Shown piece after piece: positions 1 to 64,000 of a stretch of DNA of 64,000 nt. A model generated the notes under the pieces. That model was not told where the DNA came from. It did not search any database and was given only the letters and a program-made list of their open reading frames with translations. The stretch is from assembly GCA_003142795.1 (NCBI GenBank), contig PLNN01000017.1, positions 512-64,511 on the forward strand, read 5' to 3'. Source of the stretch: Candidatus Omnitrophota bacterium (GTDB lineage Bacteria; Omnitrophota; Gorgyraeia; 2-01-FULL-45-10). The position numbers were made by a program, and so were the translations under genes. The stretch's first letter is position 1; each line of letters starts with the position of its first letter.

Positions 1-22
1 ATATTGATAGTTCCATATGCCT

Positions 23-1057
23 TCAGCGTATCTTATTAAGTTTCTCCAGTTCCATGATCCTATAAGAGCATTTCGTGCACGCGTCTACCTCGTGAGACCG
101 CCCGGCCTTGTGGATGTCCCTATAGTTATCGAAAGCCTTGCTGTGCCACATTTCATATAATGAAACATCCTTAGCGTTGCCCAACGTCATCGCCTGAGCG
201 TCTTTGACGCCATGGATGAGGCACGGAAAGACTGTACCGTCCCACAGTATCATCATCCTTTGCCACAGAAACGGGCATGCCCAATCGCCTTTTAAGTCCA
301 TGCTCGATCCGTCATGCGCGCAATGATAATCCTTTTTAGACTCATCTCTTGCGTCCAGATAAGAGACTTCATCCACTACCGGCTGCCAGAACTTTACATA
401 GTCGCCGAAGGACTCTTTCAGCTCCGGCAGGAGAACTGTCTGTATGCGGATCGCGGGAATAAGGCTCTTTTGTTTGTCGCGCAATTTACGCAGCATCTTT
501 ATCTTCTTCACGACATCTTCATACCGCGCCCCTACCCGGTACCGTTCATATACATCTTTTTTGGTTCCTTCAAACGATATGGAAATACGGTCAAGTTTTG
601 ATGCAATCAGCCTGTTAACTATATCTTCATTTAGAAGAGTGGCATTCGTATTAAAATAGACGTCGACGATCCCGGCCTTTTTTGCATAATCGACCATTTC
701 TACAAGCTGTTTGTGTAATAGAGGCTCTCCCCTGAGGCTAAGTTTTATAGAGAACAAATTACGGGAAACTCCTTCATTAATAATTTTTTTAAACAGCCCG
801 AAGTCCATGAACCCCTTCTCCTCTGGACCCCACTCGTTGAATGTGGAAGCACAAAAAGGACAACGTAAATTGCATAATGAGGTAGCCTCGATATCGAGGT
901 GGATTGGGAATTCTCCGACTGTAAAATTGGCCGGATAGTCATGCCATCTCTTCCTGTATTCTTCAAATCGTTCGTTCCCCGACTTCACATCGAATACCGA
1001 TGTCCGGGTAGCAGTATGAAAATTCGAATTTGCCTGGATATTGATCTTTTTATTCAT
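23..1057 (-). CDS. radical SAM enzyme with C-terminal SPASM/twitch-type cysteine cluster
   Basis: 344-aa ORF. CNLRCPFC (CxxxCxxC) radical SAM motif near the N-terminus. Cys-rich C-terminal region (CPF..CLIHG..CTKCS). Confidence 0.65.
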   Translation of the reverse strand: MNKKINIQANSNFHTATRTSVFDVKSGNERFEEYRKRWHDYPANFTVGEFPIHLDIEATSLCNLRCPFCASTFNEWGPEEKGFMDFGLFKKIINEGVSRNLFSIKLSLRGEPLLHKQLVEMVDYAKKAGIVDVYFNTNATLLNEDIVNRLIASKLDRISISFEGTKKDVYERYRVGARYEDVVKKIKMLRKLRDKQKSLIPAIRIQTVLLPELKESFGDYVKFWQPVVDEVSYLDARDESKKDYHCAHDGSSMDLKGDWACPFLWQRMMILWDGTVFPCLIHGVKDAQAMTLGNAKDVSLYEMWHSKAFDNYRDIHKAGRSHEVDACTKCSYRIMELEKLNKIR

Positions 1058-1066
1058 ATGCGAATA

Positions 1067-1819
1067 TCACTTATCATGCGACGTAGTTGCTTCGTTAAAA
1101 CCGTACCTTTTCAACCAGTACTCCACCATCGGGACCTGCCACTCGTAATCAACATCACAGCCGCCCTCCTGCTTTAGCGGCAGTATTTTCTTTCCCATCC
1201 ACCTTTGCGGCAATAAGCCGTCTTTCAGAGCTTCAAGACATTTGGGCCTTACTATAGAGACGCTTGTGTCAAAGAACCATACGTCACCCTGAGAATCCCT
1301 GTCGCAATTCAATGTCTTCGGGTTTCCGAATGTTTCAAAAGGGACGAATGGATGCAGCAGCCCGTCAGCCCCTACCTTTCTTGCTCTCAGCGGGCTCCAC
1401 ATGTTATAACGCGAAACCGAGATCGCCGAGTCGGCTTCGGGATGCGCCCTTAGCAAAGTTATACCGCGATCGATCAGATCGGAGGTAACTGTCGGGGCGT
1501 TACAAAATAGGAGCACCAGAAATTCGATATCTTTCTTCAGCTCATCTTTTATATATTGATATCCGTGGACATATGCATCTTCGCCAAGCGCCTCTTTTGT
1601 GCATAAATAAGCCGGCCTTTTTATGATTTCGACTCCGCGGGAGCGTGCCAGTTTCATAAGTTCTTCATCATCCGTCGAGAGATATGACCTATCAACTTCG
1701 GCACAGCCAATTGCCGCTTCCATAGGATATGATGCCATCGGTTTACCCAAAACTTTGAATAGATTTTTGCCGGGGAACCCCTCGCTCCCCTTTCTTCCTA
1801 TCAATACCGCAATTACCAT
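1067..1819 (-). CDS. acylneuraminate cytidylyltransferase-family CMP-sugar synthetase (copy 1 of 3)
   Basis: 250 aa. N-terminal GRKGSEGFPGKN resembles the NeuA/PseF/KdsB nucleotidyltransferase P-loop-like motif. Size is typical of CMP-NulO synthetases. Confidence 0.6.
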   Translation of the reverse strand: MVIAVLIGRKGSEGFPGKNLFKVLGKPMASYPMEAAIGCAEVDRSYLSTDDEELMKLARSRGVEIIKRPAYLCTKEALGEDAYVHGYQYIKDELKKDIEFLVLLFCNAPTVTSDLIDRGITLLRAHPEADSAISVSRYNMWSPLRARKVGADGLLHPFVPFETFGNPKTLNCDRDSQGDVWFFDTSVSIVRPKCLEALKDGLLPQRWMGKKILPLKQEGGCDVDYEWQVPMVEYWLKRYGFNEATTSHDK

Positions 1820-1820
1820 T

Positions 1821-2987
1821 TCACGATCCCTTTCTATAATTTTGAAACATCGTCTTATTTTTGCTAATCATCTTTTTCAGAATATTTTTAATGCCGGGAA
1901 ATTTTTCTGCCAAAACTGACCTCGCTCTTTTCATGATCGACATACGATCGTTTGTATAGGCCAATAAATGATCTATGTTCTCGCAGGTCAAAGGCGAATC
2001 GCCTGGTCGCAGAGAAGCCTTTGCTCTAAGCAAACAGTCTCTGGCCTCCTTACATTCCCTGACAGAGAATATCTCATAATTCTTCCTGAAAGATGCGTCC
2101 TTAGCTAGATTATGAGCGAATTGAAAAAACGGTATAGCGTTCAATTCTCTAGCGAATTTTATAAAGTCTGCCAATTCATTCTCATTTTTTTTGTTGATTG
2201 TAAGCGATATGGATAAATTGCTGCCTTTCTTTTTCATAAGTTCCGAAAAGAACCGGATATGTTCCAGCGTTTCCGGCCATCGTGCGGGATATCTCAGTTC
2301 TTCATACAGATCCCTATTGGTCGAGTCTACAGAGATATCTATCAGCCCTAAATTCAATTTTTCAAGAATCGATTTAATGCTATCGCTTAGTATCGTGCCA
2401 TTAGAAATAAGGAACACTTTTATATATGATTTATTCTGACTCAGGTATTCCATAAGCTTAAGATTCGATATTTCGATAAGCGGTTCGCCGCCGTAAAAAA
2501 ATATTATCTGCGCGCGATGCAAAAGCCTCTTTATGTCTTCAAAAAATTTATCAGGGAGCCTAAGCATCGCTTCCCTGTCGCCTCGCTGAAAACAATGATA
2601 ACATTTTAAGTTGCAAGCATAGCTGGTTGAAAAACGCAGCCATCTTGGTCTCGACGCCAGTTCAGCCCTCCCATCCGCGATCTCTTCTTCGTTCTGAACG
2701 GCGTTTTTATAGATTTCGCTGTCTTTAGGTAACTCTTTATACCAGTCGAGTTTCTCGTAATCTTTCCAACCGTGTAGAACAGGACAGCTTTTATGGCATA
2801 TTTCGAATATCCTGCCTTCCAGAAACTTTCGGCGGATGTCTTTATATGCTGCTCCGTTCCATATCTCTTCGATGTTATTCTTGTTTACATTGCCAAGCAC
2901 CATATTATGATTGCAGCAGAATGTAACATCGCCATTCGGGTTATTGACTTCGAAATGAGTAAATGGATAATCACATAAGATCTTCAT
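1821..2987 (-). CDS. radical SAM/SPASM-domain enzyme
   Basis: 388 aa. CNLKCYHC radical SAM motif. Cys-rich auxiliary-cluster region; tightly packed against the neighbouring cytidylyltransferase. Confidence 0.65.
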   Translation of the reverse strand: MKILCDYPFTHFEVNNPNGDVTFCCNHNMVLGNVNKNNIEEIWNGAAYKDIRRKFLEGRIFEICHKSCPVLHGWKDYEKLDWYKELPKDSEIYKNAVQNEEEIADGRAELASRPRWLRFSTSYACNLKCYHCFQRGDREAMLRLPDKFFEDIKRLLHRAQIIFFYGGEPLIEISNLKLMEYLSQNKSYIKVFLISNGTILSDSIKSILEKLNLGLIDISVDSTNRDLYEELRYPARWPETLEHIRFFSELMKKKGSNLSISLTINKKNENELADFIKFARELNAIPFFQFAHNLAKDASFRKNYEIFSVRECKEARDCLLRAKASLRPGDSPLTCENIDHLLAYTNDRMSIMKRARSVLAEKFPGIKNILKKMISKNKTMFQNYRKGS

Positions 2988-3033
2988 AATTATTTTAAAT
3001 TCCTCACCAGCCTATTTTATTCAGGTTCCAGGG

Positions 3034-3747
3034 CTATCTCTTTATTATATTATCAACGTCTTTGATCCTCTGATATACTTTAAGCACATCCTGCTCGTCT
3101 TTTCTGTTTACCACTAACGGCTTTCCATTTGCAGGTCTTAATAATTTGACAAGCATAAAACCATTCCTGCCAAATTCATATTCCCATAACCGCGGATAGA
3201 GGACCCCAACGCCGTCATCGCCCACCATTATCACGTATTTACGCGACACTGCGCACATGTGTTTTATCACATCAAATGAGGGATGCACGAGAGATATGGT
3301 ACTCCCGCCCGAATAGACAAGATCGAACTGCCGGTTATCGGAAACAAGTTTCGGCAGCACCTCCTCGTAACTACCCGCGATCAACTCAACGTTCGAAAGA
3401 TCGAATTTCTTCTTACCATGCTCTATTGCATTCTTGCAGATATCCACCCCGATCAACTTGCTATACCCCAGTTTCTTCATAGCGCTTAGCATAAAGCCGC
3501 AATTGCATCCCAGATCGAGTATCGAATCGCTCTTAGCGATCCTGGCCTCTATCTCGCCGAACAATGTTGGGGTGTGCTTATTGGTGTCGGCTTCATACTT
3601 ATCGTATCCGTGGGGATCTCTGTTTTTCTGATGTTTCCAATAGTTTTTTTGTAAATTTCTTGAAGGATCCAATTTAAAAACAAATCTAGGACAGAAAGTA
3701 AAAAATGGACTCTGTTTATAACTTTTTTCCCTGAATAATCCGAACAC
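3034..3747 (-). CDS. class I SAM-dependent methyltransferase
   Basis: 237 aa. ILDLGCNCGF glycine-rich SAM-binding motif I. Confidence 0.65.
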   Translation of the reverse strand: MFGLFREKSYKQSPFFTFCPRFVFKLDPSRNLQKNYWKHQKNRDPHGYDKYEADTNKHTPTLFGEIEARIAKSDSILDLGCNCGFMLSAMKKLGYSKLIGVDICKNAIEHGKKKFDLSNVELIAGSYEEVLPKLVSDNRQFDLVYSGGSTISLVHPSFDVIKHMCAVSRKYVIMVGDDGVGVLYPRLWEYEFGRNGFMLVKLLRPANGKPLVVNRKDEQDVLKVYQRIKDVDNIIKR

Positions 3748-3767
3748 TTCGGCACCTCACCTTTTAG

Positions 3768-5585
3768 CTAGATCATGATTTTGTTAGTATTATACATCTC
3801 ATGGTATAACCCTTTTATATCCATCAGCGCCTGATGGCTGCCTTCTTCCAAAATCTTCCCGTCTTTAATCACCAGGATCTTGTCGGCATGCATAATAGTG
3901 GAGATCTTATGCGCGATTATAATAACGGTTCTGCCTCTTGCTGAATTATCTATGGCCCTCTGGACGGCTATCTCGGATATGTTGTCCAGGGAATTTGTGG
4001 CTTCATCTAATATCAATATTTCCGGCTTCCTGAAGATGGCCCGCGCTATGGCTATCCGCTGCCTTTGCCCGCCCGATATCTTAATCCCTCTATCGCCGAT
4101 CACTGTATCATATCCCTGCGGAAATTGACTTATAAAATCGTGAGCATTGGCCTCTGTTGCAGCGCTGATCACTTCTTCCATATCAGCATCTTTGGTGCCG
4201 AGCGCAATATTATCCTTGATCGTTCCATGAAAAACAAAACTATCCTGCGTAACTAAGCCTATCTTGCCGAGCCAAGAAGATATGCGAACATTGTTCAGGT
4301 CTATATCATCTATGAATATGCTTCCTTTTGAGGCAGTTAATAGTCGCAGTATAAGATCTACTATGGTGGACTTACCGGATCCGGAGAACCCTACAATAGC
4401 CACGCTGGTACCTTTCTTTATATCAAAGCTAAGATCATTAAACAACGGATCGCGCCCCGGATACGAGAAAGATACGCTTTTAAATGAGATCTTGTCGCTG
4501 AATTTTTTTATCTCTACCATGCCGTCATGCGGCTTCGGGAAATCGGCCATAATACCATACGCTATCTCCACAACAGGAAGAAGCCCGAAAAAAGAGACCA
4601 CCTGGACGCCGAGAAGATTAAAGCATGGGATGATCCTCTGGATAGCGTACCCGACTATGGCGATAATTGGCAAGCTGCTGATAAAACTATTGGCGTAATA
4701 ATACTTCGATACCATCAGAAGGGCAATGAGTGATGACATCACCAAAAATTCGATTATAGCCGGCGGCAATAATAACCATACCGCTTCTTTAATAGTAATG
4801 CGTGAATATCTAACGACCGACGCCCTGAATCTTTCTACCCAAGCGCCGATCGACATAAATACTTTTATCTGCTTAATACCGGTAAATGCTTCGGCGGCAA
4901 TCTCATTTTGCTGTTCAAGCTCAAGGACCTTCTCCGCGCCTAAGCTATATGATACCTTTTTGCCTATAGCCCTTGTTACAAAATAATAAAAAGCAGTCAA
5001 TACGATAATAAATACCGTAACTTTAGGCGATATGAAAAAAAGCATCGCGATTATGACCAGTATCCTTAAAGCATTTACGGCAATTCGCGGTATATAATCA
5101 AAAAAAGTTGATGCTTCCAGAGGAACAGTTATGGTTCGGTGAATAAGCCAACCGTGTTTATGATTAAAGAAAAAGGTATACTCTGAATTTAAAAATCTAT
5201 TGAAAATAGCGTTATGAAAATCTCTCTTAATTTTATATGAAAAGTAACACCCAAGGAACTGACTAAGAAAAGAGAATAAAGCTTTTACTAAAAAACTTAT
5301 TATTAGCAATACGCAGCTCAGGACAAATATATTTTTTATAGCTACGTGATCCGAAATAAACGATATGATCAATGGAATTTTTGAAGGCGATTGAATCGAG
5401 ACCATTCGTTCCAGGGTCTGATTTAAAACTGTGTAAATCAATGCTATGTTGATGCCTTCCATCACCGCGAATACGACAAGTGAAAAGAATACCATCAAAA
5501 CAAGAAACCTGTATGGCCTCAGTAGAAATAGGATCATTTTATAAGTCTGATTTTTCGTAAAATTAAATTTTGCCGCACTACTCAT
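3768..5585 (-). CDS. ABC exporter, fused permease and ATPase half-transporter (MsbA/lipid-A-flippase-like)
   Basis: 605 aa. Six-TM N-terminal half; Walker A GFSGSGKST; ABC signature LSGGQRQR; Walker B ILILDEATNSLD. The true start may be the internal Met at MILFLL. Confidence 0.8.
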   Translation of the reverse strand: MSSAAKFNFTKNQTYKMILFLLRPYRFLVLMVFFSLVVFAVMEGINIALIYTVLNQTLERMVSIQSPSKIPLIISFISDHVAIKNIFVLSCVLLIISFLVKALFSFLSQFLGCYFSYKIKRDFHNAIFNRFLNSEYTFFFNHKHGWLIHRTITVPLEASTFFDYIPRIAVNALRILVIIAMLFFISPKVTVFIIVLTAFYYFVTRAIGKKVSYSLGAEKVLELEQQNEIAAEAFTGIKQIKVFMSIGAWVERFRASVVRYSRITIKEAVWLLLPPAIIEFLVMSSLIALLMVSKYYYANSFISSLPIIAIVGYAIQRIIPCFNLLGVQVVSFFGLLPVVEIAYGIMADFPKPHDGMVEIKKFSDKISFKSVSFSYPGRDPLFNDLSFDIKKGTSVAIVGFSGSGKSTIVDLILRLLTASKGSIFIDDIDLNNVRISSWLGKIGLVTQDSFVFHGTIKDNIALGTKDADMEEVISAATEANAHDFISQFPQGYDTVIGDRGIKISGGQRQRIAIARAIFRKPEILILDEATNSLDNISEIAVQRAIDNSARGRTVIIIAHKISTIMHADKILVIKDGKILEEGSHQALMDIKGLYHEMYNTNKIMI

Positions 5586-5616
5586 GATGCACTTGTATCC
5601 TTTCTATCATTACCCC

Positions 5617-7029
5617 TTATATCGACCCTTCACTATCTTGCATATTTTTCGGCGAACGGTAGTACTGTGTCTTAACTAGATTTTCTTGCTTAATGCCCAT
5701 ATCCAATATCTCATTGCATCGCTTAAGGCCCTCCAAAACGTTGAATTCGAATTCTTTATCGCTCATCTTTGTCATATTCAAGCGCAAATCCTGACGATCG
5801 CCTAACTGCATCAGGTATTCTTCTTCATCTTTAATAAAACCATGTTGGATAGCGTAAGCATACATCGGCGAACCAGGCTGAGGGAGCAGATACCCTGCGG
5901 AAGGATAAATTCTATTTTTGATACAGCAGTCAAAAGTTTCTTTAATCGTCAGAGGAGTCTCTTCCGGATATCCGAATACCAGGCTTGTCCATACTGGCAA
6001 TCCCGCCTTGTGAAATAAAGACGTTTGTCTTGAAAACTGCTCAGGTGTAATGTATTTACACATTGCCTTAAGGATCTCCCGATCGGCTGACTCCAAGGAA
6101 TATGACATACCTAAACATCCAGCTTCTTTCATCTTGTATATAATTTTCATATCTTCATCGCTGGTAAACAAATTTGCACGACAATTAGCCGTCCAGTAAA
6201 AATGTAAATTTTTATCTACTATTTCCTGCGCCATCTCCAAAGCATGCTCCTTAGAATAAAACGTAAGCTCATCCCAGAAGAAAATATAATTCACTCTGTA
6301 TTTTTCGATGGAATGTTTTATTTCATCTACAATGGATTTTGGGGTACGGGGCCGGTATGGGCTCCCGTAAAAATTATGATAGCAGAAGGTGCACTTTGAA
6401 ATGCAGCCCCGTGCCGTATTAACCGGAAGCGCTCGAATTTCTTCTCTGGCTATCGGCAAAGGATCTTTTACTGAAGTTTTAGAATTCTCAATGTATAGCC
6501 CAACATCAAAGATAGAAAAATCTAATAAAGGCATATCTGATATATTTTTAATATTAGGCCGGGCAGGAGTCCTGACAATCGTGCCATTTTTTGGAAAACA
6601 AATGCCTTGTACTGTTTCAAGCGCCCTGCCTTCGTCAATGGCGCGCAGTAAATCCACGATGGTTTCATCACCTTCTCCCATTACTGCGATATTAACCATC
6701 GTACGCGTTAAAAGAGTGTCCACAATCGAAGTTGCTACGGAATTGCCAACAATAATTTTCGCATGGGGTTGATGTTTCTCAATCAATGCCGCTAATGCTT
6801 TAATAATCTTATAGCCTGTGACAATGCAACCCATGCATACAACGTCATATTTTTTCTTTTTGATACTATTCTCCACGTCGCGCTCTGATAAGCGATGCCC
6901 GTCGATATCTAGAAGATCAAAACTGAATCCGGCGTTCTTTATAGCTGTAGCGATATACCCAAGGCCTACGGGAAATAGCTTAACGGGTGACACGGGCCTT
7001 AAGGAAACATTGATGATCAATATGTTCAT
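5617..7029 (-). CDS. B12-binding-domain radical SAM enzyme (class B radical SAM, candidate C-methyltransferase)
   Basis: 470 aa. N-terminal Rossmann-like cobalamin-binding region followed by a CxxxCxxC-type motif (CISKCTFCYH). Confidence 0.65.
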   Translation of the reverse strand: MNILIINVSLRPVSPVKLFPVGLGYIATAIKNAGFSFDLLDIDGHRLSERDVENSIKKKKYDVVCMGCIVTGYKIIKALAALIEKHQPHAKIIVGNSVATSIVDTLLTRTMVNIAVMGEGDETIVDLLRAIDEGRALETVQGICFPKNGTIVRTPARPNIKNISDMPLLDFSIFDVGLYIENSKTSVKDPLPIAREEIRALPVNTARGCISKCTFCYHNFYGSPYRPRTPKSIVDEIKHSIEKYRVNYIFFWDELTFYSKEHALEMAQEIVDKNLHFYWTANCRANLFTSDEDMKIIYKMKEAGCLGMSYSLESADREILKAMCKYITPEQFSRQTSLFHKAGLPVWTSLVFGYPEETPLTIKETFDCCIKNRIYPSAGYLLPQPGSPMYAYAIQHGFIKDEEEYLMQLGDRQDLRLNMTKMSDKEFEFNVLEGLKRCNEILDMGIKQENLVKTQYYRSPKNMQDSEGSI

Positions 7030-7748
7030 GCTGCTCCTCTTAAAATCTTATACTTCAGTTGCGCCATTTTCCAATCTTCCTCGTTATCCAGATCCTGTGC
7101 TTCGGATTCCGTTATCTCAATAGGAACCGTATTGTCCGTGAATATCTTTCTCGTCTTTAAGAAAGCTGTGGAATCTAGCCAATAAAACTGTCCTGCATCA
7201 TGATAGGCGGGCATCAGGTTTTGGGACCTGGAATCAATGTTTTCGGGCCGTATCATCGACAAACGGCCGCCCTCTATCTTCAGCGCCCTCTGGATAGGGT
7301 AACCGAAACGCACAACGGGGATAACAGAGTCAGCATTTCTTTCCTTGAGCAGATCAAAAGCTTCTTTTAGCCTCCGGGACGTTAAAAAAGGCGCCGTAGG
7401 ATATATGCAGCAGCAATATTCAAAATTATCGCCTCTTTTTTTATATTCTAAAAGCACCTCTTCTATCACATCTGCCGTGGTCGCAAAATCGTCTGAGGTA
7501 TGCTTCGATCTCAAAAAAGGGACTTTTGCGCCAAATGAAATGGAAATATCGCGGATCTCTCTATCATCTGTAGAAACCACGACTTCATCAAAACAATGTG
7601 ATGTCAGCGCGGCATCTATTGAATATTTTAATATGGGCTGCCCCATAAAATCTCTGATATTTTTTCGCGGTATTCGTTTGCTTCCGCCGCGAGCGGTAAT
7701 AATAGCTACGCACTTATCCATTTTCTGCCTCCACGCCGATCTCGTCAT
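7026..7748 (-). CDS. pseF: pseudaminic acid cytidylyltransferase-like (CMP-NulO synthetase, copy 2)
   Basis: 240 aa. VAIITARGGSKRIPRKN motif typical of PseF/NeuA. Sits within the pseB-C-G-I neighbourhood. Confidence 0.65.
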   Translation of the reverse strand: MTRSAWRQKMDKCVAIITARGGSKRIPRKNIRDFMGQPILKYSIDAALTSHCFDEVVVSTDDREIRDISISFGAKVPFLRSKHTSDDFATTADVIEEVLLEYKKRGDNFEYCCCIYPTAPFLTSRRLKEAFDLLKERNADSVIPVVRFGYPIQRALKIEGGRLSMIRPENIDSRSQNLMPAYHDAGQFYWLDSTAFLKTRKIFTDNTVPIEITESEAQDLDNEEDWKMAQLKYKILRGAA

Positions 7749-7790
7749 CGAATGCGATGCATATGTATCGAAAATTTATCATTTTATAAA

Positions 7791-8744
7791 TTAAACAGTT
7801 TCAAGATCGAAGAATGTCTCCCCAATGGTTCTAACCGCGACACCGCTTGTGCATGTTGGTACATATTCAATAACCCGCCCCTCCTTCAAATCTATCCACC
7901 ATTTCACATCTTTAAACCCAAAACAATGACGTACATACACGGTGCTTGAAAATCTTGGATTGATCTCAAACGGCACATAGCCATTCTTGCCTTTTCTCAA
8001 CTGAACATTGATTGATCCTTCAAGCGATGATGCCTTAGCAATTTTTTGCGCAAGCGCTGTAAGTTCTCCATCCTGAACAAGCTGGGCATATTTGGTAAGG
8101 CTCCCATATCCCAAATACCTTTTAAAACCAATGGAATAAGTCTCGCGCCCCGTGGAGAATACTCCCATAGTATATTCCTCATCAGGCCCACCTACAATCT
8201 CCTGGACAAAGGCATCTTTCATTCTTTTTTTATAAAAAGAAAGTTCTTCATTATTTTCTATGCGCAGGACACCTTTTGCGCCCCATCCTCTTCTCTGTTT
8301 TAATAGCACGGGAAATGGCATTTCACTCTGAAACTGATCAATAAGAAAAGTTTTAGGGTGTGGGAGATCATTGTTTTTCAGAAAAAGAAAGGTCTCATAT
8401 TTGTCAAAAAACATTTTGATAAGGGCAGACTTGTTAATAAGAACTGTGGTTTTTTTGCCGAAAAATTCTCTGCGTTCATTATAAAATTCAATTTCGATCT
8501 CCGTAGTAGGAATAATACAGGAAATCGATTCCTTCTCCATTATATTTTTAACAAACTCAAAATAATTTTTGCTATCACTCGCATGCGGGGCTTGGAAAAA
8601 TAAATCAACCGCGTTCCTGCCGGCCGCAAAATTATCTACATCACAGCCGAAAAGCGTGACCTCGCATTCTATTCCTTTCAGGCATTTAAGTATGCTTTGT
8701 CCTATATCTCCGCCGACACCAGTTATTAAAATAGATTTCCGCAC
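7791..8744 (-). CDS. ATP-grasp domain protein (carboxylate-amine ligase)
   Basis: 317 aa. Short-form carbamoyl-phosphate-synthase-like ATP-grasp architecture. Located between PseF-like and the phosphoesterase. Confidence 0.55.
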   Translation of the reverse strand: MRKSILITGVGGDIGQSILKCLKGIECEVTLFGCDVDNFAAGRNAVDLFFQAPHASDSKNYFEFVKNIMEKESISCIIPTTEIEIEFYNERREFFGKKTTVLINKSALIKMFFDKYETFLFLKNNDLPHPKTFLIDQFQSEMPFPVLLKQRRGWGAKGVLRIENNEELSFYKKRMKDAFVQEIVGGPDEEYTMGVFSTGRETYSIGFKRYLGYGSLTKYAQLVQDGELTALAQKIAKASSLEGSINVQLRKGKNGYVPFEINPRFSSTVYVRHCFGFKDVKWWIDLKEGRVIEYVPTCTSGVAVRTIGETFFDLETV

Positions 8745-8746
8745 AA

Positions 8747-9439
8747 CTATCGCTCTTTTCTCTGTAAGATCTTGTAAAGATATGAATTTTTTTCTCTGCG
8801 CTTCATCACATCTCGCACCATCAGCATATTGTCATACTGAACTCTTTTGAACTCTACAAGATCCGAATCAATATCAATTATCGCATACGACGCACTATTA
8901 TAGTCCCGCGGCTGGCCGATCGATCCGGGGTTTATAATTCTTAATCTGCCTATCTTCCTGTCCATTGGATAATGAGTATGCCCCAATATCACAAACCGAT
9001 ATGGCAATCGGCTGAACCTATCAAGGCAGTCTTGAGGATATACGTATTCCTCTAAATAGTTCCAGGGACTCCCATGAAACATCCCTATGTTAAAATCGTC
9101 TAAAACATTCACTTTAGGCAACGCCCTTAAAAAGGATATGTTTTCTTCAGTTATATATTTCTTCAAAAGGCGCGAAGAATTTCCATAAGCTTCACTATAT
9201 TCCTTTTCTAATTTTGGATCATCGAGCATTTTGAGAAATATATCATCATGATTACCCGCTACACAATAAAGATTCTTCTCGTTTTTGAGAATATCGATGA
9301 TCTCATTCTGATAATAATAATATCCGCAAATATCGCCGACAAAACAATACAGATCACACGTTTCGGCGATTAGAGATCTCCACGCTTTCTCGAAAGCGTA
9401 AATATTCCCATGTACATCCCCGAATATACCTATTTTCAT
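8747..9439 (-). CDS. calcineurin-like metallophosphoesterase
   Basis: 230 aa. GDVHGN, GDxxD and GNHD metal-binding motifs. Confidence 0.7.
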   Translation of the reverse strand: MKIGIFGDVHGNIYAFEKAWRSLIAETCDLYCFVGDICGYYYYQNEIIDILKNEKNLYCVAGNHDDIFLKMLDDPKLEKEYSEAYGNSSRLLKKYITEENISFLRALPKVNVLDDFNIGMFHGSPWNYLEEYVYPQDCLDRFSRLPYRFVILGHTHYPMDRKIGRLRIINPGSIGQPRDYNSASYAIIDIDSDLVEFKRVQYDNMLMVRDVMKRREKNSYLYKILQRKER

Positions 9440-9445
9440 ATCTAT

Positions 9446-10300
9446 TCACCGTGGCTGTAGATACAGAACGGTACTCCTGCCTATGCCGCATTGATACAAA
9501 ATAGAATAAAATTTTGAAAGCAAATCCGGTTCATAGCAACGCAGAATGCGCTCCATATTAACAACCTTCTTAAAACTCGCCCTCCCCAGAGACTTGCGTT
9601 TGAGATAATCATCGCCCATCAGAAGAAACATTTCCATAGGAAAAGAACTTTCGCCGCGCAAGATGGTATATCCCGCCTTTTTTACCAAATTGCGGATTCC
9701 TTCTTTATCGAAATAATTAACGTGGTCGGGTAGCGCGATCCAATATGGCGTTAAATTATGTTCCTTTATATAGGCTAATTGGAATGGGTTGAATTCATTC
9801 GGCACCTCAACCATAACTATTCCGTTCTTTGCAATATTACTTTTCAAGCGTTGTAAAAATCCAAGTGCATCCGGAATGTGCTCTAAGATATAGGCGACAT
9901 TTACGACATCCCATCTCTTTTTAGAAAACTTTTGAAAAAATTCTTTTATAGAGATTTGATAGATTGAGATGCCCTTGGACGTCGCGATAGCAGCGGCTTT
10001 TTTGTTTAACTCGGTTCCCGTGCATTTCCACCCTTCTTTCTTGAAGTATTCAAGCTGCGCACCTTCCCAACACCCTATATCGAGTATGCTCCCACACGAT
10101 TTCCATTTTTTTATGCTTCTGACTTTTTCTCTCCATAGGTTGCTCGGCGTGCTTCTTCGATAAACATATTCATAAAATTTTTCCAATTCCTCCTCGCTAT
10201 ACATAGGAGATATGTGAGCATACCCGCATTTCTTACAAAAAATAACTTTACGATCTCTCTTCGTCAGAAGGAGCTCTCCCCGGCATTCTCCTTTCATCAT
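9446..10300 (-). CDS. class I SAM methyltransferase with N-terminal zinc ribbon
   Basis: 284 aa. CKKCGYAH Cys pair at the N-terminus; LDIGCWEG SAM motif. Confidence 0.6.
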   Translation of the reverse strand: MMKGECRGELLLTKRDRKVIFCKKCGYAHISPMYSEEELEKFYEYVYRRSTPSNLWREKVRSIKKWKSCGSILDIGCWEGAQLEYFKKEGWKCTGTELNKKAAAIATSKGISIYQISIKEFFQKFSKKRWDVVNVAYILEHIPDALGFLQRLKSNIAKNGIVMVEVPNEFNPFQLAYIKEHNLTPYWIALPDHVNYFDKEGIRNLVKKAGYTILRGESSFPMEMFLLMGDDYLKRKSLGRASFKKVVNMERILRCYEPDLLSKFYSILYQCGIGRSTVLYLQPR

Positions 10301-11352
10301 ATGTCACCTCGGGTTATTATAGCGCCATTTCTTCTATTTCTTTTCAGCGTTTTACCAATGACGCTATCAATCTCGACCGGATGTATGAAATCACAATGAA
10401 TCCCGATATTGCGCAAGGCTATCAGATCATCGGCATTTACAATCTGCCCCTTAGAAAGATCTTTCTTCGCGTAGAGACAGCGCTTATAAAAATAGAGCTC
10501 TTTTTCACAATCAAAAATCCTTCTCTTGCGAAATATATGTAATGCGCTTTCTGCCTGACGTATGGCCGTCACCATGCAACGAAACTCATCCGGCTCGAGG
10601 GCATAGATATGATCCGGCCCCGGAAGTTTTTTGCTTAATGTGATATGTTTTTCGATGACTCTTGCGCCTAGCGCCACTGATACTGTAGGGGCGATGATCG
10701 GATCAGCGGTATGGTCGGAATATCCAACGTTTATATTATACCGTGCACGAAAATATGGTATAACGCTCAGAAACGTTTCTTTGATCGGCGCAGGATATTT
10801 TGCGATACAATGCATAAGAACCGTTTTTTCTTCATAACCAAGGAGTATCTTGGTTATCATCATATCAATTTCTTCTTCAGTGCTTCCGCCTGTCGAAATA
10901 AAGAGTGGTTTTCCTGTTTTTTTCACTTCTTCTATAAGCTCCGAAAACATAGACTCGTAAGAAGCTATCTTAAACACATTGACATAAGGATTAATTACCT
11001 TTACGGCCTTCACGTCAAAAGGGGTTGCCATAAATTCTATGCCGCTTTTTTTCGCATATCTATAAAGTTCATCGATCCATTCGTAAGGAACCTCGTTTCT
11101 CTCGATTATGCTATAGAGACTATCGTTGATTCCCATATTTTTTAAATATCGTACCTTTATATGCTTATCCGGATACATAGTCTTCGCGCGGAATATCTGG
11201 AATTTTACCGCATCCGCCCCGGCATCGCGGGCAATGTCAATTAATTGCTTCGCCTGTCGCAAGGAGCCGTTATGATTTGAGCCCACCTCGGCTATTATAA
11301 AACACGGGGACTCATCACTTATTATCTTCCTACCAACGCGTATCTTATGCAT
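10297..11352 (-). CDS. pseI: NeuB-family nonulosonic acid synthase (pseudaminic acid synthase-like) with C-terminal SAF domain
   Basis: 351 aa. N-terminal FIIAEVGSNHNGSL..AKQLIDIA..GADAVKFQ is the NeuB/PseI/LegI hallmark. Context with pseB, pseC and pseG supports the call. Confidence 0.75.
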   Translation of the reverse strand: MHKIRVGRKIISDESPCFIIAEVGSNHNGSLRQAKQLIDIARDAGADAVKFQIFRAKTMYPDKHIKVRYLKNMGINDSLYSIIERNEVPYEWIDELYRYAKKSGIEFMATPFDVKAVKVINPYVNVFKIASYESMFSELIEEVKKTGKPLFISTGGSTEEEIDMMITKILLGYEEKTVLMHCIAKYPAPIKETFLSVIPYFRARYNINVGYSDHTADPIIAPTVSVALGARVIEKHITLSKKLPGPDHIYALEPDEFRCMVTAIRQAESALHIFRKRRIFDCEKELYFYKRCLYAKKDLSKGQIVNADDLIALRNIGIHCDFIHPVEIDSVIGKTLKRNRRNGAIITRGDI

Positions 11353-11384
11353 ACCGCATGGTCCTATGCTCGTTTATTCTCATT

Positions 11385-12461
11385 TTAAAATCTCCTTCTA
11401 TATATATATGCTAATATTTTTTTTACAGCCCTATGAACGCCGCGGCCATCGACTATTTTTTTTCCTCTCCGGCACCTCTCCGATCGCAGCTTCTTATCAA
11501 AGATGACAAGATCTAATTTCGCCTTCAACTTTTTCATGATTTTGTCGTTACTGCCTCTATCGCCTTTATAGCACCCCACATGCTCGATAACGCCGGCGCG
11601 CGAGAGAGCCCTGGAATGCCGCATTTGATTCTCTGCAACGGTTATGACTATAGAAGGAACTCCCATTCTGGCAAGCTCGTACAATGTCTGGCCACCTGCC
11701 GAGATCGTAATATCGGACTTGATCATTAGTTCTTTCATGGTATCGGCGTTCGGATCATAGATAAACCTTGTATTCTCGTCTCCACAGTTTTTTAATTTAT
11801 TTGCGTACTTAAAACCCCTGCTTATAACGACATCTTTGTTCAGGCCGGGATACTTATGAGCAAGTAATTTCAAAACTTTCGGCGTCACATTCATTGGATC
11901 GCAACCACCAAAAGTCACAAGCACGGTCTTGACATGTTTACGTATACGCTTCCGGGGAGCATCTAAAAACTCTTTTCTTAAGGGCGCATATCTGCTGCCA
12001 AGCAAATAAAAAACTCCATCTCTTTCTGGATACTCAATCTTTTCTGCGTAAGCAGCGCTATTTATCACGACGCCGGGAGGGTAATTTATACGCATATTAT
12101 CATCTATATAGACCGGCAGCTTCGCTATAATAGATATTTTCTTATAAAAATTAAGGTCAGCGAGATAAGAATCCACAAGGATAATGTCCATTTCTCGCGC
12201 GGTTTTCAATACTTCCGTCCTTGCCTTTAACCAGTTCAGTATCTTATACCGCTTTGATCTTAACATTCCTTTTACGCTGTCATCACCGCACACAATGATA
12301 TCTGGCTTTATACCCTTTTCTTCAAAGGCATGATAAAAAGCAAGGCATCTGGTGATATGCCCATATCCAATACTTTTCCCGCCTTCTGTTAATATCAATG
12401 CTTTCATTTTATCTCTTATTTTTATCGATCTACACAATGTCGGAAGAACCGGCTTCACCAT
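11385..12461 (-). CDS. pseG: PseG-like UDP-sugar hydrolase (GT-B fold, UDP-2,4-diacetamido-trideoxy-altropyranose hydrolase family)
   Basis: The ORF as tracked runs to 12578 and overlaps pseC by 124 nt. Internal Met candidates (MVKPV or MKALILTEGG) give a non-overlapping start. The KALILTEGGKSIGYGHITRCL N-terminus is PseG-like. Confidence 0.5.
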   Translation of the reverse strand: MVKPVLPTLCRSIKIRDKMKALILTEGGKSIGYGHITRCLAFYHAFEEKGIKPDIIVCGDDSVKGMLRSKRYKILNWLKARTEVLKTAREMDIILVDSYLADLNFYKKISIIAKLPVYIDDNMRINYPPGVVINSAAYAEKIEYPERDGVFYLLGSRYAPLRKEFLDAPRKRIRKHVKTVLVTFGGCDPMNVTPKVLKLLAHKYPGLNKDVVISRGFKYANKLKNCGDENTRFIYDPNADTMKELMIKSDITISAGGQTLYELARMGVPSIVITVAENQMRHSRALSRAGVIEHVGCYKGDRGSNDKIMKKLKAKLDLVIFDKKLRSERCRRGKKIVDGRGVHRAVKKILAYIYRRRF

Positions 12462-13615
12462 CCGGCCCCGAAGAAACCGGCTATTTTTTTCACAACATAA
12501 TCTATTTCCCTCTCTCGTATCGCGGGATACATAGGAATGCTGATCTCGCCTCCATAAAATTCTTCCGCTTTCCGGCAAAGCCCTTTAGCATATCCGAGCT
12601 GTTTATAGTATGGCTGGAGATAGACCGGGATGTAATGCACTTGAGCGCCTATACCAGAAGCCCGCAAAATATTAAAAAGAGGGGTCCTGTCCTTCGGATC
12701 CCTCGTTCTTATGCAATAAATATGATATGATGAACTAACATACGACCGCTCGACGGGCAATAGTATATCTTCGATGCCGCATAATTTTTTATTATACGTC
12801 TCGGCGATCTGGCGTCTTCTTATAACAAAAGTATTTAACTTTTTCAGCTGACTTAAGCCCAGCGCGCTCTGGATATCTGTTATACGATAATTAAAGCCTA
12901 AGCACTGCATTTCGTAGTACCAAGAGCCGGTTAAGCGCTGATCCTGGCACACGAAACGCAATCTATCCCTGCTTATCCCGTGGCTCCGCAGCATTAAAAG
13001 CTTTTCGTAAAGATCTTTTTTGTTCGTCAACACAGCCCCGCCCTCGCCCGTAGTGATACTTTTAACGGGATGAAAACTGAATATCGTCATATCGGAATAT
13101 TTGCAGGCGCCTATCTTTGAACCCTTATATTCTGCGCCCACGGCATGTGCGGCATCTTCAATAACGACAAGACCGTTTCGATCAGCTATGGCGCTTATCT
13201 CTTCCATATCGCACGGATGACCGGCAAAATGGACCGGAATGAGCGCTTTTGTCTTCTTGTGTATCTTGGTTTTTATCTCTTTAGGGTCTATGTTGATCGT
13301 GTCATGCTGCACATCGGCAAAAACCGGCCTTCCGCCGCAATATAAAACGCTATTTGCCGAAGCAAGAAACGTTATCGGAGAAGTGATAACTTCATCGCGC
13401 GCTTTTATACCGGCAGCCAAACATGCAATATGCAAAGCGGCCGTTCCGCTCGATACGGCCACGGCATATTTCGCGCCGGTATACCTGCAAAGGGCGTTTT
13501 CGAATACGTCCACATTCGGCCCCTGCGTGATATAATCCGATCTTAAAACTCTGACAACAGCATCAATGTCGTCTTGATCGATATATTGATGGCTATACGG
13601 GATAAATCTATTCAA
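12455..13615 (-). CDS. pseC: UDP-4-keto-6-deoxy-AltNAc aminotransferase (DegT/DnrJ/EryC1 family)
   Basis: 386 aa. FSFHPVKSITTGEGG PLP-lysine motif. QYIDQDDIDAVVRVLRSDYITQG N-terminus is typical of PseC. Confidence 0.8.
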   Translation of the reverse strand: MNRFIPYSHQYIDQDDIDAVVRVLRSDYITQGPNVDVFENALCRYTGAKYAVAVSSGTAALHIACLAAGIKARDEVITSPITFLASANSVLYCGGRPVFADVQHDTINIDPKEIKTKIHKKTKALIPVHFAGHPCDMEEISAIADRNGLVVIEDAAHAVGAEYKGSKIGACKYSDMTIFSFHPVKSITTGEGGAVLTNKKDLYEKLLMLRSHGISRDRLRFVCQDQRLTGSWYYEMQCLGFNYRITDIQSALGLSQLKKLNTFVIRRRQIAETYNKKLCGIEDILLPVERSYVSSSYHIYCIRTRDPKDRTPLFNILRASGIGAQVHYIPVYLQPYYKQLGYAKGLCRKAEEFYGGEISIPMYPAIREREIDYVVKKIAGFFGAGW

Positions 13616-14606
13616 TTCTTGTCCTTTCTATCATCCTTTTAATCTCAGGAACGCTCAACCATTGCTCATTCTTATCGCTACTGTATACGAATCCCTCGGG
13701 CGGGATCTTATATTTGTAATATTTACCATGGACATGCTTGCCCTCAAAGAATTCCGCAAGAATAACATACGCGCCTTTGAACATTCTTGTTTTGCGCGCC
13801 TCATCCTCCGATATTAGGGTTTCGTGCATCTTCTCTCCGGGGCGTATCCCTATTATTTTGAATCTGCACCGCGGCTCAATCGCCCTGGCCAGATCCGTTA
13901 TTTTCATCGACGGTATCTTCGGGATAAAGACCTCTCCGCCCACGGATTCCTTCAGGGCCTTCATGACTAAATTCACCCCCTGCTCCAGAGTTATCCAGAA
14001 ACGCGTCATGCGTTCATCGGTTATAGAAAACTCCAGATTCTTCTGCCTTTTACATTCGAGGAATAGGGGTATGACGCTTCCTCTTGAGCCGACAACGTTC
14101 CCGTATCTTACAGCTGAAAATTTGACACGACCGCCCGCATAAGCGTTTGCGGCTATGAATATCTTTTCGGCAGCTAATTTTGTGGCACCATACAGGTTGA
14201 TGGGACTGACGGCTTTATCGCTCGATAACGCAACTACTTTCTTAACGCCTCTATCTATGGCGGCATCTACTATATTATCCGCTCCAAGGATATTGGTTTT
14301 CACAGCTTCAACTGGATTATATTCGAGGGCTGGTACCTGTTTCAATGCCGCCGCATGGACCACATAATCTACGCTTTCAAATGCCCTGTAGAGACGACTC
14401 TTATCCCGTATGTCTCCCAGGAAATATCGTATCGGATATTTAGATACCGGGAATATCTTCGCCATCTCGTGTTGCTTGAACTCATCGCGGCTTAATATGA
14501 TAACCTTTTTGGGGTGACATCTTTTGAAAACCATCTCTGTAAATTTTTTCCCGAATGAACCCGTTCCGCCAGTTATAAGAATTACTTTATTATTAAGCAT
14601 ATCCAC
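13608..14606 (-). CDS. pseB: UDP-GlcNAc 4,6-dehydratase/5-epimerase (inverting)
   Basis: 332 aa. VILITGGTGSFGKKF Rossmann motif. PseB/FlaA1-like throughout. Confidence 0.8.
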   Translation of the reverse strand: MDMLNNKVILITGGTGSFGKKFTEMVFKRCHPKKVIILSRDEFKQHEMAKIFPVSKYPIRYFLGDIRDKSRLYRAFESVDYVVHAAALKQVPALEYNPVEAVKTNILGADNIVDAAIDRGVKKVVALSSDKAVSPINLYGATKLAAEKIFIAANAYAGGRVKFSAVRYGNVVGSRGSVIPLFLECKRQKNLEFSITDERMTRFWITLEQGVNLVMKALKESVGGEVFIPKIPSMKITDLARAIEPRCRFKIIGIRPGEKMHETLISEDEARKTRMFKGAYVILAEFFEGKHVHGKYYKYKIPPEGFVYSSDKNEQWLSVPEIKRMIERTRIE

Positions 14607-14619
14607 ACGTACCTCCCTT

Positions 14620-16410
14620 TTAATTATGCGGTGCCCCTGATCCGCTTCCTGTCAATACAGCTCGGAGCACGTCAATACCCCGATCGTCCGGATACTCATC
14701 AATCCTTCTTATAAGATCCTTCGGTATTTCACTCAGGACAGACATTTCGCCGTTCGATATGTCCCGTATCATCTTCAGCAGCTTATCACTCTCTTTAAAT
14801 ACCGCCTTATCTTTAAGTATCCTTGAAAAAGGATGATCAAGTTCGGCTTCATCCAGATAAAGCCCCTCGATTCCGCATATAATAGCTATAGTGGCCGAAC
14901 TGGTCATAGACTCTGTAACGACTATATCCGAAACGCCAATACATTCGATAAATGACCACTTTTTTTCGTCAATTATATGAGCGTTGCCTAGTTCTTCTAT
15001 ACGCTTTTTTATCTCAAGGAATCTATCCCTCAACTCGCGCGGAAGCTCGTGATATCGAGAAAGCTCTTTGGACTTCATGATCACGGTCAGCTTCGGCTCT
15101 TTCACAGCAAGCTCAAGCGCAGTTTTCCAAAAATTAACATAATGCTCCGCCTTAAGAACGCTTCCTCCGCCAAAACTTTCGTCAAAAAAAGTTACAACTT
15201 TTCCCACAGAATGTATCCCCATTTCCGAAAGTATATAGCTTCGCCTGAATTTGACGTTATTGATGAAGCGCTTAAAAATATAACCACTATGAATAAAAAT
15301 ATCCGACGCCTCTCTGCCGGTGAGTGCGTTGGCCGCGCCCCATGCAAAATATTTATCACAACCCAAGAAAGAAATACTATACTTTATAGAATCCGAAGAC
15401 ATATCAGACCCGTATGCCAGGTAGTATCTGGTTTTCATGTTTTGACAAACTATAGCTTCCGGAATGTGACGAGAGGAATAAAAACTATATCCTAACTCAG
15501 CCCCTATTTCGTAATTGGAAAATATCTTTTCGTATGGCAATGCATAAGAGATAAAATATCTTGAGATCCTTGAAAATAGGGAGAAGTTGGCAGAGCTTAT
15601 CTCGGCCGATAACGAACCCATCCCGCCCACCAGATAAAGAGGGATCACCCTGAAAAAGAAAGTGGCGAAACTTATTTTTAGAGATGGCAGGTAAAAAGTG
15701 TTAAACCGCAACATTTTTGCTTGCTGGTATGCCTTGTTCCGTTGTTCACATTGTTTAATATCTTTCCGCGAAAATAATAATAGGTCGTCTTTCTTTATGC
15801 TCTTTTCATCAACTAAAAAATCATCATGGAAATAATATCCTCCCGTAGGATAAAAGCCCCAGACCAATTCGCGCATAACCTTATATTTTTTCTTTGCCCT
15901 AAAAATAGCAATACCGCTATTCAGGCTAAAATACAGAACAAACAGGGCTTGAAAGAAAATCACAAAAATACATGATATCGTGTTCCTTCGCCTGACCCAT
16001 TTAATTTTCGGGATAATCTTGAATCTTGAAGAGAATTTTTCGAAAGCATATCTATTGATAGGATTATCATCCAGAACAAGCCGCCCGCTCTTAATTAAGT
16101 CATCTCTCGAAAAGCTATCCATGGCATTCAATAGGTCTATCATGTATTCGCAGATCCATTTTTTTAATAGACTATCAAATCGTTTCGTTTTAAAAACGGA
16201 ATTCATGCCTTTAATAAAAGCGGAGTCGCACAGTCTATTTTCTTGAACGAACGCTTCCACTAGACCTACTATATCAGAGCGGATCCAGTCGAAATGTTCG
16301 CGCCCATTTTGCAAGGGAATATCGATATCTTTCTCGCAATGGAATGTGCGATCGCCTAATAATGCCTGACTTATATAATTTTTTATTAACTTTTTAATTG
16401 ACGTTTTCAT
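14620..16410 (-). CDS. uncharacterised large protein, candidate GT-B-type glycosyl/phosphoglycosyl transferase (capsule-synthesis/TagF-like C-terminal region)
   Basis: 596 aa. Central hydrophobic segment. C-terminal VVTESMTSSATIAIICGIEGLYL resembles the nucleotide-binding SS motif region of TagF/KpsS-type enzymes. Confidence 0.3.
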   Translation of the reverse strand: MKTSIKKLIKNYISQALLGDRTFHCEKDIDIPLQNGREHFDWIRSDIVGLVEAFVQENRLCDSAFIKGMNSVFKTKRFDSLLKKWICEYMIDLLNAMDSFSRDDLIKSGRLVLDDNPINRYAFEKFSSRFKIIPKIKWVRRRNTISCIFVIFFQALFVLYFSLNSGIAIFRAKKKYKVMRELVWGFYPTGGYYFHDDFLVDEKSIKKDDLLLFSRKDIKQCEQRNKAYQQAKMLRFNTFYLPSLKISFATFFFRVIPLYLVGGMGSLSAEISSANFSLFSRISRYFISYALPYEKIFSNYEIGAELGYSFYSSRHIPEAIVCQNMKTRYYLAYGSDMSSDSIKYSISFLGCDKYFAWGAANALTGREASDIFIHSGYIFKRFINNVKFRRSYILSEMGIHSVGKVVTFFDESFGGGSVLKAEHYVNFWKTALELAVKEPKLTVIMKSKELSRYHELPRELRDRFLEIKKRIEELGNAHIIDEKKWSFIECIGVSDIVVTESMTSSATIAIICGIEGLYLDEAELDHPFSRILKDKAVFKESDKLLKMIRDISNGEMSVLSEIPKDLIRRIDEYPDDRGIDVLRAVLTGSGSGAPHN

Positions 16411-17608
16411 ATTGCCTTTTAGTAAGCGCTAAATTCTTGATACGATTTGAAAATATTTGCCAAAAAGGTAATTCTTCCGTATTGTCTTTTTTTATAAAAG
16501 CATTTTTATATGCTCTGTACGCCTTTTCATCTATCGTCATTTCTTTTTTAAAGTCTATTTCGAGCATTTCGTCGACATTTATTACGCCCTTCCCCAGGAA
16601 AGATGCCATTTGCCGTATCCACTCCCCCTGGAGGCTCCTTTGCAAGCTGTCCGTTGTAATGAATATCACCGGTTTTTTCTCTAATACCGCGTAATTGATA
16701 GACGTACTGCAATGGCCTATCACAAAAGACGCCCTTCTGATCAGCTCCATGGTCTTACCTTTAACGACGTGTCTTCCGCCAAAATAATCCGGATGATCTT
16801 CATATCGAGATCGCGGATAAGCAGCTATGGTTATATTCGTTCTATTCGCATCTTCCAAATGATCGAAAAACCTCCTTATAGGCGGATAATATTCCTCCGG
16901 CGTTGAAAACGGCGGCACTTTCATCATTGGATAGTGCGGATGAAAAGGAACATATTCATCTATGAAAACGCCCATCTTATTATCGATTTCTACGGTGTTT
17001 TTTATTTCCTCAAGATAAATGTCATAGTCTAGTGCGTGTATAAACAGCAATTCTGTCTGAGAACCAACCATATCTCTACGATCATTCGCGCGATATGCTC
17101 CTCCAATCAATACGAAACTTGCGGGATTTATGCCTAATATTTTATGGGGCACGCGGCAAAATAACGATTGTTTCAATGCTTCTATATCGCGCGTCTTTCT
17201 TAATATATTCAAAATGGCTTCCATAATAGAACCATTTTTCTTTATACTGAATGGTAACACGCTAGAGATGACACAATACATGATCTGCTTTTTGGAAATT
17301 GCCCGGAATAAAGAATATGAATTCACTCTATACTGTATGAGACATACCACCAGAACATCTTGTGTCAATTTGTAAATTTTTTCAAGCGCATCTTGCATTT
17401 TTTGAAATTCAAAATAGTGCTCATAGTAAACTATGTCGGCACCCTTCACATCCTCCACCACGCCTGGATACAAAAAAGGAGTGCAGTTCCACACCTCAAC
17501 CTCAAACCCGTTACTTCTTAAAACATCGATGCCAAACCTTTTATAATCCCGTTCATAAAATGACGTTTCAGTAATAAAAACTATTTTTTTGATTATACAT
17601 TTGTCCAT
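16394..17608 (-). CDS. uncharacterised protein with HP motif and TagF/sialyltransferase-like C-terminal region (candidate nonulosonic-acid transferase)
   Basis: 404 aa. VPFHPHYP and VIGHCSTSINYAVLEKKPVIF resemble the HP and S-S motifs of CMP-sugar-dependent GT-B transferases. Confidence 0.3.
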   Translation of the reverse strand: MDKCIIKKIVFITETSFYERDYKRFGIDVLRSNGFEVEVWNCTPFLYPGVVEDVKGADIVYYEHYFEFQKMQDALEKIYKLTQDVLVVCLIQYRVNSYSLFRAISKKQIMYCVISSVLPFSIKKNGSIMEAILNILRKTRDIEALKQSLFCRVPHKILGINPASFVLIGGAYRANDRRDMVGSQTELLFIHALDYDIYLEEIKNTVEIDNKMGVFIDEYVPFHPHYPMMKVPPFSTPEEYYPPIRRFFDHLEDANRTNITIAAYPRSRYEDHPDYFGGRHVVKGKTMELIRRASFVIGHCSTSINYAVLEKKPVIFITTDSLQRSLQGEWIRQMASFLGKGVINVDEMLEIDFKKEMTIDEKAYRAYKNAFIKKDNTEELPFWQIFSNRIKNLALTKRQYENVN

Positions 17609-17620
17609 TTTAGAGAGGAC

Positions 17621-18616
17621 CTATCTTTTATACAAACCCAGATATGATAGAATTATCTTTGTCATGCACTTAAGTTTTTCTATTTTAAAACGATTGATCA
17701 TCGTACCATAGTGGCCATCGATCCGGGGGCATGACGATACATCAGAATGTGTAAAAGTTCCGAACATATGGACCTCTTGAGCTGCTCCGATCTTAATAGA
17801 CTTCAATCCAGCCTTTGCACAATAATATTCAAATGTTAACGGGGTAAAATAATAGACATGTGCATTTTGCAATTGACCTATGCCGAAGTTCATGATGTTC
17901 GGGACCCCTATATATAAAAGGCCTGATTTATCCAGGTGGCGGATGATTTTCTTTAATGATTCCACCGGATCGGGGAAATGCTCCAGCGCGTGATTAATGA
18001 TTATAATGTCATACAACCCTTTGATATCGTCGATACTGCCCTGCTTCATATTTAAGCCGTGTCGATTACCCATATTGACAAGGCTTTCGCTGTAATCTAT
18101 CCCGACAACGGCCGCGCCTGCGTTGGCGAATAACACAAGGTTCCACCCTCCGCCGGCGCCTACCTCCAGCACAGACACGGTAGGATCTACGGTCCTGATA
18201 CCGGAGATCTCGTCAAATATATGCCGGCTATGCCGTGGCTCATATCTATCTTCATAGGTTATCAGGTAGTCCTCGCCTTCATAACAGAGTCTGTACATAT
18301 CCGAAGAATAGAACTTAGCATACTCCTTATCAGTCATCCTGGGGTTAGACTGGATAAGTCCGCACCGGACGCACATAATGGTCTTCTGCCGCATTGAATG
18401 CCTGTCTACGCTTGCTATCAGATCGAACTCTAAAGAACCGCATAGACAATTGACCGATTCAAACTCTATAAGGCCCTGCTCGGCCTTACGGTTAAACTCA
18501 ACTACAAGCTCCGACTGTCTCGGTGAAAGTCTCATAAATGAGCTTTCGGGGTTATGAAAATACTTGAAAGGCAGCAAGGTTCGCCGTATCTTTATATTGT
18601 TTTTGCTATTTTTCAT
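17621..18616 (-). CDS. class I SAM methyltransferase with N-terminal Cys4 zinc ribbon
   Basis: 331 aa. CLCGS..CVRCG; VLEVGAGGGWN motif I. Confidence 0.6.
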   Translation of the reverse strand: MKNSKNNIKIRRTLLPFKYFHNPESSFMRLSPRQSELVVEFNRKAEQGLIEFESVNCLCGSLEFDLIASVDRHSMRQKTIMCVRCGLIQSNPRMTDKEYAKFYSSDMYRLCYEGEDYLITYEDRYEPRHSRHIFDEISGIRTVDPTVSVLEVGAGGGWNLVLFANAGAAVVGIDYSESLVNMGNRHGLNMKQGSIDDIKGLYDIIIINHALEHFPDPVESLKKIIRHLDKSGLLYIGVPNIMNFGIGQLQNAHVYYFTPLTFEYYCAKAGLKSIKIGAAQEVHMFGTFTHSDVSSCPRIDGHYGTMINRFKIEKLKCMTKIILSYLGLYKR

Positions 18617-19298
18617 TAATCCCAGTCCCGAGAACCATCAATTCAACAGACCATCTGAAGAATTTGACTTTTGTCATATTGGTAAGCCTCCGCGCATTAG
18701 GCACGGATAACACCATTTGAAGAAAATTTGAGAACATCTTCAAAGACGGATAATGCCATAAAATCGGCATCTGATAAAAAAACTCTGTCTTCACCTCAGA
18801 AAATCCATATATAGTCAATAAATCCGAAAGGGCCCTTATATTATACGGCCTGGAATGCGTAAAATCTTCGTAAAAGACCTTCATCTGACTGACCCAATCC
18901 GGAGTCAGAATAATAACTCTGCCTCCCGGCTTCAAAACTCTGCAGGTTTCTTTCATTAAATGATCCGGGTTGCTAAAATGCTCGAGTACGGATTTGTGGT
19001 AGACTACGTCAAAAGCACTATCATCATACGGAAGCTTATCTTCTGAGATATCCAGGCATACAACATTAAGATGAGGCATATTCTTGGTACAATGGTCACT
19101 CGCATCTACCCCGTAACAGCTAAGGCCCAAGTCATGAAATGCCTCTAGAAAATCTCCTCGCCCGCATCCGATTTCCAGCAGTTTTGAACTCCTGCTCATG
19201 TTAAATCGACTTACCAGGTATGAGGCCAATTTAAAAGGATAGTTGCTTTTTGGCGCTCTATTTCGGTCATATACAACGGATACGTAATCTTTTTTCAT
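18606..19298 (-). CDS. class I SAM methyltransferase
   Basis: 230 aa. LLEIGCGRGDF motif I. Confidence 0.6.
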   Translation of the reverse strand: MKKDYVSVVYDRNRAPKSNYPFKLASYLVSRFNMSRSSKLLEIGCGRGDFLEAFHDLGLSCYGVDASDHCTKNMPHLNVVCLDISEDKLPYDDSAFDVVYHKSVLEHFSNPDHLMKETCRVLKPGGRVIILTPDWVSQMKVFYEDFTHSRPYNIRALSDLLTIYGFSEVKTEFFYQMPILWHYPSLKMFSNFLQMVLSVPNARRLTNMTKVKFFRWSVELMVLGTGINEK

Positions 19299-19729
19299 CT
19301 TCCCTCAGTCACTTCAACGAGTTCTATAAAAACTCCGTCCGGGTCCATGCAAAACGCTATCTTAGCGTATCCATCCGGAGATAACTTCGGCGATGAAACG
19401 AAATCAACGCCTTCCCCCAGAAGCCTCTTATACTCTTTCTCTATATCATCCACGGTAAAAGCTATGTGCGATAGCCCAATGTCATGCAGCTTTTTTTCGA
19501 CTCCCCGATTGGGATGAGAATGAAAATATAAAAGCTCAATAAGATTACCGTTATCCGTGGCCATCTTTACCGTTGTAAGCCTGGAATCCCGTAGACCACA
19601 CACCTTGTCGATATAGCCACTCGATTCGTCTGAACGCTTGGCTATCTTTAAGCCGAGAAGTTCTCCGTAAAAATATACAGCTTTTTCCAGATCCGATACC
19701 ACTATCCCGGCGTGACGCATGGCTTTCAT
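19295..19729 (-). CDS. VOC-family (glyoxalase/bleomycin-resistance/epimerase-like) protein
   Basis: 144 aa. MRHAGIVVSDLEKAVYFY..LGL N-terminus is typical of a VOC beta-alpha-beta-beta-beta module. Confidence 0.6.
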   Translation of the reverse strand: MKAMRHAGIVVSDLEKAVYFYGELLGLKIAKRSDESSGYIDKVCGLRDSRLTTVKMATDNGNLIELLYFHSHPNRGVEKKLHDIGLSHIAFTVDDIEKEYKRLLGEGVDFVSSPKLSPDGYAKIAFCMDPDGVFIELVEVTEGR

Positions 19730-21135
19730 TGGATGGACTCCCTTTCGATCTCAGCGACAGACTCCTCGAGCGCCGTTATGCCGTCGAAGAGCGCAGCGTC
19801 CGGAATGGTTAGGGGGGGGCCGATCTTTATGGATTCTCTGCCCGTATGCACTAACAACAAGCCCTTCTGCATAGCCCTTTCGCATACCATACTTGGAAAG
19901 ATGCAGTCCGGAGATCCGGTTTTCGGATCTTTAAACAACATGGCCGCCAGGAGTCCCTTCCCAAAAACATATGACACTCTATGCGGATATTTTTCTTTTA
20001 TCCTGTTCAGCTCTCTATGCAATATAATCCCTTTTCGCGCGGATTCTTTTACAAGATCCTTCGATTCGATAACCTGCAGGTTTGCAAACGCGGCAGCACA
20101 GCAAAGGGGATTCGCAGAATGAGTACTGCTCATAGAACCCATATCCGGCAGATCCATTATATTCCTGCGCCCTATTATAGCGGACAGCGGTAGCGAACCG
20201 CTTATGCCCTTACCAAGGCATACGAGATCGGGCTCCACCCCGTAATGCTGATACGCGAATAATTTACCGGTCCTGCCAAATCCGCCCTGAATATCATCGA
20301 ACGTAATGAGACAATCGTGCTCTTTCGCGAATACCGCGAGCATTTTTACGTAAGGTACCGGAAAGAATAATGCTCCCCAGCCCATATAAGATTCCAAAAT
20401 AAAACCGGCTATTTTCCTGAAATCGAGGCCCTTTTTCTTTAATGACACCATGTCATCGGCAAAGCGCTTTTCCCATACACCTCTACTTATTCTGCCATTG
20501 GAGCCTGATCCGATAAGCCAGGGATAAGGGAATGGCATATTGAAAATATTCGGGTCTCTATAGCCGATCCACGCGGAAGAATCGGTATCACCTTTAAGCA
20601 TTTCGGCGGCCATGGTTCGGCCATGCATGGACCCTTTGAAAGATATAACCGCGACTTTCGATTTATTGATAGTTTGACCGCGCATTCTCATGAGCTTGAC
20701 GGCACATTCCGTAGCCTCTGTCCCTGCAGACAATAGGAATGCTTTATTAAGATGCTTTGGTGCGATCTCTACCAATTTTTGCAGGAACCTTGCGCGAGGC
20801 TTATTGGCAAATGTGTAAGTATGGAGCAATTCTTTATCCAGCTGCTTACGAAGCGCGGATATGATATCCTCGTTTGCGTGGCCTGTATTGGTAACAAATA
20901 TCGTTGATGTAAAATCTATCCAGCAATTCCCATAAGGATCATAGACTTGAAAATCCTTTGCCCTGTCCCAGACCACGGGCAATTGGCCATGCATCGATCT
21001 TGACTCGTATTTTCCAAGTTTGTCGAATATCCTGGAAGACCCCGGAGGAGGGATCCTTGTCCTTATTTTTCTATATTTGGAATCGATCAACGGGACTCTT
21101 TTCGGTTCCTGACAAAATTTGAATCCTGACATCAC
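19726..21135 (-). CDS. class III (GSA-aminomutase-like) PLP-dependent aminotransferase
   Basis: 469 aa. Fold-type I class III signature regions (VTNTGHANEDI, LSAGTEATECAVKL, DDIQGGFGRTG). Confidence 0.7.
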   Translation of the reverse strand: MMSGFKFCQEPKRVPLIDSKYRKIRTRIPPPGSSRIFDKLGKYESRSMHGQLPVVWDRAKDFQVYDPYGNCWIDFTSTIFVTNTGHANEDIISALRKQLDKELLHTYTFANKPRARFLQKLVEIAPKHLNKAFLLSAGTEATECAVKLMRMRGQTINKSKVAVISFKGSMHGRTMAAEMLKGDTDSSAWIGYRDPNIFNMPFPYPWLIGSGSNGRISRGVWEKRFADDMVSLKKKGLDFRKIAGFILESYMGWGALFFPVPYVKMLAVFAKEHDCLITFDDIQGGFGRTGKLFAYQHYGVEPDLVCLGKGISGSLPLSAIIGRRNIMDLPDMGSMSSTHSANPLCCAAAFANLQVIESKDLVKESARKGIILHRELNRIKEKYPHRVSYVFGKGLLAAMLFKDPKTGSPDCIFPSMVCERAMQKGLLLVHTGRESIKIGPPLTIPDAALFDGITALEESVAEIERESIQ

Positions 21136-21890
21136 TATCTCCCTTTTACTGAACCGGCCATTAGTTCTTTGTAAAGACTGCCGGGCGACCTGCCTATCTG
21201 ATACTCCAGATAGTTAAAATCTTCAATCGTATCCACTTCGGCCACTCTTGGCGTAACAAATCCGAGTATACGCGGGCCATGAAGTCTATTATTTTTTTTC
21301 ACATAATCCGTTCTTATTATATCCACATAACCGTTCGGATGATAGGCTGTGGCAAAAGCCTGCCTCGGAAGGTTATAATATTCAGGGCGTGGGTCATCAG
21401 GAAAGATCCCGGTCAGGTACCCCTGGCTATTTATCCGGAACATCTTTTCCGGAGCTTCAGGCAATTCATGGACCGATCTCAGCGATGTTGCCTCGCCTGA
21501 ATTAAGAATAGCGCTTATGGCATTTTCCATGACCGTGGACTCGCGAAGAGGCGTCGTGGGCCTGATATGTACCAGTAATTCCGGAGAACGCCCTTCGTGC
21601 TCGACAAACCAATTGATCGCATGCAATACAAACTCTATATCCCCCGACAAGTCCCCTGCGAGTTCTTTCGGCCGCATGAAAGGTACCTCGGCGCCGTAAG
21701 TCTTGGAGATCTGCGCTATCTCTTCGGAATCCGTAGATACTACCGTCCTATCTATCTTGCCGCAGATACGGCATGCAATTATTGAATATGCGATGAGCGG
21801 ATGCCCGCCAAGAGTTTTTATATTCTTTCCCAGAACACCTTTTGAGCCGCCTCGCGCCGGTATTATAGCCACGATATTTTGCTTAGACAC
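21135..21890 (-). CDS. NeuA-like acylneuraminate cytidylyltransferase (CMP-sugar synthetase, copy 3)
   Basis: 251 aa. VAIIPARGGSKGVLGKNIK motif. Confidence 0.7.
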   Translation of the reverse strand: MSKQNIVAIIPARGGSKGVLGKNIKTLGGHPLIAYSIIACRICGKIDRTVVSTDSEEIAQISKTYGAEVPFMRPKELAGDLSGDIEFVLHAINWFVEHEGRSPELLVHIRPTTPLRESTVMENAISAILNSGEATSLRSVHELPEAPEKMFRINSQGYLTGIFPDDPRPEYYNLPRQAFATAYHPNGYVDIIRTDYVKKNNRLHGPRILGFVTPRVAEVDTIEDFNYLEYQIGRSPGSLYKELMAGSVKGR

Positions 21891-21905
21891 GTCTTCTCCT
21901 TATTA

Positions 21906-22703
21906 TCAGGGTGAGGTCGGCACTCCCCAGAAATGGCAGTATGAACAGAGAGGGACCATATCCCTTTTACCCTGCTTGTGGTATTCAAGCCACTCCAGGC
22001 GCTTATCGCCGTTCCATATGTCCTCTAGAGACTGCTCATGCAGGTTCCCGATGACGCCCAGCTTCTTCGGGTCAAAACGCACGCATATGGACACATTGCC
22101 TTCCCGGCTTATACACAAATGCCCCAGGAGATCCCAGCATATCCCAACCTCCGGTATAGTAGGGCTTCTCTTGCTATAAGCGAAACTGCCCATCTTGGCA
22201 TGGAGCACGCGCTTTATTATCAGGGCTCCGAGTTTTTCATACTTAGATGGATCCACATCTCCTATTAATCGCAGGCTTGTAAAAGGCTTTTTGTCACCCT
22301 TGATACTTAAAAATTCTTTTATGACCTCAAACTGCTCGGGAGCTTCTTCATCATTTTCAAACACAGAGATTGATATCGTATCAAGGTTGTCAATGATCTC
22401 ATCCGCTTTTTCCACTATTAATTTACCGTTCGTGACGATATTCTTTATCTGATCTTTAAACAAGCTTACGGCTTCACCAAAACGCGGATATAACAAAGCC
22501 TCGCCGTCCTTGTGAAACTGCACGATTATGTTGGGAGGTAATTGACCTGATATCTTGCGAACAAGCTCAAAATCCATATCGCCATAATCCATGGCGAGCT
22601 CGGGATAATCCTTATCCACCTTGCGCCGGCCGCACATCCAGCATTTCTTGTTGCACCTGGAGGTCAGTTCTACATTAACGCACCCCAACCCGTAAAGTTT
22701 CAT
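21906..22703 (-). CDS. radical SAM/SPASM-type enzyme
   Basis: 265 aa. CNKKCWMCGRR radical SAM motif. C-terminal Cys cluster (CVRFD..CSYCHFWG). Confidence 0.6.
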   Translation of the reverse strand: MKLYGLGCVNVELTSRCNKKCWMCGRRKVDKDYPELAMDYGDMDFELVRKISGQLPPNIIVQFHKDGEALLYPRFGEAVSLFKDQIKNIVTNGKLIVEKADEIIDNLDTISISVFENDEEAPEQFEVIKEFLSIKGDKKPFTSLRLIGDVDPSKYEKLGALIIKRVLHAKMGSFAYSKRSPTIPEVGICWDLLGHLCISREGNVSICVRFDPKKLGVIGNLHEQSLEDIWNGDKRLEWLEYHKQGKRDMVPLCSYCHFWGVPTSP

Positions 22704-23584
22704 GCGACTTTAGCTCCTACCCTTCTAAGCTTCTTCATGATAGGGATCTCGCTATCGTATATCTTGATCTGCCCATCACCCTTAGCGGCTTCCCAATTCC
22801 TTATGTCAGCAACTAATCTGTTCAAGCCTTGTGGTTCAACTGACGCAGCCTGATCGCTGCCCCACATGGATCTGTCCAACGTTATATGGCGTTCCACAAT
22901 GCAAGCGCCCAGAACAACAGCCGCATATGTAGTATAAAGACCTACTTCATGACCGGAATACCCTATAGGAATGTCGTACCTCTCCATGAGCGTCTCTATA
23001 CCCTTCAGATTAAGCTCTTCGGTCTTAGATGGGTATGTGCTCGTGCAATGCATGATGATAAGGTTGTCAATCCCTACAACCCCCACTGCGTGATCGATTA
23101 TATTCATATCACTCATGCCGGTAGAAATGATAATAGGCTTCTTCTGCTTTCTGCAATATCTCAACAGGTTATCGTCCGTGATAGACGGTGAGGCGATCTT
23201 ATAGCACGGTGGGTCAAATTGCTTGATAAAATCCAGCGACTTTTCGTCCCAACATGACACAAACCAGGTAATTCCTTTTGATTTACAATAAGCGTCAATC
23301 TCTTTATATTCTTTTAATCCGAATTCCAATCCACGCTTCAAGTCACCATTCGTTGGTCCGAAAGGGTTTTCCCGCGGCTTTGCAAGCTCTTCAGCCGTAT
23401 AGACTACATCGACCGTCCGCTTCTGGAACTTAACGGCATCGCACCCGAATTTTACGGCAACATCGATCAGCTGCTTAGCCATGTCCAATGACCCATTATG
23501 ATTTATCCCTATCTCCGCTACAATATAACAAGGAAAATCATTACCTATTACGCTATTCCCGATCTTTACCGTCTTCCTGGACAT
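22700..23584 (-). CDS. NeuB-like sugar-PEP condensing synthase, short form apparently lacking the SAF domain
   Basis: 294 aa. FPCYIVAEIGINHNGSLDMAKQLIDVAVKFGCDAVKFQ NeuB hallmark. About 55 aa shorter than the pseI-like copy. Confidence 0.65.
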   Translation of the reverse strand: MSRKTVKIGNSVIGNDFPCYIVAEIGINHNGSLDMAKQLIDVAVKFGCDAVKFQKRTVDVVYTAEELAKPRENPFGPTNGDLKRGLEFGLKEYKEIDAYCKSKGITWFVSCWDEKSLDFIKQFDPPCYKIASPSITDDNLLRYCRKQKKPIIISTGMSDMNIIDHAVGVVGIDNLIIMHCTSTYPSKTEELNLKGIETLMERYDIPIGYSGHEVGLYTTYAAVVLGACIVERHITLDRSMWGSDQAASVEPQGLNRLVADIRNWEAAKGDGQIKIYDSEIPIMKKLRRVGAKVA

Positions 23585-23630
23585 GAGATCCTCCCATTTT
23601 TAACTTCTCAATTTCGACCAAAATATAACA

Positions 23631-24125
23631 TTAAAATAATTTCTCCGCCAGGCTCAACGCCTTCGATGCCAGGCTATTCATGTCTTCTATCTTTTTCAAT
23701 TTTTCATGATACGCTTTTACTATCTTTTTATCTTCCTCCGTCATATCGCCTTCTGACGAATGGATCAACTCTTTAAACTCTTCTATCATATCCGATACCT
23801 GCCCGATCCTTTTATGGATCCCGGCCTTAAGCTTATTCGCAGCTACTTTCCTGATGTCCGGATCAGCTTCATAATAATCTTTTCGGGAACCCTTTACCCA
23901 TACATTCTTGACGGCTCCCCATTTCTCTAATTCACGTATATTAAGGCTTATATTGCCTTTACTTGCACGAAGACGCTCTACAAGTTCATCCAGCGATAAT
24001 GGCTTATCACTCAGATAGAGCACAGCATATAACTGAGCTATAAATTGATTGAGGCCAAAGCTTCCAGCTAATTCACCGATACTCGCTATGAACTTATCCT
24101 GAGCCATCTCCAGCTTGTTATGCAT
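23631..24125 (-). CDS. GbsR/MarR-type winged-helix transcriptional regulator
   Basis: 164 aa. N-terminal wHTH followed by a coiled-coil tail; resembles GbsR-family repressors. Confidence 0.5.
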   Translation of the reverse strand: MHNKLEMAQDKFIASIGELAGSFGLNQFIAQLYAVLYLSDKPLSLDELVERLRASKGNISLNIRELEKWGAVKNVWVKGSRKDYYEADPDIRKVAANKLKAGIHKRIGQVSDMIEEFKELIHSSEGDMTEEDKKIVKAYHEKLKKIEDMNSLASKALSLAEKLF

Positions 24126-24222
24126 AAATAATCCTTTTCTATCGTTTAAAACGTTCTAAACGATAATACTCCTCATTAATTAAACTGTCAATCAAAAAAT
24201 GCTCATAAATTATCCGAACTTT

Positions 24223-24987
24223 CTATAAAGAACTGCCATCATCTTTTTCCAATTTGAACGCCCGTTTCGTCTCATAGACAATACGGTGTAGCGGCATCTG
24301 TTTTTCGGCCCGCAAAGTCTGCGGCCGGGAGACCGGTCCCATATTATTAAAAAATTCTTTATACGGCACTCCGTCTATATATATATGATCGATGTCATCT
24401 CCTTTGACTAAAGATGGTTTTTTTAATATATCCTCTACGCTTGCTATCTCGCCATTGTCGGCTATGAAATACCTGGCCCGGTAGGCATCAAAGACACGCC
24501 ACTTACCATTAAGCAACACAAACGATATGGGATAAGTAGTTTTATGTTCCCTATCCCTGATTTTTCTCCAAAAGGCCGGTATCCCGGCATAAGTACAAAG
24601 CGTTGTAAAAACATCTTGAAACTGTTCGGGTACTCCATAACCCCTGACAATGATATAAAGAATATGGTCGTCCATTACAGGCATACCAGGAGGAACATCT
24701 TTTATATTCTGGTGAGTCCATCTCAATAGCGCTAATACTTCCTTCCCGTTATCGTCGTATCCGGCCGTGATCTCTTTTGCCATTCTGCCATATTCATAGT
24801 GTCGCGCTAAAAACTCGGTCCATTTGATATAAAGCGGCATTTTGATCTGCCGGCATTGCCAATCCTTCCCTACCGTTATAGATGTATTTAAATTTAGCAC
24901 TGCTCCAATTATCGTAATGGACAATAAAGATATAAAAATGAACTTAAGTTTCTTTATCTTCACAATGTTTTCTTTCGTTTTTATCAT
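24223..24987 (-). CDS. membrane-anchored transglutaminase-like (Cys-His-Asp) protein
   Basis: 254 aa. N-terminal TM helix. LCTYAGIP then HKTTYPISFVLLNGKWRVFDA matches the transglutaminase-like C..H..W..D spacing. Confidence 0.4.
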   Translation of the reverse strand: MIKTKENIVKIKKLKFIFISLLSITIIGAVLNLNTSITVGKDWQCRQIKMPLYIKWTEFLARHYEYGRMAKEITAGYDDNGKEVLALLRWTHQNIKDVPPGMPVMDDHILYIIVRGYGVPEQFQDVFTTLCTYAGIPAFWRKIRDREHKTTYPISFVLLNGKWRVFDAYRARYFIADNGEIASVEDILKKPSLVKGDDIDHIYIDGVPYKEFFNNMGPVSRPQTLRAEKQMPLHRIVYETKRAFKLEKDDGSSL

Positions 24988-26117
24988 TGTTCATTACGGA
25001 TCTGCCGGAGTATCTCCAAATACTTTGGTGCATTCACCTTAACTGAATAATTTTCCTCAACCGTCTTTCTGGCCGCCAGCCCTATCTTCGCCCTGAGATC
25101 CCGGTTATTGATCAGTAACGATAATTTCTCGATCCACTCTTCATCGGTTCTGGCAAGATAACCATTAATGCCTTCCTTCACTATTTCTTTATTCGTGCCA
25201 AGGCTTGAAACAACACATGGTATTCCTACGCTCATATATTGAATGGTCTTAAAACCCGTTTTACCTAATATCCATTCGTTGTCAGGCAAAGGATAAACGC
25301 CTATATCAAGCGATTGAAACTCGCCTATCTCGTCTTCCAGACGCCAATCTTTATATATGACATTAATGCCGGTTATATCTATGACCTTTGTCGAAGCGCC
25401 GATGATCTTCAGCTCAAATTTATGCTCTAAACTAAGACGATTGAACACGTCTTTTAATTGAGCAAGATATGGCGTAGTGCTGTGGCTGCCTATCCAGCCG
25501 ATAGTTACATTTTTCTTCACGTCACCATCGGTGTGTTTAGGGAAAAACCTCTCTGTGTCTACGGATGTGTGTATCGGGGTAACATTCGCGTTAAACCGTC
25601 TTGCATAATCAGCCAGGTATTTGTTACAAGTTATTATATGATCACTCATTTTTATTATCTTTTCGATCTTGGATGGCATTTTCAGGAATTTTATGAATTG
25701 ATTGGCCGAACTGGTCTTCCCCAGATAGATCGCGTCATCCAGGTCATATATGATCTTTTTCCCCAACCTCTTAAATATCCATTCAAAAACCGCCGGGCCG
25801 AAAGGATATGTTTCCAGATGAATAAAAATTATATCGCACCTTAGCGCGGTGAATATATCAAAGAGTCTCTTAATGCTGCTATTGAGAAAAAATATTGCCT
25901 TCTTAAGATAGAGCCCTTTCTTGTAGATTATTTTATAAAATCCTGAGGAGATAAAAGGCCTCACTATGCATTCCACTCCGCTCCTCTCTAAATAAGGTAT
26001 ATATTGCTCGATCCTATAGCGGCTGCTCGGGCCTTCTGTCGGATATGGTTCGATGAATAACACTCTCATGGTTACTCCAGGATCTTTCCAACGTATTTTT
26101 TCAACGAATCCTCCCAC
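24984..26117 (-). CDS. GT4-family (GT-B) glycosyltransferase
   Basis: 377 aa. C-terminal EGINGYL..E-x7-E-like motif of GT4 retaining transferases. Confidence 0.65.
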   Translation of the reverse strand: MGGFVEKIRWKDPGVTMRVLFIEPYPTEGPSSRYRIEQYIPYLERSGVECIVRPFISSGFYKIIYKKGLYLKKAIFFLNSSIKRLFDIFTALRCDIIFIHLETYPFGPAVFEWIFKRLGKKIIYDLDDAIYLGKTSSANQFIKFLKMPSKIEKIIKMSDHIITCNKYLADYARRFNANVTPIHTSVDTERFFPKHTDGDVKKNVTIGWIGSHSTTPYLAQLKDVFNRLSLEHKFELKIIGASTKVIDITGINVIYKDWRLEDEIGEFQSLDIGVYPLPDNEWILGKTGFKTIQYMSVGIPCVVSSLGTNKEIVKEGINGYLARTDEEWIEKLSLLINNRDLRAKIGLAARKTVEENYSVKVNAPKYLEILRQIRNEQ

Positions 26118-27031
26118 CGGGGCATATGATCCAACCCCAGAAGCTTCAGCTTATAATTCTCCAGGGCTTCCGAATCACCGCGCGGGGCCGGCAATGGGAA
26201 AGCATCTGAAGTAACGGGCTTGACCGTCACTCCTTTTTTCCCGATATATTCCACTATCTTCAACGCAATATCGAATCTAGTGCATACTCCCTGGTTTGCC
26301 ATATGGAATGTCCCATAATGGCCTGTCTTGATCACCCGCAACAAATTTGCAGAGAAATCTTCCGTAAAGGTCGGCGTTCCTTTCTTATCTATAACAGCGG
26401 ATATATCGTTCTTATCTTTCAGGATATTCACTATTTTGCCCACGAATTTTTTGTCCTTCTTGCCTCCGCCTATCATCCATCCCGCCCTGAAGATGAAATA
26501 GTTTGTAAGTGCTTTTTCTATCATCTGTTCCGCTTCTACTTTAGTTTTTCCGTAAAAATTTACCGGGTTAGGCTTATCGGTTTCTCTGAAAATATCTTTG
26601 CTCTTCCCGTCAAATACAGCGCCCGTACTTATAAATACAAGCGGTATGCCCAAGGCCTTGCAGGCTATGGCTATATTCGCCGTGGCTTCGGTATTGGTCA
26701 GAGACGCGTGCTTCCGGTCTATTTCGCATTTATCTACATCGGTTTCGGCAGCCAGATGTATTATTAACGATGGATTTACCTTCTTGATATAATCATTCAC
26801 CTTCTCTTTTTCACGCACATCTAAAGCATCTATTGACTTGCTATCGGGCGCCAAGTCAGTTGGATAGACCTGAAATCCGCCTTTTAATAAGGCCGGGCAC
26901 AGGTCGTTGCCAAGCATTCCGGATGCACCGGTAACCAATGTTCTCGTCATTTTATTAATCCTCGATATATTTTGTAATATTTTTCTACCCCTTTTTCTAC
27001 GGAGAGATATCTCTCCGCCACATCCCTGCAC
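26072..27031 (-). CDS. NAD(P)-dependent sugar epimerase/reductase (RmlD/SDR-like)
   Basis: LVTGASGMLG Rossmann motif. The real start is probably the internal Met (MTRTLVTG) near 26949, overlapping the upstream GT4 stop. Confidence 0.6.
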   Translation of the reverse strand: MQGCGGEISLRRKRGRKILQNISRINKMTRTLVTGASGMLGNDLCPALLKGGFQVYPTDLAPDSKSIDALDVREKEKVNDYIKKVNPSLIIHLAAETDVDKCEIDRKHASLTNTEATANIAIACKALGIPLVFISTGAVFDGKSKDIFRETDKPNPVNFYGKTKVEAEQMIEKALTNYFIFRAGWMIGGGKKDKKFVGKIVNILKDKNDISAVIDKKGTPTFTEDFSANLLRVIKTGHYGTFHMANQGVCTRFDIALKIVEYIGKKGVTVKPVTSDAFPLPAPRGDSEALENYKLKLLGLDHMPRWEDSLKKYVGKILE

Positions 27032-28188
27032 CGCTTCCGCAAGACCTCGCCTTCCTGCTTTAGCGACAATAATCGACGCGCGGCTTCCTCGTAACTGGGA
27101 ACGGTAAAATCCTTGATCACGACGCCGACGTTATTATCCGTCACGATCTCAGCCGTATCCCCGATCCCGGCATTTATTACTACGGGAACTCCCGAAGCAA
27201 GGAATTCTCCCATTTTGATAGGAGATGATCCTATTTTTTCATGCGAATTTATAAAAAATATTCCCGAATCGGCAATCCTATAATATTTTGGCATTTCCTC
27301 AAAGCACGACCCCTCCAACACGCGTATGGCATCACCTGCTATCCCATGCTCACTGGCCTTCTTTAGCACAGATCCTGCGTTTTCAGGGGTCAATATGAAA
27401 AATATGGCATTGCTCATTTCGGAATAAACGGCCTCGAAGAAGTCGAGCATCTGATCCATAAGATAGAACGACCCTATCTTCCCGGGATACATAAATACGA
27501 ATTTACCCGCGAGCCCGAGACTCTTTTTAAAGCCGTCCTCATCTTTCGCGGCATAATTGAACTTTTCCAGATCGACGCAGCAAGGGATAGCTTCCATCGG
27601 GATATTCCTGCATGACAGAAATGGGATCTTTTTGTTATACTCAAGATGCTTGTTGGTAAGGACGGTTACGGCATCCGCTATCTTTAGAAGACTGTCCTCG
27701 GAATTTTTAGCCAGCCTGAAAGGTATGCTATTATAAGTCCATAGCCCGCCGCCTACATACTCCTCGGCCAGACGTCCCCTCATGTCAAATATCAACTTCA
27801 CCCTGAACATCTTGGATAGGAATATCATTATAGAGCCGGGCGTAACGCCTCTCACGTGGACCATCTTTACATTTCTGGTTATTATAAGATAAGAAGAATA
27901 AATCGCCCCCGCAAAGAGATCGAAAAGGGTCGACAGTATTTTCGGATTCTTATGATACCGCATATATTTCCACTCGATGCCCTTAGAAAAAAGATCGGAT
28001 CTCGTCTTAAGGATCTTAGCCTTACCGCTCTTGGCAAGATCGTTCTTTTTTTCGTACGTAAGCAGGACGAATTCAAATCCTCTTCCGTTTAGCCTCTCAA
28101 GATATGGTATGACCTGCGACCCCACGAGCGGCTCGAGAAGACCATTGTAAGACAAAAATAGCACTTTTACCTTATCTGCCTTTTCCAT
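26947..28188 (-). CDS. GT4-family glycosyltransferase
   Basis: 413 aa. GT-B two-domain layout; GT4-like C-terminal motifs. Confidence 0.6.
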   Translation of the reverse strand: MEKADKVKVLFLSYNGLLEPLVGSQVIPYLERLNGRGFEFVLLTYEKKNDLAKSGKAKILKTRSDLFSKGIEWKYMRYHKNPKILSTLFDLFAGAIYSSYLIITRNVKMVHVRGVTPGSIMIFLSKMFRVKLIFDMRGRLAEEYVGGGLWTYNSIPFRLAKNSEDSLLKIADAVTVLTNKHLEYNKKIPFLSCRNIPMEAIPCCVDLEKFNYAAKDEDGFKKSLGLAGKFVFMYPGKIGSFYLMDQMLDFFEAVYSEMSNAIFFILTPENAGSVLKKASEHGIAGDAIRVLEGSCFEEMPKYYRIADSGIFFINSHEKIGSSPIKMGEFLASGVPVVINAGIGDTAEIVTDNNVGVVIKDFTVPSYEEAARRLLSLKQEGEVLRKRCRDVAERYLSVEKGVEKYYKIYRGLIK

Positions 28189-29533
28189 GGGCGGAAATTT
28201 CCTTTTTTAAAAACATATGGTTTAGTCCGGCCATAGCGTATATAAATATGATGAAAGAGAAAATATCTCTATGCCTGAATGCTGATCCCATATTGCTCTC
28301 TACCATGGCGAATATCGAGATGCCTATTAAAAAGAACATAATTATAAAAAAGTTATTTTCTTTCGAAATTTTTAATGCTTTCGTAAATCCAACAACAGAA
28401 AGAAATAGCAAAAGATACCAAAGCACTATCTGCGGATACGCCAATATTTGATTAAGGCTGGATAGTCTCCATGGAAATGGCACCAAAATAAAATAGCCTA
28501 TCGCTTTAAAATAAAATATGACCAAGGAACCTAGATCCAGGATACCGGATCTTAATTGAGCAATCGTATGGGAATCGTATGCGAGATACCCGGCGTTGTC
28601 CACTATATACAAACTAATGCTTCTATCAAGCGTAGACTGGAGAAACTTCACTATGGATCCTTTAATATTGTCATGTTCGCACGCCATAAATAGGATTGAT
28701 AAAATAATGACTGCGATCAAAACGACAAGGAACACCGGCTTGTTCTTCGACCTTAGTATCTTAAAAAAATTATATACCGCGAATAACGCTATTATTAGCA
28801 AAAATGCCGCGAACGCGACTATTTGCAGTTTTTTTAAGAGAACCAGTATAAATAATACTGCGATACTTTTCATGATCCGATACCTGTTTTTCCTAAGCGC
28901 CAATAAAAGATAGAATGTCATAACTGTTAAAAAAATTATTATCGGATCCCTGAGATTCCCGATAGACCACCTTACCATCGATGGATAGAAGCTTGCCAAA
29001 GCAAATGACAGCTTAGCCACTTTTGCGGAAAACATATCCTTTGCTATAAGATAAATCACTAATGGCGCCATGCTTCCTATAAGACAATTTATAAGCTTTG
29101 AGCTGAGATAGTTTGGTTCGAATAAGCGAAAGAAGAGCGCCAATATGTATGTAAATGGATTTAACCCATATCCCGGACTATGGGTGTCACAATTCATATT
29201 ATAGGGCAGATGCTGCCATGATAATGCGATCTTGATGGCCTTGAGCGTATAGAGCCTGTCGTCTCCTGAAATGAAACCTTCAAAACCGGCTTTATAAGAT
29301 TGCCAATGCAGTAAATACATAAGCACGATACGCACAAAAAACGAAATGATAAAAACAATTGCTAAAAATTTTGCGTCTTCTTTGCCAAGCATAAAAATCA
29401 CGGATAAAATAATTAAAAATAATGACAATATGAAACTTGTTCCATCTTTAAAGATCAGGCTTGATGCCAGAAAAACGGATATTAGAAAAAATAATATATT
29501 TTTTTCTTTAGCTTCAGGTATCGGTCTTTTCAT
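28172..29533 (-). CDS. polytopic membrane protein, GT-C-like or O-antigen-polymerase-like (Wzy candidate)
   Basis: 453 aa. More than 10 predicted TM helices. FISGDDRLY acidic motif in the first loop. Adjacent to the flippase. Confidence 0.4.
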   Translation of the reverse strand: MKRPIPEAKEKNILFFLISVFLASSLIFKDGTSFILSLFLIILSVIFMLGKEDAKFLAIVFIISFFVRIVLMYLLHWQSYKAGFEGFISGDDRLYTLKAIKIALSWQHLPYNMNCDTHSPGYGLNPFTYILALFFRLFEPNYLSSKLINCLIGSMAPLVIYLIAKDMFSAKVAKLSFALASFYPSMVRWSIGNLRDPIIIFLTVMTFYLLLALRKNRYRIMKSIAVLFILVLLKKLQIVAFAAFLLIIALFAVYNFFKILRSKNKPVFLVVLIAVIILSILFMACEHDNIKGSIVKFLQSTLDRSISLYIVDNAGYLAYDSHTIAQLRSGILDLGSLVIFYFKAIGYFILVPFPWRLSSLNQILAYPQIVLWYLLLFLSVVGFTKALKISKENNFFIIMFFLIGISIFAMVESNMGSAFRHRDIFSFIIFIYAMAGLNHMFLKKEISAHGKGR

Positions 29534-29539
29534 ATTGGG

Positions 29540-31030
29540 CTACCTTGTGTTACCGCCAAACCGGAATTTCTTCAAAATGATATCAAAAAGCCGGGACTTC
29601 TCCGCGCTCGTTGATAAAAAATAGAGCCACGCCGCTAATAACGCTGTCTTTAGACCGACCATAAAAAAGCCGTCTTTACCAAAAAACAGGATAATTACGC
29701 AAAGGCCTGCCGCAGAGACCAATAATTTTACGTTCTGCATAGTGATCTTCAACCCCATCCATCTTATATGATAATAGACCACTGCTGAAAATGACAACAG
29801 ATTAGCGATAAAGTATGCCGTGGTTACGGCCTTAAGGCCTAATATATTGTGAAGAGACAGGAATAATGCGATAAAGCTTATCGAGGAGAATATCCCGAGG
29901 CCCAGATAGGCTCTCAACCTCGCGCTCGCCAGGAGCGACACGCCCATGACATAAAAAAGCAGGAAGAAGACGTCTCCGAACAATTGGGTCGAGAACAGTT
30001 CCCGGGAATATATGAACTTCCCGGAAAATACAAGTTTTATGATCATATCCTTTGCGAAAAATATCACGGCTATCATAGGCACTACTCCGAAAGTGCAAAA
30101 CCGCAGGGTGCTATTAACCTCGAATGAATAATCATTTCTGTCCTGGATAATGCTCAGCTTGGCGTATGAATAAGACCAGAGGCCGTTGGTAAAAAAAGCT
30201 ATATGGTACGCGGACAAAGAAAAAACTACCTGATAGTAACCGCTCGCGTCGGCGCCGTAATATTTTATAAGGAGGGACCTCAGAAGCACGATGCTGCCCA
30301 TGCTTAACACTCCCGTAACGAACATTACGCCGCCATAGGATAAAAGGCCTCTGCCGGACTGCACCAAGTTCTCTTTGCTGAGAGCGGATTTATCCATGAC
30401 AAATACGGAATTAAAAATATCTTTCGGCACATTTTTATAAAATAGATAATAGTATACGAGAAAAGTTATCACCCCGTTCAGCGCAAGATATATGAAGCCG
30501 CCTTTGACGCCCATCGCGGCAATGAAAATAAAAAGCGGTATGAGCGACAAAATGCTCGAAAGGCTGCGGCCTTTCGCGAATGCTTTGTAATTTCCAAAAC
30601 CCAGCAGGGCCGCTTCGATCGCGCCCCCCAGCACAAAGAATAGGACCCCGAACGATAAAATAATAAGCAAATTTTTATATTCACTGCTCGAGAAAAGGAA
30701 TTTGGATAATCTCCCGGCAAAAATAAAAGTTAATATAATAAACGCGACCGAGGCGATGATCTGCATGATGGAAGCGCTCGATATTACACCTTTTATCTTC
30801 AGCTGGTCATTTTGCGCGTTGTGCTGAGCAACATGTTTCGCTATCCCCAGCCCGATATTCAAAGATGCTATGTTAATGGCAAGCTGCTGAAAATTAAAAG
30901 CCTGAGAAAAGATACCCACACCGGCAGGCCCCAACGTTACGGCGGTGAACTTAGCCCTTATCAAGCCCGTGATTATGGTAGCTATCGTCGCTATTGAGAC
31001 TATTGCCGTTGCTTTTAATAATTTAAGCAT
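29540..31030 (-). CDS. wzx: Wzx-type polysaccharide flippase (MOP superfamily)
   Basis: 496 aa. About 12-14 TM helices. The N-terminus is typical of the polysaccharide biosynthesis protein family. Confidence 0.7.
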   Translation of the reverse strand: MLKLLKATAIVSIATIATIITGLIRAKFTAVTLGPAGVGIFSQAFNFQQLAINIASLNIGLGIAKHVAQHNAQNDQLKIKGVISSASIMQIIASVAFIILTFIFAGRLSKFLFSSSEYKNLLIILSFGVLFFVLGGAIEAALLGFGNYKAFAKGRSLSSILSLIPLFIFIAAMGVKGGFIYLALNGVITFLVYYYLFYKNVPKDIFNSVFVMDKSALSKENLVQSGRGLLSYGGVMFVTGVLSMGSIVLLRSLLIKYYGADASGYYQVVFSLSAYHIAFFTNGLWSYSYAKLSIIQDRNDYSFEVNSTLRFCTFGVVPMIAVIFFAKDMIIKLVFSGKFIYSRELFSTQLFGDVFFLLFYVMGVSLLASARLRAYLGLGIFSSISFIALFLSLHNILGLKAVTTAYFIANLLSFSAVVYYHIRWMGLKITMQNVKLLVSAAGLCVIILFFGKDGFFMVGLKTALLAAWLYFLSTSAEKSRLFDIILKKFRFGGNTR

Positions 31031-31034
31031 GGGT

Positions 31035-31460
31035 TTATTTTTTCTTATTTACACGATCGATAAAATCCCGATAATTTCTTATATAGTCGAACTCTTTATA
31101 AAAATCGGACGCTAAAACGAGTATGACGCAATCCGGAGAAAAATTATGCATCGTATGCCAGACATTGCTGCCCATATACACGCCCATGTGGGGCTTTGCC
31201 AGCAGCACCCTTTCCCTTCTAACCCCGTCGTCCAGCTGAAGCTCGAACGAACCGTTAATACAGAACAAGACCTGCTTCAGTCTCTTATGCGCGTGCTTTC
31301 CTCTCACGGCCTTCCTGGACTTCAGATTATTTATGAAATAAACTCTTTTGATCTGGAACGGCACCTGTTTCGCGCTCTCGGCTATCACCAGGTTCCCATC
31401 TATCCCGTCATCAAAGAATTTCAATTTGATGATCCTGCAGTTCCTGACTTTCATATCCAT
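31035..31460 (-). CDS. fdtA: WxcM/FdtA-like cupin, dTDP-4-keto-6-deoxyglucose 3,4-ketoisomerase
   Basis: 141 aa cupin with a HAHK..Q motif; typical size for FdtA. Confidence 0.6.
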   Translation of the reverse strand: MDMKVRNCRIIKLKFFDDGIDGNLVIAESAKQVPFQIKRVYFINNLKSRKAVRGKHAHKRLKQVLFCINGSFELQLDDGVRRERVLLAKPHMGVYMGSNVWHTMHNFSPDCVILVLASDFYKEFDYIRNYRDFIDRVNKKK

Positions 31461-32626
31461 TATCCTTTTAATAGTTCAGCGTATATAGACTCGATCTTTT
31501 CGACTTGCGCGCCGACATCGAACTCTTTTTTGACATATGCGCTTGCGCGGGAGCCGATCTCATCCCAAAGCGCAGGCCTCTCATAAAGATACAGCATCTT
31601 TTCGTATACTGACGAAGGATCCGGATCACAATATACGCCGGTTTTGCCGTCGATTATAGAGCGCTCTGCCCCGGGGAATCGCGTAGCGATAACCGGCAAT
31701 CCTGCAGCCTGAGCCGCTATCAGCGTCAGGGCGGGCCCGCCTTCATCGTCCCCGTTCTTTGCCGCGATGGAAGGCAGCACGAATATATGGCTTTTCGTGA
31801 GATGGTCCTTATAAATAGCAGAAAAGTCCGGAGCTGTATCGGTCGGAACAATGATTACCTTATCCATCAGTCCAAGGTTCTGGCATAATTTTATAACTTC
31901 ATTCCTGCCGTTGCCATACCCTATTATCGTCAACCTGATATCGCCATGTTCTTTTGCCAATCTCGCGAAGGCATTCAATAATAACGGATATCCTTTCTTT
32001 TCCACAAAGCGCGCTGCTATTATAAAGTTAACCGGGCCCGCCGCGGGCCTTTTAGAATAGGTGTAAAATCCCACATCTTCGAGACAATTCCAGATACGCA
32101 CCTTATCCTCTTTGCAGCCGAGCGAGACGAGCCTGTTCTTCACTTCGTCGCAAAGCACTATCATCCTATCGGCAATATCGAACAATTTTTTAAATCGCGG
32201 GATCCATTGATTGCTCTTTAAGCAAAAGCTGCCGTCAACGCCGTATAGAGTAACGACAAGCGGAAGCTTTAATTGTCTTGCCAAATCCATCACACTGCAG
32301 CCTGCCATGCCGAAGTGGGCATGGATAAGGGACGAGCCTTCCTCTCTCAACATTTTTTTGTAAAATGACTCTATCAATTTCCGGTAAATGGGAGTTTCGG
32401 AAATGACGTTATCCAGCTTATGGAATATGTCGCCCTTAGGTACTTTGTAAAAATAACGGGTCCGCGGAAAAAGCTCCCTGGAGTTCGGGACATAACGTTC
32501 CGCCAGAAGGACGGAACCATACCGGCCCTTTTTCAGCAATTCGTTATGAAGGTCTAACAGCACTCCGGGCGAATATCTGCAATAAGTATGGGCTATCGTC
32601 TTCATATTTTTTGAACGATCATGCAT
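31460..32626 (-). CDS. GT4-family glycosyltransferase
   Basis: 388 aa. GT-B fold; conserved EGGPALTLIAAQAAGLPVIAT region. Confidence 0.65.
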   Translation of the reverse strand: MHDRSKNMKTIAHTYCRYSPGVLLDLHNELLKKGRYGSVLLAERYVPNSRELFPRTRYFYKVPKGDIFHKLDNVISETPIYRKLIESFYKKMLREEGSSLIHAHFGMAGCSVMDLARQLKLPLVVTLYGVDGSFCLKSNQWIPRFKKLFDIADRMIVLCDEVKNRLVSLGCKEDKVRIWNCLEDVGFYTYSKRPAAGPVNFIIAARFVEKKGYPLLLNAFARLAKEHGDIRLTIIGYGNGRNEVIKLCQNLGLMDKVIIVPTDTAPDFSAIYKDHLTKSHIFVLPSIAAKNGDDEGGPALTLIAAQAAGLPVIATRFPGAERSIIDGKTGVYCDPDPSSVYEKMLYLYERPALWDEIGSRASAYVKKEFDVGAQVEKIESIYAELLKG

Positions 32627-33540
32627 AGATTGCTGCCAAGATATTTAAAAGGGTACTTCGCGCCTACCCGGCTATTCCAGGCAACGGTCTTTTCATATAC
32701 CTTAAACGGTAATGCCGGGTTGATCAGGCTAAGCAATTGCCAGGGAATGACTATGGTGCTGAATACCTTCTTTATCCTGAAACCGCTGCCGGTGAAGAGC
32801 CCCAGCCATTTCCCGGGCAGATAGCCCGCAAATTCATGCCCTAAAGTCTTATACGCGCCGTGCGGTTCCGGGAACGGAAAGTTCGGATGCAACGTAAGGA
32901 ATTCTTTTACTGACGAGCTGCCTGCCTTGGACGATGCGCCTCCGTCCCGGGCAGCCGGCGCATCAGGCTTCCTGAAAGGCGCTATTAAGAACCGGCCTAT
33001 CGCCCTCGCCAGCATGTCGCGATAATACACCAACGGATAAAATATCCTGTCTAAAAAACTGGGCACGACTATTATGGCCAGGCCTCCTTTTTTCAGGACC
33101 CTGTTCATTTCCTGAGCCGTCTTCTTCCTGTCCGGTATGTGCTCCAGCGTATTCAGCGAAAAGACGACATCAAAGGTGCCATCCTTAAAAGGAAGTTCTT
33201 CTCCCGAGCAGGATAATATGGAACAATTCGTTATATCCAGAGATTCTAGGAGCTTCTTCGAGTCGAGAAGCGCCTGGGTATGAGTCTTAAAATCTTGTTT
33301 AAAAAGGTCTGTTGCGATGATACGTCTGAATTTATATGATAAAAGGCATGAATTAAAACCGTTGCTGCATCCTATTTCAAGCGCCAGGCCCTGACGCGGT
33401 ATATCAAAAACGGAGAGGATCGCCTCCGCCTCCTTCGCGCGTAAACTGAAATAATTCTCCCATGGTTGAAGATCGGACGCTAAGGAAATGGCTTTTTTTC
33501 TTATATCTTCTATCGGTAAATAAGCGTCTTTTTGCGTCAT
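32602..33540 (-). CDS. class I SAM methyltransferase
   Basis: 312 aa. LEIGCSNGFN motif I. Confidence 0.6.
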   Translation of the reverse strand: MTQKDAYLPIEDIRKKAISLASDLQPWENYFSLRAKEAEAILSVFDIPRQGLALEIGCSNGFNSCLLSYKFRRIIATDLFKQDFKTHTQALLDSKKLLESLDITNCSILSCSGEELPFKDGTFDVVFSLNTLEHIPDRKKTAQEMNRVLKKGGLAIIVVPSFLDRIFYPLVYYRDMLARAIGRFLIAPFRKPDAPAARDGGASSKAGSSSVKEFLTLHPNFPFPEPHGAYKTLGHEFAGYLPGKWLGLFTGSGFRIKKVFSTIVIPWQLLSLINPALPFKVYEKTVAWNSRVGAKYPFKYLGSNLCMIVQKI

Positions 33541-33547
33541 AGGGAAT

Positions 33548-34654
33548 TTACTTCCCGTAAAACTCTCTGATCTTTTCTACTATATAGTTCATCTCTTTTT
33601 TATTAAGCTCCGGATATACCGGAATGGCGCATGTTTCAAGAGAGGCCTTTTCGGATTCTGAGAGATCGCCTTTTTTATACTTCAGCGATCTATAACATTC
33701 CTGGAGATGTAATGGAACAGGGTAATACGTTCTTGTCTCGATCCCGCTCTTGATCAAAAAGCTCATAAATGCCTCCAGGTTAGCATTAGGCCTTATGACG
33801 TACTGATGGTAAGTGTGAACATTATAGGACGGGACGTACGGCACGGTTATCGGCAAACCTTTCAGGTGGTCATTGTAAAACCTGGCCTTCTCTCTTCTTG
33901 CTTCAAGCCAGGAATCGATATGTTTGAGCTTGACCCTCAGCACCGCAGCCTGGATATTATCGAGCCTGGAATTTATCCCGATCATTAAGTGCAGATAGCC
34001 TCCCCGGCTTCCGTGAACACGGAGGATCTTCAGTGTTTCGAATAACTGCTTATCGTTTGTAACGACCATGCCGGCATCGCCGTAAGCGCCTAAATTCTTG
34101 CTTGGATAGAAACTTAAGCCACCCAGATCTCCCATCGATCCGGATTTTTTTCCTTTGTAAGCAGCGCCGATCGATTGAGCGCAATCTTCAACTATCTTAA
34201 GGTTGTGCTTCTTGGCAATAGCGATGATCGGGTCCATATCACAGCACTGTCCATAAAGGTGGACAGGTATGATCGCCTTTGTCCGCTTTGTTATCTTGGA
34301 GGCTATGAGCGCCGGGTCTATAGTATAGGTTTTGGGATCTATATCTACAAAAACAGGCGTTGCTCCTACTAAAGAGACGGCCTCCGCGCTTGCAAAAAAA
34401 GTGAACGGCGTGGTGATAACCTCATCTCCGGGCTTTATGCCCAGGGCCATCAATGATACTACTAACGCATCAGTGCCGGAAGCTACGCCGACCGCGTATT
34501 TAGTATTGCAATATTGAGCTATCTCTTCTTCCAATAGCTGCAGTTCTTTGCCAAGAACGAATTCCTGGCTGTCGATTATCTTCTTTATCGCCTTATTAAC
34601 ATCGGACCTGATTACCTTATATTGCCCTTTTAGATCTAAAATATTTACTTTCAT
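33548..34654 (-). CDS. DegT/DnrJ/EryC1 sugar aminotransferase (FdtB-like dTDP-3-keto-6-deoxyhexose transaminase by context)
   Basis: 368 aa. PLP-dependent fold-type I. A lysine is present in the [15 protein letters not shown] region. Lies next to the FdtA-like gene. Confidence 0.65.
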
Positions 34655-34738
34655 TTATCTCCTTTCTGAGAAATCCACATCATAGTCACAAAAGAATTAT
34701 ATGCTGACGGCTAAATTCTAAAACCCTGCATATTCGAC

Positions 34739-35011
34739 CTACCAATGATACCCGCAAGTGCCCTTCACTCCGATCCTCACCAGATCAAATTCGTCTCTGG
34801 GAAAATCGAAACAGCATAAATAATTCCCCTTTTCATCTTTTTTTCTATAAATATCGCATCCATTTTTTGTTAAATGCTTACAGTCCCCGCAGCATATGCA
34901 GCATTTTTTGCACATCCCTTTTCTAAGGGAGATCGCCTTCTCGTAGTGTTTCGGATTTATTATTAATAAGGTTTTAGCTCTTACCTTTGCTATAAAGCGC
35001 GGAATCTTCAT
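34739..35011 (-). CDS. small cysteine-rich protein (YkgJ-like CxxCCxCCxxC metal-binding motif)
   Basis: CKKCCICCGDCKHL cluster. AGGGGA RBS before the internal MKIP start. First gene after the divergent promoter region. Confidence 0.35.
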   Translation of the reverse strand: MKIPRFIAKVRAKTLLIINPKHYEKAISLRKGMCKKCCICCGDCKHLTKNGCDIYRKKDEKGNYLCCFDFPRDEFDLVRIGVKGTCGYHW

Positions 35012-35284
35012 CTTTCCCCTCATTGCCAGGTATTTAAATTTGAAGACAAATTAGAGATCCTTAAGCTTGTAATATTAACATAACTAAATTCATGCGTCAA
35101 TTAAAAAAATATGTCATTTTTTTATTATTCCTAAGTATTTATAAATAATATACTTACGTAATAATACTAAGCTAAGGCTATAGCGTTTACTTTATTTTAA
35201 ACGATTAAAACACGCCAATCCCTATTTTCCAAAAAATCCATTAAACACCGCCGAAACACCACCGACCGATGCAAAAAACTTTTG

Positions 35285-35314
35285 TTGACGGCTTACAACA
35301 AGAAGTTGTATAAT
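35285..35314 (+). promoter_or_regulatory. sigma70-like promoter for the plus-strand CDP-sugar operon
   Basis: -35 TTGACG (35285-35290), 18-nt spacer, -10 TATAAT (35309-35314). GGAGG RBS at 35335-35339, ATG at 35343. Confidence 0.55.
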
Positions 35315-35342
35315 TTAAAGCATTATTAAACCCGGAGGTTCT

Positions 35343-36125
35343 ATGAAAGTAGTGATCCTGTGCGGAGGTTTGGGAACAAGATTGCGCGAGGAAACAGAAT
35401 TCATCCCGAAGCCTATGATGGAGATAGGCGGCAAGCCGATACTCTGGCATATAATGAAGATTTATGCTCATTACGGATACAAAGAATTCATACTGTGCCT
35501 CGGCTATAAAGGTGAGATGATAAAAGATTATTTCTTGAATTACGAGGCCATGAATAACGATTTTACTATCCGGTTGGGGAGCCCCAGTAAAATAAATTTC
35601 AACAGCAACCACGCCGAAGACGGCTGGAAAGTAACGTTGGCGAATACCGGCGAGAAGGCCATGACGGGCTCAAGGATAAAGCAGGTAGAAAAATATATTA
35701 CCGAAGACGAATTTATGGTAACCTACGGTGACGGCCTTGCCGATATCGACCTGACCCGGCTTTTAAAACTTCATCGAAAACAAAAAAAGATCGGCACTCT
35801 CACCGGGGTACGGCCTCTTTCCCGTTTTGGAGAGGTGATCGAGGATCGCGGGATCGTAAAAGATTTTATCGAGAAACCCCAGGCATCTGAGGGTTATATC
35901 AATGGCGGTTTTTTTGTCTTTAACAGAAAATTTTTCGATTATCTGTCAAAAGAACATGATTGCGTATTGGAAAGGCAGCCCCTGGAGCAATTAACCGGAG
36001 AGAGGCAGCTATCCATATATCCCCACAAAGATTTTTGGCAGTGCATGGATACCTACCGCGATTACAGATATCTAAAAGATATGTGGGAAGCCGGCAACGC
36101 CCCTTGGAAAATTTGGAAAAGATAA
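35343..36125 (+). CDS. rfbF: glucose-1-phosphate cytidylyltransferase
   Basis: 260 aa. MKVVILCGGLGTRLREETEFIPKPM matches RfbF/DdhA very closely. Confidence 0.85.
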   Translation: MKVVILCGGLGTRLREETEFIPKPMMEIGGKPILWHIMKIYAHYGYKEFILCLGYKGEMIKDYFLNYEAMNNDFTIRLGSPSKINFNSNHAEDGWKVTLANTGEKAMTGSRIKQVEKYITEDEFMVTYGDGLADIDLTRLLKLHRKQKKIGTLTGVRPLSRFGEVIEDRGIVKDFIEKPQASEGYINGGFFVFNRKFFDYLSKEHDCVLERQPLEQLTGERQLSIYPHKDFWQCMDTYRDYRYLKDMWEAGNAPWKIWKR

Positions 36126-37105
36126 ATTATAAAAAATTCTGGGCAAATAAAACAGTCCTGGTAACCGGCCACGAAGGTTTCCTTGGCTCCTGCTTGTCAA
36201 AAACCCTCATAGATAGCGGTGCCAGGGTAATAGGCCTGGACAAGGTAAATAACAGGCCCGGCTCCATATTGAACAAAGACCTTAGAAAAAATATCGTGTG
36301 CATCCGCGGAAACGTCGCCAACCTTAAACTGATCAAAAAGCTATTCGATAAATACACGCCCGATATCGTCTTTCATCTGGCAGCCGAAGCCATAGTCAGC
36401 CGCGCGAATAATAAGCCCATCAGGACTTTTAAATCGAATATACAGGGCACGTGGAATATCCTGGAGGGCGCCAGAAATAAGAAATTTATCGGGGCTATTA
36501 TAGTGGCGTCGAGCGATAAAGCTTACGGCTCCCATGACGATCTTCCCTACCGCGAAGATTCCACCCCTCTCAAAGGGAGCCACCCTTATGACGTTTCTAA
36601 AAGTTGCGCGGATCTGATATGCCACACGTATCATAACACTTTTAATGTCCCGGTATGCGTTACCCGTTGCGGGAATATATACGGGCCGGGCGATCATAAT
36701 TTTTCAAGGCTGGTCCCCGACGCAATAAGGTCTGCTCTAAAAAATAGATCTCTCTCCATCCGAAGCGACGGTAAATTCACGCGGGATTACATATATGTAG
36801 GGGATGTCGTATCCGGATACCTGGCGTTAGCGGCAAAGATGAATAATAAGAAGGTGCACGGCGAGGCTTTTAATTTCAGCAACGAAAAGCCCGTTTCAGT
36901 GCTGGAAATAGTAAAACTGATATATAAGCTGTCCGGGAAACAGCCAAACTATAAGATATTAAACCTGGCAAAGCATGAAATAAAAGACCAATATCTTTCG
37001 GCAAAAAAAGCCAGGCGCTCTCTAGGATGGAAGCCTCTCTACGCGCTTGAAGAAGGATTGAAAGAAACGATCGATTATTATAAAAAGCGCTTTTTAAATA
37101 AATGA
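36113..37105 (+). CDS. rfbG: CDP-glucose 4,6-dehydratase
   Basis: (L)EKINYKKFWANKTVLVTGHEGFLGS matches the RfbG/DdhB N-terminus. Probable TTG start overlapping the rfbF stop; the tracked ORF's long N-terminal extension is probably not translated. Confidence 0.75.
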   Translation: MEKINYKKFWANKTVLVTGHEGFLGSCLSKTLIDSGARVIGLDKVNNRPGSILNKDLRKNIVCIRGNVANLKLIKKLFDKYTPDIVFHLAAEAIVSRANNKPIRTFKSNIQGTWNILEGARNKKFIGAIIVASSDKAYGSHDDLPYREDSTPLKGSHPYDVSKSCADLICHTYHNTFNVPVCVTRCGNIYGPGDHNFSRLVPDAIRSALKNRSLSIRSDGKFTRDYIYVGDVVSGYLALAAKMNNKKVHGEAFNFSNEKPVSVLEIVKLIYKLSGKQPNYKILNLAKHEIKDQYLSAKKARRSLGWKPLYALEEGLKETIDYYKKRFLNK

Positions 37106-38076
37106 AATCCTCTAATAAAAAGATCCTGGTCACCGGAGCAACGGGATTTGTAGGGGCGAATATCGCGCGGCATTTCGTCTCGCGCGGAGCCGACGTCGCC
37201 ATTTTTACAAGACATGGCTCCGATAAATGGCGAATAAACGATATTTTAAAGAAGATATCGGATTATCCTGTGGACTTGCTGGATGAGCGCTCGGTGCAAA
37301 AAACTGTGGCGCATATCAAGCCGGCAATAATATTGCATGCCGCCACTTACGGCGGTTATCAGCACCAGAAAGATACGAGAAAAATATTCGATGTAAATTT
37401 CACGGGGACCGTTAACCTGCTTAAGGCCTGCAAAGAAACCGGGTTCGAACTTTTTGTTCACACCGGATCTTCTTCCGAATACGGATTAAAGACAAAACCC
37501 ATTAAAGAGGATAGCTCACTCAAACCCGTTACCGATTACGGCGTCTCCAAGGCCGCCGCAAGTCTATATTGCCAGTCGTGCGCCTTAAGGGATCGCCTGC
37601 CGATCGCAATTCTAAGGTTGTTCTCGCCATACGGGTATTTTGACGATGCATCCCGTCTCATCCCGTATCTGATCGGGGAATGCCTGGCCGACAGAGGCCC
37701 CCGGCTTTCATCTCCTTTCGCGGTGAGAGATTTTATTTTTATAGATGACGTGCTGAATGCATATGTCAAGGTGATCGAGAATAAAAATATTTCCGCCGGC
37801 CATATATTCAACATAGGGTACGGCAAACAAAATCCGGTCGGATACGTGGCCGGGGAAGTGGCGCGGCTGACAGGAAGTCCGGAGGCATCCGTCCGCGCCG
37901 GTAAAATAAATCCAAGGCTGGAACCGGCAATGTGGCAGGCGGATATAGACAAAGCGCGAAAAATGCTCGGCTGGAGGCCGAAAACCGGCATTTCGAAAGG
38001 CTTGCAGAAAACTATCGAATGGTTCAAAACAAACAAAAAACTGTATAAAAACAGGATGACGCAAGATGTCTGTTAA
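37102..38076 (+). CDS. NAD(P)-dependent SDR reductase/epimerase (YerF- or CDP-paratose-synthase-like)
   Basis: 324 aa. ILVTGATGFVGANI Rossmann motif. Catalytic YxxxK in SSSEYG..YGVSK. Confidence 0.6.
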   Translation: MKSSNKKILVTGATGFVGANIARHFVSRGADVAIFTRHGSDKWRINDILKKISDYPVDLLDERSVQKTVAHIKPAIILHAATYGGYQHQKDTRKIFDVNFTGTVNLLKACKETGFELFVHTGSSSEYGLKTKPIKEDSSLKPVTDYGVSKAAASLYCQSCALRDRLPIAILRLFSPYGYFDDASRLIPYLIGECLADRGPRLSSPFAVRDFIFIDDVLNAYVKVIENKNISAGHIFNIGYGKQNPVGYVAGEVARLTGSPEASVRAGKINPRLEPAMWQADIDKARKMLGWRPKTGISKGLQKTIEWFKTNKKLYKNRMTQDVC

Positions 38077-39847
38077 ACTTTCGGACTATGTAATAGATTT
38101 TCTACGGAAAGAAGGGATCGGCTGCGTTTTCGAGGTTTGCGGCGGTTCGATAACCCATCTCCTGGATTCTCTATACGGCAGAAAAGATATACGCGCGATC
38201 TCGATGCATCATGAGCAGGCAGCTGCGTTCGCGGCTGAAGGATATGCCAGGGCAGGCGAAAACTTCGGAGTAGCGATGGCGACGAGCGGGCCCGGAGCGA
38301 CTAATCTCATAACCGGCATAGGAAGCGCATTTTTTGATTCTATCCCCTGCCTATTCCTGACGGGCCAGGTAAATACTTATGAGTTTAAATTTGACCGGCC
38401 GGTAAGACAGGTTGGCTTCCAGGAAACAGATATAGTAAATATCGTAAAACCGATCGTCAAGGAAGCGCATCTCGTGACAGAACCCGACAAGATACGCTAC
38501 TTTTTAGAAAGATCCGTGCATGTTGCAAGATCGGGGCGTCCCGGCCCTGTCCTCCTGGATATACCGATGAATATACAGCGGGCCATGATCAACCCAAAGA
38601 AATTAAAACCGTTCAGTCCGAAACCCGGCCCTGTCCTTTCTTTAGATAAAACGTCTATCCAAAAAATAGTGAAAGCCGTATCTTCTTCTGAGCGCCCGGT
38701 AATACTCGTTGGCGGAGGCATTCGCCTGGCAAAGGCCGAAGGAGAGCTGTTAAAATTCCTGGAACAGACCGGGATGCCTGTCGTATGTTCTCTGATGGGG
38801 CTTGACGCATGCCCGCATGAGCATCCTTCTTTTGTCGGAATGATAGGCACCTATGGTAACCGCTACGCAAATCTGACGGTTGCCAACGCCGATATGATAC
38901 TGGCTTTAGGCACGCGGTTCGATACCAGACAAACCGGGACCAGGCCATACACTTTCGCAAGAGGGGCCAGGATCATTCATGTTGACATAGACCCCCACGA
39001 GATCGGGAACAAAGTAAAGCCTTACGCGTCGGTCTGCGCCGATATAAAAAGTTTCCTGGATATTTTGAATAAAGATATCAAGCACTATGATAGATCCGGA
39101 ATATCGGATTGGAAAAAAACAATACGGCTGTATAAAACAAAATATCCGATGCCTGTAAGATCTTCCAAAAAACATATCGATCCTAACGTGCTGCTGAGCC
39201 GTCTCTCCGATCTTTTACCCGAAGATGCGATCATATGCGTCGACGTCGGACAGCATCAGATGTGGTCGGGCCAATCGTTAAAGATCAAAAGGCATCAACG
39301 CTTTATAACCGAGGGCGGAATGGCTTCGATGGGTTCGTCCCTCTCCATGGCCATAGGCGCGTCGTTCGCAAAACCGGAAAAAGACGTCATAGTCATAAGC
39401 GGGGACGGCGGATTCCAGGTCAACATACAGGAGCTCCAGACGATACGCCATCATAACCTGCCCATAAAAATAGTATTGTTAAATAATAACGGTTATGGCA
39501 TGATAAGGCAATTCCAAAAACAATATTTTGGCGGGCGTTTTCAGTCAACGGTTATCGGTTATAGTCAGCCAAACTTCGGGTCCGTTGTCGCATCGTATAA
39601 ATTGCCTGTCATAAAAGTATCGCGATATAACGAACTGGATAAGGCATTTAAGCGGTTTCTAAGAGAGCGCGGACCTATCTTTTTAGAGATAAAGATCGGA
39701 GAAGACGGTCTCGTTCTTCCGAAACTTTCCGTAAATCGCCCCGTAGAGGATCAGGACCCTCTCCTGCCTCTGGATGAGCTGAAGTCGAACATGCTTGTAG
39801 ATCTATTACCGGAAACGATCGATGACAAAATCAGAAAAAAAACTTAG
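38066..39847 (+). CDS. thiamine-diphosphate-dependent acetolactate-synthase-like enzyme (YerE-like two-carbon branch-forming enzyme)
   Basis: 593 aa. Three-domain ALS-like layout. GDGGF plus NNNGYGMI ThDP-binding motif. Confidence 0.65.
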   Translation: MSVKLSDYVIDFLRKEGIGCVFEVCGGSITHLLDSLYGRKDIRAISMHHEQAAAFAAEGYARAGENFGVAMATSGPGATNLITGIGSAFFDSIPCLFLTGQVNTYEFKFDRPVRQVGFQETDIVNIVKPIVKEAHLVTEPDKIRYFLERSVHVARSGRPGPVLLDIPMNIQRAMINPKKLKPFSPKPGPVLSLDKTSIQKIVKAVSSSERPVILVGGGIRLAKAEGELLKFLEQTGMPVVCSLMGLDACPHEHPSFVGMIGTYGNRYANLTVANADMILALGTRFDTRQTGTRPYTFARGARIIHVDIDPHEIGNKVKPYASVCADIKSFLDILNKDIKHYDRSGISDWKKTIRLYKTKYPMPVRSSKKHIDPNVLLSRLSDLLPEDAIICVDVGQHQMWSGQSLKIKRHQRFITEGGMASMGSSLSMAIGASFAKPEKDVIVISGDGGFQVNIQELQTIRHHNLPIKIVLLNNNGYGMIRQFQKQYFGGRFQSTVIGYSQPNFGSVVASYKLPVIKVSRYNELDKAFKRFLRERGPIFLEIKIGEDGLVLPKLSVNRPVEDQDPLLPLDELKSNMLVDLLPETIDDKIRKKT

Positions 39848-41150
39848 AGAAGAGATATTTAAAAAAATAGTCCGGTTTTACAAAGCCTGTCATGCGCCGA
39901 AAGAATTCATCCCCGGCACGACACCGGTAAAGTACGGAGGAAGGGTCTTTGACGAAAAAGAGCTCGTCAACTTGATCGACGCATCTCTCGATTTCTGGCT
40001 GACATCCGGCCGTTATGCCGCTTCTTTCGAGAAAAAACTGGCCGAATATTTATCTATAAAATATTGCATGCTTACGAATTCCGGCTCCTCCGCAAATCTT
40101 CTCGCCGTTACAGCCCTCACCTCTCCGCAGCTGGGCAAGAGGCGCTTAAAAGCCGGCGATGAGGTCATCACTACTGCCTGCGGCTTCCCGACCACGCTAA
40201 ACCCGATAATACAGAACAACCTTACACCCGTTTTTGTCGATGTTGAATTGGGCACCTATAATATCCGGGCGGATATTATAGAAAAAGCGGTCTCCAAAAA
40301 AACCAAAGCTATTTTTATACCGCATACTCTCGGCAACCCTGCCGCTATCGATCCCATTATAAAGATCGCCAGGAAATATAACTTATGGTTCGTAGAGGAC
40401 AATTGCGATTCGCTTGGATCCGTCTACAGGAATGCCTATACCGGCACCTTCGGAGACATCGCTACATGCAGCTTTTATCCTCCCCATCATATTACGATGG
40501 GCGAAGGCGGCGCGGTATTGACCGATTCTCCCCTGCTAAAAAAGATAATCCTTTCTTTGCGCGACTGGGGCAGGGATTGCTGGTGCGAATCCGGCCACGA
40601 TGATACCTGTCACAAAAGGTTTTCATGGAAATCAGGAAAGCTGCCGAGGGGATACGACCATAAGTATATATATTCCCACGTAGGATATAACCTGAGAGTG
40701 ACGGACATGCAGGCGGCAATAGGGCTTGCGCAATTGGACAAATTAGCGGCATTCACAACTGCGCGGAAGAAAAATTTTCAATACTTATACGATATATTCA
40801 AAAAATACGAGCGGTATATAGTCCTCCCCCGGCATGAAGCGCATGCCGAGCCAAGCTGGTTCGGCTTTCCTATTTTCGTAAAAAATTCCGCCCAGTTCAC
40901 GAGGGACGATATGGTCCGCTATCTCGAGTCTAAACGTATTACGACGAGAATGCTTTTCGGCGGCAATCTGACAAAACAGCCTGCTTATATGGACGCGCGA
41001 TACCGGATAGCGGGAGCGTTAACAAATACGGACGAAGTTATGAACAGGCTGTTCTGGATCGGCGTTTATCCCGGCCTTACCCCGCACATGTTACATTATG
41101 TCGAAGATACTATAAATAATTTTTTTAAGCACGCAATGCGTGCAAGGTGA
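39822..41150 (+). CDS. ddhC: CDP-6-deoxy-D-xylo-4-hexulose 3-dehydrase (E1/DdhC-like, PMP- and Fe-S-dependent)
   Basis: 442 aa DegT-like. SFYPPHHITMGEGG has His at the conserved PLP-lysine position. EDNC-X57-CWC-X7-C cysteine spacing. Confidence 0.7.
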   Translation: MTKSEKKLREEIFKKIVRFYKACHAPKEFIPGTTPVKYGGRVFDEKELVNLIDASLDFWLTSGRYAASFEKKLAEYLSIKYCMLTNSGSSANLLAVTALTSPQLGKRRLKAGDEVITTACGFPTTLNPIIQNNLTPVFVDVELGTYNIRADIIEKAVSKKTKAIFIPHTLGNPAAIDPIIKIARKYNLWFVEDNCDSLGSVYRNAYTGTFGDIATCSFYPPHHITMGEGGAVLTDSPLLKKIILSLRDWGRDCWCESGHDDTCHKRFSWKSGKLPRGYDHKYIYSHVGYNLRVTDMQAAIGLAQLDKLAAFTTARKKNFQYLYDIFKKYERYIVLPRHEAHAEPSWFGFPIFVKNSAQFTRDDMVRYLESKRITTRMLFGGNLTKQPAYMDARYRIAGALTNTDEVMNRLFWIGVYPGLTPHMLHYVEDTINNFFKHAMRAR

Positions 41151-41847
41151 CATCTTGAAACTGAGCATTATAATCACTTGCTTCAATGAAAAAAACACTA
41201 TATTAAAATCTATCGATGAGGCAAAAAAAGTATCGGTCGAAAAAGAGATAATAGTGATCGATAACGCTTCGACGGACGGGTCCCGGGAGCTCTTAAGCGA
41301 TCTGAAAGACAGCGGCATCAAAATAGTCTTCCAACCCAAAAACTTCGGATACGGTCAATCGGTTAAAACGGGAGCGGAGCTGTCGCGGGGAGATTTCATC
41401 TACGTTCATTATTCGGATCTTGAATATGACATAGAATGTGTTTACAGGATGCTGGCGATCGCGGAAAAAGACTCTCTCGATGTTGTATTCGGCTCGCGCC
41501 TTTATGAAAACAAAAAGAGCCCTATCGCGCTGATCAAAGAGAGGCCTTACTATGCGGGGACCATAGCTACAACCTTCATGATAAATCTGTTCTACGGAAA
41601 GCATTTTACGGATATCATAGGGACCCGCCTATACAAGGCGTCAAGTTTTAAAAAACTGGATATCGAATCAACGGGAATGAGCTTTGATTTTGAAGTAGTA
41701 AGCCTGGTATGCAAGAAGGGACTTAAAATGTGCGAAGTCCCTGTCAAGTATAAGCCAAGGTCCACGAGAGAAGGCAAAAAGATCAAGGCCATGGACATCA
41801 TACCGGCGATCCTTACCATATTAAAGTTAAAATTTTTACCTAAATAA
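41140..41847 (+). CDS. GT2-family polyprenyl-phosphate glycosyltransferase (ArnC/GtrB/DPM1-like)
   Basis: 235 aa. LSIIITCFNEK..IVIDNASTDGS. DxD-containing GT-A fold. Confidence 0.65.
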   Translation: MQGDILKLSIIITCFNEKNTILKSIDEAKKVSVEKEIIVIDNASTDGSRELLSDLKDSGIKIVFQPKNFGYGQSVKTGAELSRGDFIYVHYSDLEYDIECVYRMLAIAEKDSLDVVFGSRLYENKKSPIALIKERPYYAGTIATTFMINLFYGKHFTDIIGTRLYKASSFKKLDIESTGMSFDFEVVSLVCKKGLKMCEVPVKYKPRSTREGKKIKAMDIIPAILTILKLKFLPK

Positions 41848-41853
41848 TACGAA

Positions 41854-43179
41854 ATGATCAAAAATCCAAGACGAGTACTGCTTATTATCTTCATTATCTC
41901 GATAGCGCTGGCTTCCTTTTTTGCTGCGTTCTCCCGCCCCGTTGTTCAGGATGATGACCCCGGCCAATACGACACGATCGGATGGAATATAGCTCAAGGT
42001 AATGGCTTTTCTCTCGCACGCTCCGGACCTTTTACGCCGACCATGCTGCGCGAACCTCTATATCCATATTTTCTTGGGGTAATATACAAAATATTCGGGC
42101 ACGATTATCGCATTGCAATAGCGTTCCAGATCGTTCTATTCGCCCTTACATGCCTGCTCGTTTACATGATATCGAAAGAAATATTCGGTGATAAAATAGC
42201 GGCGTATTCCGCGCTCCTGACCGCCCTCTGTCCTACTTTGGCGAATTATACAAGTTACATATTGACGGAAACGACCTTCACCTTTCTTCTGTGCCTATTC
42301 ATCTTCGTCCTGATAAAAGCAATGAGATCGGGAAAGATGGCTTTATTCATAGCATCCGGAGCGATGCTGGGGTTTTGCGCCTTATGCAAAGCCGTAATGC
42401 TGCCGTTCTTTGCCGTTGCCGCCGTGACAATTCTTTTAAAACGCAAGGCGGCGCATGCGAGCTTATTCGTCCTGACATTTTTGCTGATAGTCTCGCCTTG
42501 GCCTTACCGGAATTACACCCTATTCAAGACCTGCCAGATGAGCCTGCGCGGCGGCGCAGTCCTGTGGGAGCGCGCGCAAAAGTCGGATGACACCATAGAG
42601 GATATGAAGCATGCTATTGCATTTAATTTTTCGGAATATCTGGGCAACAAGATGTTCCCGGGGCTTGTCGAAAATCCGAGAGATTTCATACTACAGGGTT
42701 CAAAAAAATCTCACGAAAAAGAGTATGAGTTGTCCGCGCGCGGCCTGACGCCGGTTAAGATCGATAAATTAATGGCAGCAGAGGCAAAAGAAAAAATAAT
42801 GGGCCATCCGATGAAATTCCTGTTTTACATACCGATAGAATTTATAAAAATGACATCCTTTATTTATGTGCCGGTACTGAATGAACCGGATGTGATAAAT
42901 AAATTTTATGGCCTAAAAAATGGGAAGGCGATGCTTTCTTTCCTGAGAAGCGTCTTTCGCCTAAGCGCTTATCCCATCCTTATACTGGCTTTTATGGGGA
43001 TTTTATTTGCAAGGCGGTCGTGGAAGGATTGGATATTAATGGCGGCTATTATGATCTATATAAATCTTATTTACAGCATGTTATTTGCCATGGGGAGATA
43101 CGCGGTTCCGTTAATACCTTTTTATTTAATTTTTGCCACAGTAGGATTCTTTGGATTATTTACGAGACACTCGGCATGA
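41854..43179 (+). CDS. GT-C membrane glycosyltransferase (ArnT/PMT-like, GT83/GT39 family)
   Basis: 441 aa polytopic. VVQDDDPGQYD acidic loop motif after TM1 is typical of ArnT/PMT. Confidence 0.6.
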   Translation: MIKNPRRVLLIIFIISIALASFFAAFSRPVVQDDDPGQYDTIGWNIAQGNGFSLARSGPFTPTMLREPLYPYFLGVIYKIFGHDYRIAIAFQIVLFALTCLLVYMISKEIFGDKIAAYSALLTALCPTLANYTSYILTETTFTFLLCLFIFVLIKAMRSGKMALFIASGAMLGFCALCKAVMLPFFAVAAVTILLKRKAAHASLFVLTFLLIVSPWPYRNYTLFKTCQMSLRGGAVLWERAQKSDDTIEDMKHAIAFNFSEYLGNKMFPGLVENPRDFILQGSKKSHEKEYELSARGLTPVKIDKLMAAEAKEKIMGHPMKFLFYIPIEFIKMTSFIYVPVLNEPDVINKFYGLKNGKAMLSFLRSVFRLSAYPILILAFMGILFARRSWKDWILMAAIMIYINLIYSMLFAMGRYAVPLIPFYLIFATVGFFGLFTRHSA

Positions 43180-43180
43180 A

Positions 43181-44338
43181 TTAAGGCAGTTGTTTCTTGC
43201 GAGGGTTCCACTTTTTGATAGTATTTGTAACATAACTCTGCTCGGGCTCAGATAGGCCGTTAAAAAAAGGAAGCCGGACAAGCCTGCTGCTGATATCCTC
43301 CGTAACCGGGCAATAGCTTATCTTAGAACCCATCCTAAGACCCATCGAAGAAAGGTGAAGGGGCACATAATGGAACGCGCTGGAAATCCCCTTATCCTTA
43401 AGATGCGCTATGAAAGAGTCCCGGGCCTTCAGGGAAGGTAAGATCAAATAAAACATGTGGTATGGTTGATCGCAGTGCGCAGGTATGAACGGAAGGCGCA
43501 CATCGTGCGCTTTAGCCCATTTTCCTAAATTTTCGTAATAACGAGCCCATATCAGGCGGCGCCTTTCCAGTATTTTCTTACTGCTCTCTAATTGCGCATA
43601 TAAAAATGCCGCGAGTATATCGGACGGCAAATAGCTTGACCCGATATCAACCCATGTATACTTATCCACCTCTCCCCGGCAAAAACTGGCGCGGTTGGTG
43701 CCTTTCTCCCGTATTATTTCGGCGCGTTTTATATATTTGGGGCCGTTCACTATGAGCGCCCCTCCCTCTCCGCATGTAAAGTTTTTTGTTTCATGAAAAC
43801 TCAGGGCTGACAGGCATCCGAAACTGCCCAGATCCCGGCCCTTATACTTACCAAAAAGGCCGTGCGCGTTATCTTCCACAACGGCAATATTTTTGCTGTT
43901 GGCTATACGCATGATCTCGTCCATTTCGCATCCTATCCCGCCATAATGCACCGGAACGACTGCCTTTGTTCTATGCGTGATCAAAGATCTTAACCGTCTC
44001 TCGTCCATATTAAGAGTGTCATCGCGAATGTCGATAAAAACAGGTTTTGCGCCGCGTAATACAAACGAATTCACAGTAGAAACAAATGAAAACGAAGGAA
44101 CTATTATTTCGTCCCCCTGCCGCACATCCAATAAAATAGCCGCCATCTCCAGGGCATGCGTACATGAAGTAGTCAGTAAAGCTTTTTTTACGCCCAGCTT
44201 CCGTTCAAGAACTTCCTGGCATTTACCGGTGAAAAAACCATCTCCGGAAATATGACCTTTTTCTATAGCCTTTTTAATGTAAAAAAGCTCATTCCCCGTA
44301 AGATAGGCCTTATTGAAAGGTATGCGATATTTTTTCAT
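43181..44338 (-). CDS. wecE: dTDP-4-keto-6-deoxy-D-glucose 4-aminotransferase
   Basis: 385 aa. [30 protein letters not shown] and IIREKGTNR are all WecE-like. Confidence 0.7.
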
Positions 44339-45267
44339 ATAGATTTAAAATAATCTATCGTTCGCGACAGCCCTTCTTCCAGGCCGACCTTAGGCTGCCA
44401 CTTAAGCATCTTTTTGGCTTTCGCGATATTGGGACGCCTGACTTTTGGATCGTCGACGGGAAGCGCCTTATAGACAATCTTGCTTTTTGAATTTGTGAGC
44501 ATGATTATTGTCCGGGCGAGTTTCAAAAGGGTCATTTCATTTGGATTCCCGATATTTACCGGATCATTTTCTTTAGACATCAAAAGTTTGTATATTCCAT
44601 TTACAAGGTCAGATACGTAACAAAAACTCCTCGTCTGCGAACCGTTGCCATAGACCGTGATCGGTTTATTATCCAGCGCCTGGTTGATGAAATTAGGTAT
44701 TGCCCTGCCGTCATTCTCGCGCATTCTCTCTCCGTAAGTATTGAATATGCGAACGATCTTTGTATTGATCCCATGATAACGATGATAGGCCATCGTGATC
44801 GCTTCGGCAAAACGTTTTGCTTCATCATAAACGCCGCGCGGGCCGATCGGGTTGACGTTCCCCCAGTAACTTTCCGGCTGAGGATTGACCAGCGGGTCAC
44901 CGTATACTTCGCTGGTAGACGCGAGAAAAAATACGCATCTTTTAGCCTTGGCCACTCCTAAGGCATTATGTGTGCCCAGAGCCCCGACTTTTAGCGTCGG
45001 GATAGGATATTTAAGATAATCTATCGGGCTTGCAGGAGAGGCGAAATGCAGAATATAGTCGATCCTGCCTTTTATGTTTATCTTTTCGGAAACATTATGT
45101 TTGACGAACTTGAAATTTTTTCCGGCGAAGAGATGTTCTATATTCTCGATCTTTCCTGTTATAAGATTATCCATGCATATTACATCATAACCTTTGCCCA
45201 GGAATAATTCGCAAAGATGCGAACCTATAAAACCCGCGCCGCCCGTTATTAATACTTTTTTTCTCAT
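44335..45267 (-). CDS. uxs: UDP-glucuronate decarboxylase (UDP-xylose synthase)
   Basis: 310 aa. [14 protein letters not shown]; [10 protein letters not shown]; YDEAKR catalytic motif. Confidence 0.75.
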
Positions 45268-46196
45268 TTATTTTTGAACCATTCTACGGTACGTTTTAGC
45301 CCTTCCGTGAAATGGACTATCTTCTTTATCTTCAAAAGCCGCTTCATCTTGCTTATATCGGCGTAACTTTTCCGCACGTCTCCCGGCCTTTTTGGGCCAT
45401 GCTCCGGCTTGATATCCGTCTTCAGCATCTTATTAAGCGTATTGACTATATCGATAACCGATGTTGTAGTCCCGCAGGCTATGTTAAAAACCTCGCCTGA
45501 TATTCCGGGCGTGAGGGCGGCCTTTAAATTCGCTTCGACGACGTTCGCCACGTATGTAAAATCCCTGGATTGTTTACCGTCCCATTCGACTACCGGCATC
45601 TCTCCCTTCATCAGATTAAAAATGAACATCGGTATGACCGCAGAATATTTTGATTCCGGGTTCTGGCGCGGCCCGAAGACATTAAAATATCTTAAAGATA
45701 CCGTCTCCAGCCCGAACGTTTTCGCGAATGTAACACAGTAATTCTCCGCCGCGAGTTTCGATACGCCGTAAGGCGATATGGGCGAGGCGTGATCCGTCTC
45801 TTTTTGCGGGAATTTTTTTACATCCCCGTACGCGGAACTTGATGACGCGTAAACTACCCTTTTGACCTTATTGTCCCTTGCCGCTACCAGGAGATTCAGC
45901 GTTCCGAAAACATTCACCTCGTTGGACATAAAAGGATCTTCGACCGACTTGGCTACAGAGCGCAGCGCTGCCTGGTGTATCACGAAATCAACGCCCCTCA
46001 TGCTCGAGTCCAGCGCTTTCCTGTCCCTTATATCGCCCTCTATAAGCTCTATCCTGTTCAAAAAAGGCTCTATGTTCTCTTTTTTGCCGGTTATGAAATT
46101 ATCGAGGACACGCACTTTTTCGCCGCGCCGCACCAGCTCCTCGACTATATTCGAGCCTATGAACCCCGCCCCGCCCGTAACAAGATAATTTGCCAT
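45264..46196 (-). CDS. NAD-dependent UDP-sugar 4-epimerase (WbpP/TviC-like)
   Basis: 310 aa. [13 protein letters not shown]; SSSSAYG; YGVSK. Confidence 0.65.
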
Positions 46197-47521
46197 TACA
46201 GCCTCACTATGTTCGATCTTTTGGTTATGCCTTTCAGCACGTTCCTGGTGTCAACCACCAGGTCGGAATTATCCGCGATAAATTTATAATCTACGTTGGT
46301 ATGGTCGGTGACGATCACTACGCAGTCGGAATCTTTAAACGAATCTTTATTGAACGGAACGCCTTTCAGATTTATATCGTGTATCTTTAGATACGGCAGG
46401 TATGGGTCGTAATAAGAAACGATCGCGCCTTTTTCCATCAGGAGATCTATTACCTCCAATGACGGGGATTCGCGCAGATCCTTTACGTCTTTTTTGTACG
46501 CAACTCCGACCACCAGCACCTTCGAACATCTTAGCGGCTTGCGCTGATCGTTCAGCCCCTCGATAACTTTATCAACGACGTAATGCGGCATCTCTGAATT
46601 GACCTGCGACGCAAGATCTATGAACCGTGCCTCAAAACCGTGCATGCGCGCCTTCCATGAAAGGTATATGGGATCCACGGGAATGCAATGGCCGCCGACG
46701 CCCGGGCCCGGATAGAACGGCATGAACCCATACGGCTTGGTCTTGGCCGCGTCTATCACTTCCCAGACGTCTATGCCGAGCCTGTCGCACATGAGCATCA
46801 GCTCGTTGACCATGGCTATATTGACTATGCGGAACGTGTTCTCCAGGAGCTTTACCATCTCTGCAACCTTGCTCGATGAGACGGGGATAACCGTATCGAT
46901 GGCCTGCTCGTATAACGTTTTAGCGATATCCGTGGAATTCCGGGAAATGCCGCCGATGATCTTAGGGGTATTTTTAGTAGCATACTTCTCGTTGCCCGGG
47001 TCTATTCTTTCGGGGGAGAAGGCGAGATAAAAATCCTTCCCTTCTTTCAAGCCGTCCGATTCAAGTATAGGCAGCATCACTTCTTCGGTCGTGCCGGGAT
47101 AGGTAGTCGACTCAAGAACTATTATCTGGCCCCGCTTCATGTATTTCTTTATGTTATTCACGGCCGAGACTATGTATGAGACATCCGGTTCTTTTGTCTT
47201 ATATAACGGCGTCGGCACGCAGATGATAACGGCGTCACATTCTTTTATACGCCCGAAGTCGGCGGTAACGGCAAATCTTTTTTTAGCCATCGCATCTTTT
47301 ATATCCGCGGACGATACATCCAGGATATAAGATTTATGGCTATTGAGCCTCTTTATCCTGTCTTTGTCAATGTCGATGCCGTAAACCCTGAATCCCTTTT
47401 TCGCAAAACTAAGCGCCAGCGGCAAGCCGACATAGCCCAGCCCTATTATCCCTATCCGCGCTTTTATGTTCAATATCTTCTCTTTCAATAATTTCAACAT
47501 GTTCCTCTCCTTATTGATCAC
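46196..47521 (-). CDS. UDP-N-acetylhexosamine 6-dehydrogenase (WbpA/TviB-like nucleotide-sugar dehydrogenase)
   Basis: 441 aa. IGIIGLGYVGLPLA Rossmann motif. Catalytic Cys region GPGVGGHCIPVDP. Confidence 0.7.
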   Translation of the reverse strand: MINKERNMLKLLKEKILNIKARIGIIGLGYVGLPLALSFAKKGFRVYGIDIDKDRIKRLNSHKSYILDVSSADIKDAMAKKRFAVTADFGRIKECDAVIICVPTPLYKTKEPDVSYIVSAVNNIKKYMKRGQIIVLESTTYPGTTEEVMLPILESDGLKEGKDFYLAFSPERIDPGNEKYATKNTPKIIGGISRNSTDIAKTLYEQAIDTVIPVSSSKVAEMVKLLENTFRIVNIAMVNELMLMCDRLGIDVWEVIDAAKTKPYGFMPFYPGPGVGGHCIPVDPIYLSWKARMHGFEARFIDLASQVNSEMPHYVVDKVIEGLNDQRKPLRCSKVLVVGVAYKKDVKDLRESPSLEVIDLLMEKGAIVSYYDPYLPYLKIHDINLKGVPFNKDSFKDSDCVVIVTDHTNVDYKFIADNSDLVVDTRNVLKGITKRSNIVRL

Positions 47522-48416
47522 CTGGTAGATACTCTTTTAATGCGTCTTTCCAATCACGCAATTTATAGCCGGTAAATCCTGCAAATTTTGAATTATCTAA
47601 TATCGACATCGCCGGCCGTTCTGCAGGCCTGTCCAGCTCCTTCGACGAAATAGCGATAACTTCCGTTTTAGAGCCGCTCAATCTTAATATCTCTTTCGCG
47701 TATCCATACCACGATACGCTTCCCGAATTCGACACATGGTACGTTCCGTAACCCGTAACTTTATCTAACAATGTATGTATCGCTTTCGCCAAGTCAACCG
47801 TATACGTCGGCGAACCGACCTGACCATCAACGACTTTTAATACTTTTTCGGTTTTTGCTTTAGCGATTATCGTATCGACAAAATTTTTGCCGTGTTTTCC
47901 ATATAGCCAGCTCGTGCGAAGTATGAAATATTCTTCTGCCTCTTTTTTTATCGCTTCTTCGCCTTTTAATTTTGAATCGCCGTATACGCTCAAGGGGCTG
48001 GGCTTATCTTCTTCCGTATAAGGAGCTCTCTTTTTTCCATCAAAGATAAAATCCGTGCTGATATGTATCAATACCGCGCCGGCGCTCCTGCATGCCCCAG
48101 CCACGTTCCCCGCGCCTTCGGCATTTATTTTATATGCTTTTTCACCGGCCGACTCGCATCCGTCGACATCCGTCATCGCCGCAGTGTGTATGACAACATC
48201 GGGCTTTACCAGTGCTATTATTTTTGCGATCGCTTCTCTGTTGGTTATGTCACTCTTGAAGAAACTCGTGACTCGTGACGTGTGACTTGTAAGCAAATCG
48301 GTTCCGATTATCTCACAGTCTTCCGCCAGCTCCTGACAAAGATCGATCCCAAGCATGCCGCTTGAGCCCGTTATTAGTATTTTATTTCTTTCCGGCATTT
48401 GATCAGTTTCTTCCAC
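47511..48416 (-). CDS. rmlD: dTDP-4-dehydrorhamnose reductase
   Basis: 301 aa. ILITGSSGMLG; YGDSK. Position follows rmlB. Confidence 0.75.
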   Translation of the reverse strand: MEETDQMPERNKILITGSSGMLGIDLCQELAEDCEIIGTDLLTSHTSRVTSFFKSDITNREAIAKIIALVKPDVVIHTAAMTDVDGCESAGEKAYKINAEGAGNVAGACRSAGAVLIHISTDFIFDGKKRAPYTEEDKPSPLSVYGDSKLKGEEAIKKEAEEYFILRTSWLYGKHGKNFVDTIIAKAKTEKVLKVVDGQVGSPTYTVDLAKAIHTLLDKVTGYGTYHVSNSGSVSWYGYAKEILRLSGSKTEVIAISSKELDRPAERPAMSILDNSKFAGFTGYKLRDWKDALKEYLPGDQ

Positions 48417-49354
48417 CAGGGCTCGTTTCGTTCATACCATTCTACGGTCAGCTCTAACGCCGACCTGAAATCATGCCTTGGTTGCCATCCGAGTTTTTTC
48501 AGCTTTGCTATGTCAAGAGAGTATCTCTTGTCATGCCCGGGCCTGTCTTTAACAAATTCTATGAGAGAGCGCGACTTACCGAGAATACCCAATACTGTAT
48601 GCGTCAGTTCAAGATTCGTTATTTCGCTGCCCGCGCCTATATTATAGACCTCTCCCGGCGTTCCTTTCCGGATAACGGCATCGATGGCTTCGCAATTATC
48701 TTCGACGAACAGCCAATCCCGGACATTCATCCCGTCCGCGTAGAGAGGTAACTTTTTATTCCGGAGGGCATTCGTTATAAAGAACGGTATCACTTTTTCC
48801 GGATATTGGTAAGGCCCGAAATTGTTCGAGCTTCTCGTTATTATGACGGGCAATTTATATGTTATGTAATAGGACCTGGCCAAGAGATCCGCGCCGGCCT
48901 TTGTCGCTGAATACGGGCTGTTCGGCTTAAGAGGATCGCCTTCCTTGAACGAACCCTCGATTATACTCCCGTAGACCTCATCGGTAGATATCTGGATGAA
49001 TAATCCGGTACCGTGCTTTTTAGCCGCTTCAAGCAGGGTATGGGTGCCGAAGACATTCGTCCTGACAAAAGAAGCGGGATCGCTTATCGACCGGTCGACA
49101 TGCGTCTCTGCGGCGAAATTTACTACGATATCGCTCTTTGCGACAAGGCTATTGACCACTTTTGAGTCTGTAATGTCGCCCTTTACGAATTTATATCTTT
49201 TATTCCCGGCGCAATCTTTCAGGTTATCGAGATTGCCGCAGTAAGTGAGTTTATCGAGATTGGTAACGAAATAATCATCATGCTTACCAAGGACCTGCCG
49301 AATAAAATTGGAGCCTATGAAACCGGCTCCGCCCGTGACAAGTAGCTTTTTCAT
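48374..49354 (-). CDS. rmlB: dTDP-glucose 4,6-dehydratase
   Basis: [17 protein letters not shown]. The start was chosen at the internal Met that forms an ATGA overlap with the rmlA stop. The tracked ORF extends to 49438. Confidence 0.8.
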   Translation of the reverse strand: MKKLLVTGGAGFIGSNFIRQVLGKHDDYFVTNLDKLTYCGNLDNLKDCAGNKRYKFVKGDITDSKVVNSLVAKSDIVVNFAAETHVDRSISDPASFVRTNVFGTHTLLEAAKKHGTGLFIQISTDEVYGSIIEGSFKEGDPLKPNSPYSATKAGADLLARSYYITYKLPVIITRSSNNFGPYQYPEKVIPFFITNALRNKKLPLYADGMNVRDWLFVEDNCEAIDAVIRKGTPGEVYNIGAGSEITNLELTHTVLGILGKSRSLIEFVKDRPGHDKRYSLDIAKLKKLGWQPRHDFRSALELTVEWYERNEPWWKKLIKCRKEIKY

Positions 49355-50091
49355 TTGCATCCTGACCTTTGTTCCATTTTTGCTACAAGATTGTTCGCCC
49401 GCAATAACGAATCGAACGTCCCCGAATCGGTCCACCATCCGTTGAGTATGCTGTATGTAAGCTCGCCCCTTTTAAGATACGCATTATTTACATCCGTTAT
49501 CTCGAGCTCGCCCCTTCCGGACGGCCTCAATGTCTTTATTATATCGAATACCTGGTTGTCATACATATATATGCCGGTCACGGCATAATTGGATCTCGGC
49601 TTTCTTGGTTTTTCCACGATCGATATGATCTTTTTATCTTTCAATTCCGCGACGCCGAACCTCTCCGGATCTTCCACTTCTTTCAATAGTATCCGCGCGC
49701 CTCTCGGCTGGTCCCTGAATTCATCCACGGATTTTTTTATGCTCTTTTCGATTATATTGTCGCCGAGGATAACAACGATCTTATCCTTATCGACAAAATG
49801 CCTGGCAAGCTTCAACGCATCCGCTATGCCGCCCTCGCCTTCCTGATACGTATAATTTATGTGTTTGAGCCCGAACTGCGCGCCGTTACCGAGAAGCCTT
49901 AAGAATTCTCCGGCATGCATACCGCCCGTTACGATAAGTATGTCCTGTATGCCTGCGTCCACCAGTGTCTGTATGGGATAATAGATCATCGGCTTGCAAT
50001 AGATCGGCAATAAGTGCTTGTTCGTTATTTTAGTCAACGGATAAAGCCTTTTGCCCAAGCCGCCCGCCAGTATAACGCCCTTCAGTCCCAT
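49351..50091 (-). CDS. rmlA: glucose-1-phosphate thymidylyltransferase (short form)
   Basis: 246 aa. GVILAGGLGKRLYPLT nucleotidyltransferase motif. Confidence 0.7.
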   Translation of the reverse strand: MGLKGVILAGGLGKRLYPLTKITNKHLLPIYCKPMIYYPIQTLVDAGIQDILIVTGGMHAGEFLRLLGNGAQFGLKHINYTYQEGEGGIADALKLARHFVDKDKIVVILGDNIIEKSIKKSVDEFRDQPRGARILLKEVEDPERFGVAELKDKKIISIVEKPRKPRSNYAVTGIYMYDNQVFDIIKTLRPSGRGELEITDVNNAYLKRGELTYSILNGWWTDSGTFDSLLRANNLVAKMEQRSGCK

Positions 50092-50094
50092 ATT

Positions 50095-50541
50095 TTATTT
50101 TCTCCAATCGTATGGTATGTCATTATCATATTCATCAAGCCTGAACTCGTCGGGCTCTTTGTAATTATACGGTAAGGTCACCGTATTTATAACGACCGCT
50201 TCGCAGTCGCTGATACATTTGAAACCGTGATAAACCAGTTTCGGTATGGTGACCACCATGGGGTCTTCGAGGCTTATAATAAAATCATTCACCTCTTTGT
50301 ATGTGGGAGACTTCGGCCGCGCGTCATAAAGGGCAAGCCTCATCTTCCCGCTGATGCATGTAAAATTGTCGTCCTGTTTTTTATGATAGTGCCAGGCTTT
50401 TACCACCCCGGGATAAGCGGTGGTCATGTAGACCTGGCCGAATTTTTTGAAAGCCTCATCGTCAGACCTCAATATCTCCATGAGCCTGCCGCGCTCATCG
50501 GGGATGATCTTTAGTTTTTTGACTTTCACGCCCTCTATCAT
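50095..50541 (-). CDS. rmlC: dTDP-4-dehydrorhamnose 3,5-epimerase (short cupin form)
   Basis: 148 aa cupin with ERGRLME and HYHKKQ motifs. Sits in the rml operon. Confidence 0.7.
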   Translation of the reverse strand: MIEGVKVKKLKIIPDERGRLMEILRSDDEAFKKFGQVYMTTAYPGVVKAWHYHKKQDDNFTCISGKMRLALYDARPKSPTYKEVNDFIISLEDPMVVTIPKLVYHGFKCISDCEAVVINTVTLPYNYKEPDEFRLDEYDNDIPYDWRK

Positions 50542-50543
50542 CT

Positions 50544-51848
50544 TTACCGCCTTCCCATCCCGGCATACCTGAAACCCAGCTTCTTCATCTCCGCGGGATC
50601 ATAGATATTCCGGCCGTCGACTATGACCGGCTGCTTCATGAGTTTCTTTATCTTTTTGAAATCCAGCTCCTTGAACTCGTTCCATTCGGTAACTGCTACC
50701 AGGCAGTCGCTGTGCCTGGCTACGCTATATGCATCTTTACAAAATTCTATATCCTTGCCGAGCGCGGACAACGCGGCCTTTGCCTTATCCATGGCAGCCG
50801 GATCATAAACTTTTATCCTGGCGCCCTCCCTGTGCAGCATCTCGATTATGCCAAGCGCCGGCGCCTCTCTTATATCGTCCGTATCGGGCTTGAAGGCCAG
50901 CCCCAGGATGCCGATCGTCTTATTCGGAAGGTTCCAGAGAAGCTCCTCTATTTTCTTTACCAGGATCTTTTTCTGATGATCATTTATCTTCTGGACCTCT
51001 TTCAATAAACCAAAATCATACCCTATCTTATCCGCTATCCTCACGAATGCCGACAGGTCTTTCGGAAAGCACGACCCGCCGAATCCGATGCCGGCGTTGA
51101 GGAACTCTTTCCCTATCCTTCTATCAAGGCCTATGCCCCTGGAAACCTCGGTGATGTCGGCGCCTACCTTATCGCAAATATCTGACACCGCATTTATGAA
51201 AGATATTTTAGTGGCGAGGAACGAATTTGAAGCATGTTTTATTATCTCGGCCGATTTTATATCCGTAACCACTATCGGCGCGTTAAGCGGCTTGTAAAGT
51301 TCTTTTAATATGTCAGCGGCCTTTTTCGATTTGACGCCCACGACTATCCTGTCCGGGTTCATAAAATCTTTTATGGCTGACCCTTCCCGCAGGAATTCCG
51401 GATTGGACGCGACATCGAACTTTATATTGCGTTTATTGAAAACTTTTATGGTGTGCTCCACCCATTCGCCGGTGTTAACGGGGACGGTGGATTTTTCAAC
51501 GATAAGGCGGTATGACGACATAGAAAGCGCTATTTCGCGCGAAACATGCTCGACGAAGGTGAGGTCTGCTTCTCCATTATCCCGGGAGGGTGTCCCGACA
51601 GCAATGAATATAACCTCGCACTTTCGGATCGCGCTTCCTATCTTCGTATCGAAAGAGAGCCGCTTCTCTTTCATATTTCGCCTGACAAGCTCTTCCAGAC
51701 CGGGTTCGTATATAGGTATCACCCCGGATTTAAGCTTCTTGATCTTGGCGGCGTCTTTATCGACACATATGACATTATTCCCAAGGCTGGCAAAGCAAGC
51801 GCCGCTTACCAGGCCTACATATCCGGAACCTATTATGCATATATTCAT
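50544..51848 (-). CDS. ugd: UDP-glucose 6-dehydrogenase
   Basis: 434 aa. ICIIGSGYVGLVSG; GFGGSCFPKD catalytic Cys. Confidence 0.8.
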   Translation of the reverse strand: MNICIIGSGYVGLVSGACFASLGNNVICVDKDAAKIKKLKSGVIPIYEPGLEELVRRNMKEKRLSFDTKIGSAIRKCEVIFIAVGTPSRDNGEADLTFVEHVSREIALSMSSYRLIVEKSTVPVNTGEWVEHTIKVFNKRNIKFDVASNPEFLREGSAIKDFMNPDRIVVGVKSKKAADILKELYKPLNAPIVVTDIKSAEIIKHASNSFLATKISFINAVSDICDKVGADITEVSRGIGLDRRIGKEFLNAGIGFGGSCFPKDLSAFVRIADKIGYDFGLLKEVQKINDHQKKILVKKIEELLWNLPNKTIGILGLAFKPDTDDIREAPALGIIEMLHREGARIKVYDPAAMDKAKAALSALGKDIEFCKDAYSVARHSDCLVAVTEWNEFKELDFKKIKKLMKQPVIVDGRNIYDPAEMKKLGFRYAGMGRR

Positions 51849-51872
51849 CCGTAACCCCTTCTAATTCATAAA

Positions 51873-51902
51873 ATTATATCATAATATTACTATTAAGGAC
51901 AA
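51873..51902 (-). promoter_or_regulatory. sigma70-like promoter for the ugd-rml-UDP-sugar operon
   Basis: Minus strand: -35 TTGTCC (51897-51902), 18-nt spacer, -10 TATAAT (51873-51878). GAAGGGG RBS, then ATG at 51848. Confidence 0.4.
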
Positions 51903-51923
51903 GAGAAAAAAGGAGCTTAAAAA

Positions 51924-51980
51924 TAGGGACACATCCCATTTTTTCTAAATCTCTCTGGTAAAAAATGGGATGTGTCCCTA
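51924..51980. terminator. bidirectional rho-independent terminator (perfect 20-bp inverted repeat)
   Basis: TAGGGACACATCCCATTTTT (51924-51943) and its exact reverse complement (51961-51980), with a 17-nt loop. T-runs follow the stem on both strands. Lies 10 nt after the lptD stop. Confidence 0.6.
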
Positions 51981-51990
51981 TTTTCATGGT

Positions 51991-54186
51991 TTAATAGGCC
52001 TGGCGATCGCTCGTTGAGCCGAAACGCGGCCGTGAATATGTCTGTTTCAAGCCTATAGGATACTCCGGGAAGGCTTTTAACCGCAGCATGAACCATACGG
52101 ACTGGTTCAAGGACTGCTCCCCTGCAGTATCTTTTATATTATAAGTGAATTCGGCGATCCAGCAGTGAAGATCCCTATAGATCGTATATTCCTGTTCTTC
52201 GACGATCTTTGTTTCCGCATTCAATCTTTCATAAGCGCGTATCCGCCACTTATTATTTATCTTATACATGCCGTCCAGCGTAAAAAGCTTCGTGCTGCCG
52301 GTAGTAGTGTTCTCATACCTCTGGCCGATAGCTACCTGCCATTTATCGCCTCCGTTCGCCACCAGGTCCGTCCCGAGGCTCGCCATCGTGTTTTTCTGGG
52401 TATTGACTGTCATATTAGAAAGAAGATACATCCAGGGATATGGGATCAGCTCCAATTGGACCAGTATATCGTCCAGGTGGTTAGTTCTCGTATCCAAGTT
52501 ATCTCTATTAAGCTTGAAAAGATAATCTGTGCTTATAAGCAAAGTGGCCAGGTCTACGGACTGTTCCTGATTGCCTGTCTTGCGCTTGGTCTGCAGCCTG
52601 TTCTCCAGCGAAATGTTCACGCCGTCCCTGGAATTAACTGCGTCTATCGTGTCGAATTGCATCAGACGGTCTGGCGAGATCGACGGCCGGTATGTATAAA
52701 AATAACCTACCGTCGGAGTGATTATATGCCTCAGCTTATTTATATCAAGTCCGAGAAAATTTGTTTGGACATCATATACGCGGTAAAACTTTATAGAATT
52801 ATCGACGCCGGCATTAAAGACCGTTCTTACGAAGTTGGTGTCGCCGTCTTTGGACCTGGAATAGTATGTATCCTCCGTGCCGACGAACGGCGTAACGTTC
52901 AAGGCGCGAAAGAATCTCATGGCGTAAGAAAGCTGGTTATAAACGTCAACCCTGGCAACGGACAAGTCTTTTTGGAATTGAGTGGTATTGTCAAAAGTCT
53001 CGTTCAGATAGACGGCGCTGGCGTTGGCTTTATAATAAAGGGGCACCTTTTCAAAAAACCGGTAATTGGGAATATCTATACTGTATTCGGGCAGGCGCTC
53101 TACTACGGTCAGAAAAGGATTGGGATTTGCCCTGATGAGGAGCTCGGTAGTATAATCTCTTTTTTGTGTCAGAAAAGATACATAAGTATCGGGGTTGGCG
53201 CCGATCTCTTCGTATTCATTGTAGAAATAATCTTTTATGACATCCCTATCCTTGAGTTTATTAAATTCCGCTATCGCAAGCGTATCCTCATCCACCTGCC
53301 ATTTGTGCCGCCATTGATAGCGATATCTTGTCTGCTCCGTGCCGGTCTTTTCGTATGCCAGCTCATTATTCTCTCTCGTATAGTATACTTTAAAAGCGCC
53401 CTCACCCAGCTCCGGTATTTTATAATAATGGTTTACCCCCGCTGCCAGGCCTTTCTTCGACCTGTAATCCAAAAGTACATCGCCGCGGTTATTATCATCA
53501 ATATTATATCTGTAAGACATTAACGAATAGTACCCCCAATCCGAGCTGTGCCCGGGCATGATGGTTATGTGCGCTTTTTGGTCTTTAAGAGGTTGGATAT
53601 AATAGGGCCAGTAAAATACCGGGGTATTGCCAATGAAAAGCACCATATGTTTAGCCACCACTTTGTCGCCCAGATAGATGCGCACCTCACGCGCCTGTAA
53701 ACGATAGTGCGGCTTATCGAGATCACATGTCGTGATATAGCCTTTTTCGAGATTGAACTGTTCCTTAGTCGCGATCTTGTCGACCTCTTCGGCCTTTCCG
53801 TAGAACGGCTTCGCATTAATATACCCTTGCAGGACAGTCCCTTTTTTCGTGTCAAAATTATAATTTATCCGCTCTCCCGTGAAATACGCGCCCTTCTGGG
53901 TGACCTTTACATTTCCTTCGGCGATCGCCTCGCGCGTATCCAGGTAGACCTTTATCCTGTCGCATGTCAGTACTACGTCTTTATATATAATAGAGATATT
54001 CCCGGTGCCGATAACCTGTCTTTGTTCATGGAAATATTCGACTTTATCCCCGTTGACAACGATCGGTTCTTTAGAAGGAAGCTCGGTAGGTAGCTGCTCC
54101 TGGGCGCAGGAAAACTGGGAAAACAATATCATCAAGCTGAAGGCTGAAAGCTGAAGACTGAAAGCTATTTTACTTTTTAGGGACAT
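51991..54186 (-). CDS. lptD: LPS-assembly outer-membrane protein LptD
   Basis: 731 aa. Signal peptide; N-terminal OstA/LptA-like beta-jellyroll (GDKVEY..GNVKVTQ); large C-terminal beta-barrel. Confidence 0.7.
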   Translation of the reverse strand: MSLKSKIAFSLQLSAFSLMILFSQFSCAQEQLPTELPSKEPIVVNGDKVEYFHEQRQVIGTGNISIIYKDVVLTCDRIKVYLDTREAIAEGNVKVTQKGAYFTGERINYNFDTKKGTVLQGYINAKPFYGKAEEVDKIATKEQFNLEKGYITTCDLDKPHYRLQAREVRIYLGDKVVAKHMVLFIGNTPVFYWPYYIQPLKDQKAHITIMPGHSSDWGYYSLMSYRYNIDDNNRGDVLLDYRSKKGLAAGVNHYYKIPELGEGAFKVYYTRENNELAYEKTGTEQTRYRYQWRHKWQVDEDTLAIAEFNKLKDRDVIKDYFYNEYEEIGANPDTYVSFLTQKRDYTTELLIRANPNPFLTVVERLPEYSIDIPNYRFFEKVPLYYKANASAVYLNETFDNTTQFQKDLSVARVDVYNQLSYAMRFFRALNVTPFVGTEDTYYSRSKDGDTNFVRTVFNAGVDNSIKFYRVYDVQTNFLGLDINKLRHIITPTVGYFYTYRPSISPDRLMQFDTIDAVNSRDGVNISLENRLQTKRKTGNQEQSVDLATLLISTDYLFKLNRDNLDTRTNHLDDILVQLELIPYPWMYLLSNMTVNTQKNTMASLGTDLVANGGDKWQVAIGQRYENTTTGSTKLFTLDGMYKINNKWRIRAYERLNAETKIVEEQEYTIYRDLHCWIAEFTYNIKDTAGEQSLNQSVWFMLRLKAFPEYPIGLKQTYSRPRFGSTSDRQAY

Positions 54187-54231
54187 TCTGCCGATCTTTC
54201 TCTATGAATAATTTCATTAGGCGATATTATA

Positions 54232-55620
54232 CTACTTCTCGTATTCACATACAACATTTTTACCCGATTTTTTCGCCATATATAGCGCCCTGTCCGCCTT
54301 CTCCACCAGGTCTTTCATCTTATCCCCGTCTCCGGGATATACCGAGATGCCGATACTTATAGTGATCCGCACCTTCTCGTCGTACGCCCTGAAGACATTA
54401 TCTTCTATTCTCTTCCTTATTCTTTCCGCAACAAGATTCGCGCCGTCAATGCCCGTCTCAGGCAGCATCAGCGCGAACTCTTCGCCCCCGTATCTTGACA
54501 CCAGGTCTATCTCACGGACGCTCTCTTTCATCATCCGGCCGATATCACGCAGGATCACGTCGCCTACGAGGTGGCCGTAAGTATCATTGCATTGTTTGAA
54601 ATTGTCTATATCGGCCATCAGGAAGGCGAATTTGAATTTATACCTTTTCGACCTCTGCGCTTCTTCATTCAGCCTTTCGAAAAAGTAGCGGCGCGCGTAA
54701 AGCCCGGTGAGAGAATCGGTTATTGCCAGTTTTTCCACCGTTTCATACAAGAATATCTTTTTTGTCTCAAGAGCGAATTGCATCGCCAGTATCCTGAATT
54801 TTTCGATGTCCGCGTCGGGCAGATTTTCGATAACCAGGACAGCCACAAGTTTTTTTTCATTCAAAAGCGGTATCGCTATAAGCGATACGATGTCGGGGTC
54901 TTTAATGCCGAACCCCTCAAAGCCGCCCCCTGCCGTATCTCGCGAAATATACAACTCCCCGGGGTCGTTCAGTAAGCGCCGGACAAGATTATCATAACTA
55001 TAGCTGACTGCGGATTCTTCTATTATGCCTTCCTGCAGCACGCTGTAGACGCTGGCTATCTTCTGTTCCTCTTCTTCCCGGTTCAATATTACGAAATCGC
55101 ATCTCTTAAATATAAAATTCTCTTTCAGGAAGGAGCTGAAGACCTTAAAGATATCGCTGAACGTAAGGCTGACCGACATCTTTTTGGTAATAAGATAAAG
55201 ATTGACTGTGGCGAGCTCTCTGTCTCTTGTATCAGTTTCGATCTTTCTCAAATTCTCCGATTCGGCCAGGAGGCTTCTTGCCTTCTCTTCCTCTTTTCTT
55301 ACATCCAGGGCGCGGACGCCCATTTCTTTATCTATTATTTTCTTATAAGCAAAAAAACCGAATAAGAGACAGTTAAAAATAAATACCGGAAGGAATGAAT
55401 TCAGCATGCCGATCTTGTACGTGAATATACCGAGCGGGAATATAACAACCCATGAGAACATGGCCATCAGATACACGGGGCGTCCGGGGTAAATATAACC
55501 GAGCGGCGAGATGAGAAGCAAAAAGACGTTTATGTACCCGTAAAAAAAATGATACCGGAGACAAAGAAGGTTGAACAGGAAAAAAGCCGCCACGCTCAAG
55601 GTAGCATATAGTCTTTTCAT
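54232..55620 (-). CDS. membrane-anchored GGDEF diguanylate cyclase (GGEEF active site)
   Basis: 462 aa. 4-5 N-terminal TM helices; GAF-like linker; RYGGEEF. RxxD I-site not checked. Confidence 0.7.
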   Translation of the reverse strand: MKRLYATLSVAAFFLFNLLCLRYHFFYGYINVFLLLISPLGYIYPGRPVYLMAMFSWVVIFPLGIFTYKIGMLNSFLPVFIFNCLLFGFFAYKKIIDKEMGVRALDVRKEEEKARSLLAESENLRKIETDTRDRELATVNLYLITKKMSVSLTFSDIFKVFSSFLKENFIFKRCDFVILNREEEEQKIASVYSVLQEGIIEESAVSYSYDNLVRRLLNDPGELYISRDTAGGGFEGFGIKDPDIVSLIAIPLLNEKKLVAVLVIENLPDADIEKFRILAMQFALETKKIFLYETVEKLAITDSLTGLYARRYFFERLNEEAQRSKRYKFKFAFLMADIDNFKQCNDTYGHLVGDVILRDIGRMMKESVREIDLVSRYGGEEFALMLPETGIDGANLVAERIRKRIEDNVFRAYDEKVRITISIGISVYPGDGDKMKDLVEKADRALYMAKKSGKNVVCEYEK

Positions 55621-57044
55621 GACGAACAGACCCTGTCCCTTCCGCCCTTTTTAGCCTTGTAGAGCCTCTTATCCGCCAGCTTCATCAATTCTTCCTCGAG
55701 AACGCCGTCCTCGGGATAACCGGCAAGGCCTATCGATATCGTAATATTCGCGACGTGCCTTCTGAAGCTGAGAGGCTTCTCTTTTATCGTCTTCCTGAAT
55801 TCTTCGGCCTCGCTCGCGGCATCTTTTTTATTCCGGCCGACGAGCAGGATTATCAGCTCCTCGCCGCCGTATCGCGCCACCATATCGCCTCCGCGCACCA
55901 GGCCGTTCAAGGTTCTTGACAGATACCTGAGGACCAGGTCCCCGGCCGCATGGCCGTATTCATCATTATAATTTTTAAAGTTATCGATATCCAGTATGAG
56001 AAGGGCCAGCTCCCCTTTCTTCATGGCCGCCCTCTGCACTTCTTCGTGAAAGCGCTCGGAAAAATATCTGCGGACAAAAAGGCCCGTAAGGGAATCTTTT
56101 ATCGCGAGCTCCTGTGTCTTCGAATAAAGGATGGCATTCTCTACAGCCGCGGCGCCAAGATCGGCTAATATATCGAGAAGCCTCAGGTCGTCCTGGCTGT
56201 AAGCGTCTTCCCGGAGAGAGTCCATCCTGAGTATGCCGATAACCTTGTTTTCGGAAAGAAGCGGCGCCGCTATCAAAGTCCTGAAGGCCTTTTCCGCCTT
56301 TTTCAAACCGCCGGTAGGAAATCTGAAATCTTTCGCGATGTCCTCCACCATTAACGATTGGCGGTGCCTCAATATCCAGTGGTCGAATATGTCACCCGTC
56401 TTCGTCATGACCTTCAGGTCGCCGTAAGAGGCGGAAAGTTTCAGCTCCTGTCTTTCGGTATCGACCAAAAATAGCATGACCCTGCCCGGCCTGCCGAGGA
56501 TCTTCGATGTTTCCTCTATCATAAGCCTGTTTATCTCGTCCAGAGAAAGGTGCGTGCTCACAAGCCCGACAACCTCTTTCAGGGTCGAATATCGTTTCAG
56601 CTTTTCTTCAAGGGAATCGATCCCCGCCTTCCTGGATTTTATATCATTGGACAGGATGTTCACCTTCTCGTTCAGTTTTTCCGATCTGAGATTATACCAA
56701 TATTCGACGCGGTTCCCGGCCTTGCGGGACCAGAATCCCATAAAAATTGTCATGAAAAAAGGCAGGATGAATAAGGAATATCCGTGAGCGCCCGATCTGA
56801 GATCGAGCCATAGAACTATGAGGATGCAGGCGATACTTATCGGGATGCTCCATAAGATATCGAACGCCATCCAGGCGAAAAGTATGGCTATGTTAAAACC
56901 GGATACTATTGCGGGTATTATGGTCAGGTAAAACTGGGGGTTTGATTCTATGCGAAACGAGAACTTCGCTAAAAAATACGATGAGACCGCTAAGGTTAAT
57001 ACAGAAGCGGCGCCTAGAACAGATCTGTTAGGAGGAGATCTCAT
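55617..57044 (-). CDS. membrane-anchored GAF-GGDEF protein with variant GGEEL motif
   Basis: 475 aa. 5 TM helices; RYGGEELIILL in place of the canonical GG(D/E)EF. 4-nt overlap with the downstream DGC. Confidence 0.65.
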   Translation of the reverse strand: MRSPPNRSVLGAASVLTLAVSSYFLAKFSFRIESNPQFYLTIIPAIVSGFNIAILFAWMAFDILWSIPISIACILIVLWLDLRSGAHGYSLFILPFFMTIFMGFWSRKAGNRVEYWYNLRSEKLNEKVNILSNDIKSRKAGIDSLEEKLKRYSTLKEVVGLVSTHLSLDEINRLMIEETSKILGRPGRVMLFLVDTERQELKLSASYGDLKVMTKTGDIFDHWILRHRQSLMVEDIAKDFRFPTGGLKKAEKAFRTLIAAPLLSENKVIGILRMDSLREDAYSQDDLRLLDILADLGAAAVENAILYSKTQELAIKDSLTGLFVRRYFSERFHEEVQRAAMKKGELALLILDIDNFKNYNDEYGHAAGDLVLRYLSRTLNGLVRGGDMVARYGGEELIILLVGRNKKDAASEAEEFRKTIKEKPLSFRRHVANITISIGLAGYPEDGVLEEELMKLADKRLYKAKKGGRDRVCSS

Positions 57045-57050
57045 TCACAA

Positions 57051-58154
57051 TTAAATTATTGTGTTGTCTGTCTCTTTGTCAAAAAAATGGATCTTCGACA
57101 TATCGAAGACCAGGTCCATATCCTGATTGATCGTCGGCTTGTTGTGGCCGCCGACTTTAGCGACTAACGGGTTCTTGCCGGTATTGAGATACAGGAACGC
57201 CTCGGAGCCCATCGGCTCTATTACCTCACAGGTCGCCTTTATCGTATTCTCGGGCGGGGCATCGGACACAAAAAGCTTATCGTACATATCTTCCGGCCTT
57301 ATCCCGAATATGACCTCTTTATCGACGTACGGCAGCATGGGCTTCACCATAGCATCGATGAGTTTGACCTGGAATTTTCCTTCGTTAAAATACATCTTCC
57401 CATTCTTCTTTACGACCGTGCCATTCACGAAATTCATCGGGGGTGAGCCTATGAAGCCGGCCACGAATTTGTTGACGGGTTTGTCATAAAGCGTGATGGG
57501 GTCCGCTATCTGGTGGATGTGCCCGTCTTTCATGACTACGATCCTGTCGCCCATAGTCATGGCCTCTGTCTGGTCGTGCGTAACGTATATCATCGTCGTC
57601 TGGAGCCTTATGTGCAGCTTCTTTATCTCTGTCCTCATCTGCACTCTCATCTTGGCGTCCAGGTTCGACAACGGCTCGTCGAATAGAAAGACGAGCGGTT
57701 TTCTCACGATCGCCCTTCCTACGGCGACGCGCTGCCTCTGGCCGCCTGAAAGTTCCCTGGGCTTGCGATGCAGAAGCTTCTCTATCCCGAGGATGGTGGC
57801 CGCGTCTTTGACGCGCGTATCTATCTCTTGCTTGGGATATTTCCTTAAACGAAGGCCGAATGCCATATTGTCATAAACGGTCATGTGAGGATAGAGGGCG
57901 TAATTCTGGAATACCATGGCGATATTCCTGTCCTTTGGAGGGACGTCATTGACCATCTGGTCGCCTATATAGACATCGCCCGAAGTGGCCTCTTCGAGGC
58001 CGGCGATTATGCGCAGTGTAGTGGATTTGCCGCAGCCGGACGGCCCGACAAATACGATGAACTCTTTATTCTCGATCCCCAGGGTTATGTCGCGTATTGC
58101 CCAGACATTGCCTGGGAAGGCCTTTGATACATTCTTTAGACTTACTTGTGCCAT
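57051..58154 (-). CDS. ABC transporter ATP-binding protein, MalK/UgpC/MsmK-type sugar importer ATPase
   Basis: 367 aa. GPSGCGKST; LSGGQRQR; C-terminal TOBE/MalK regulatory domain. Confidence 0.8.
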   Translation of the reverse strand: MAQVSLKNVSKAFPGNVWAIRDITLGIENKEFIVFVGPSGCGKSTTLRIIAGLEEATSGDVYIGDQMVNDVPPKDRNIAMVFQNYALYPHMTVYDNMAFGLRLRKYPKQEIDTRVKDAATILGIEKLLHRKPRELSGGQRQRVAVGRAIVRKPLVFLFDEPLSNLDAKMRVQMRTEIKKLHIRLQTTMIYVTHDQTEAMTMGDRIVVMKDGHIHQIADPITLYDKPVNKFVAGFIGSPPMNFVNGTVVKKNGKMYFNEGKFQVKLIDAMVKPMLPYVDKEVIFGIRPEDMYDKLFVSDAPPENTIKATCEVIEPMGSEAFLYLNTGKNPLVAKVGGHNKPTINQDMDLVFDMSKIHFFDKETDNTII

Positions 58155-58192
58155 TAAGGTGGGATTATATCATATTGTTATAGTAGATGCAA

Positions 58193-59035
58193 TTAGAAAT
58201 AAGCTATAAGCTTGGAAAGTGTCTCTTTCATGTTCTTGCGGTGCACTATCATATCTATAAGGCCGTGGTTCAGCAGGAATTCGGCCCTCTGGAAACCGTG
58301 GGGAAGCTTCTGCCTTATTGTCTGCTCTATTACGCGCGGGCCGGTAAATCCGATCAGCGCCTTCGGTTCTGCTATTATAAGGTCTCCCAGCGAAGCGAAA
58401 CTCGCCATGATCCCGGCCATTGTCGGGTTCGTCAGTACCGATATGAACAGGCCGCCGGCCCTGTTATGCCTGCTCAGAGCCGCCGATGTCTTGGCCATCT
58501 GCATGAGCGAATACATTCCCTCGTACATCCTCGCGCCGCCGCCTGAACCTGACACTATTATTAGAGGCAATTTCTCTTTGGTGGAGCGCTCGATGGCCCT
58601 CGTCAATCTCTCTCCCACCACCGAGCCCATGGAGCCCATTATGAACCTGGCGTCCGTAACGCCTAATATGACGGGGCTGGAATTTAAAACGCCTTTGCCC
58701 GTTATGACCGCGTCTTTAAGCTTTGTGAGCTCCTGGTCTTTCTTCAGCTTCTCTTTATATGTCTTTGGCCCTTCAAAGTTAAGCGGATCGAGCGATTCCA
58801 TCCCCGCGTCCATCTCTTCGAAAGTGCCTTCGTCTATCAGGAGCTTCACGCGCTCATGCGCGCCGATATTGAAATGATAATTGCATTTATGGCATACGCG
58901 CATGTTCTCGTCGAGCTTTTTGTTATATATGAGCTCGTTACAATCTTCGCACCTCGTCCAGAGGTCCTCAGGGATGTCCCTTTTCTTGGCGACCTTGACT
59001 ATCGTGTATTTCGGTTTTCTCGGGAAAAGCGGCAT
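58193..59035 (-). CDS. accD: acetyl-CoA carboxylase carboxyltransferase beta subunit
   Basis: 280 aa. N-terminal CxxC..CxxC zinc finger (CEDC..CHKC); carboxyltransferase domain. Confidence 0.85.
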   Translation of the reverse strand: MPLFPRKPKYTIVKVAKKRDIPEDLWTRCEDCNELIYNKKLDENMRVCHKCNYHFNIGAHERVKLLIDEGTFEEMDAGMESLDPLNFEGPKTYKEKLKKDQELTKLKDAVITGKGVLNSSPVILGVTDARFIMGSMGSVVGERLTRAIERSTKEKLPLIIVSGSGGGARMYEGMYSLMQMAKTSAALSRHNRAGGLFISVLTNPTMAGIMASFASLGDLIIAEPKALIGFTGPRVIEQTIRQKLPHGFQRAEFLLNHGLIDMIVHRKNMKETLSKLIAYF

Positions 59036-59036
59036 G

Positions 59037-59678
59037 TTACCTCTTCAGCATTTCCTTCGCCTTGTCGACTGCGGTAGCGGCGTCTTTGGCATAAGCGTCC
59101 GCGCCGATCGAATTTGCAAAATCCTGGGTCACGGGAGCGCCGCCGACCATTATCTTCACTTTATCGCGGATGCCGGACCTCTCCAGCGCCTTTATCGTCT
59201 CTTTCATGGAGTTCATCGATGTTGTAAGGAGGGATGACATGGCAATAACGTCGATGCCGCCTTTTTTGGCGGCGTCCACGAATTTCTCGACAGGCACGTC
59301 TATCCCGAGGTCCGCGACTTCAAAGCACGCGCCTTTGAACATCATGCTCACTATATTCTTGCCTATATCGTGGAGATCGCCTTTTACCGTCCCTATAACG
59401 ACTTTCCCGGCCGGTTTTATCCCGCAGCTGATGAATTGGGGCTCTAAGATCGCCATGCCCGCGTGCATTGCCTTGGCAGATATCAGGACTTCCGGGATGA
59501 ATATCTCGTTACACTTGAATTTATTGCCTATTATCTCCATGCCGGCGATGAGGCCTTTATCGAGGATATCTTTTACCGCCATCCCCTGTTCAAGCGCGCA
59601 TTTGGTAAATGCCACGACGCCCGCCCTGTCGCCCTTCATCAGGGCATCTTTAATGTCTTTCAGTACAGTCTCACCCAT
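59037..59678 (-). CDS. corrinoid (cobalamin)-binding protein, methyltransferase-cognate type (MtbC/MtaC-like)
   Basis: B12-binding_2 helical cap plus Rossmann B12 domain with GDLHDIGK (DxHxxG). Start set at MGETVLKD, which has an AAGAGG RBS. The tracked ORF has an unlikely 42-aa N-terminal extension. Confidence 0.65.
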   Translation of the reverse strand: MGETVLKDIKDALMKGDRAGVVAFTKCALEQGMAVKDILDKGLIAGMEIIGNKFKCNEIFIPEVLISAKAMHAGMAILEPQFISCGIKPAGKVVIGTVKGDLHDIGKNIVSMMFKGACFEVADLGIDVPVEKFVDAAKKGGIDVIAMSSLLTTSMNSMKETIKALERSGIRDKVKIMVGGAPVTQDFANSIGADAYAKDAATAVDKAKEMLKR

Positions 59679-59717
59679 CTTTAGCCTCTTTCCGTAAAAT
59701 TTTTCATTACTCGCATG

Positions 59718-59857
59718 TTGGCAGATACCGGCAGGGTGCCCTTGAGGCGTTAAATTTTGTGAGCGAGCGTCGCAATTGAATGATACAAATCTTGTACATA
59801 CCAATTGCAGCGAGCCACAAAATTAGCCGAAAGGGCCCCTGCCGGTCAATCTGCCCT
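59718..59857. repeat. about 140-bp imperfect palindrome (long hairpin-forming inverted repeat)
   Basis: GGCAGATACCGGCAGGGTGCCC (59718-) pairs with GGGCCCCTGCCGGTCAATCTGCC (-59857). Inner arms (GTGAGCGAGCGTCGCAATTG vs CAATTGCAGCGAGCCACAA) are also complementary. Centre is near 59790. Confidence 0.5.
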
Positions 59858-59874
59858 ATCGGGTTAGGAAAATC

Positions 59875-61761
59875 TTACATCCACTTATCATACCACATCT
59901 CAAACATGAATAGCGACCAGATTTCTTTCCGGGTATCGTTCTCATTCGCCGCGAATTCGTCTTTCAGCTTATTTACATAATTATAATCGAATATGCCTTC
60001 TCTTTCAATCTTCTTCCTGTCAAAAGCCTCATCCAGCATGGGCCTCAGGTCCTCTTTGAGCCATTTCGCTACCGGGACTGCAAAGCCCTTTTTCGACTTT
60101 TTGAGCGTCTCTTCGGGAAGCTTGCCTTTCAGGGCGTCTTTCAGTATCCATTTTGTGTTAAAATTTTTGAGCTTCTGGGAAACCGGTATGGAACACGCGA
60201 ACCGGGCAAAGTCAGCGTCCAGGAACGGCGCCCTCACCTCGAGAGAATTCGCCATGCTCGCCCGGTCGACCTTGGTTAGAATATCATCGGTCATGTAGGT
60301 CTTCACGTAAATATATATGGCTTTGTCGAGAGGCGCAAGTTTAGCTGTATTATCGAAAGCTCTTTTCGTCGGCGCGTATATCTTGGACTGGCCGAGATCG
60401 AGTCCTAAACCCGGCAAAAACAGATTTTTTTGTTCCCGGGGCGTAAACGAACCTATCCACGCCTGGTGGCGGACATCCCCGGAAAAGTCCAGGCCCCTTA
60501 AAAATCTCTTTGCCTTGAAATTGGCGCTCATGTAATCGGTCGACGCCGCTGTGATCCTTGCCAGGACCTGTAACGGTATCTTTTTAAGCGCGCCGGGTAT
60601 CATAGACAGGTATTCATCGATCTTATGCGCGAGGAATGAAGGGTATCCCAGAAAGAGCTCGTCGCCCCCGTCGCCGCCTAACGCCACAGTTACGTGCTGT
60701 CTGGTAAATTTCGAGACCAGATACGTCGGGATTATAGAAGAGTCGGCGAACGGTTCGTCCAATAGATCTAATATTTTCGGGAAGATGCCGAGCATGGCGC
60801 CCGGGTCCAAGATCTCCTCGCGATGGTCCGTGCCGAAATATTCTGCTACGCGCCTTGCATCGCTCGATTCATCGAATGACTTTTCCTTGAATCCTATGGA
60901 GAATGTCTTTATCGACTTCGGGTCCATCAATTCGGCCATCATGGCAACAACGGCCGACGAATCGATCCCGCCGGATAAAAATACGCCGAGAGGCACATCG
61001 CTTATGAGGCGTTTCCTGACGGACTCTTTCAATAGCTCGAGGAGCCGCTTTTCAGCCTCTTTTAGATCGAATTTAGCGCCTCGCTCAAATTCCAGGTCCC
61101 AATACTCTTTTATCTCCGTCTTGCCGTTCTTAAGGACGAGATATGAGGCCGGCTCGAGTTTATATATATTTTTGAATATCGAATATGGCGTCGGCACGTA
61201 TTCATAGGCCAGGTATTTGGAAACGGCATCGGTATTGATCTCTTTTCTTGCGGACGGGTGTTTCAGGAGGGCTTTTAATTCCGAGCCAAATATGAACTGG
61301 TTGTCGAATGTGCCGTAATAGAGCGGTTTCTTGCCGAACCTATCGCGCGCAACGAAAAGAAGGTCTTTGCGGGAGTCCCATATGGCGAACGCGAACATCC
61401 CGTTAAAAAGTTTGAGGCAATCGACGCCGTACTCTTCATACGCCTGGATCACCACTTCCGTATCGGAATGCGTTTTAAAACTGCGGCCTTTCTTTATCAG
61501 CTCGTCCTTGATCTCCGGGAAATTATAGACCTCGCCGTTATATACGATGGCGATAGAGCCGTCAACGTTCGTCATCGGCTGATGGCCGGAGGCAAGGTCT
61601 ATGATCGAGAGCCTTCTGTGGCCAAGGGCAACATTATTTTTCAGGAAGACGCCGGCATCGTCCGGCCCTCTCAGCTTAAGCGTATCCATCATCGACTTCA
61701 GGATAGCTTCGGACGGGCGTTTGGACTTATCCAGATGTATGTAGCCGCAGATCCCGCACAT
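59875..61761 (-). CDS. asnB: asparagine synthase (glutamine-hydrolysing)
   Basis: 628 aa. MCGICG Ntn-amidotransferase start; SGGIDSS PP-loop. Confidence 0.85.
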   Translation of the reverse strand: MCGICGYIHLDKSKRPSEAILKSMMDTLKLRGPDDAGVFLKNNVALGHRRLSIIDLASGHQPMTNVDGSIAIVYNGEVYNFPEIKDELIKKGRSFKTHSDTEVVIQAYEEYGVDCLKLFNGMFAFAIWDSRKDLLFVARDRFGKKPLYYGTFDNQFIFGSELKALLKHPSARKEINTDAVSKYLAYEYVPTPYSIFKNIYKLEPASYLVLKNGKTEIKEYWDLEFERGAKFDLKEAEKRLLELLKESVRKRLISDVPLGVFLSGGIDSSAVVAMMAELMDPKSIKTFSIGFKEKSFDESSDARRVAEYFGTDHREEILDPGAMLGIFPKILDLLDEPFADSSIIPTYLVSKFTRQHVTVALGGDGGDELFLGYPSFLAHKIDEYLSMIPGALKKIPLQVLARITAASTDYMSANFKAKRFLRGLDFSGDVRHQAWIGSFTPREQKNLFLPGLGLDLGQSKIYAPTKRAFDNTAKLAPLDKAIYIYVKTYMTDDILTKVDRASMANSLEVRAPFLDADFARFACSIPVSQKLKNFNTKWILKDALKGKLPEETLKKSKKGFAVPVAKWLKEDLRPMLDEAFDRKKIEREGIFDYNYVNKLKDEFAANENDTRKEIWSLFMFEMWYDKWM

Positions 61762-61778
61762 AAGTCAGTCTAACCCTC

Positions 61779-63056
61779 CTAAAGCTTATTGATCACCAGC
61801 CCTGACAATGGTTTCGGATAGAAATAAGTGGCTTTTCGCGGCATCCTCTCGCCGAGCGACGCTATTCTTTTCACGTCGCCGGGCTTGGTGGGGTTCAGGA
61901 AGAACGCCGCGCCGTATTTGCCTTCTTTCATCAATTTAACAACATCTTTCGGGTCTTTGACGAATTCTATGTTGTCGTCGCCATCGCAGATGCCCAATAT
62001 ATGCTGAAATATGAATAAGTGCAGTATTGAAACGTCCAGCCGCTTCCATGCTTTTGGTTTATCTTTTATGGCCTTGTCAGATATTGCGGGGTCTTTTAAT
62101 TTCAGAAGATAAAACTCTTTTTTGCCAAGATACATTCCGAAACAATGGAGTCCTCCTTTATCCAATTTCGACATAAGGGCTTTAAGGTTCGGCGCTTTTT
62201 TTATGCTGAAATATTTTTCGAGCCGTTTCTTTATGTCGCCGGGTTTGAGCTCTCCTAAGTCCCTGACAAGCCTGTGCGCGGGCAGAACGGAGAGCATCTT
62301 TTCGTCGGATTCCACGAAATATACCATTAAATATTTTGAGCTTTCTTTGAGATGCTGAGGGACGTCCTTATTCTCTATCTCCGTGGCGTACATGCGCGCC
62401 ACCTCATACCGGTGATGGCCGTCTGCAATGAAGATGTTCTTATCGGCCATGAATTTTTCTATTTCCTCGATCAACGCTTCATCATCGAGCTTCCATATCC
62501 TGTTCCTTACGTTCTGGAACATGACATCGGAGGCAGGAGCGACCTTCGAACAGAACTTCTTCATCATGCTGACGATCTTATGATCCCTGTCGTCATAGAG
62601 AACGAATATCGGACTAAGATTAGCCCGGACCTCGCGCATGAGGTTAAGCCTGTCGGTCTTAGGCGCGGCCAGCGTATTTTCATGGGGCAATACTTTATTG
62701 CCGGCCATATCGATCTCCATAAGGCCTACAAAGCCCATCTGCTCTTTCGACTTACCATTATATGTGTAGATCTGGGAATAAACGTAAAAAGACTTGCCGT
62801 TGTCCTGGACGAGGATGTTATCTTTAAGCCAGCTATCAAAAAACTCTCCTGCGCGCGTGTAACGATTATACTTGGCAGTATCCACATCTTCGATCTTATT
62901 CAGTATCAGGCGCACAATATTATTGGGATGCGTCCTGTAAAGCTCATCCTGTAGGCTGTCGGATATTATATCGTAAGGAGGCGCTACAACAGCCCTCAGG
63001 TCATCCACGACTGCGGCATTATATCTCAAGCCTTTAAACGGAATTATCTTAGGCAT
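61779..63056 (-). CDS. DUF1015-family conserved protein
   Basis: 425 aa. Layout resembles the widespread DUF1015 proteins. No catalytic motif recognised. Confidence 0.45.
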   Translation of the reverse strand: MPKIIPFKGLRYNAAVVDDLRAVVAPPYDIISDSLQDELYRTHPNNIVRLILNKIEDVDTAKYNRYTRAGEFFDSWLKDNILVQDNGKSFYVYSQIYTYNGKSKEQMGFVGLMEIDMAGNKVLPHENTLAAPKTDRLNLMREVRANLSPIFVLYDDRDHKIVSMMKKFCSKVAPASDVMFQNVRNRIWKLDDEALIEEIEKFMADKNIFIADGHHRYEVARMYATEIENKDVPQHLKESSKYLMVYFVESDEKMLSVLPAHRLVRDLGELKPGDIKKRLEKYFSIKKAPNLKALMSKLDKGGLHCFGMYLGKKEFYLLKLKDPAISDKAIKDKPKAWKRLDVSILHLFIFQHILGICDGDDNIEFVKDPKDVVKLMKEGKYGAAFFLNPTKPGDVKRIASLGERMPRKATYFYPKPLSGLVINKL

Positions 63057-63058
63057 CT

Positions 63059-63328
63059 TTAATCTTTACCTTTATTCATGGAGCAGCCTTTGCAGCCGTC
63101 CGATTTCCCGCCCGAGCAGCCCTTGTCGCTATCGCTCTTCGATCCTCTTTTTTTCTTATAATCGTTCTCGTAGAATCCGCTTCCTTTGAATATTATTCCG
63201 CCGCCTGATCCTATCAGGCGATGGATTTTTCCGCCGCATTTGGGACATTTCTTTATAGGCTCATCGCTCATCTTCTGGAACTTCTCAAAAGTCCCGCATT
63301 TAGCGCATTCGTAATCGTAAGTCGGCAT
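63059..63328 (-). CDS. FmdB-family zinc-ribbon protein
   Basis: MPTYDYECAKCG..CPKCGG. Gly-rich tail ending in additional Cys residues. Confidence 0.65.
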   Translation of the reverse strand: MPTYDYECAKCGTFEKFQKMSDEPIKKCPKCGGKIHRLIGSGGGIIFKGSGFYENDYKKKRGSKSDSDKGCSGGKSDGCKGCSMNKGKD

Positions 63329-63342
63329 TTTCTCTCCCTTTA

Positions 63343-64000
63343 TTACCTGAATATTCTCCGCATCTTTTCTAAGAACGACCTGGCCAATGGCCCGCCGCCC
63401 TCTCCTGACACTCTCGCAAGTTCTTTGAGCGCCTTTTTCTGGTCTTGCGTCACTTCAGTCGGCACGTCGATCAGGACCTTGACGAGCTGGTCGCCTCTTC
63501 CGCGGTCGTGAAGATGGGCAACGCCCCTTCCTCTCAACCTGAATACCCTGTCGCCCTGTGTCCCGGGCGGTATCTTCATCATTATCTTGCCTTCGATCGT
63601 CGGCACTTCGACTTCCCCGCCGAGAACGGCTGTAACATAGCTTATCGGTACCTCGCATACTATATCGGAATCGTGCCGCTCGAACATCTCATGCTGCCGG
63701 ACATATATAAGAAGATAAAGGTCGCCGCGAGGCCCGCCTTTTTCTCCGGCCTCGCCTTCCCCGTGCATTCTAAGGCGCGAACCCGAATCTACGCCGGCCG
63801 GTATCTTGACCTTTATATTTCTCTGGGCTTTGATCCTTCCCGCTCCGCCGCATTCAGGGCATGGCGTCTTTATTATAGAACCCGTTCCACCGCACCTGGG
63901 ACAGGTCCTGACAATATTAAAAAATCCGCCCGATGAACTTACCCGCCCCTGTCCGCCGCAATCCGGACAGGTCTGAGGTTTCGTTCCGGGCTTTGCGCCG
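63343..64000 (-). CDS. dnaJ: molecular chaperone DnaJ, C-terminal part (gene 5'-truncated by window edge)
   Basis: Manual translation upstream of the tracked Met shows three CxxCxGxG zinc-finger repeats (CPDCGGQG, CPRCGGTG, CPECGGAG) with no stop to position 64000, followed by the DnaJ C-terminal domains. Confidence 0.8.
   Translation of the reverse strand, partial: GAKPGTKPQTCPDCGGQGRVSSSGGFFNIVRTCPRCGGTGSIIKTPCPECGGAGRIKAQRNIKVKIPAGVDSGSRLRMHGEGEAGEKGGPRGDLYLLIYVRQHEMFERHDSDIVCEVPISYVTAVLGGEVEVPTIEGKIMMKIPPGTQGDRVFRLRGRGVAHLHDRGRGDQLVKVLIDVPTEVTQDQKKALKELARVSGEGGGPLARSFLEKMRRIFR

Follow-up and report, generated by a model that had tools for sequence, protein, structure and literature searches.

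Few enzymes are known that attach sialic-acid-like sugars to the glycan of a cell surface. The best candidates for this step here are two previously unnamed genes set among pseudaminic acid (pse) genes of a Candidatus Omnitrophota bacterium. They encode proteins of 596 and 404 amino acids, both of which are probably soluble or peripheral cytoplasmic glycosyltransferases of GT-B fold with a CMP-activated nonulosonic acid as their donor substrate. Each belongs to an uncharacterized GT-B family. We analyzed the genes within a 64,000-nucleotide stretch of contig PLNN01000017.1, the whole of which is here called the window. The first-pass annotation of this DNA had put forward the same pair as the likeliest transferases of a CMP-activated sugar, and sequence and model evidence now lend the proposal support, in the form of predicted GT-B folds, linkage to nonulosonic-acid genes, cytidylyltransferase fusions, and weak links to the BFO_1060 family of glycosyltransferases. 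The outcomes that it had named as counting against the idea, a fold foreign to glycosyltransferases or strong homology to an unrelated family, did not appear for either protein.

Gene order, fusions, and neighborhoods

The two open reading frames are flanked by pseB and by two methyltransferase genes, as originally described (Table 1). They overlap by 17 nt, the ATG of the 596-aa gene sitting within the final codons of the 404-aa gene, and a strong ribosome-binding site for pseB (AAGGGAGG) lies immediately past the 596-aa stop codon. Both are real genes and not chance reading frames, because they have 98 (596-aa) and 161 (404-aa) homologues, with E-values reaching 1e-263 and 1e-215, respectively. 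The surrounding DNA is a Wzx/ABC-exporter polysaccharide island that encodes several NDP-sugar pathways together with three cytidylyltransferases and two NeuB proteins; at least two CMP-activated acids should therefore be made, and one transferase would be needed for each. The CTP_transf_3 gene downstream of the pse genes is likely the PseF equivalent that supplies CMP-pseudaminic acid (CMP-Pse); when the fused domains described below were compared with the three cytidylyltransferases of the window, it was matched most often, yet weakly. The four-gene module upstream, which may make the second activated sugar, recurs in locus L001 and on the contig that carries P0209.

The 596-aa family is tied to the CMP-activation step by fusion to a C-terminal CTP_transf_3 cytidylyltransferase, found in 25 of 98 homologues; in L002 the fused domain is the sole cytidylyltransferase within a pseB-pseC-(fusion)-pseG-pseI-pseH operon. 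Throughout 38 metagenome loci the family shares its strand with pse genes. Its gene follows pseC at a distance of no more than 200 bp in 16 of 21 cases, with a median gap of 4 bp, and precedes pseG and pseI, a synteny also seen in L001-L003.

The 404-aa family is far-flung, comprising about 4,760 clusters at 50% identity from bacteria and methanogenic archaea. We compared 61 of its loci, each at least 15 kb long and with one genome per species, from taxa that include methanogens, Syntrophales, Omnitrophota, Elusimicrobia, cyanobacteria, and SAR11. Within 10 kb of the family gene, 59 of these loci carry at least one of two kinds of gene, NeuB-like or CTP_transf_3-like, and 47 carry both. In Methanococcoides burtonii the gene follows a complete legionaminic-type set and precedes a Wzx flippase.

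Table 1. Features of the window discussed in the text, with the evidence for each
Feature	Residues	Positions	Strand	Basis and remarks
404-aa gene (A2 family), member of a large unnamed family with the GT-B fold		16394-17608	-	ORF, AlphaFold, Foldseek, context
FIDEY, first C-lobe strand	215-219	16952-16966	-	F215 invariant, D217 in 91/92
VPFHPHYP	220-227	16928-16951	-	H223 in 89/92, P224 in 75/92
IAAYPRS	261-267	16808-16828	-	Family consensus IAAHPRS; H in 88/92, P in 92/92
VIGHCSTSINYAV, second "SS" segment	296-308	16685-16723	-	Conservation: H299 in 89/92, S301 in 88/92, T302 in 79/92, N305 in 88/92
596-aa gene (A1 family), GT-B fold protein, sister of TIGR04417		14620-16410	-	ORF, AlphaFold, Foldseek, hhalign
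N-terminal helical extension	1-105	16096-16410	-	Model secondary structure, pLDDT; residues 16-32 of low confidence
N-terminal Rossmann-like lobe, presumed acceptor side	about 106-398	15217-16095	-	Model, conservation
C-terminal Rossmann-like lobe, presumed CMP-sugar side	about 399-540	14791-15216	-	Model
FFDE, end of first C-lobe strand	408-411	15178-15189	-	Conservation; E411 invariant
K-S-K	446-448	15067-15075	-	Conservation; family consensus K-P-K, K448 invariant
VVTESMTSSATI, "SS" segment, equivalent to the PFTS/CFTS motif of TIGR04417-type proteins	497-508	14887-14922	-	Conservation (S504 in 66/68, S505 in 63/68 homologue sequences), hhalign
D-H-P-F	525-528	14827-14838	-	Conservation; H526 invariant
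pseB (Polysacc_synt_2)		13608-14606	-	Pfam; downstream of 596-aa gene
pseC		12455-13615	-	Pfam; in pse block 10297-14606
pseG-like		11385-12578	-	Pfam; in pse block 10297-14606
pseI (NeuB+SAF)		10297-11352	-	Pfam; in pse block 10297-14606
CTP_transf_3 cytidylyltransferase		7026-7748	-	Pfam; downstream of pse genes
331-aa class-I methyltransferase, N-terminal CxxC...CxxC segment		17621-18616	-	Pfam; directly upstream of 404-aa gene
Second class-I methyltransferase		18606-19298		Pfam; upstream of 404-aa gene
Upstream module for second activated sugar		19726-23584	-	Four genes
NeuB-like protein without SAF domain		22700-23584	-	Upstream module
Radical-SAM/SPASM protein		21906-22703	-	Upstream module
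Cytidylyltransferase		21135-21890	-	Upstream module
Class-III aminotransferase		19726-21135	-	Upstream module

Predicted folds and conserved motifs

AlphaFold models of both proteins (596-aa: pLDDT 90.4, pTM 0.90; 404-aa: pLDDT 92.0, pTM 0.90) have the GT-B fold, that is, two Rossmann-like lobes of alternating strands and helices. The N-terminal extension of the 596-aa protein is without TPR or other Pfam domains, and its N-terminal lobe contains the invariant residues E181, D196, Y259, E294, E318, G358, and K380. A conserved transmembrane helix was found in neither family, and the two families have no significant similarity to one another (hhalign probability 11%).

Each protein had been described as ending in an "SS"-containing Rossmann-like segment. 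The segments exist, and in the models each forms a strand-to-helix turn of the C-terminal Rossmann-like domain (strand 496-500 and helix 504-511 for VVTESMTSSATI; strand 295-298 and helix 304-309 for VIGHCSTSINYAV), but they lie about 100 residues from the C-termini. Likewise, the VPFHPHYP sequence of the 404-aa protein, singled out as an HP motif of the catalytic type, is present and conserved; H223-P224 is, however, a separate conserved motif just past the first strand of the C-terminal domain, and the HP in the canonical position is that of the IAAHPRS consensus at residues 264-265. This HP aligns with the K-x-H-P of TIGR04326-type proteins and stands about 40 residues ahead of the S-T-S motif; in both the window protein and an 80%-identical relative (P0100) its His is replaced by Tyr264. 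In the 596-aa protein, K446-S447-K448 occupies the K-x-H-P place of related families, a correspondence drawn from non-significant alignments, and a separate HP motif, H526-P527, had gone unremarked in the earlier annotation. The window proteins depart from the motifs of their own families in having Y264 for His, K-S-K for K-P-K, and T-E-S for T-Q-G.

Relationship to known families

Pfam searches returned nothing meaningful for either window protein, PDB sequence and profile searches with both families gave nothing below E = 0.08, and the only NCBIfam match was a sub-threshold one between the 596-aa protein and TIGR04417. To this extent the earlier statement that the proteins have no clear family stands. 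They are not orphans, though, the 404-aa protein belonging to the large family described above and the 596-aa protein having TIGR04417 (NCBIfam/TIGRFAMs "polysaccharide biosynthesis PFTS motif protein," a name without functional meaning) as a sister family.

The GT-B cores of the 596-aa family and of TIGR04417-type proteins are homologous throughout (hhalign probability 99.3%, E 3.5e-20, residues 178-594, 391 aligned columns), with K-x-K and [F/M]-T-S motifs in the same places. TIGR04417 is matched by 57 of 68 members of the 596-aa family (best member E 8e-11), and a profile of the family in turn finds a true TIGR04417 member in L027 at E 7e-19 (hmmsearch). The window protein is a sister of TIGR04417 and not a member because scores fall below the cutoff of 100 bits: it scores 24.9 bits over the C-terminal 105 positions of the 522-position model (protein residues 418-528) and the family consensus 35.6 bits, against 187-246 bits for true members in related loci. 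The true members, which are longer (about 640-660 aa), come from similar nonulosonic-acid loci.

A genetic precedent comes from Tannerella forsythia, in which deletion of Tanf_01245/TFUB4_00887, the counterpart of BFO_1060 of strain FDC 92A2, removes the terminal pseudaminic (Pse) or legionaminic (Leg) acid derivative from the O-glycan (PMC5420450). The gene adjoins the CMP-nonulosonate locus, with only a methyltransferase gene between them in strain UB4, and the enzymes, first flagged as TagB-like, are predicted to be GT-B/TagB-like with D/E-D/E-G and HP motifs (PMC5420450). The corresponding model, NF046086 ("BFO_1060 family glycosyltransferase"), finds 2 of 68 sequences from the 596-aa family (E 1.9e-5), and it also weakly matches TIGR04417- and TIGR04326-type neighbors. 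Neither window protein nor either family consensus matches it (cutoff 200 bits). The Tannerella transferases, which owe their assigned role to genetics, are about 445 aa long and so differ in length from both window proteins.

The 404-aa family has weak profile links to the Leptospira-type surface-carbohydrate families TIGR04326 (LIC13510 family), TIGR04331 (LIC12162 family transferase), and TIGR04372. In hhalign its C-terminal lobe matches TIGR04326-type proteins (probability 83%, E 8.6e-6), with IAA(H/Y)PRS opposite K-x-H-P and H-x-S-T-S opposite S-S-S. Those proteins are about 600-675 aa long, and their N-terminal part is different. From 3 to 7 of 92 family members touch the three models, far below their cutoffs, and L005 holds a true TIGR04326 member and a 404-family gene in one locus.

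The comparisons with GT52, GT38, GT107, and TagF suggested by the first-pass annotation yielded no family membership at the sequence level. The bacterial sialyltransferases and polysialyltransferases of GT52, GT38, and GT80 share the GT-B fold, use CMP-nonulosonate donors, and need no metal-binding DXD motif. In GT80 the C-lobe H-P and S-S motifs are about 40 residues apart, like H/Y264 and S301 of the 404-aa family; in the 596-aa family, K-P-K stands in place of the H-P of GT52, GT38, and GT80. The window proteins match neither Pfam Glyco_transf_52 nor A-2_8-polyST, and among 92 members of the 404-aa family four touch the GT52 model (E 0.045) and one the GT38 model (E about 0.05). HP and D/E-D/E-G motifs are functional in NmB-polyST and PmST1, according to a passage of PMC5420450 that cites Freiberger 2007. 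A D/E-D/E-G motif is not evident in the 404-aa protein, which has only D217-E218-Y and D194-Y-D196.

KpsS/KpsC (GT107), WbbB (GT99), KpsS1 (GT118, Pse), and KrkA (GT140) are retaining enzymes with GT-B-derived folds that act on CMP-Kdo or CMP-Pse. Pfam Capsule_synth matched neither the window proteins nor members of their families, and KpsC was matched by the related TIGR04326-type profile at a non-significant E of 0.33. Sequence similarity within this group of ulosonic-acid transferases is negligible, so that new families continue to be recognized by structure alone (PMC12887879). The Maf (MptE-like/DUF115) and FlmG flagellin transferases catalyze the reaction proposed here, moving Pse or Leg from a CMP-sugar. 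By chance FlmG is likewise 596 aa long, and its C-terminal domain is GT-B-like (PMC7591256), with a GT-B core at residues 309-596 as against about 106-596 in the window protein. Neither an MptE-like (PF01973) nor a TPR match was found by Pfam, and the predicted fold is GT-B; the annotated window genes form part of a Wzx-type polysaccharide island and not of a flagellar locus.

Alternative functions and a proposed model of transfer

In Foldseek both models matched many GT-B enzymes with a probability of 1.0 and with target TM values as high as 0.62, the nearest solved structures being generic: UDP-GlcNAc 2-epimerases, GT1 enzymes, PseG, and TagF. The best E-values went to the 2-epimerases and not to sialyl- or Kdo-transferases, and no structure from GT52, GT38, GT80, GT99, or GT107 was among the best 50 matches of either model. 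Matches of this kind would suit ordinary glycosyltransferases with UDP-, GDP-, or dTDP-sugar donors, for example enzymes that add the sugar to which the nonulosonic acid is afterwards joined, their only tie to the locus being that they help to build the same glycan. GT-B is the commonest fold among NDP-sugar transferases, the top matches include GT1 and GT20 enzymes as well as UDP-binding epimerases, and NDP-sugar pathways are at hand in the window. We nonetheless consider this unlikely: Pfam models of the GT1/GT4/GT28 type, though they detect other GT-B enzymes of the window, match neither protein; the CTP_transf_3 fusion and the placement in mid-pse operon are hard to square with a UDP-sugar transferase; and linkage to NeuB and cytidylyltransferase genes persists across very different glycan loci and domains of life.

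The epimerase matches could also mean that one or both proteins are biosynthetic GT-B enzymes, nucleotide-sugar hydrolases or hydrolyzing 2-epimerases analogous to PseG, NeuC, and LegG that free a hexose for a NeuB-type synthase. PseG is 16th among the matches of the 404-aa model, Pfam Epimerase_2 is touched by 2 of 92 members of that family (E 0.14), and the window genes scanned (1-43 kb) include no Epimerase_2 gene, so that the second NeuB-like gene might depend on the 404-aa protein. Such a role seems quite improbable, since a bona fide Epimerase_2 gene accompanies 404-family relatives in 33 of 61 loci, the M. burtonii relative has its complete legionaminic-type set beside it, a true PseG-like gene accompanies the 596-aa family in the window and in L002, and the H-P and S-T-S motifs resemble what we take to be those of CMP/CDP-dependent transferases, unlike epimerase catalytic residues.

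It is very unlikely that the proteins are TagF/TagB-like phosphotransferases, moving a polyol- or sugar-phosphate from a CDP donor to form a phosphodiester-linked decoration: TagF ranks among the top matches of both models by TM-score (404-aa 0.50/0.50, 596-aa 0.42/0.57), the CDP-glycerol donor is likewise cytidine-nucleotide-activated, the Tannerella precedent was once so labeled, and the layout of acidic, K/H-P, and T/S-S turns presumably resembles TagF-family motifs, but Pfam Glyphos_transf matched neither the window proteins nor 160 family members scanned (the likeness is at fold level only), the cytidylyltransferases of the loci and fusions are of CTP_transf_3 type (NeuA/KdsB/PseF-like), the annotated neighbors include no enzyme of TagD or IspD type, and the loci provide nonulosonate synthases without glycerol- or ribitol-phosphate enzymes.

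We therefore return to transfer from CMP-activated nonulosonic acids, a donor that we infer from operon position, the cytidylyltransferase fusion, and neighborhood statistics. Three elements of the C-terminal Rossmann lobe would grip CMP, the leaving group: an acidic turn past the first C-lobe strand (FFDE/FIDEY), a basic or His/Tyr-Pro turn past the second (K-S/P-K or AA-H/Y-P-R-S), and a Ser/Thr-rich turn past the fourth (M-T-S-S or H-x-S-T-S). The acceptor, which is probably a lipid-linked oligosaccharide of the Wzx-type island, would dock on the N-terminal lobe. As a candidate CMP-pseudaminic-acid-dependent transferase, the 596-aa protein would use the pseudaminic acid derivative made by the adjacent pseB-pseC-pseG-pseI, and the 404-aa protein, a candidate for transferring another CMP-activated acid, nonulosonic or ulosonic, would use the product of the upstream NeuB-like/cytidylyltransferase module; its relatives elsewhere may transfer a legionaminic-type acid.

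More tentatively, we suggest that the two constitute new glycosyltransferase families for bacterial and archaeal sialic-acid-like sugars, one a widespread legionaminic/nonulosonic-acid transferase (404-aa) and the other a pseudaminic acid transferase (596-aa), possibly together building a di-nonulosonate cap. If this is true, the former would be the nonulosonic-acid transferase of methanogenic archaea, Syntrophales, Omnitrophota, SAR11, and cyanobacteria, and the latter, being often fused to a CMP-Pse synthetase, would couple activation to transfer. The two may act in sequence, because 14 of 17 loci of the 596-aa family with enough upstream sequence hold a 404-family gene, with the converse true of only about 12% of loci; the 404-aa enzyme would install a residue onto which the 596-aa enzyme adds Pse. 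The 331-aa methyltransferase is probably a functional partner of the 404-aa protein, because similar methyltransferases are fused to a 404-family domain in other organisms (BLASTP identity 68% to fusion protein P0101, E 5e-150; 46% to fusion protein P0225, E 2e-90).

Gene arrangement of the A2-A1 pair

Two adjoining genes between the methyltransferase genes and pseB encode proteins of 404 and 596 aa, here called A2 and A1, respectively, names that also serve for their families. Both had been put forward in the first-pass annotation as candidate nonulosonic-acid transferases, and the open reading frames, neighbours, and motifs described there are all present in the sequence. The ATG of A1 lies inside the final codons of the A2 gene, an overlap of 17 nt, and the A1 stop codon is followed by the ribosome-binding site AAGGGAGG and then by pseB, which has a GTG start. 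Given this overlap and the placement of the pseB ribosome-binding site directly after A1, the three genes form a single tight operon. At 0.38 and 0.40, the G+C of the pair is below that of both the whole window (0.446) and the neighbouring pse genes (0.42-0.46).

Features of the window around the A2-A1 pair
Feature	Position	Strand	Basis and placement
SPASM-type radical-SAM enzymes	23-1057, 1821-2987	-	
Third cytidylyltransferase of the window	1067-1819	-	Pfam
B12-binding radical-SAM enzyme	5617-7029	-	
Cytidylyltransferase, presumed pseF	7026-7748	-	Pfam; downstream of pse genes
Methyltransferase, calcineurin-like metallophosphoesterase, and ATP-grasp ligase	7791-10300	-	Pfam; directly after pseI, before presumed pseF
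pseI, NeuB+SAF	10297-11352	-	Pfam; downstream of pair
pseG-like gene, GT28-type	11385-12578	-	Pfam; downstream of pair
pseC	12455-13615	-	Pfam; downstream of pair
pseB	13608-14606	-	Pfam; downstream of pair
A1 gene, 596 aa	14620-16410	-	ORF
A2 gene, 404 aa	16394-17608	-	ORF
331-aa methyltransferase, N-terminal CxxC...CxxC segment	17621-18616	-	Pfam; immediately upstream of A2
Methyltransferase	18606-19298	-	Pfam; upstream of pair
Glyoxalase-fold protein	19295-19729	-	Pfam; upstream of pair
Class-III aminotransferase	19726-21135	-	Pfam; upstream of pair
CTP_transf_3 cytidylyltransferase	21135-21890	-	Pfam; upstream of pair
Radical-SAM/SPASM protein	21906-22703	-	Pfam; upstream of pair
NeuB-like synthase without SAF domain	22700-23584	-	Pfam; upstream of pair
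PMT_2 (ArnT/PMT-like, GT-C) membrane glycosyltransferase	28172-29533	-	
PMT_2 (ArnT/PMT-like, GT-C) membrane glycosyltransferase	41854-43179	+	

The wider window is an island for surface polysaccharide, with a flippase of the Wzx type, an ABC exporter, several GT4 enzymes, the two PMT_2 proteins, other NDP-sugar enzymes, and the third cytidylyltransferase. Between pseC and pseI (10297-13615), no pseH of the GNAT type was found, and the N7 substituent of this organism's pseudaminic acid (Pse) may therefore be other than acetyl. In related loci, a 498-aa acetyltransferase-containing protein is encoded at this place in L001, and a 155-aa one after pseI in L002. The pseG-like open reading frame, listed at 397 aa from a TTG start, shares 124 nt with pseC, so its real start probably lies more downstream. 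The methyltransferase, phosphoesterase, and ATP-grasp ligase encoded after pseI may tailor Pse, for example by methylation and the addition of an amino acid or other acyl group.

Predicted fold and family relations

Neither window protein has a match in Pfam, and nothing useful was found there among all 160 family members; phmmer and family-profile searches of the PDB with A1 and A2 gave no match below E = 0.08, and tblastn against plasmids returned nothing useful. For some A1 homologues (P0026, P0038, P0049, P0054, and others), the precomputed Pfam annotation includes PF27878.1, which is missing from the Pfam copy used, and a newer release may already include a model that covers the A1 family.

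AlphaFold2 models built with family alignments (pLDDT 92.0 and pTM 0.90 for A2; pLDDT 90.4 and pTM 0.90 for A1) have two lobes of alternating strands and helices, to which A1 adds an N-terminal helical extension of ~105 residues. When compared with the PDB by Foldseek, both match many GT-B enzymes at probability 1.0, including UDP-GlcNAc 2-epimerases, GT1 natural-product transferases, PseG, trehalose-6-phosphate synthases, and the teichoic-acid polymerase TagF (query/target TM-scores of 0.50/0.50 for A2 and 0.42/0.57 for A1). Neither family has a conserved transmembrane segment. A hydrophobic helix of A1 (142-160) was rejected as a membrane anchor, being not hydrophobic family-wide (mean hydropathy 1.11), and the A2 family is without any such helix. 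The identification of A1 as FlmG was also rejected: the shared length of 596 aa is coincidental, Pfam finds no TPR domain in A1, and the domain boundaries are unlike.

Conserved residues of the C-lobe lie at the ends of strands in both families. After the first strand, A1 has FFDE (408-411), and A2 has F-[IL]-D-E-Y (215-219) followed by P-F-H-P, in which H223 is kept by 89 of 92 members. The second strand is followed in A1 by K-P-K (446-448), with K448 invariant, and in A2 by I-A-A-H-P-R-S (261-267), with the histidine in 88/92 and the proline in 92/92; the fourth is followed by T-Q-G-M-T-S-S (499-505) in A1 and by H-x-S-T-S (299-303) in A2. An invariant H526, within D-H-P-F, follows the fifth strand of A1. 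The first-pass annotation had likened the HP motif of A2 to that of CMP-sugar-dependent transferases: H223-P224 does exist and is conserved, but the counterpart of the K-x-H-P motif of the related TIGR04326-type proteins is instead 264-265, ~37 residues before the Ser-rich turn. This spacing may resemble that in the GT80 enzyme PmST1, between H311 and S355-S356. The window A2 and a relative 80% identical to it (P0100) have Tyr at 264, where the family has His. A Tyr hydroxyl could still hydrogen bond to phosphate, and sialyltransferases of the CstII type, though unrelated, have tyrosines in contact with the phosphate of CMP; the substitution, a real departure, thus need not mean loss of function. 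The window A1 also departs from its family, with K-S-K for K-P-K and T-E-S for T-Q-G, changes partly common to its closest relatives. Any roles for individual residues are putative.

The sole curated (NCBIfam) match of either window protein is that of the C-terminal part of A1 to TIGR04417, at 24.9 bits, below the cutoff of 100. This model is named "polysaccharide biosynthesis PFTS motif protein" (NCBIfam), and a literature search on "PFTS motif" found no paper. When every family member (68 A1, 92 A2) was scanned against NCBIfam, 57/68 A1 proteins matched TIGR04417 below threshold (best E 8e-11) and 2/68 matched NF046086, the "BFO_1060 family glycosyltransferase" (E 1.9e-5). Weak matches of A2 are to TIGR04372 (7/92), TIGR04331, the "LIC12162 family transferase" (6/92), and TIGR04326 (3/92), with Pfam-level hints of GT52 in 4/92 (E 0.045) and GT38 in 1/92. 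Full members of TIGR04417 (L027, 657 aa, 245.6 bits; also L028 and L064) and of TIGR04326 (L005, 675 aa, 253.3 bits) occur in the same loci as these families, and two of these neighbours match NF046086 weakly.

Profile-profile comparison by hhalign aligned A1 with TIGR04417-type proteins over residues 178-594 (probability 99.3%, E 3.5e-20) and A2 with TIGR04326-type proteins over residues 255-396 (83%, E 8.6e-6), the latter pairing IAA(H/Y)PRS with I-K-x-H-P and H-x-S-T-S with S-S-S. Homology between A1 and A2 was rejected (probability 11%, not significant), and A1 compared with the TIGR04326-type profile was likewise not significant (0.4%); we therefore regard A1 and A2 as separate lineages with analogous motif layouts. 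Taken as a whole, nonulosonic-acid loci house two lineages of GT-B proteins that are unnamed or have a name only, A1 with TIGR04417 (K-x-K and [F/M]-T-S) and A2 with TIGR04326 (H-P and S-[S/T]-S). The TIGR04326-type profile found KpsC chains as its best PDB matches (E 0.33, not significant). Judged by matches to family sequence models, A1 and A2 fall outside GT52, GT38, TagF, Capsule_synth, Maf, TIGR04417, and BFO_1060.

BFO_1060 is the strain FDC 92A2 counterpart of Tanf_01245/TFUB4_00887 (Tomek et al., PMC5420450), knockout of which removes the terminal Pse or legionaminic acid (Leg) derivative from the Tannerella forsythia O-glycan; the authors call these enzymes GT-B/TagB-like and note HP and D/E-D/E-G motifs in them (PMC5420450). 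The sequence ties that would join both lineages to this sole genetically supported relative are thin: the link between A1 and BFO_1060, drawn from 2/68 members and two neighbouring-family proteins, is a weak lead and disappears when family consensus sequences and six divergent members are scanned.

Large proteins of 548-681 aa are encoded in L005 (18055-20082), L027 (13110-15080), L028 (6767-8680), L064 (11175-13088), and the Methanococcoides burtonii locus L004 (18524-20170). Several of the five are full members of TIGR04326 or TIGR04417; those of L004 and L005 have no precomputed Pfam domain, and the 548-aa M. burtonii protein matched no NCBIfam model. There seems to be one such protein per cytidylyltransferase in each nonulosonic-acid locus.

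Distribution and genomic context

The 98 listed homologues of A1 share 36-67% identity, with named sources in the Omnitrophota, Margulisiibacteriota/WOR-1, Elusimicrobiota, and Thermoanaerobaculaceae; the nearest relatives are from Omnitrophota MAGs. For A2, a word-indexed search gave 161 homologues, and an exhaustive profile search of 1.84 billion representatives gave 4,760 clusters (50% identity) at E <= 1e-3 and 2,648 at E <= 1e-30. Among one-genome-per-species contigs, A2 is found in archaea (Methanoperedens, Methanolobus, Methanoregula, other Methanomicrobiales, Thermoplasmatales, and Woesearchaeota) and in bacteria (Syntrophales and other Deltaproteobacteria, Omnitrophota, Elusimicrobia, Planctomycetales, the cyanobacteria Raphidiopsis and Prochlorococcus, Pelagibacteraceae, Syntrophomonas wolfei, Magnetospirillum, Spirochaetia, and others).

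In the 38 metagenome loci counted, A1 is always on the strand of the pse genes. It is encoded upstream of pseG and pseI and follows pseC at a distance of <=200 bp in 16 of the 21 loci that show pseC, with a median gap of 4 bp. Two arrangements are found repeatedly, A2-pseB-pseC-A1-pseG-pseI and, as in the window, A2-A1-pseB-pseC-pseG-pseI, and both are also found in the annotated MAG loci L001-L003. In 25/98 homologues (~765-845 aa), the A1 domain (residues 1 to ~570) is fused to a C-terminal CTP_transf_3 cytidylyltransferase. One such fusion, in Ca. Gorgyraea atricola, lies in the operon pseB-pseC-[A1::cytidylyltransferase]-pseG-pseI-pseH; from its place there, the fused domain is the PseF equivalent of that operon. 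No single observation argues more strongly for A1 acting on CMP-Pse than this fusion to a CMP-activating enzyme in the PseF position. A 1,172-aa open frame in L113 (10001-~13500) starts with an A1 domain and is possibly a triple fusion.

The dependence of the two families on each other is asymmetric: of the 17 A1 loci that extend 4 kb or more upstream, 14 include A2, whereas strict A1-family genes (E <= 1e-20) occur in only 7/80 A2-centred loci. At a looser E <= 1e-5, an A1 match is found in 10/61 large A2 loci, some being TIGR04417-type paralogues.

The context of A2 was counted in 61 species-representative, A2-centred loci of at least 15 kb, with neighbours taken to <=10 kb. A NeuB-like or CTP_transf_3-like gene is near A2 in 59 of these and both in 47; pseB-like dehydratases (35/61), DegT-type aminotransferases (37/61), and Epimerase_2 genes of the NeuC/LegG type (33/61) also occur, and the neighbours are mostly upstream and on the same strand. 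NeuB genes are scarce across genomes, so that chance is a very unlikely cause of this linkage. In M. burtonii, an A2 relative labelled "hypothetical protein" (ABE52496.1) follows a complete legionaminic-type set (cytidylyltransferase, NeuB+SAF, Epimerase_2, PglD-like acetyltransferase, DegT aminotransferase, and dehydratase), and a Wzx-like flippase gene comes next.

The 331-aa methyltransferase matches proteins in which a methyltransferase is fused to A2 (P0101, 68% identity, E 5e-150; P0225, 46%, E 2e-90). Such fusions, a second Rosetta-stone link, suggest that methylation is coupled to the transfer step. In a similar arrangement in Tannerella strain UB4, only a methyltransferase gene lies between the Leg-derivative transferase gene and the CMP-Leg locus (PMC5420450).

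The module at 19295-23584 (-) recurs in the Omnitrophota MAG L001 (1227-7069) and the contig of P0209. Its NeuB-like synthase is short (283-294 aa) and lacks SAF; the other members are a radical-SAM/SPASM protein, a cytidylyltransferase of the CTP_transf_3 type, a class-III aminotransferase (with a homologue close to 15/61 A2 loci), a glyoxalase-fold protein, and methyltransferases. The whole looks like a pathway to an undescribed CMP-activated amino-ulosonic acid. In L002 (17798-19528), a 576-aa protein with an HMGL-like and a weak MptE-like (Maf-type) domain, beside an HpcH/HpaI aldolase, hints at a further activated-acid-sugar system.

Proposed function and significance

Beyond what is directly observed (open reading frames, conservation, predicted fold, synteny, fusions, and family relations), we infer with moderate confidence that A1 and A2 are cytoplasmic GT-B transferases that use CMP-activated nonulosonic acids. 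The donor for A1 would be the Pse derivative made by the adjoining operon and that for A2 the product of the upstream NeuB-like/cytidylyltransferase module, with a legionaminic-type acid serving A2 relatives elsewhere. The acceptor would probably be a lipid-linked oligosaccharide, which the island's Wzx or ABC system would then export; the stereochemical outcome is likewise conjectural. That the two are ordinary NDP-sugar transferases building the same glycan is unlikely, as both the cytidylyltransferase fusions and the cross-domain linkage speak against it. Biosynthetic GT-B enzymes that replace PseG or NeuC are a poorer prospect, true PseG or Epimerase_2 genes being found alongside. TagF-like phosphotransferases are highly improbable, since the loci are without a polyol-phosphate supply and no Glyphos_transf match was found.

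GT-B transferases acting on CMP-activated acidic sugars are already known; the A1 and A2 families have no characterised member and no Pfam model in the copy searched. Routes of Pse and Leg biosynthesis are well mapped, but the attaching enzymes are poorly so, the few characterised or genetically supported transferases in the literature consulted being Maf and FlmG (flagellins), KpsS1 (GT118), and the Tannerella BFO_1060 type. The activated sugars CMP-Pse5Ac7Ac and CMP-Leg5Ac7Ac are themselves accessible by enzymatic synthesis. The window contributes a large unnamed family that accompanies nonulosonic-acid genes in bacteria and archaea, and another embedded in pse operons, many of its members joined in one protein with the activating enzyme. 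If the proposed function is correct, thousands of "hypothetical proteins" could be re-annotated, tools would be gained for chemo-enzymatic synthesis of Pse and Leg glycoconjugates, and new CAZy families would probably be founded, as recently for KpsS1 (GT118) and KrkA (GT140) (PMC12887879).

The two PMT_2 proteins of the island suggest periplasmic or outer-face transfer from a polyprenol-linked sugar. Radical-SAM enzymes are unusually dense in the island, beside three cytidylyltransferases, and B12-radical-SAM genes recur beside A1 or A2 genes in L001, L003, L005, and the P0209 contig, a hint that nonulosonic acids may be C-methylated or otherwise tailored by radical chemistry.

Follow-up and report, generated by a model that had tools for sequence, protein, structure and literature searches.

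A short NeuB-family synthase coupled to a radical SAM enzyme in Candidatus Omnitrophota: a recurrent cassette predicted to make a modified CMP-ulosonic acid

What is made by a cassette that joins a short NeuB-family synthase to a radical SAM enzyme and a cytidylyltransferase, and in which order are its steps taken? Ulosonic acids (sialic, pseudaminic, legionaminic, Kdo and Kdn) cap microbial surfaces and govern host, phage and immune recognition, and to our knowledge all the routes to amino-deoxy ulosonic acids modify a nucleotide-hexose first and leave the condensation with PEP to the last. The seven-gene cassette analysed here lies, tightly packed, on the minus strand of 64,000 nt of Candidatus Omnitrophota DNA (the whole stretch under analysis, hereafter the window). 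Its genes and the two that flank them, with domains assigned by Pfam and NCBIfam models over the window proteins, are:

23631-24125, minus strand: winged-helix regulator (MarR/GbsR-like), 164 aa, with MarR_2/HTH matches
22700-23584, minus strand: short NeuB-family synthase (NeuBs), 294 aa, PF03102 NeuB only (residues 39-272)
21906-22703, minus strand: radical SAM enzyme, 265 aa, Radical_SAM and SPASM
21135-21890, minus strand: cytidylyltransferase, CMP-ulosonic acid synthetase-like, 251 aa, CTP_transf_3 (PF02348)
19726-21135, minus strand: class III PLP enzyme, GABA/acetylornithine aminotransferase-like, 469 aa, Aminotran_3 (PF00202)
19295-19729, minus strand: VOC (glyoxalase I-fold) metalloenzyme, 144 aa, Glyoxalase/VOC (PF00903)
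18606-19298, minus strand: class I SAM methyltransferase, 230 aa, Methyltransf_23/11
17621-18616, minus strand: class I SAM methyltransferase with Cys-rich N-terminus, 331 aa, Methyltransf_23/11 (residues 146-273)
16394-17608, minus strand: GT-B fold protein, 404 aa, without a Pfam family, candidate transferase

All the genes named in the original prediction were recovered on this strand with their Pfam domains, and of the seven that it placed within 18606-23584 six lie inside, whereas the second methyltransferase (17621-18616) falls outside. The coupling it proposed between the synthase and the radical SAM gene is borne out by an ATGA in which the stop codon of the former overlaps the start of the latter. 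The cytidylyltransferase begins at a GTG preceded by AAGGAG, and the other cassette junctions are overlaps of 1-11 nt (from coordinates). The 164-aa regulator (CudC model: 74 bits, under cutoff; homologues in 4 related loci) possibly opens the transcription unit. Just upstream of it sits the top-ranking promoter-like site of the minus strand (24191-24163), a weak one from a promoter/terminator scan that was overall not above chance. Glyco-assembly functions (Wzx, glycosyltransferases, PMT_2) make up the surroundings, and a tRNA search of the window returned none.

NeuBs belongs to the NeuB family (PF03102, 258.5 bits vs. a cutoff of 22.1) and scores under both equivalog models (TIGR03569, 249.6 for a cutoff of 399.65; TIGR03586, 212 for 340.25). 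Since the NeuB/PseI NCBIfam models align to it only up to position ~277 of 329, and the Pfam search of the 294-aa protein gave no match to PF08666 (SAF), it lacks the C-terminal SAF domain, as had been anticipated. This loss is not the remnant of a frameshift, because the following gene begins at its stop codon and the homologues (>8000, ~290 aa, 55-82% identical, across phyla) share both its length and its C-terminal KKLRR end. The pseudogene that the original prediction named as its possible refutation (or any truncation) is ruled out by the equal-length homologues, the conserved motifs and the overlapping next gene. The equivalents of NmNeuB E25, K53, Q55, K129, S132, H215, E234, H236 and D247 are kept (H215 and H236 being the metal ligands of NmNeuB), while E134 is replaced by Ser (motif AS-x-S-x-TDD), with D137 as a conceivable substitute, and F112 by Trp; a basic cluster (K55, R56, R71, K83, R287) is specific to the NeuBs family. 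A survey of NulO synthases found ~30% of NeuB-family sequences, from environmental organisms, to be devoid of SAF (PMC8208679). NeuBs belongs to this group, for which the survey gives neither function nor gene context; that paper describes neither the link to radical SAM enzymes nor the division into phosphatase-partnered and radical SAM-partnered synthases (see below). Our literature search on NeuB with radical SAM or SPASM enzymes yielded nothing relevant, and no publication on the cassette gene set was found.

The gene set is a conserved operon and functional unit. The homologous cassettes that the original prediction proposed to search for were found in the same order of seven genes in other Omnitrophota contigs (L085, L094, L099), rearranged in further metagenome loci, as the same gene types in a MAG of Nanoarchaeota (L173) and partially in Saccharibacteria (L010). 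All the carriers are uncultured organisms, and a plasmid search for the radical SAM gene recovered no plasmid carrying one. The seven genes thus stand as a recurrent unit, though not as the fixed set first envisaged: a core trio of short NeuB, radical SAM enzyme and cytidylyltransferase (in well-flanked radical SAM loci, NeuBs in 29/31 and the cytidylyltransferase in 29/31) is accompanied by a swappable module. Exactly one of three mutually exclusive modules stands beside the radical SAM gene (class III enzyme plus VOC in 10 loci, a class IV aminotransferase in 9, an SDR in 9), and, as all three consist of carbonyl-using enzymes, the pattern fits a carbonyl made by the radical SAM enzyme that is later aminated or reduced.

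The class III enzyme (PF00202, 279.7 bits) retains K309 and D280, the catalytic Lys and PLP-binding Asp by which class III aminotransferases are recognised, and these, together with R433, are invariant among the cassette copies. Its closest solved structures are GabT/PuuE and its best NCBIfam models are acetylornithine/GABA aminotransferase families, with no HemL (GSA aminomutase) model among the best 25 of 69 listed, so that the earlier assignment to the GSA-aminomutase type is replaced by a GABA/acetylornithine-like one. We predict that it aminates a carbonyl, although PLP racemases and epimerases occur among its closest relatives and it therefore need not be an aminotransferase. The VOC gene always follows directly and is confined to loci with the class III enzyme; its product has the VOC fold (PF00903, 72 bits) and an invariant metal tetrad (H6, E65, H88, E136), and scores under the equivalogs for glyoxalase I (63.7 bits, cutoff 120) and methylmalonyl-CoA epimerase (46.3 bits, cutoff 114.95). 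That it acts as an epimerase or isomerase next to the carbonyl is a guess. The 230-aa methyltransferase accompanies the class III and VOC pair (in 9-12 of the 31 loci with radical SAM, almost exclusively the class III variant), and homologues of the 331-aa one appear in 13/31, with all three variants represented.

The radical SAM enzyme carries an invariant C17-x3-C21-x2-C24 motif and is a member of the superfamily (PF04055, 30.2 bits vs. a cutoff of 29.5). Its nearest solved structure is BtrN, at an identity of only 19-26%; DesII figures among its structural matches, and there are epimerases (EpeE) as well as a decarboxylase (BlsE) among its Twitch/SPASM relatives. By BtrN-like we mean a short C-terminal domain, one auxiliary 4Fe-4S cluster on four Cys, a fold closest to BtrN and an alcohol-to-ketone activity; the cassette enzyme is predicted to introduce a carbonyl into the ulosonic acid or a precursor of it. 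Should it instead be an epimerase of carbohydrates in the manner of HygY, NeoN or EpeE, the class III enzyme would act on another carbonyl, or be a racemase/epimerase itself, and the product would be a stereoisomeric ulosonic acid that is methylated but perhaps gains no amino group. We regard this as quite improbable: it leaves the exclusive choice of one among three carbonyl-using neighbours unexplained, the cassette holds no other carbonyl-making enzyme that could feed an aminotransferase, and the three class III residues given above are kept as in transaminases.

The partner of the short NeuB separates two kinds of loci. A KdsC/Kdn-9-P-type phosphatase stands beside it in 48/60 other loci vs. 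0/26 radical SAM loci (Fisher p 3.8e-13, in a test that ignores phylogeny and compares locus sets sampled with different anchors). No KdsC-like gene was seen in the window or across 87 radical SAM loci, and the radical SAM gene sits directly after NeuBs, in the slot that the phosphatase holds elsewhere. The metallophosphoesterase at 8747-9439 was considered for the missing phosphatase and rejected, only 1 related locus having one. The window NeuBs nests among the phosphatase-linked ones (72% identical to that of a Nitrospirales) and equals them at 61/61 checked family positions, basic cluster included, hence the same product is expected, which, judging from gene neighbourhood, is probably phosphorylated.

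The same observations would suit a radical SAM enzyme that serves this pathway as a phosphate lyase and so replaces the phosphatase: hydrogen would be taken from the carbinol beside the terminal phosphate ester, phosphate expelled by spin-centre shift, and the resulting omega-deoxy keto acid aminated by the class III or IV enzyme or reduced by the SDR. The mutual exclusion, the shared slot and the near relation of the synthases argue for it, as do the structural match to DesII and the pairing of radical SAM with SDR, which mirrors the AprD4/AprD3 deoxygenation. AprD4 expels water and DesII ammonia by spin-centre shift; a radical SAM enzyme that releases phosphate in this way is not known to us. 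The mechanism of DesII (PMC11434129) and the spin-centre shift (PMC9131482) are treated elsewhere. Against the lyase stand a phosphorylated product deduced from gene neighbourhood, a class III enzyme of the GABA type (such enzymes prefer terminal aldehydes over methyl ketones), a possible housekeeping phosphatase encoded at another genomic site and the sampling and phylogenetic limits of the exclusivity test. We hold it to be unlikely. If true, deoxy-amino ulosonic acids would have a second route, one that acts at a late stage, is independent of Leg/Pse logic and is in use in Omnitrophota, CPR bacteria and DPANN archaea.

A set of Pse genes (PseB, PseC, PseG-like, full-length NeuB/PseI-like and PseF) follows downstream of the cassette on the same strand and with short gaps, an arrangement that would agree with a cassette that only decorates pseudaminic acid, or with a 294-aa gene that is a decayed copy in a Pse/Leg/SpsE locus. 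We give this hardly any weight, as PseB accompanies only 2/31 radical SAM loci, the cassette is also found in loci devoid of Pse genes, and thousands of equal-length NeuBs homologues conserve the catalytic residues. The true PseF of the window is encoded at 7026-7748 (303.7 bits against the TIGR03584 cutoff of 205.7), while the cassette cytidylyltransferase remains under it (141.6 bits); the Pse route having a PseF of its own, the latter enzyme belongs to the cassette itself. An ordinary Pse, Leg or SpsE locus was likewise rejected, the Pse genes forming a separate set; the cassette partners (radical SAM, class III, VOC, methyltransferases) and the SAF-less synthase do not make up an SpsE or legionaminic locus, and the unconventional locus proposed at the outset is upheld in this respect.

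Another use of the NeuBs product would be as an alpha-keto acid donor to the ThDP enzyme on the opposite strand, yielding a branched-chain sugar after the manner of YerE with pyruvate, instead of being CMP-activated for glycosyl transfer. RfbF-like, E1-like and ThDP enzymes are indeed encoded in the window (35343-41150), and a block of E1-like dehydrase, short NeuB, phosphatase and ThDP enzyme recurs in Acidobacteria and others. However, these genes lie ~15 kb off on the other strand, ThDP genes are near only 2/87 radical SAM loci, and a cytidylyltransferase is found <=5 kb from NeuBs in 25/26 loci of the radical SAM type, all of which makes this use very improbable.

The activated sugar has a candidate transferase in the 404-aa protein. 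It matched no Pfam or NCBIfam model and no solved structure by sequence, while its AlphaFold model (pLDDT 87.5) adopts a GT-B fold. Its gene comes after the cassette in five related loci (L085, L094, L095, L097, L099), and the Methanococcoides burtonii homologue lies in a NulO cluster, beside a Wzx flippase.

Taken together, domain identities, motifs, gene coupling, recurrence and modular alternatives form the basis of the pathway that we favour, in which the cassette most likely, at about even chances, leads to a 3-deoxy-2-ulosonic acid that bears amino and methyl modifications, is activated with CMP and is destined for a surface glycan. Substrate, attacked carbon, step order and product are proposed from enzyme families and gene context. 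NeuBs would join PEP to an aldose, most probably a phosphorylated one from central metabolism (the reaction of its close relatives ahead of a KdsC/Kdn-9-P-type phosphatase); the BtrN-like enzyme would abstract hydrogen at a carbinol carbon of the acid to leave a carbonyl, beside which the VOC metalloenzyme may epimerise or isomerise before the class III PLP enzyme turns the carbonyl into an amine. The two SAM methyltransferases would then methylate the product (N and/or O), the cytidylyltransferase would make the CMP-sugar and the downstream GT-B protein would probably transfer it. The scheme assigns no enzyme to the removal of phosphate from a phosphorylated NeuBs product. On the same grounds of family and context, the end product may be an aminated, methylated CMP-ulosonic acid of 8 or 9 carbons (or longer).

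As far as our searches reach, the cassette points to a previously unpublished variant of CMP-ulosonic acid biosynthesis. It suggests a reversed order, with condensation first and radical SAM functionalisation of the finished acid thereafter, and it may relate to the CMP-linked acids that lack assignment in mass spectrometry of environmental bacteria (bioRxiv 10.64898/2026.04.20.719630). The large SAF-less NeuB branch, which the published survey left unexplained, gains from it an initial clue to function. Omnitrophota, CPR bacteria and DPANN archaea share the cassette, and the chemistry of their surfaces is essentially uncharted. With two aminotransferase classes and a reductase, the naturally occurring variants number three and open the proposed keto intermediate to direct testing.

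Among known systems, the Kdn pathway is alike in that a NeuB-family synthase uses PEP and a sugar phosphate and the product is then activated with CMP. In Bacteroides thetaiotaomicron it consists of the Kdn-9-P synthase BT1714, the Kdn-9-P phosphatase BT1713 and a CMP-Kdn synthetase; a further Kdn pathway is that of Prymnesium parvum (PMC6200933). While the gene that comes after relatives of the window NeuBs is usually KdsC/Kdn-9-P phosphatase-like, the window and the 87 radical SAM loci have no phosphatase and carry a radical SAM gene, and the window cassette adds the aminotransferase, VOC and methyltransferases. BtrN and BtrS (2-deoxystreptamine, butirosin) present the same logic of a small Twitch radical SAM dehydrogenase that sets a ketone on a polyol for PLP amination; however, the context here is an ulosonic acid and not an aminocyclitol, the identity is low (19-26%), and BtrS is a DegT-type aminotransferase, whereas the partner here is of class III or class IV.

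In the Kdo8N route of Shewanella, KdnB (an alcohol dehydrogenase) and then KdnA (an aminotransferase) act on the formed 3-deoxy-ulosonic acid, so that late oxidation followed by transamination is common to both; KdnB is nonetheless a metal-dependent NAD enzyme and not a radical SAM one, neither VOC nor methyltransferase takes part, and no relatives of KdnA or KdnB were seen in the cassette. The Pse/Leg routes, of which the Pse one shares the operon, resemble it in their end product, a CMP-activated amino-deoxy ulosonic acid. They set the amino and deoxy groups on a nucleotide-hexose before condensation (4,6-dehydratases, DegT-type aminotransferases) and employ a synthase with SAF, none of which the cassette possesses. 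Lastly, in DesII and AprD4/AprD3 a carbinol radical drives out the adjacent leaving group, and the ketone so formed is reduced by an SDR-type enzyme (AprD3); one variant of the cassette likewise pairs its radical SAM enzyme with an SDR.

The seven genes lie head to tail on the minus strand at 17621-23584, and gene coordinates and Pfam domains describe them as follows.

22700-23584, minus: short NeuB, 294 aa, NeuB (Pfam)
21906-22703, minus: radical SAM enzyme, 265 aa, Radical_SAM and SPASM (Pfam)
21135-21890, minus: cytidylyltransferase, 251 aa, CTP_transf_3 (Pfam)
19726-21135, minus: class III enzyme, 469 aa, Aminotran_3 (Pfam)
19295-19729, minus: VOC protein, 144 aa, Glyoxalase/VOC (Pfam)
18606-19298, minus: first methyltransferase, 230 aa, class I methyltransferase (Pfam)
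17621-18616, minus: second methyltransferase, 331 aa, class I methyltransferase (Pfam)

The predicted translational coupling of the NeuB and radical SAM genes was borne out (NeuB stop and radical SAM start share the sequence ATGA); the cytidylyltransferase start follows a Shine-Dalgarno-like AAGGAG, and the remaining junctions are overlaps of 1-11 nt. The original prediction correctly placed two methyltransferases in the set, but the last of them falls just outside the range it gave, and its GSA-aminomutase-type class III enzyme proved by model and structure matches to be GABA/acetylornithine-like instead. Residues K309, D280 and R433 are invariant in the class III enzyme, as are H6, E65, H88 and E136 in the VOC metalloenzyme.

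The suspected absence of the SAF domain from the 294-aa protein held up: NeuB (residues 39-272) is its sole domain, and the absence is genuine because the curated NeuB and PseI models match only over their first ~277 of 329 positions, far below cutoff. A pseudogene was ruled out by the >8000 database relatives, of similar lengths and with conserved catalytic residues. The best 120 of these (279-312 aa, PF03102 only, 71-82% identical, with one exact match at 100%) belong to Omnitrophota, Chloroflexi, Nitrospirae and archaea, and short NeuB turned up in at least 596 species when a single genome from each was scanned. About 110 alignment positions are invariant, among them the histidines that bind metal, the lysines and serines that bind PEP, and KKLRR at the C-terminal end. 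The loop past the second strand (KRT...KPRENPFG.TNGDLKRGLEF) is basic and almost invariant. Compared with Neisseria meningitidis NeuB, the equivalents of E25, K53, Q55, K129, S132, H215, E234, H236 and D247 are retained, whereas E134 is replaced by Ser and F112 by Trp. The best profile match is 6NCS, the solved structure of a 290-aa NeuB; a survey recorded that ~30% of NeuB-family proteins lack SAF and left their function open (PMC8208679).

The radical SAM enzyme's family is compact, with 61 of 1.84 billion representatives at E <= 1e-30 and ~1650 sequences at E <= 1e-10 in a larger collection. Besides CxxxCxxC, the enzyme carries exactly four further invariant cysteines (189, 207, 253 and 256), a number consistent with a single auxiliary cluster. 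Among solved structures BtrN is the closest to it, as judged by a sequence-profile match spanning the core and C-terminal domain (E 2e-11) and by a Foldseek match of the AlphaFold model (pLDDT 77; E 6.7e-10, TM 0.60/0.64). BtrN is a radical SAM dehydrogenase which, in butirosin biosynthesis, converts a secondary alcohol to the ketone for a transaminase. The following matches included the sugar-acting BlsE, DesII and SpeY, together with peptide-modifying enzymes and the epimerase EpeE; that the cassette enzyme is itself an epimerase is a less likely alternative to a carbonyl-forming role.

The gene neighbourhoods speak to that role. The radical SAM profile retrieved 80 metagenome loci, and co-occurrence (all statistics ignore phylogeny) was counted in 31 radical SAM-anchored loci with at least 3 kb of flank on both sides. 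Short NeuB and a CTP_transf_3 gene were each present in 29 of the 31 (median distances 1.0 kb and 1.8 kb), and these three genes are the core trio. Beside the radical SAM gene stood one of three alternative gene sets, never together in one locus: in 10 loci a class III aminotransferase directly followed by VOC and mostly accompanied by the 230-aa methyltransferase, in 9 a class IV aminotransferase, and in another 9 an SDR. Three alternative carbonyl-consuming neighbours are as expected if the radical SAM enzyme makes the carbonyl. B12-binding radical SAM methylase-like genes occurred at 17 of the 31 loci.

Homologous seven-gene cassettes, whose search had been proposed, do exist, with identical gene order in L085, L094 and L099 and rearranged in L105, L136, L138, L150, L156 and L161. 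A Nanoarchaeota MAG (L173) has the same gene types (NeuB, cytidylyltransferase, class III enzyme, VOC, methyltransferase and radical SAM) plus a GmhA-like isomerase and a TagF-like transferase, and Saccharibacteria hold the class III version on one contig (L010) and the class IV version on another (L062). The carriers named in the sources (Omnitrophota, Parcubacteria, Saccharibacteria, Nanoarchaeota) are all uncultured, and our literature search found no paper on a NeuB-radical SAM cassette. A GmhA-like SIS_2 isomerase (193-202 bits, just below the GmhA cutoffs) often adjoins the short NeuB or radical SAM gene (L004, L136, L150, L158, L161, L171, L173); no such gene was found in the window. 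This isomerase could be the source of a manno-configured aldose phosphate, hexose or heptose, and a heptose phosphate would lead to a ten-carbon acid.

Downstream of the cassette, on the same strand, the operon continues with a 404-aa protein, a 596-aa PFTS-motif-like protein and a pseudaminic acid (Pse) route.

13608-14606, minus: PseB, above cutoff
12455-13615, minus: PseC, above cutoff
11385-12578, minus: PseG-like, at cutoff
10297-11352, minus: full-length NeuB/PseI-like synthase, below both equivalog cutoffs
9446-10300, minus: methyltransferase
8747-9439, minus: metallophosphoesterase
7791-8744, minus: ATP-grasp gene
7026-7748, minus: PseF, by the PseF model

An unlikely alternative is that the cassette merely decorates pseudaminic acid. 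Since PseF is encoded at 7026-7748, the cassette's cytidylyltransferase is not the PseF. No PseH acetyltransferase was seen among the Pse genes (7026-14606); the interspersed ATP-grasp, methyltransferase and metallophosphoesterase genes hint at a non-standard N-acyl group. The 397-aa PseG-like ORF (TTG start) shares 124 nt with PseC; because the PseG model matches it from residue 58 only, translation probably begins at an internal Met near 12407. The 404-aa protein is without a Pfam family and adopts a GT-B fold in its AlphaFold model (pLDDT 87.5); in five loci a homologue comes after the cassette, and the one in Methanococcoides burtonii has a flippase as neighbour within a nonulosonic acid cluster. 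The 404-aa protein is a candidate transferase. At residue 264 the window's copy (16394-17608, minus) reads AAYPRS against the near-invariant family motif AAHPRS (His to Tyr). Upstream of the cassette, glycosyltransferases, a Wzx flippase and PMT_2 fit a surface glycan. The region's strongest resemblance to a sigma-70 site (TTGACA-17-TATTAT, 24163-24191, minus) falls in a 97-nt gap on the upstream side of the HTH regulator gene, which itself precedes the cassette, in a scan that was overall not above chance.

Region 23-7029 (minus) possibly forms a further radical SAM module for sugar modification.

23-1057, minus: radical SAM/SPASM gene, flanking the third CTP_transf_3-like gene
1067-1819, minus: third CTP_transf_3-like gene, PseF model just 62 bits
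1821-2987, minus: radical SAM/SPASM gene, SPASM part N-terminal, on the other flank
within 23-7029, minus: methyltransferase, after the radical SAM/SPASM genes
3768-5585, minus: ABC exporter
5617-7029, minus: B12-binding radical SAM gene

The plus-strand segment 35343-43179 encodes an RfbF-like nucleotidyltransferase, two dehydratase/epimerases, a ThDP enzyme, an E1-like DegT dehydrase, GT2 and PMT_2. A block recurrent in Acidobacteria and others (L007, L009, L022, L024, L032, L057, L063, L069) joins E1-like, short NeuB, KdsC-like phosphatase, ThDP enzyme and a 401-aa protein, which suggests that short NeuB products are put to another use in these loci, perhaps donating a keto acid in the making of branched sugars. 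For the product of the window's short NeuB, a role as keto-acid donor to a ThDP enzyme is an unlikely alternative.

In loci anchored on short NeuB, the gene found nearby most often, and usually directly after it, encodes a 164-aa HAD protein matched equally by KdsC and Kdn-9-P phosphatase models (91 bits, below cutoffs). In a count of 86 short NeuB loci flanked by 4 kb or more in both directions, all 26 with radical SAM lacked this phosphatase, and of the 60 without radical SAM 48 had it and 12 did not. The Fisher p for this exclusion, 3.8e-13, ignores phylogeny and compares locus sets drawn with different anchors. No KdsC-like gene occurred in the whole window or in 87 radical SAM loci. A cytidylyltransferase was near just 15 of the 48 phosphatase-type loci. 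In Melainabacteria/Gastranaerophilales, short NeuB and the KdsC-like phosphatase are paired in a conserved neighbourhood (L027, L037, L039, L040, L044, L047-L050, L055, L060, L061, L067, L068, L074, L076), with no cytidylyltransferase or glycan genes near the pair, which might have a housekeeping role.

In a neighbour-joining tree the window's NeuB clade is nested inside the phosphatase-linked clade, beside a Nitrospirales enzyme (72% identical), and at least three other radical SAM-linked NeuB lineages are of separate origin. The nesting, and agreement with the phosphatase-linked enzymes at 61 checked family positions, imply that the window's synthase most likely catalyses the same reaction as they do. 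The basic residues K55, R56, R71, K83 and R287 are kept in all short NeuB groups and missing from the full-length PseI-like paralogue. Gene neighbourhood suggests that this reaction yields a phosphorylated acid, as the synthase of the Kdn-9-P route does (PMC6200933), in which case the phosphate's fate is unexplained by a simple dehydrogenase model.

From enzyme families and gene context we infer substrate, regiochemistry and product, and the best-supported reading, with about an even chance of being right, is a sequence in which short NeuB would condense PEP with an aldose (phosphate), the radical SAM enzyme would create a carbonyl on the condensation product, the VOC metalloenzyme would epimerise or isomerise next to it, the class III enzyme would turn it into an amine, and the methyltransferases and cytidylyltransferase would methylate and activate the product. 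A sharper but unlikely variant would place the radical at the carbinol beside the phosphate ester and expel the phosphate, much as DesII does with ammonia (PMC11434129; spin-centre shift, PMC9131482), to give an omega-deoxy keto acid. It would account for the exclusion of the phosphatase from radical SAM loci, and the pairing of radical SAM with SDR would then parallel AprD4/AprD3 deoxygenation. The cassette itself probably represents a variant of CMP-ulosonic acid biosynthesis.

Follow-up and report, generated by a model that had tools for sequence, protein, structure and literature searches.

A seven-gene operon from an uncultivated Omnitrophota bacterium predicted to make a yersiniose-type branched 3,6-dideoxyhexose

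The uncultivated Candidatus Omnitrophota bacterium carries a seven-gene operon on the plus strand (35343-43179 of the window, i.e., of the whole 64-kb stretch of DNA analyzed) that probably makes a C4 acyl-branched, yersiniose-type 3,6-dideoxyhexose and deploys it on the cell envelope. The first-pass annotation had read this region as a CDP-3,6-dideoxyhexose operon with a YerE-like ThDP-dependent carboligase and a predicted C-branched sugar, and this central reading is supported by the clade in which the carboligase falls and by the recurrence of its gene cassette. The pathway is known; the cassette appears to be a widespread version of it that does without the usual helper reductase.

Gene order and extent of the operon

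The five genes that had been placed at 35343-41150 lie at these coordinates, in the order claimed and on the plus strand (Table 1). The 3' limit of 41150 is too short: a GT2 gene overlaps the stop codon of the E1 gene and a GT-C gene comes next, and with these two additional genes the unit reaches 43179. Neighboring genes overlap or abut, one strong promoter lies ahead of them, and a GGAGG ribosome-binding site is located immediately 5' of the first ATG of the operon.

Table 1. Features of the Omnitrophota operon (positions in the window)
Feature	Position	Strand	Evidence
Sigma-70-like promoter	35285..35314	+	TTGACG, 18-nt spacer, TATAAT; 11/12 consensus positions
Glucose-1-phosphate cytidylyltransferase (RfbF/DdhA orthologue), predicted CDP-D-glucose maker	35343..36125	+	TIGR02623
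Divergent CDP-glucose 4,6-dehydratase (RfbG/DdhB-like), 333 aa, TTG start	36104..37105	+	PDB matches, motifs
Extended SDR, 324 aa, predicted NADPH-dependent branch-carbonyl reductase	37102..38076	+	PF01370, 164 bits
YerE-like ThDP-dependent carboligase, probably FAD binding, 593 aa	38066..39847	+	Three TPP domains
E1, PMP/[2Fe-2S] CDP-6-deoxy-L-threo-D-glycero-4-hexulose 3-dehydrase (RfbH/DdhC orthologue)	39822..41150	+	NF011936
Short soluble GT2, 235 aa, predicted polyprenyl-phosphate glycosyltransferase	41140..41847	+	PF00535, 99.7 bits
GT-C membrane glycosyltransferase (PMT_2 family), 441 aa	41854..43179	+	PF13231, 59.2 bits (cutoff, 26.1)

The five-gene core was found again across a synteny sample of 104 distinct metagenomic loci of the family, in which the denominators vary from neighbor to neighbor. 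RfbH lies directly 3' of the ThDP gene in 53 of 55 loci and an SDR lies upstream of it in 58 of 69; RfbG is present in 50 of 56 loci and RfbF in 42 of 45. About 16% of the family loci have no adjacent SDR of any sort. With the identical five-gene order present in dozens of independent loci, chance is a very poor explanation for the arrangement.

Cytidylyltransferase and 4,6-dehydratase

The cytidylyltransferase scores 332.7 bits against TIGR02623, above the cutoff of 300. Its best solved structure is PDB 1tzf (258 bits), and it shares 47% identity with DdhA of Yersinia aleksiciae. The longest open reading frame of the dehydratase begins at 35960; comparison with homologues, together with the public gene call on L001, favors a TTG start at 36104. 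The best PDB matches of this protein, 1wvg and 1rkx, are both CDP-glucose 4,6-dehydratases, and it carries the motifs SSDKAYG, with the CDP-type Asp-Lys pair, and YDVSK. We therefore treat it as the predicted producer of CDP-4-keto-6-deoxy-D-glucose, although its TIGR02622 score (225.8 bits) falls under the equivalog cutoff of 278. Its identity with Yersinia DdhB is only 30%.

A YerE-like ThDP enzyme of a separate subfamily

The ThDP enzyme matches all three TPP domains (PF02776, PF00205, and PF02775), and in alignments its catalytic Glu lies in HHEQ and its cofactor motif is GDGGFQ...LLNNN. The AHAS-type GGG and DID motifs and the middle FAD-type domain are retained. Its best PDB match is PpYerE (5ahk; 384 bits), and the split between YerE-like enzymes and IlvB/AHAS was recovered in 100 of 100 neighbor-joining bootstraps, with the window family, the RfbH-linked L002 and L003, PpYerE (5ahk), and the Yersinia and Pseudomonas YerE enzymes on the YerE-like side. 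A 6-residue insertion, located in QVN(T/R)xExKxxRxxRQxGFQE, is common to the window enzyme and the PpYerE/YerE clade, as are the clade-specific replacements of RHEQ by HHEQ and of RQWQ by RQFQ. Where AHAS has its substrate-specificity Trp, the window enzyme has Phe, a change common to the YerE-like clade. Clade, insertion, and motifs, together with the SDR-E1 cassette, bear out the proposal that this protein is YerE-like and not IlvB.

The likeness to YerE nevertheless has a limit. The two share a clade, but identity with the characterized Yersinia and Pseudomonas YerE enzymes is about 38% (37 to 39%), and the window enzyme falls in a subfamily of its own and is not a YerE orthologue. Overall, it is about as similar to AHAS (~37% identity) as to YerE. 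The window subfamily is tight (62 to 70% internal identity), and it and the classical YerE enzymes form separate clades, each with 100/100 support.

The window enzyme is predicted to put an acyl branch on C4 of what is presumably CDP-4-keto-3,6-dideoxy-D-glucose, and since no aldolase gene lies near, pyruvate would be the likeliest donor. The pathway could also run as proposed with a branch of the erwiniose, caryophyllose, or gastriose type, longer than two carbons, the donor then being a functionalized C4-C8 2-keto acid. YerE-like enzymes vary widely in donor range, and ErwE rejects pyruvate entirely (PMC9306805); the window subfamily stands apart from the pyruvate-using YerE enzymes, and in one related locus (L148) a PanB-like 2-keto-acid-forming enzyme adjoins the ThDP gene. 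However, characterized long-branch clusters have an aldolase gene beside the ThDP gene (PMC9306805), and neither the 64-kb window nor the annotated related loci yielded an aldolase-type domain. We consider a longer branch unlikely.

The adjacent SDR

The SDR has the catalytic motif YGVSK, with which the SDR family aligns, and does not have the dehydratase acid pair. Arg37, an NADP-type residue after SDR strand beta-2, is present in 67 of 69 family members; by the SDR cofactor rule, the conserved Arg and Ser after this strand would fit NADP(H) as a cosubstrate, not tightly bound NAD+. None of the equivalog-level family models matched, and these models gave no sign that the SDR is an orthologue of paratose/abequose synthase.

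The SDR had also been equated with YerF, and this identification fails: BLASTP against Y. aleksiciae YerF gave an E value of 3.5, with no match at E ≤ 1e-3, and the two are not orthologues. Two loci (L099 and L145) have no window-type SDR; there, a YerF-type gene with 36 to 41% identity to Yersinia and Pseudomonas YerF adjoins a ThDP gene of the window subfamily. Because the YerF-type gene takes the place of the SDR in these loci, the SDR may share the role of YerF. This displacement is the sole ground for equating the two in function, and the SDR is a functional analogue of YerF at best.

The closest solved relatives of the SDR are NAD-dependent 4- and 2-epimerases, with scores of only ~85 to 96 bits, and another role, such as epimerization, is therefore conceivable. 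If the SDR were a sugar epimerase (e.g., CDP-tyvelose 2-epimerase-like), the branch would stay keto (acetyl) or would be reduced by an enzyme encoded elsewhere, a reading with which the ~16% of family loci without an adjacent SDR would also agree. It is quite unlikely, given that the conserved Arg and Ser would fit NADP(H) and that a YerF-type reductase takes the place of the SDR in two loci.

E1 and the source of its electrons

E1 scores 709.8 bits against NF011936, above the cutoff of 423, matches PDB 3bcx with 555 bits, and is 51% identical to Yersinia DdhC. When it is aligned to 3bcx and 3bb8, His220 replaces the aminotransferase Lys, and Cys193, Cys251, Cys253, and Cys261 are kept. Across the family, His220, Cys251, Cys253, and Cys261 are each conserved in 61 of 61 members and Cys193 in 59 of 61; the nonligand Cys257 is variable. 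E1 is predicted to remove the 3-hydroxyl group, and with His220 and all four cluster ligands retained in 59 to 61 of the 61 members, it presumably still requires electrons.

As the first-pass annotation had stated, no E3 (DdhD) is encoded in the window, where a scan of open reading frames of at least 150 aa returned no Fer2, FAD_binding_6, or NAD_binding_1 protein. A search for a plant-type ferredoxin motif found none, and bona fide E3 queries (L204 and L205) gave no tblastn match to the window or to any of the family loci. Across ~1 Mb of related loci, the sole exception to the absence of E3/DdhD is one locus with an FNR-like gene. With no E3 encoded nearby, 3-deoxygenation would depend on a reductase from outside the operon. 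SpnQ, an E1 homologue, provides a precedent for E3-less function, as housekeeping reductases suffice for it (PMC8987622).

Alternatively, the ThDP flavoenzyme may mainly or additionally be the missing E3, in which case the SDR would be a 4-ketoreductase and the sugar an ordinary, unbranched 3,6-dideoxyhexose. In AHAS-family enzymes, FAD can be reduced from hydroxyethyl-ThDP as a side reaction, and the GGG and DID motifs of the FAD-type domain are kept in the window enzyme. The ThDP gene abuts or overlaps the E1 gene in 53 of 55 loci, the E1 cluster ligands are strictly conserved despite the absence of a linked E3 from the window and from the ~1 Mb of family loci (apart from the FNR-like exception), and the SDR is unrelated to YerF. 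Even so, we find this reading very improbable: the enzyme groups with proven carboligases, Yersinia and Pseudomonas YerE coexists with a dedicated E3, the YerF-type reductases that replace the SDR in two loci point to branch reduction, and SpnQ manages with housekeeping reductases (PMC8987622). We give similarly little credence to the idea that the flavoenzyme also feeds electrons to E1 by oxidizing pyruvate through hydroxyethyl-ThDP and FAD, with the E1 [2Fe-2S] cluster as the acceptor. If true, one enzyme would drive both C-3 deoxygenation and C-4 branching and would replace a dedicated E3.

A genuine biosynthetic acetolactate synthase (IlvB) that has strayed into a glycan locus is effectively refuted: the strongest family-model matches of the 593-aa protein are indeed AHAS large-subunit models, and public annotations name its relatives “acetolactate synthase,” but its TIGR00118 score (514.6 bits) falls slightly short of the equivalog cutoff (538.35), its gene overlaps both neighbors (SDR and E1) and is RfbH linked in 53 of 55 loci, the window offers no small-subunit or branched-chain amino acid context (no ilvN/ilvH, ilvC, or ilvD), and the protein lies outside the AHAS clade in 100 of 100 bootstraps, with Phe for the AHAS Trp.

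Glycosyltransferases

The best NCBIfam matches of the GT2 are to sugar transferases that act on polyprenyl or dolichyl phosphate, namely, AglJ (7e-21), PpgS (4.5e-17), dolichyl-phosphate hexose transferase (9e-11), and ArnC (1e-9), all below the model cutoffs. It has no TM segment and no PDB sequence match; the Yersinia yerEF locus encodes a GtrB/ArnC-like GT2 with which it shares 25% identity (E value of 9e-10). The GT-C has ~8 hydrophobic segments, the first of which is directly followed by an acidic loop (DDDPGQYD), and a GT-C homologue occupies the identical position in one related locus (L082). Among the annotated open reading frames of the operon, systematically covered at lengths of at least 100 aa only, no flippase (GtrA_DPMS_TM or a similar small membrane protein) was seen. 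After the five-gene core, a GT2 follows in only 9 of 35 related loci and a GT-C in 2 of 24; the predicted delivery route is therefore lineage specific and not a property of the cassette.

Proposed pathway

For the synthesis and deployment of a C4 acyl-branched sugar, the reading that we favor, the pathway logic follows published systems (PMC9306805, PMC12247030, PMC4509608). By orthology, the cytidylyltransferase would form CDP-glucose, the Asp-Lys-type 4,6-dehydratase would convert it to CDP-4-keto-6-deoxyglucose, and the PMP/[2Fe-2S] E1 would take off the 3-hydroxyl group to give CDP-4-keto-3,6-dideoxyglucose. The two electrons for this step would come from a reductase outside the operon, most simply a housekeeping ferredoxin/flavodoxin system, as for SpnQ.

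Clade membership, invariant synteny, and analogy point to the remaining steps. The YerE-like enzyme would decarboxylate a 2-keto acid and add the resulting acyl anion equivalent to the C4 ketone, yielding a tertiary alcohol, and the adjacent NADPH-type SDR would reduce the branch carbonyl, like Yersinia YerF. The short GT2 may then move the finished sugar from CDP onto polyprenyl phosphate, and after flipping, the GT-C may attach it to an envelope glycan or lipid at the external face of the membrane.

Comparison with known systems

Yersiniose A genes in Yersinia pseudotuberculosis O:6 and in Pseudomonas are arranged as ddhD-ddhA-ddhB-ddhC-yerE-yerF. The Omnitrophota operon shares with this system a chemical logic that runs from CDP-glucose through 4,6-dehydration, E1 3-deoxygenation, and ThDP-dependent C4 branching to reduction by a Rossmann-fold enzyme encoded alongside. 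Orthology is clear for DdhA (47% identity) and DdhC (51%), and the ThDP enzyme shares the clade of YerE. In contrast, the operon has no DdhD/E3, its order is A-B-SDR-ThDP-C, its YerE counterpart (~38%) represents a separate subfamily, its DdhB is only 30% identical, and its reductase is not a YerF homologue at the BLAST level. Of the ddh/yer genes named in the first-pass annotation, those for DdhA, DdhB (below cutoff), and DdhC have orthologues here, whereas those for YerE and YerF do not, and the gene order differs from ddhDABC-yerEF. The accompanying view that few descriptions of the pathway exist outside Yersinia no longer holds: enzymes of the YerE-like type have been characterized or predicted in Pseudomonas, Pectobacterium, Mycobacterium, Janthinobacterium, Rhodopseudomonas, and Spirochaeta, and >200 have been predicted in silico (PMC12247030, PMC9306805, PMC4509608).

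The window enzyme resembles YerE-like lyases (PpYerE [5AHK], ErwE, MMAR_2332, MyGE, and JanthE) in its three-domain decarboxylase-superfamily fold, clade, insertion, motifs, and linkage to deoxy-keto-sugar genes (PMC12247030). It differs from them in having a C-terminal extension, no adjacent aldolase, and 37 to 39% identity to characterized members. With AHAS (IlvB/IlvG/IlvI), it shares the fold, the GDG..NN ThDP motif, the catalytic Glu, the FAD-type middle domain, and ~37% identity, whereas the regulatory subunit, the ilv context, and the Trp are missing, the 6-residue insertion is present, and the score is below the equivalog cutoff.

As in the E1 of AscC/AscD, His220 and the cluster motif C-X57-C-X1-C-X7-C are retained in the window E1. 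Unlike in classical E1/E3 loci, E3 is missing from 103 of the 104 family loci. SpnQ is similar in that the window E1 also has no dedicated reductase gene nearby (PMC8987622), but the predicted substrate of the window E1 is a CDP-hexose in an envelope-glycan pathway.

The pairing of a GT2 that may be of the polyprenyl-phosphate sugar synthase type with a multi-TM GT-C whose first loop is acidic recalls the ArnC/ArnT, GtrB-GtrA-Gtr, and PpgS/Rv3779 modules. Y. aleksiciae likewise has a Gtr-like module 3' of yerEF, consisting of gtrA, a GtrB/ArnC-like GT2, and a large membrane protein. Unlike those of the ArnC/ArnT, GtrB, and PpgS/Rv3779 modules, the window GT2 is short, lacks a TM anchor, and scores below every model cutoff; nor was a flippase gene seen, and the predicted donor is a CDP-sugar and not a UDP-sugar.

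Organization of the operon

The interval 35343-41150 contains exactly the five genes listed in the first-pass annotation, all on the forward strand, as confirmed by ORF and profile matches. The genes lie where that annotation placed them, but the operon runs past 41150, through a GT2 gene and a GT-C gene, to 43179. Neighboring genes overlap by 4 to 26 nt. The longest ORF of the dehydratase gene begins at 35960, and the downstream TTG start agrees with the public gene call and with homologs. The best solved relatives of this protein, 1wvg and 1rkx, are both CDP-glucose 4,6-dehydratases, and its motifs are SSDKAYG and YDVSK; an Asp-Lys pair is typical of CDP-specific 4,6-dehydratases, whereas dTDP-glucose dehydratases have Asp-Glu.

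Coordinates of features in the window and in the loci compared with it (L numbers)
Locus	Feature	Position (strand)	Details
Window	Sigma-70-like promoter	35285-35314	11/12 match, upstream of gene 1, plus GGAGG site
Window	Five-gene core	35343-41150 (+)	
Window	Gene 1, glucose-1-phosphate cytidylyltransferase (RfbF)		TIGR02623, 332.7 bits (cutoff, 300); best solved relative 1tzf
Window	Gene 2, 4,6-dehydratase (RfbG)	TTG 36104, likely start	TIGR02622, 225.8 bits (below cutoff, 278.45)
Window	Gene 3, SDR		324 aa, extended type; no equivalog match
Window	Gene 4, ThDP enzyme		593 aa, three-domain
Window	Gene 5, E1 (RfbH)		NF011936, 709.8 bits (cutoff, 423)
Window	GT2		235 aa; overlaps E1 stop
Window	PMT_2 GT-C	ends 43179	441 aa; starts 6 nt past GT2; faces convergent gene
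Window	NeuB-like synthases	10297-11352, 22700-23584 (-)	
Window	CTP_transf_3 cytidylyltransferases	1067-1819, 7026-7748, 21135-21890 (-)	
Window	Second PMT_2 GT-C	28172-29533 (-)	about 12 hydrophobic segments
Window	Wzx-type flippase	29540-31030	
Window	FdtA-type 3,4-ketoisomerase, methyltransferase, DegT aminotransferase; RmlA/RmlB/RmlD-like genes further along	31035-34654 (-), 47511-50091 (-)	
Window	Long ORFs without Pfam match	51991-54186, 14620-17608, 23631-24987 (-)	731, 596, 404, 164, 254 aa
Window	GGDEF diguanylate cyclases	54232-57044	adjacent pair
L082	RfbF	5285-6064	95% identical to window RfbF
L083	E1_dh + Transket_pyr/Transketolase_C gene pair, aldo-keto reductase	78-2037	just 5' of cassette
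L086	Metallo-beta-lactamase-fold gene	4892-5635	
L190	Metallo-beta-lactamase-fold gene	5048-5797	
L182	Metallo-beta-lactamase-fold gene	4363-5106	
L182	GNAT-DegT fusion	2599-4356	585 aa; in place of SDR
L144	RfbH fusion	7756-10503	915 aa
L099	YerF-type SDR	3690-4601	directly 3' of ThDP gene
L145	YerF-type SDR	3904-4821	3' of RfbH
L148	RfbH, FNR-like reductase, family ThDP, PanB-like, second ThDP gene	7819-14168	in this order
L204	gtrA, GtrB/ArnC-like GT2, DUF7024 membrane protein	11632-15264	after ddhDABC-yerEF

The ThDP enzyme is YerE-like

The top family models for the ThDP enzyme are AHAS large subunits, yet its score of 514.6 falls below the equivalog cutoff of 538.35. In a PDB search, 5ahk (384 bits) ranked ahead of plant AHAS (371 bits); this structure was deposited under the title "acetolactate synthase II" and is PpYerE of Pseudomonas protegens (PMC12247030). 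A neighbor-joining tree was built from window-family members, two more-distant RfbH-linked enzymes (L002, Peregrinibacteria; L003, Solirubrobacteraceae), PpYerE, and Yersinia and Pseudomonas YerE orthologs on one side and 22 IlvB-type proteins plus Arabidopsis AHAS on the other, and the two sides were separated in 100 of 100 bootstraps. All YerE-like sequences compared share a 6-residue insertion, QVN(T/R)xExKxxRxxRQxGFQE; they have HHEQ where AHAS has RHEQ, and the AHAS specificity Trp is replaced by Phe (RQFQ versus RQWQ). No ilvN/H, ilvC, or ilvD was found among the window genes by domain scan. The sub-cutoff score, tree split, motifs, and lack of ilv context rule out an IlvB identity, bearing out the first-pass annotation, which had called the enzyme YerE-like.

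The enzyme is only 37 to 39% identical to Yersinia and Pseudomonas YerE, and the window family forms its own branch (100/100 support), with members 62 to 70% identical to the window enzyme. The enzyme is YerE-like without being a YerE ortholog. The family is compact: the 120 closest public relatives of the ThDP enzyme all fall within 62 to 69% identity to it, and a representative search at 50% identity placed it in essentially one cluster. A search of genome contigs keyed on peptide patterns universal to AHAS returned, among the matches listed, nearly all IlvB proteins (35 to 39% identity), with L002 and L003 being informative. More-distant relatives (37 to 49% identity; P0376, P0389, P0396, P0419, P0453, P0464, P0480, P0484, and P0506) are fused to GNAT, SASA esterase, radical SAM/SPASM, HAD phosphatase, LCM-type methyltransferase, or cupin domains; three have N-terminal extensions of about 200 to 260 aa without a Pfam match, and no reductase or aldolase domain occurs among these fusions.

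A conserved five-gene core

The order RfbF-RfbG-SDR-ThDP-RfbH is identical in six Pfam-annotated loci from separate samples. A metagenome scan with the family-specific ThDP motif QVNTYEFKF matched 115 DNA stretches, and synteny was counted over 104 distinct loci with a ThDP enzyme at least 55% identical to that of the window, scoring only loci with sufficient flanking DNA. RfbH lies immediately 3' of the ThDP gene in 53 of 55 testable loci (upstream in the other two), and a window-type SDR lies immediately 5' in 58 of 69; RfbG and RfbF occur in the neighborhood in 50/56 and 42/45 testable loci, respectively. In contrast, a short GT2 follows the core in 9 of 35 testable loci, and the GT-C is present in 2 of 24, namely, the window and L082, an Omnitrophota relative whose AccD, encoded on the same 156-kb contig, is 81% identical to the window AccD. 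Therefore, the five-gene core is the unit, and the GT2/GT-C delivery module is an add-on particular to the window's lineage.

The cassette is itself a mosaic, in line with recombining surface-glycan loci, because RfbF is 95% identical between the window and both L082 and L137, whereas the remaining cassette genes are 56 to 69% (L082) or 78 to 85% (L137) identical. Eight related loci (L086, L190, L182, L115, L120, L130, L167, and L174) carry a metallo-beta-lactamase-fold gene (247 to 249 aa) between RfbG and the SDR, which the window lacks. The E1_dh and Transket_pyr/Transketolase_C gene pair of L083 is of the alpha-KADH2 type, the other ThDP system known to branch sugars (PMC12247030), so L083 may hold two sugar-branching systems in one locus.

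An unrelated SDR in place of YerF

The SDR had been proposed as the counterpart of YerF, the Yersinia branch reductase, and at the sequence level this proposal fails, as similarity between the two is undetectable (E = 3.5). In L099 and L145, the window-type SDR is absent, and a YerF-type SDR that is 36 to 41% identical to Yersinia and Pseudomonas YerF lies near the family-type ThDP gene. No stronger evidence for a shared role is available than this complementary distribution, which suggests that the two unrelated reductases do one job, with L099 and L145 representing a probable non-orthologous displacement.

The closest solved relatives of the SDR are epimerases, at just ~85 to 96 bits. The YGVSK catalytic motif is aligned across the family, and a motif check found no dehydratase acid pair in the window SDR. 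In SDRs, a basic residue after beta-2 indicates NADP(H) preference. Because Arg (67/69) and Ser (65/69) are conserved after beta-2, an NADPH-consuming reductase fits better than an NAD+-retaining epimerase.

E1 and its electron source

E1 shares ~60% identity with its Y. pseudotuberculosis counterpart and in alignment retains the catalytic His220 and the cluster ligands C193, C251, C253, and C261, a motif described in PMC8987622. Among 61 family E1 sequences, His220 and the cluster cysteines are kept in 59 to 61, and the non-ligand Cys257 varies freely; the iron-sulfur cluster is thus under selection and needs an electron donor. A ColD-like, E3-independent mechanism is unlikely, since all four cluster cysteines are conserved.

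The first-pass annotation found no E3 (DdhD) in the window, and searches agree: bona fide E3 queries from L204 (Yersinia aleksiciae) and L205 (Pseudomonas) gave no match in the window, nor across ~1 Mb of family loci. A motif screen also found no plant-type ferredoxin motif, although by itself it would miss FNR-only reductases such as that of L148. L148 is the sole family locus with a linked reductase, a 242-aa FNR-like protein (NAD_binding_1) for which no counterpart was found elsewhere. Its PanB-like gene is of the ketopantoate hydroxymethyltransferase type and its second ThDP gene is 37% identical, which hints at a different 2-keto-acid donor.

The E1 homolog SpnQ reportedly uses a housekeeping ferredoxin or flavodoxin reductase system (PMC8987622). 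By analogy, the simplest explanation would be that the window E1 draws electrons from such a system. It is more speculative that the FAD-type ThDP enzyme, which abuts E1, is the supplier.

Predicted pathway and delivery

In the pathway we propose, CDP-glucose would be converted to CDP-4-keto-6-deoxyglucose, which E1 and an unlinked reductase would convert to CDP-4-keto-3,6-dideoxyglucose; the ThDP enzyme would then add an acyl group at C4, and the branch carbonyl would be reduced with NADPH. Pyruvate is the likeliest acyl donor, since no aldolase gene lies nearby, unlike in long-branch sugar clusters (PMC9306805). The sugar would next be transferred to polyprenyl phosphate, from which the GT-C would pass it on to an acceptor in the envelope. 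Orthology underlies the first three predicted steps, and we infer the remaining steps from clade membership, synteny, and analogy.

Polyprenyl- or dolichyl-phosphate sugar transferases (AglJ, PpgS, dolichyl-P hexose transferase, and ArnC) make up all the top family matches of the GT2, every one below cutoff, and the GT2 has no TM segment. The GT-C scores above the Pfam cutoff and has about eight hydrophobic segments, with an acidic DDDPGQYD loop past the first. PDB sequence searches found no solved relative of either. Because GT-C enzymes take lipid-phosphate-linked sugars as donors, the pair is most likely an ArnC/ArnT- or Gtr-like module. Many family loci carry GtrB-like genes. In L204, where the DUF7024 protein has 747 aa, the sugar would be attached via a lipid-carrier (Gtr-like) route; DUF7024 homologs also occur in L124 and L143.

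The surrounding glycan locus

Outside the operon, the window forms a single, very large glycan locus with NeuB-like, radical-SAM, RmlABD, UDP-sugar dehydrogenase, several DegT aminotransferase, flippase, and second GT-C genes. The relatives of AccD assign the organism to Candidatus Omnitrophota, the name borne by every named hit at 83 to 87% identity. Positions 1 to 27000 (reverse strand) resemble one or two elaborate pathways of the nonulosonic-acid type, with two NeuB-like synthases, three cytidylyltransferases, several radical-SAM/SPASM and B12-radical-SAM genes, an ATP-grasp gene, a metallophosphoesterase, and many methyltransferases. The second GT-C adjoins the flippase and GT1/GT4 genes. 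The FdtA-type ketoisomerase, methyltransferase, and DegT aminotransferase genes, with RmlA/RmlB/RmlD-like genes further along, suggest a dTDP-3-amino-3,6-dideoxyhexose branch. A literature search on Omnitrophota glycans returned nothing relevant.

Significance and comparison with the classical yersiniose pathway

Acyl-branched 3,6-dideoxyhexoses are known so far from a handful of cultured bacteria. The cassette, whose ThDP-family relatives bear Scalindua and Omnitrophica names, suggests that uncultivated lineages commonly display such sugars on their envelopes. For annotation, it implies that many glycan-locus genes labeled "acetolactate synthase" are not IlvB; for biocatalysis, the YerE-like carboligases wanted for chiral tertiary alcohols gain a distinct, highly conserved subfamily; for evolution, the cassette offers an unrelated SDR replacing a YerF-type reductase. 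It also raises the question of which reductant serves an E1 that lost its partner E3 yet retained its iron-sulfur cluster.

YerE-like lyases are a recognized subclass, characterized in Yersinia, Pseudomonas, Pectobacterium, Mycobacterium, and Janthinobacterium, with more than 200 predicted in silico (PMC12247030, PMC9306805); the earlier view of the pathway as rarely described outside Yersinia is therefore out of date. L204 and L205 (Pseudomonas protegens-group) both have ddhD-ddhA-ddhB-ddhC-yerE-yerF, in agreement with the published yersiniose gene set (PMC4509608); their ddhD product (E3) combines Fer2, FAD_binding_6, and NAD_binding_1. Identities between window and Yersinia proteins are 47% for DdhA, 30% for DdhB, 51% for DdhC, and 38% for YerE. 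The window differs from this classical pathway in that its ThDP enzyme belongs to a separate, tightly conserved subfamily, its reductase is non-orthologous to YerF, its gene order is different, E3 is systematically absent from cassettes of its type, and, in the window's lineage only, the cassette is coupled to a GT2/GT-C module.
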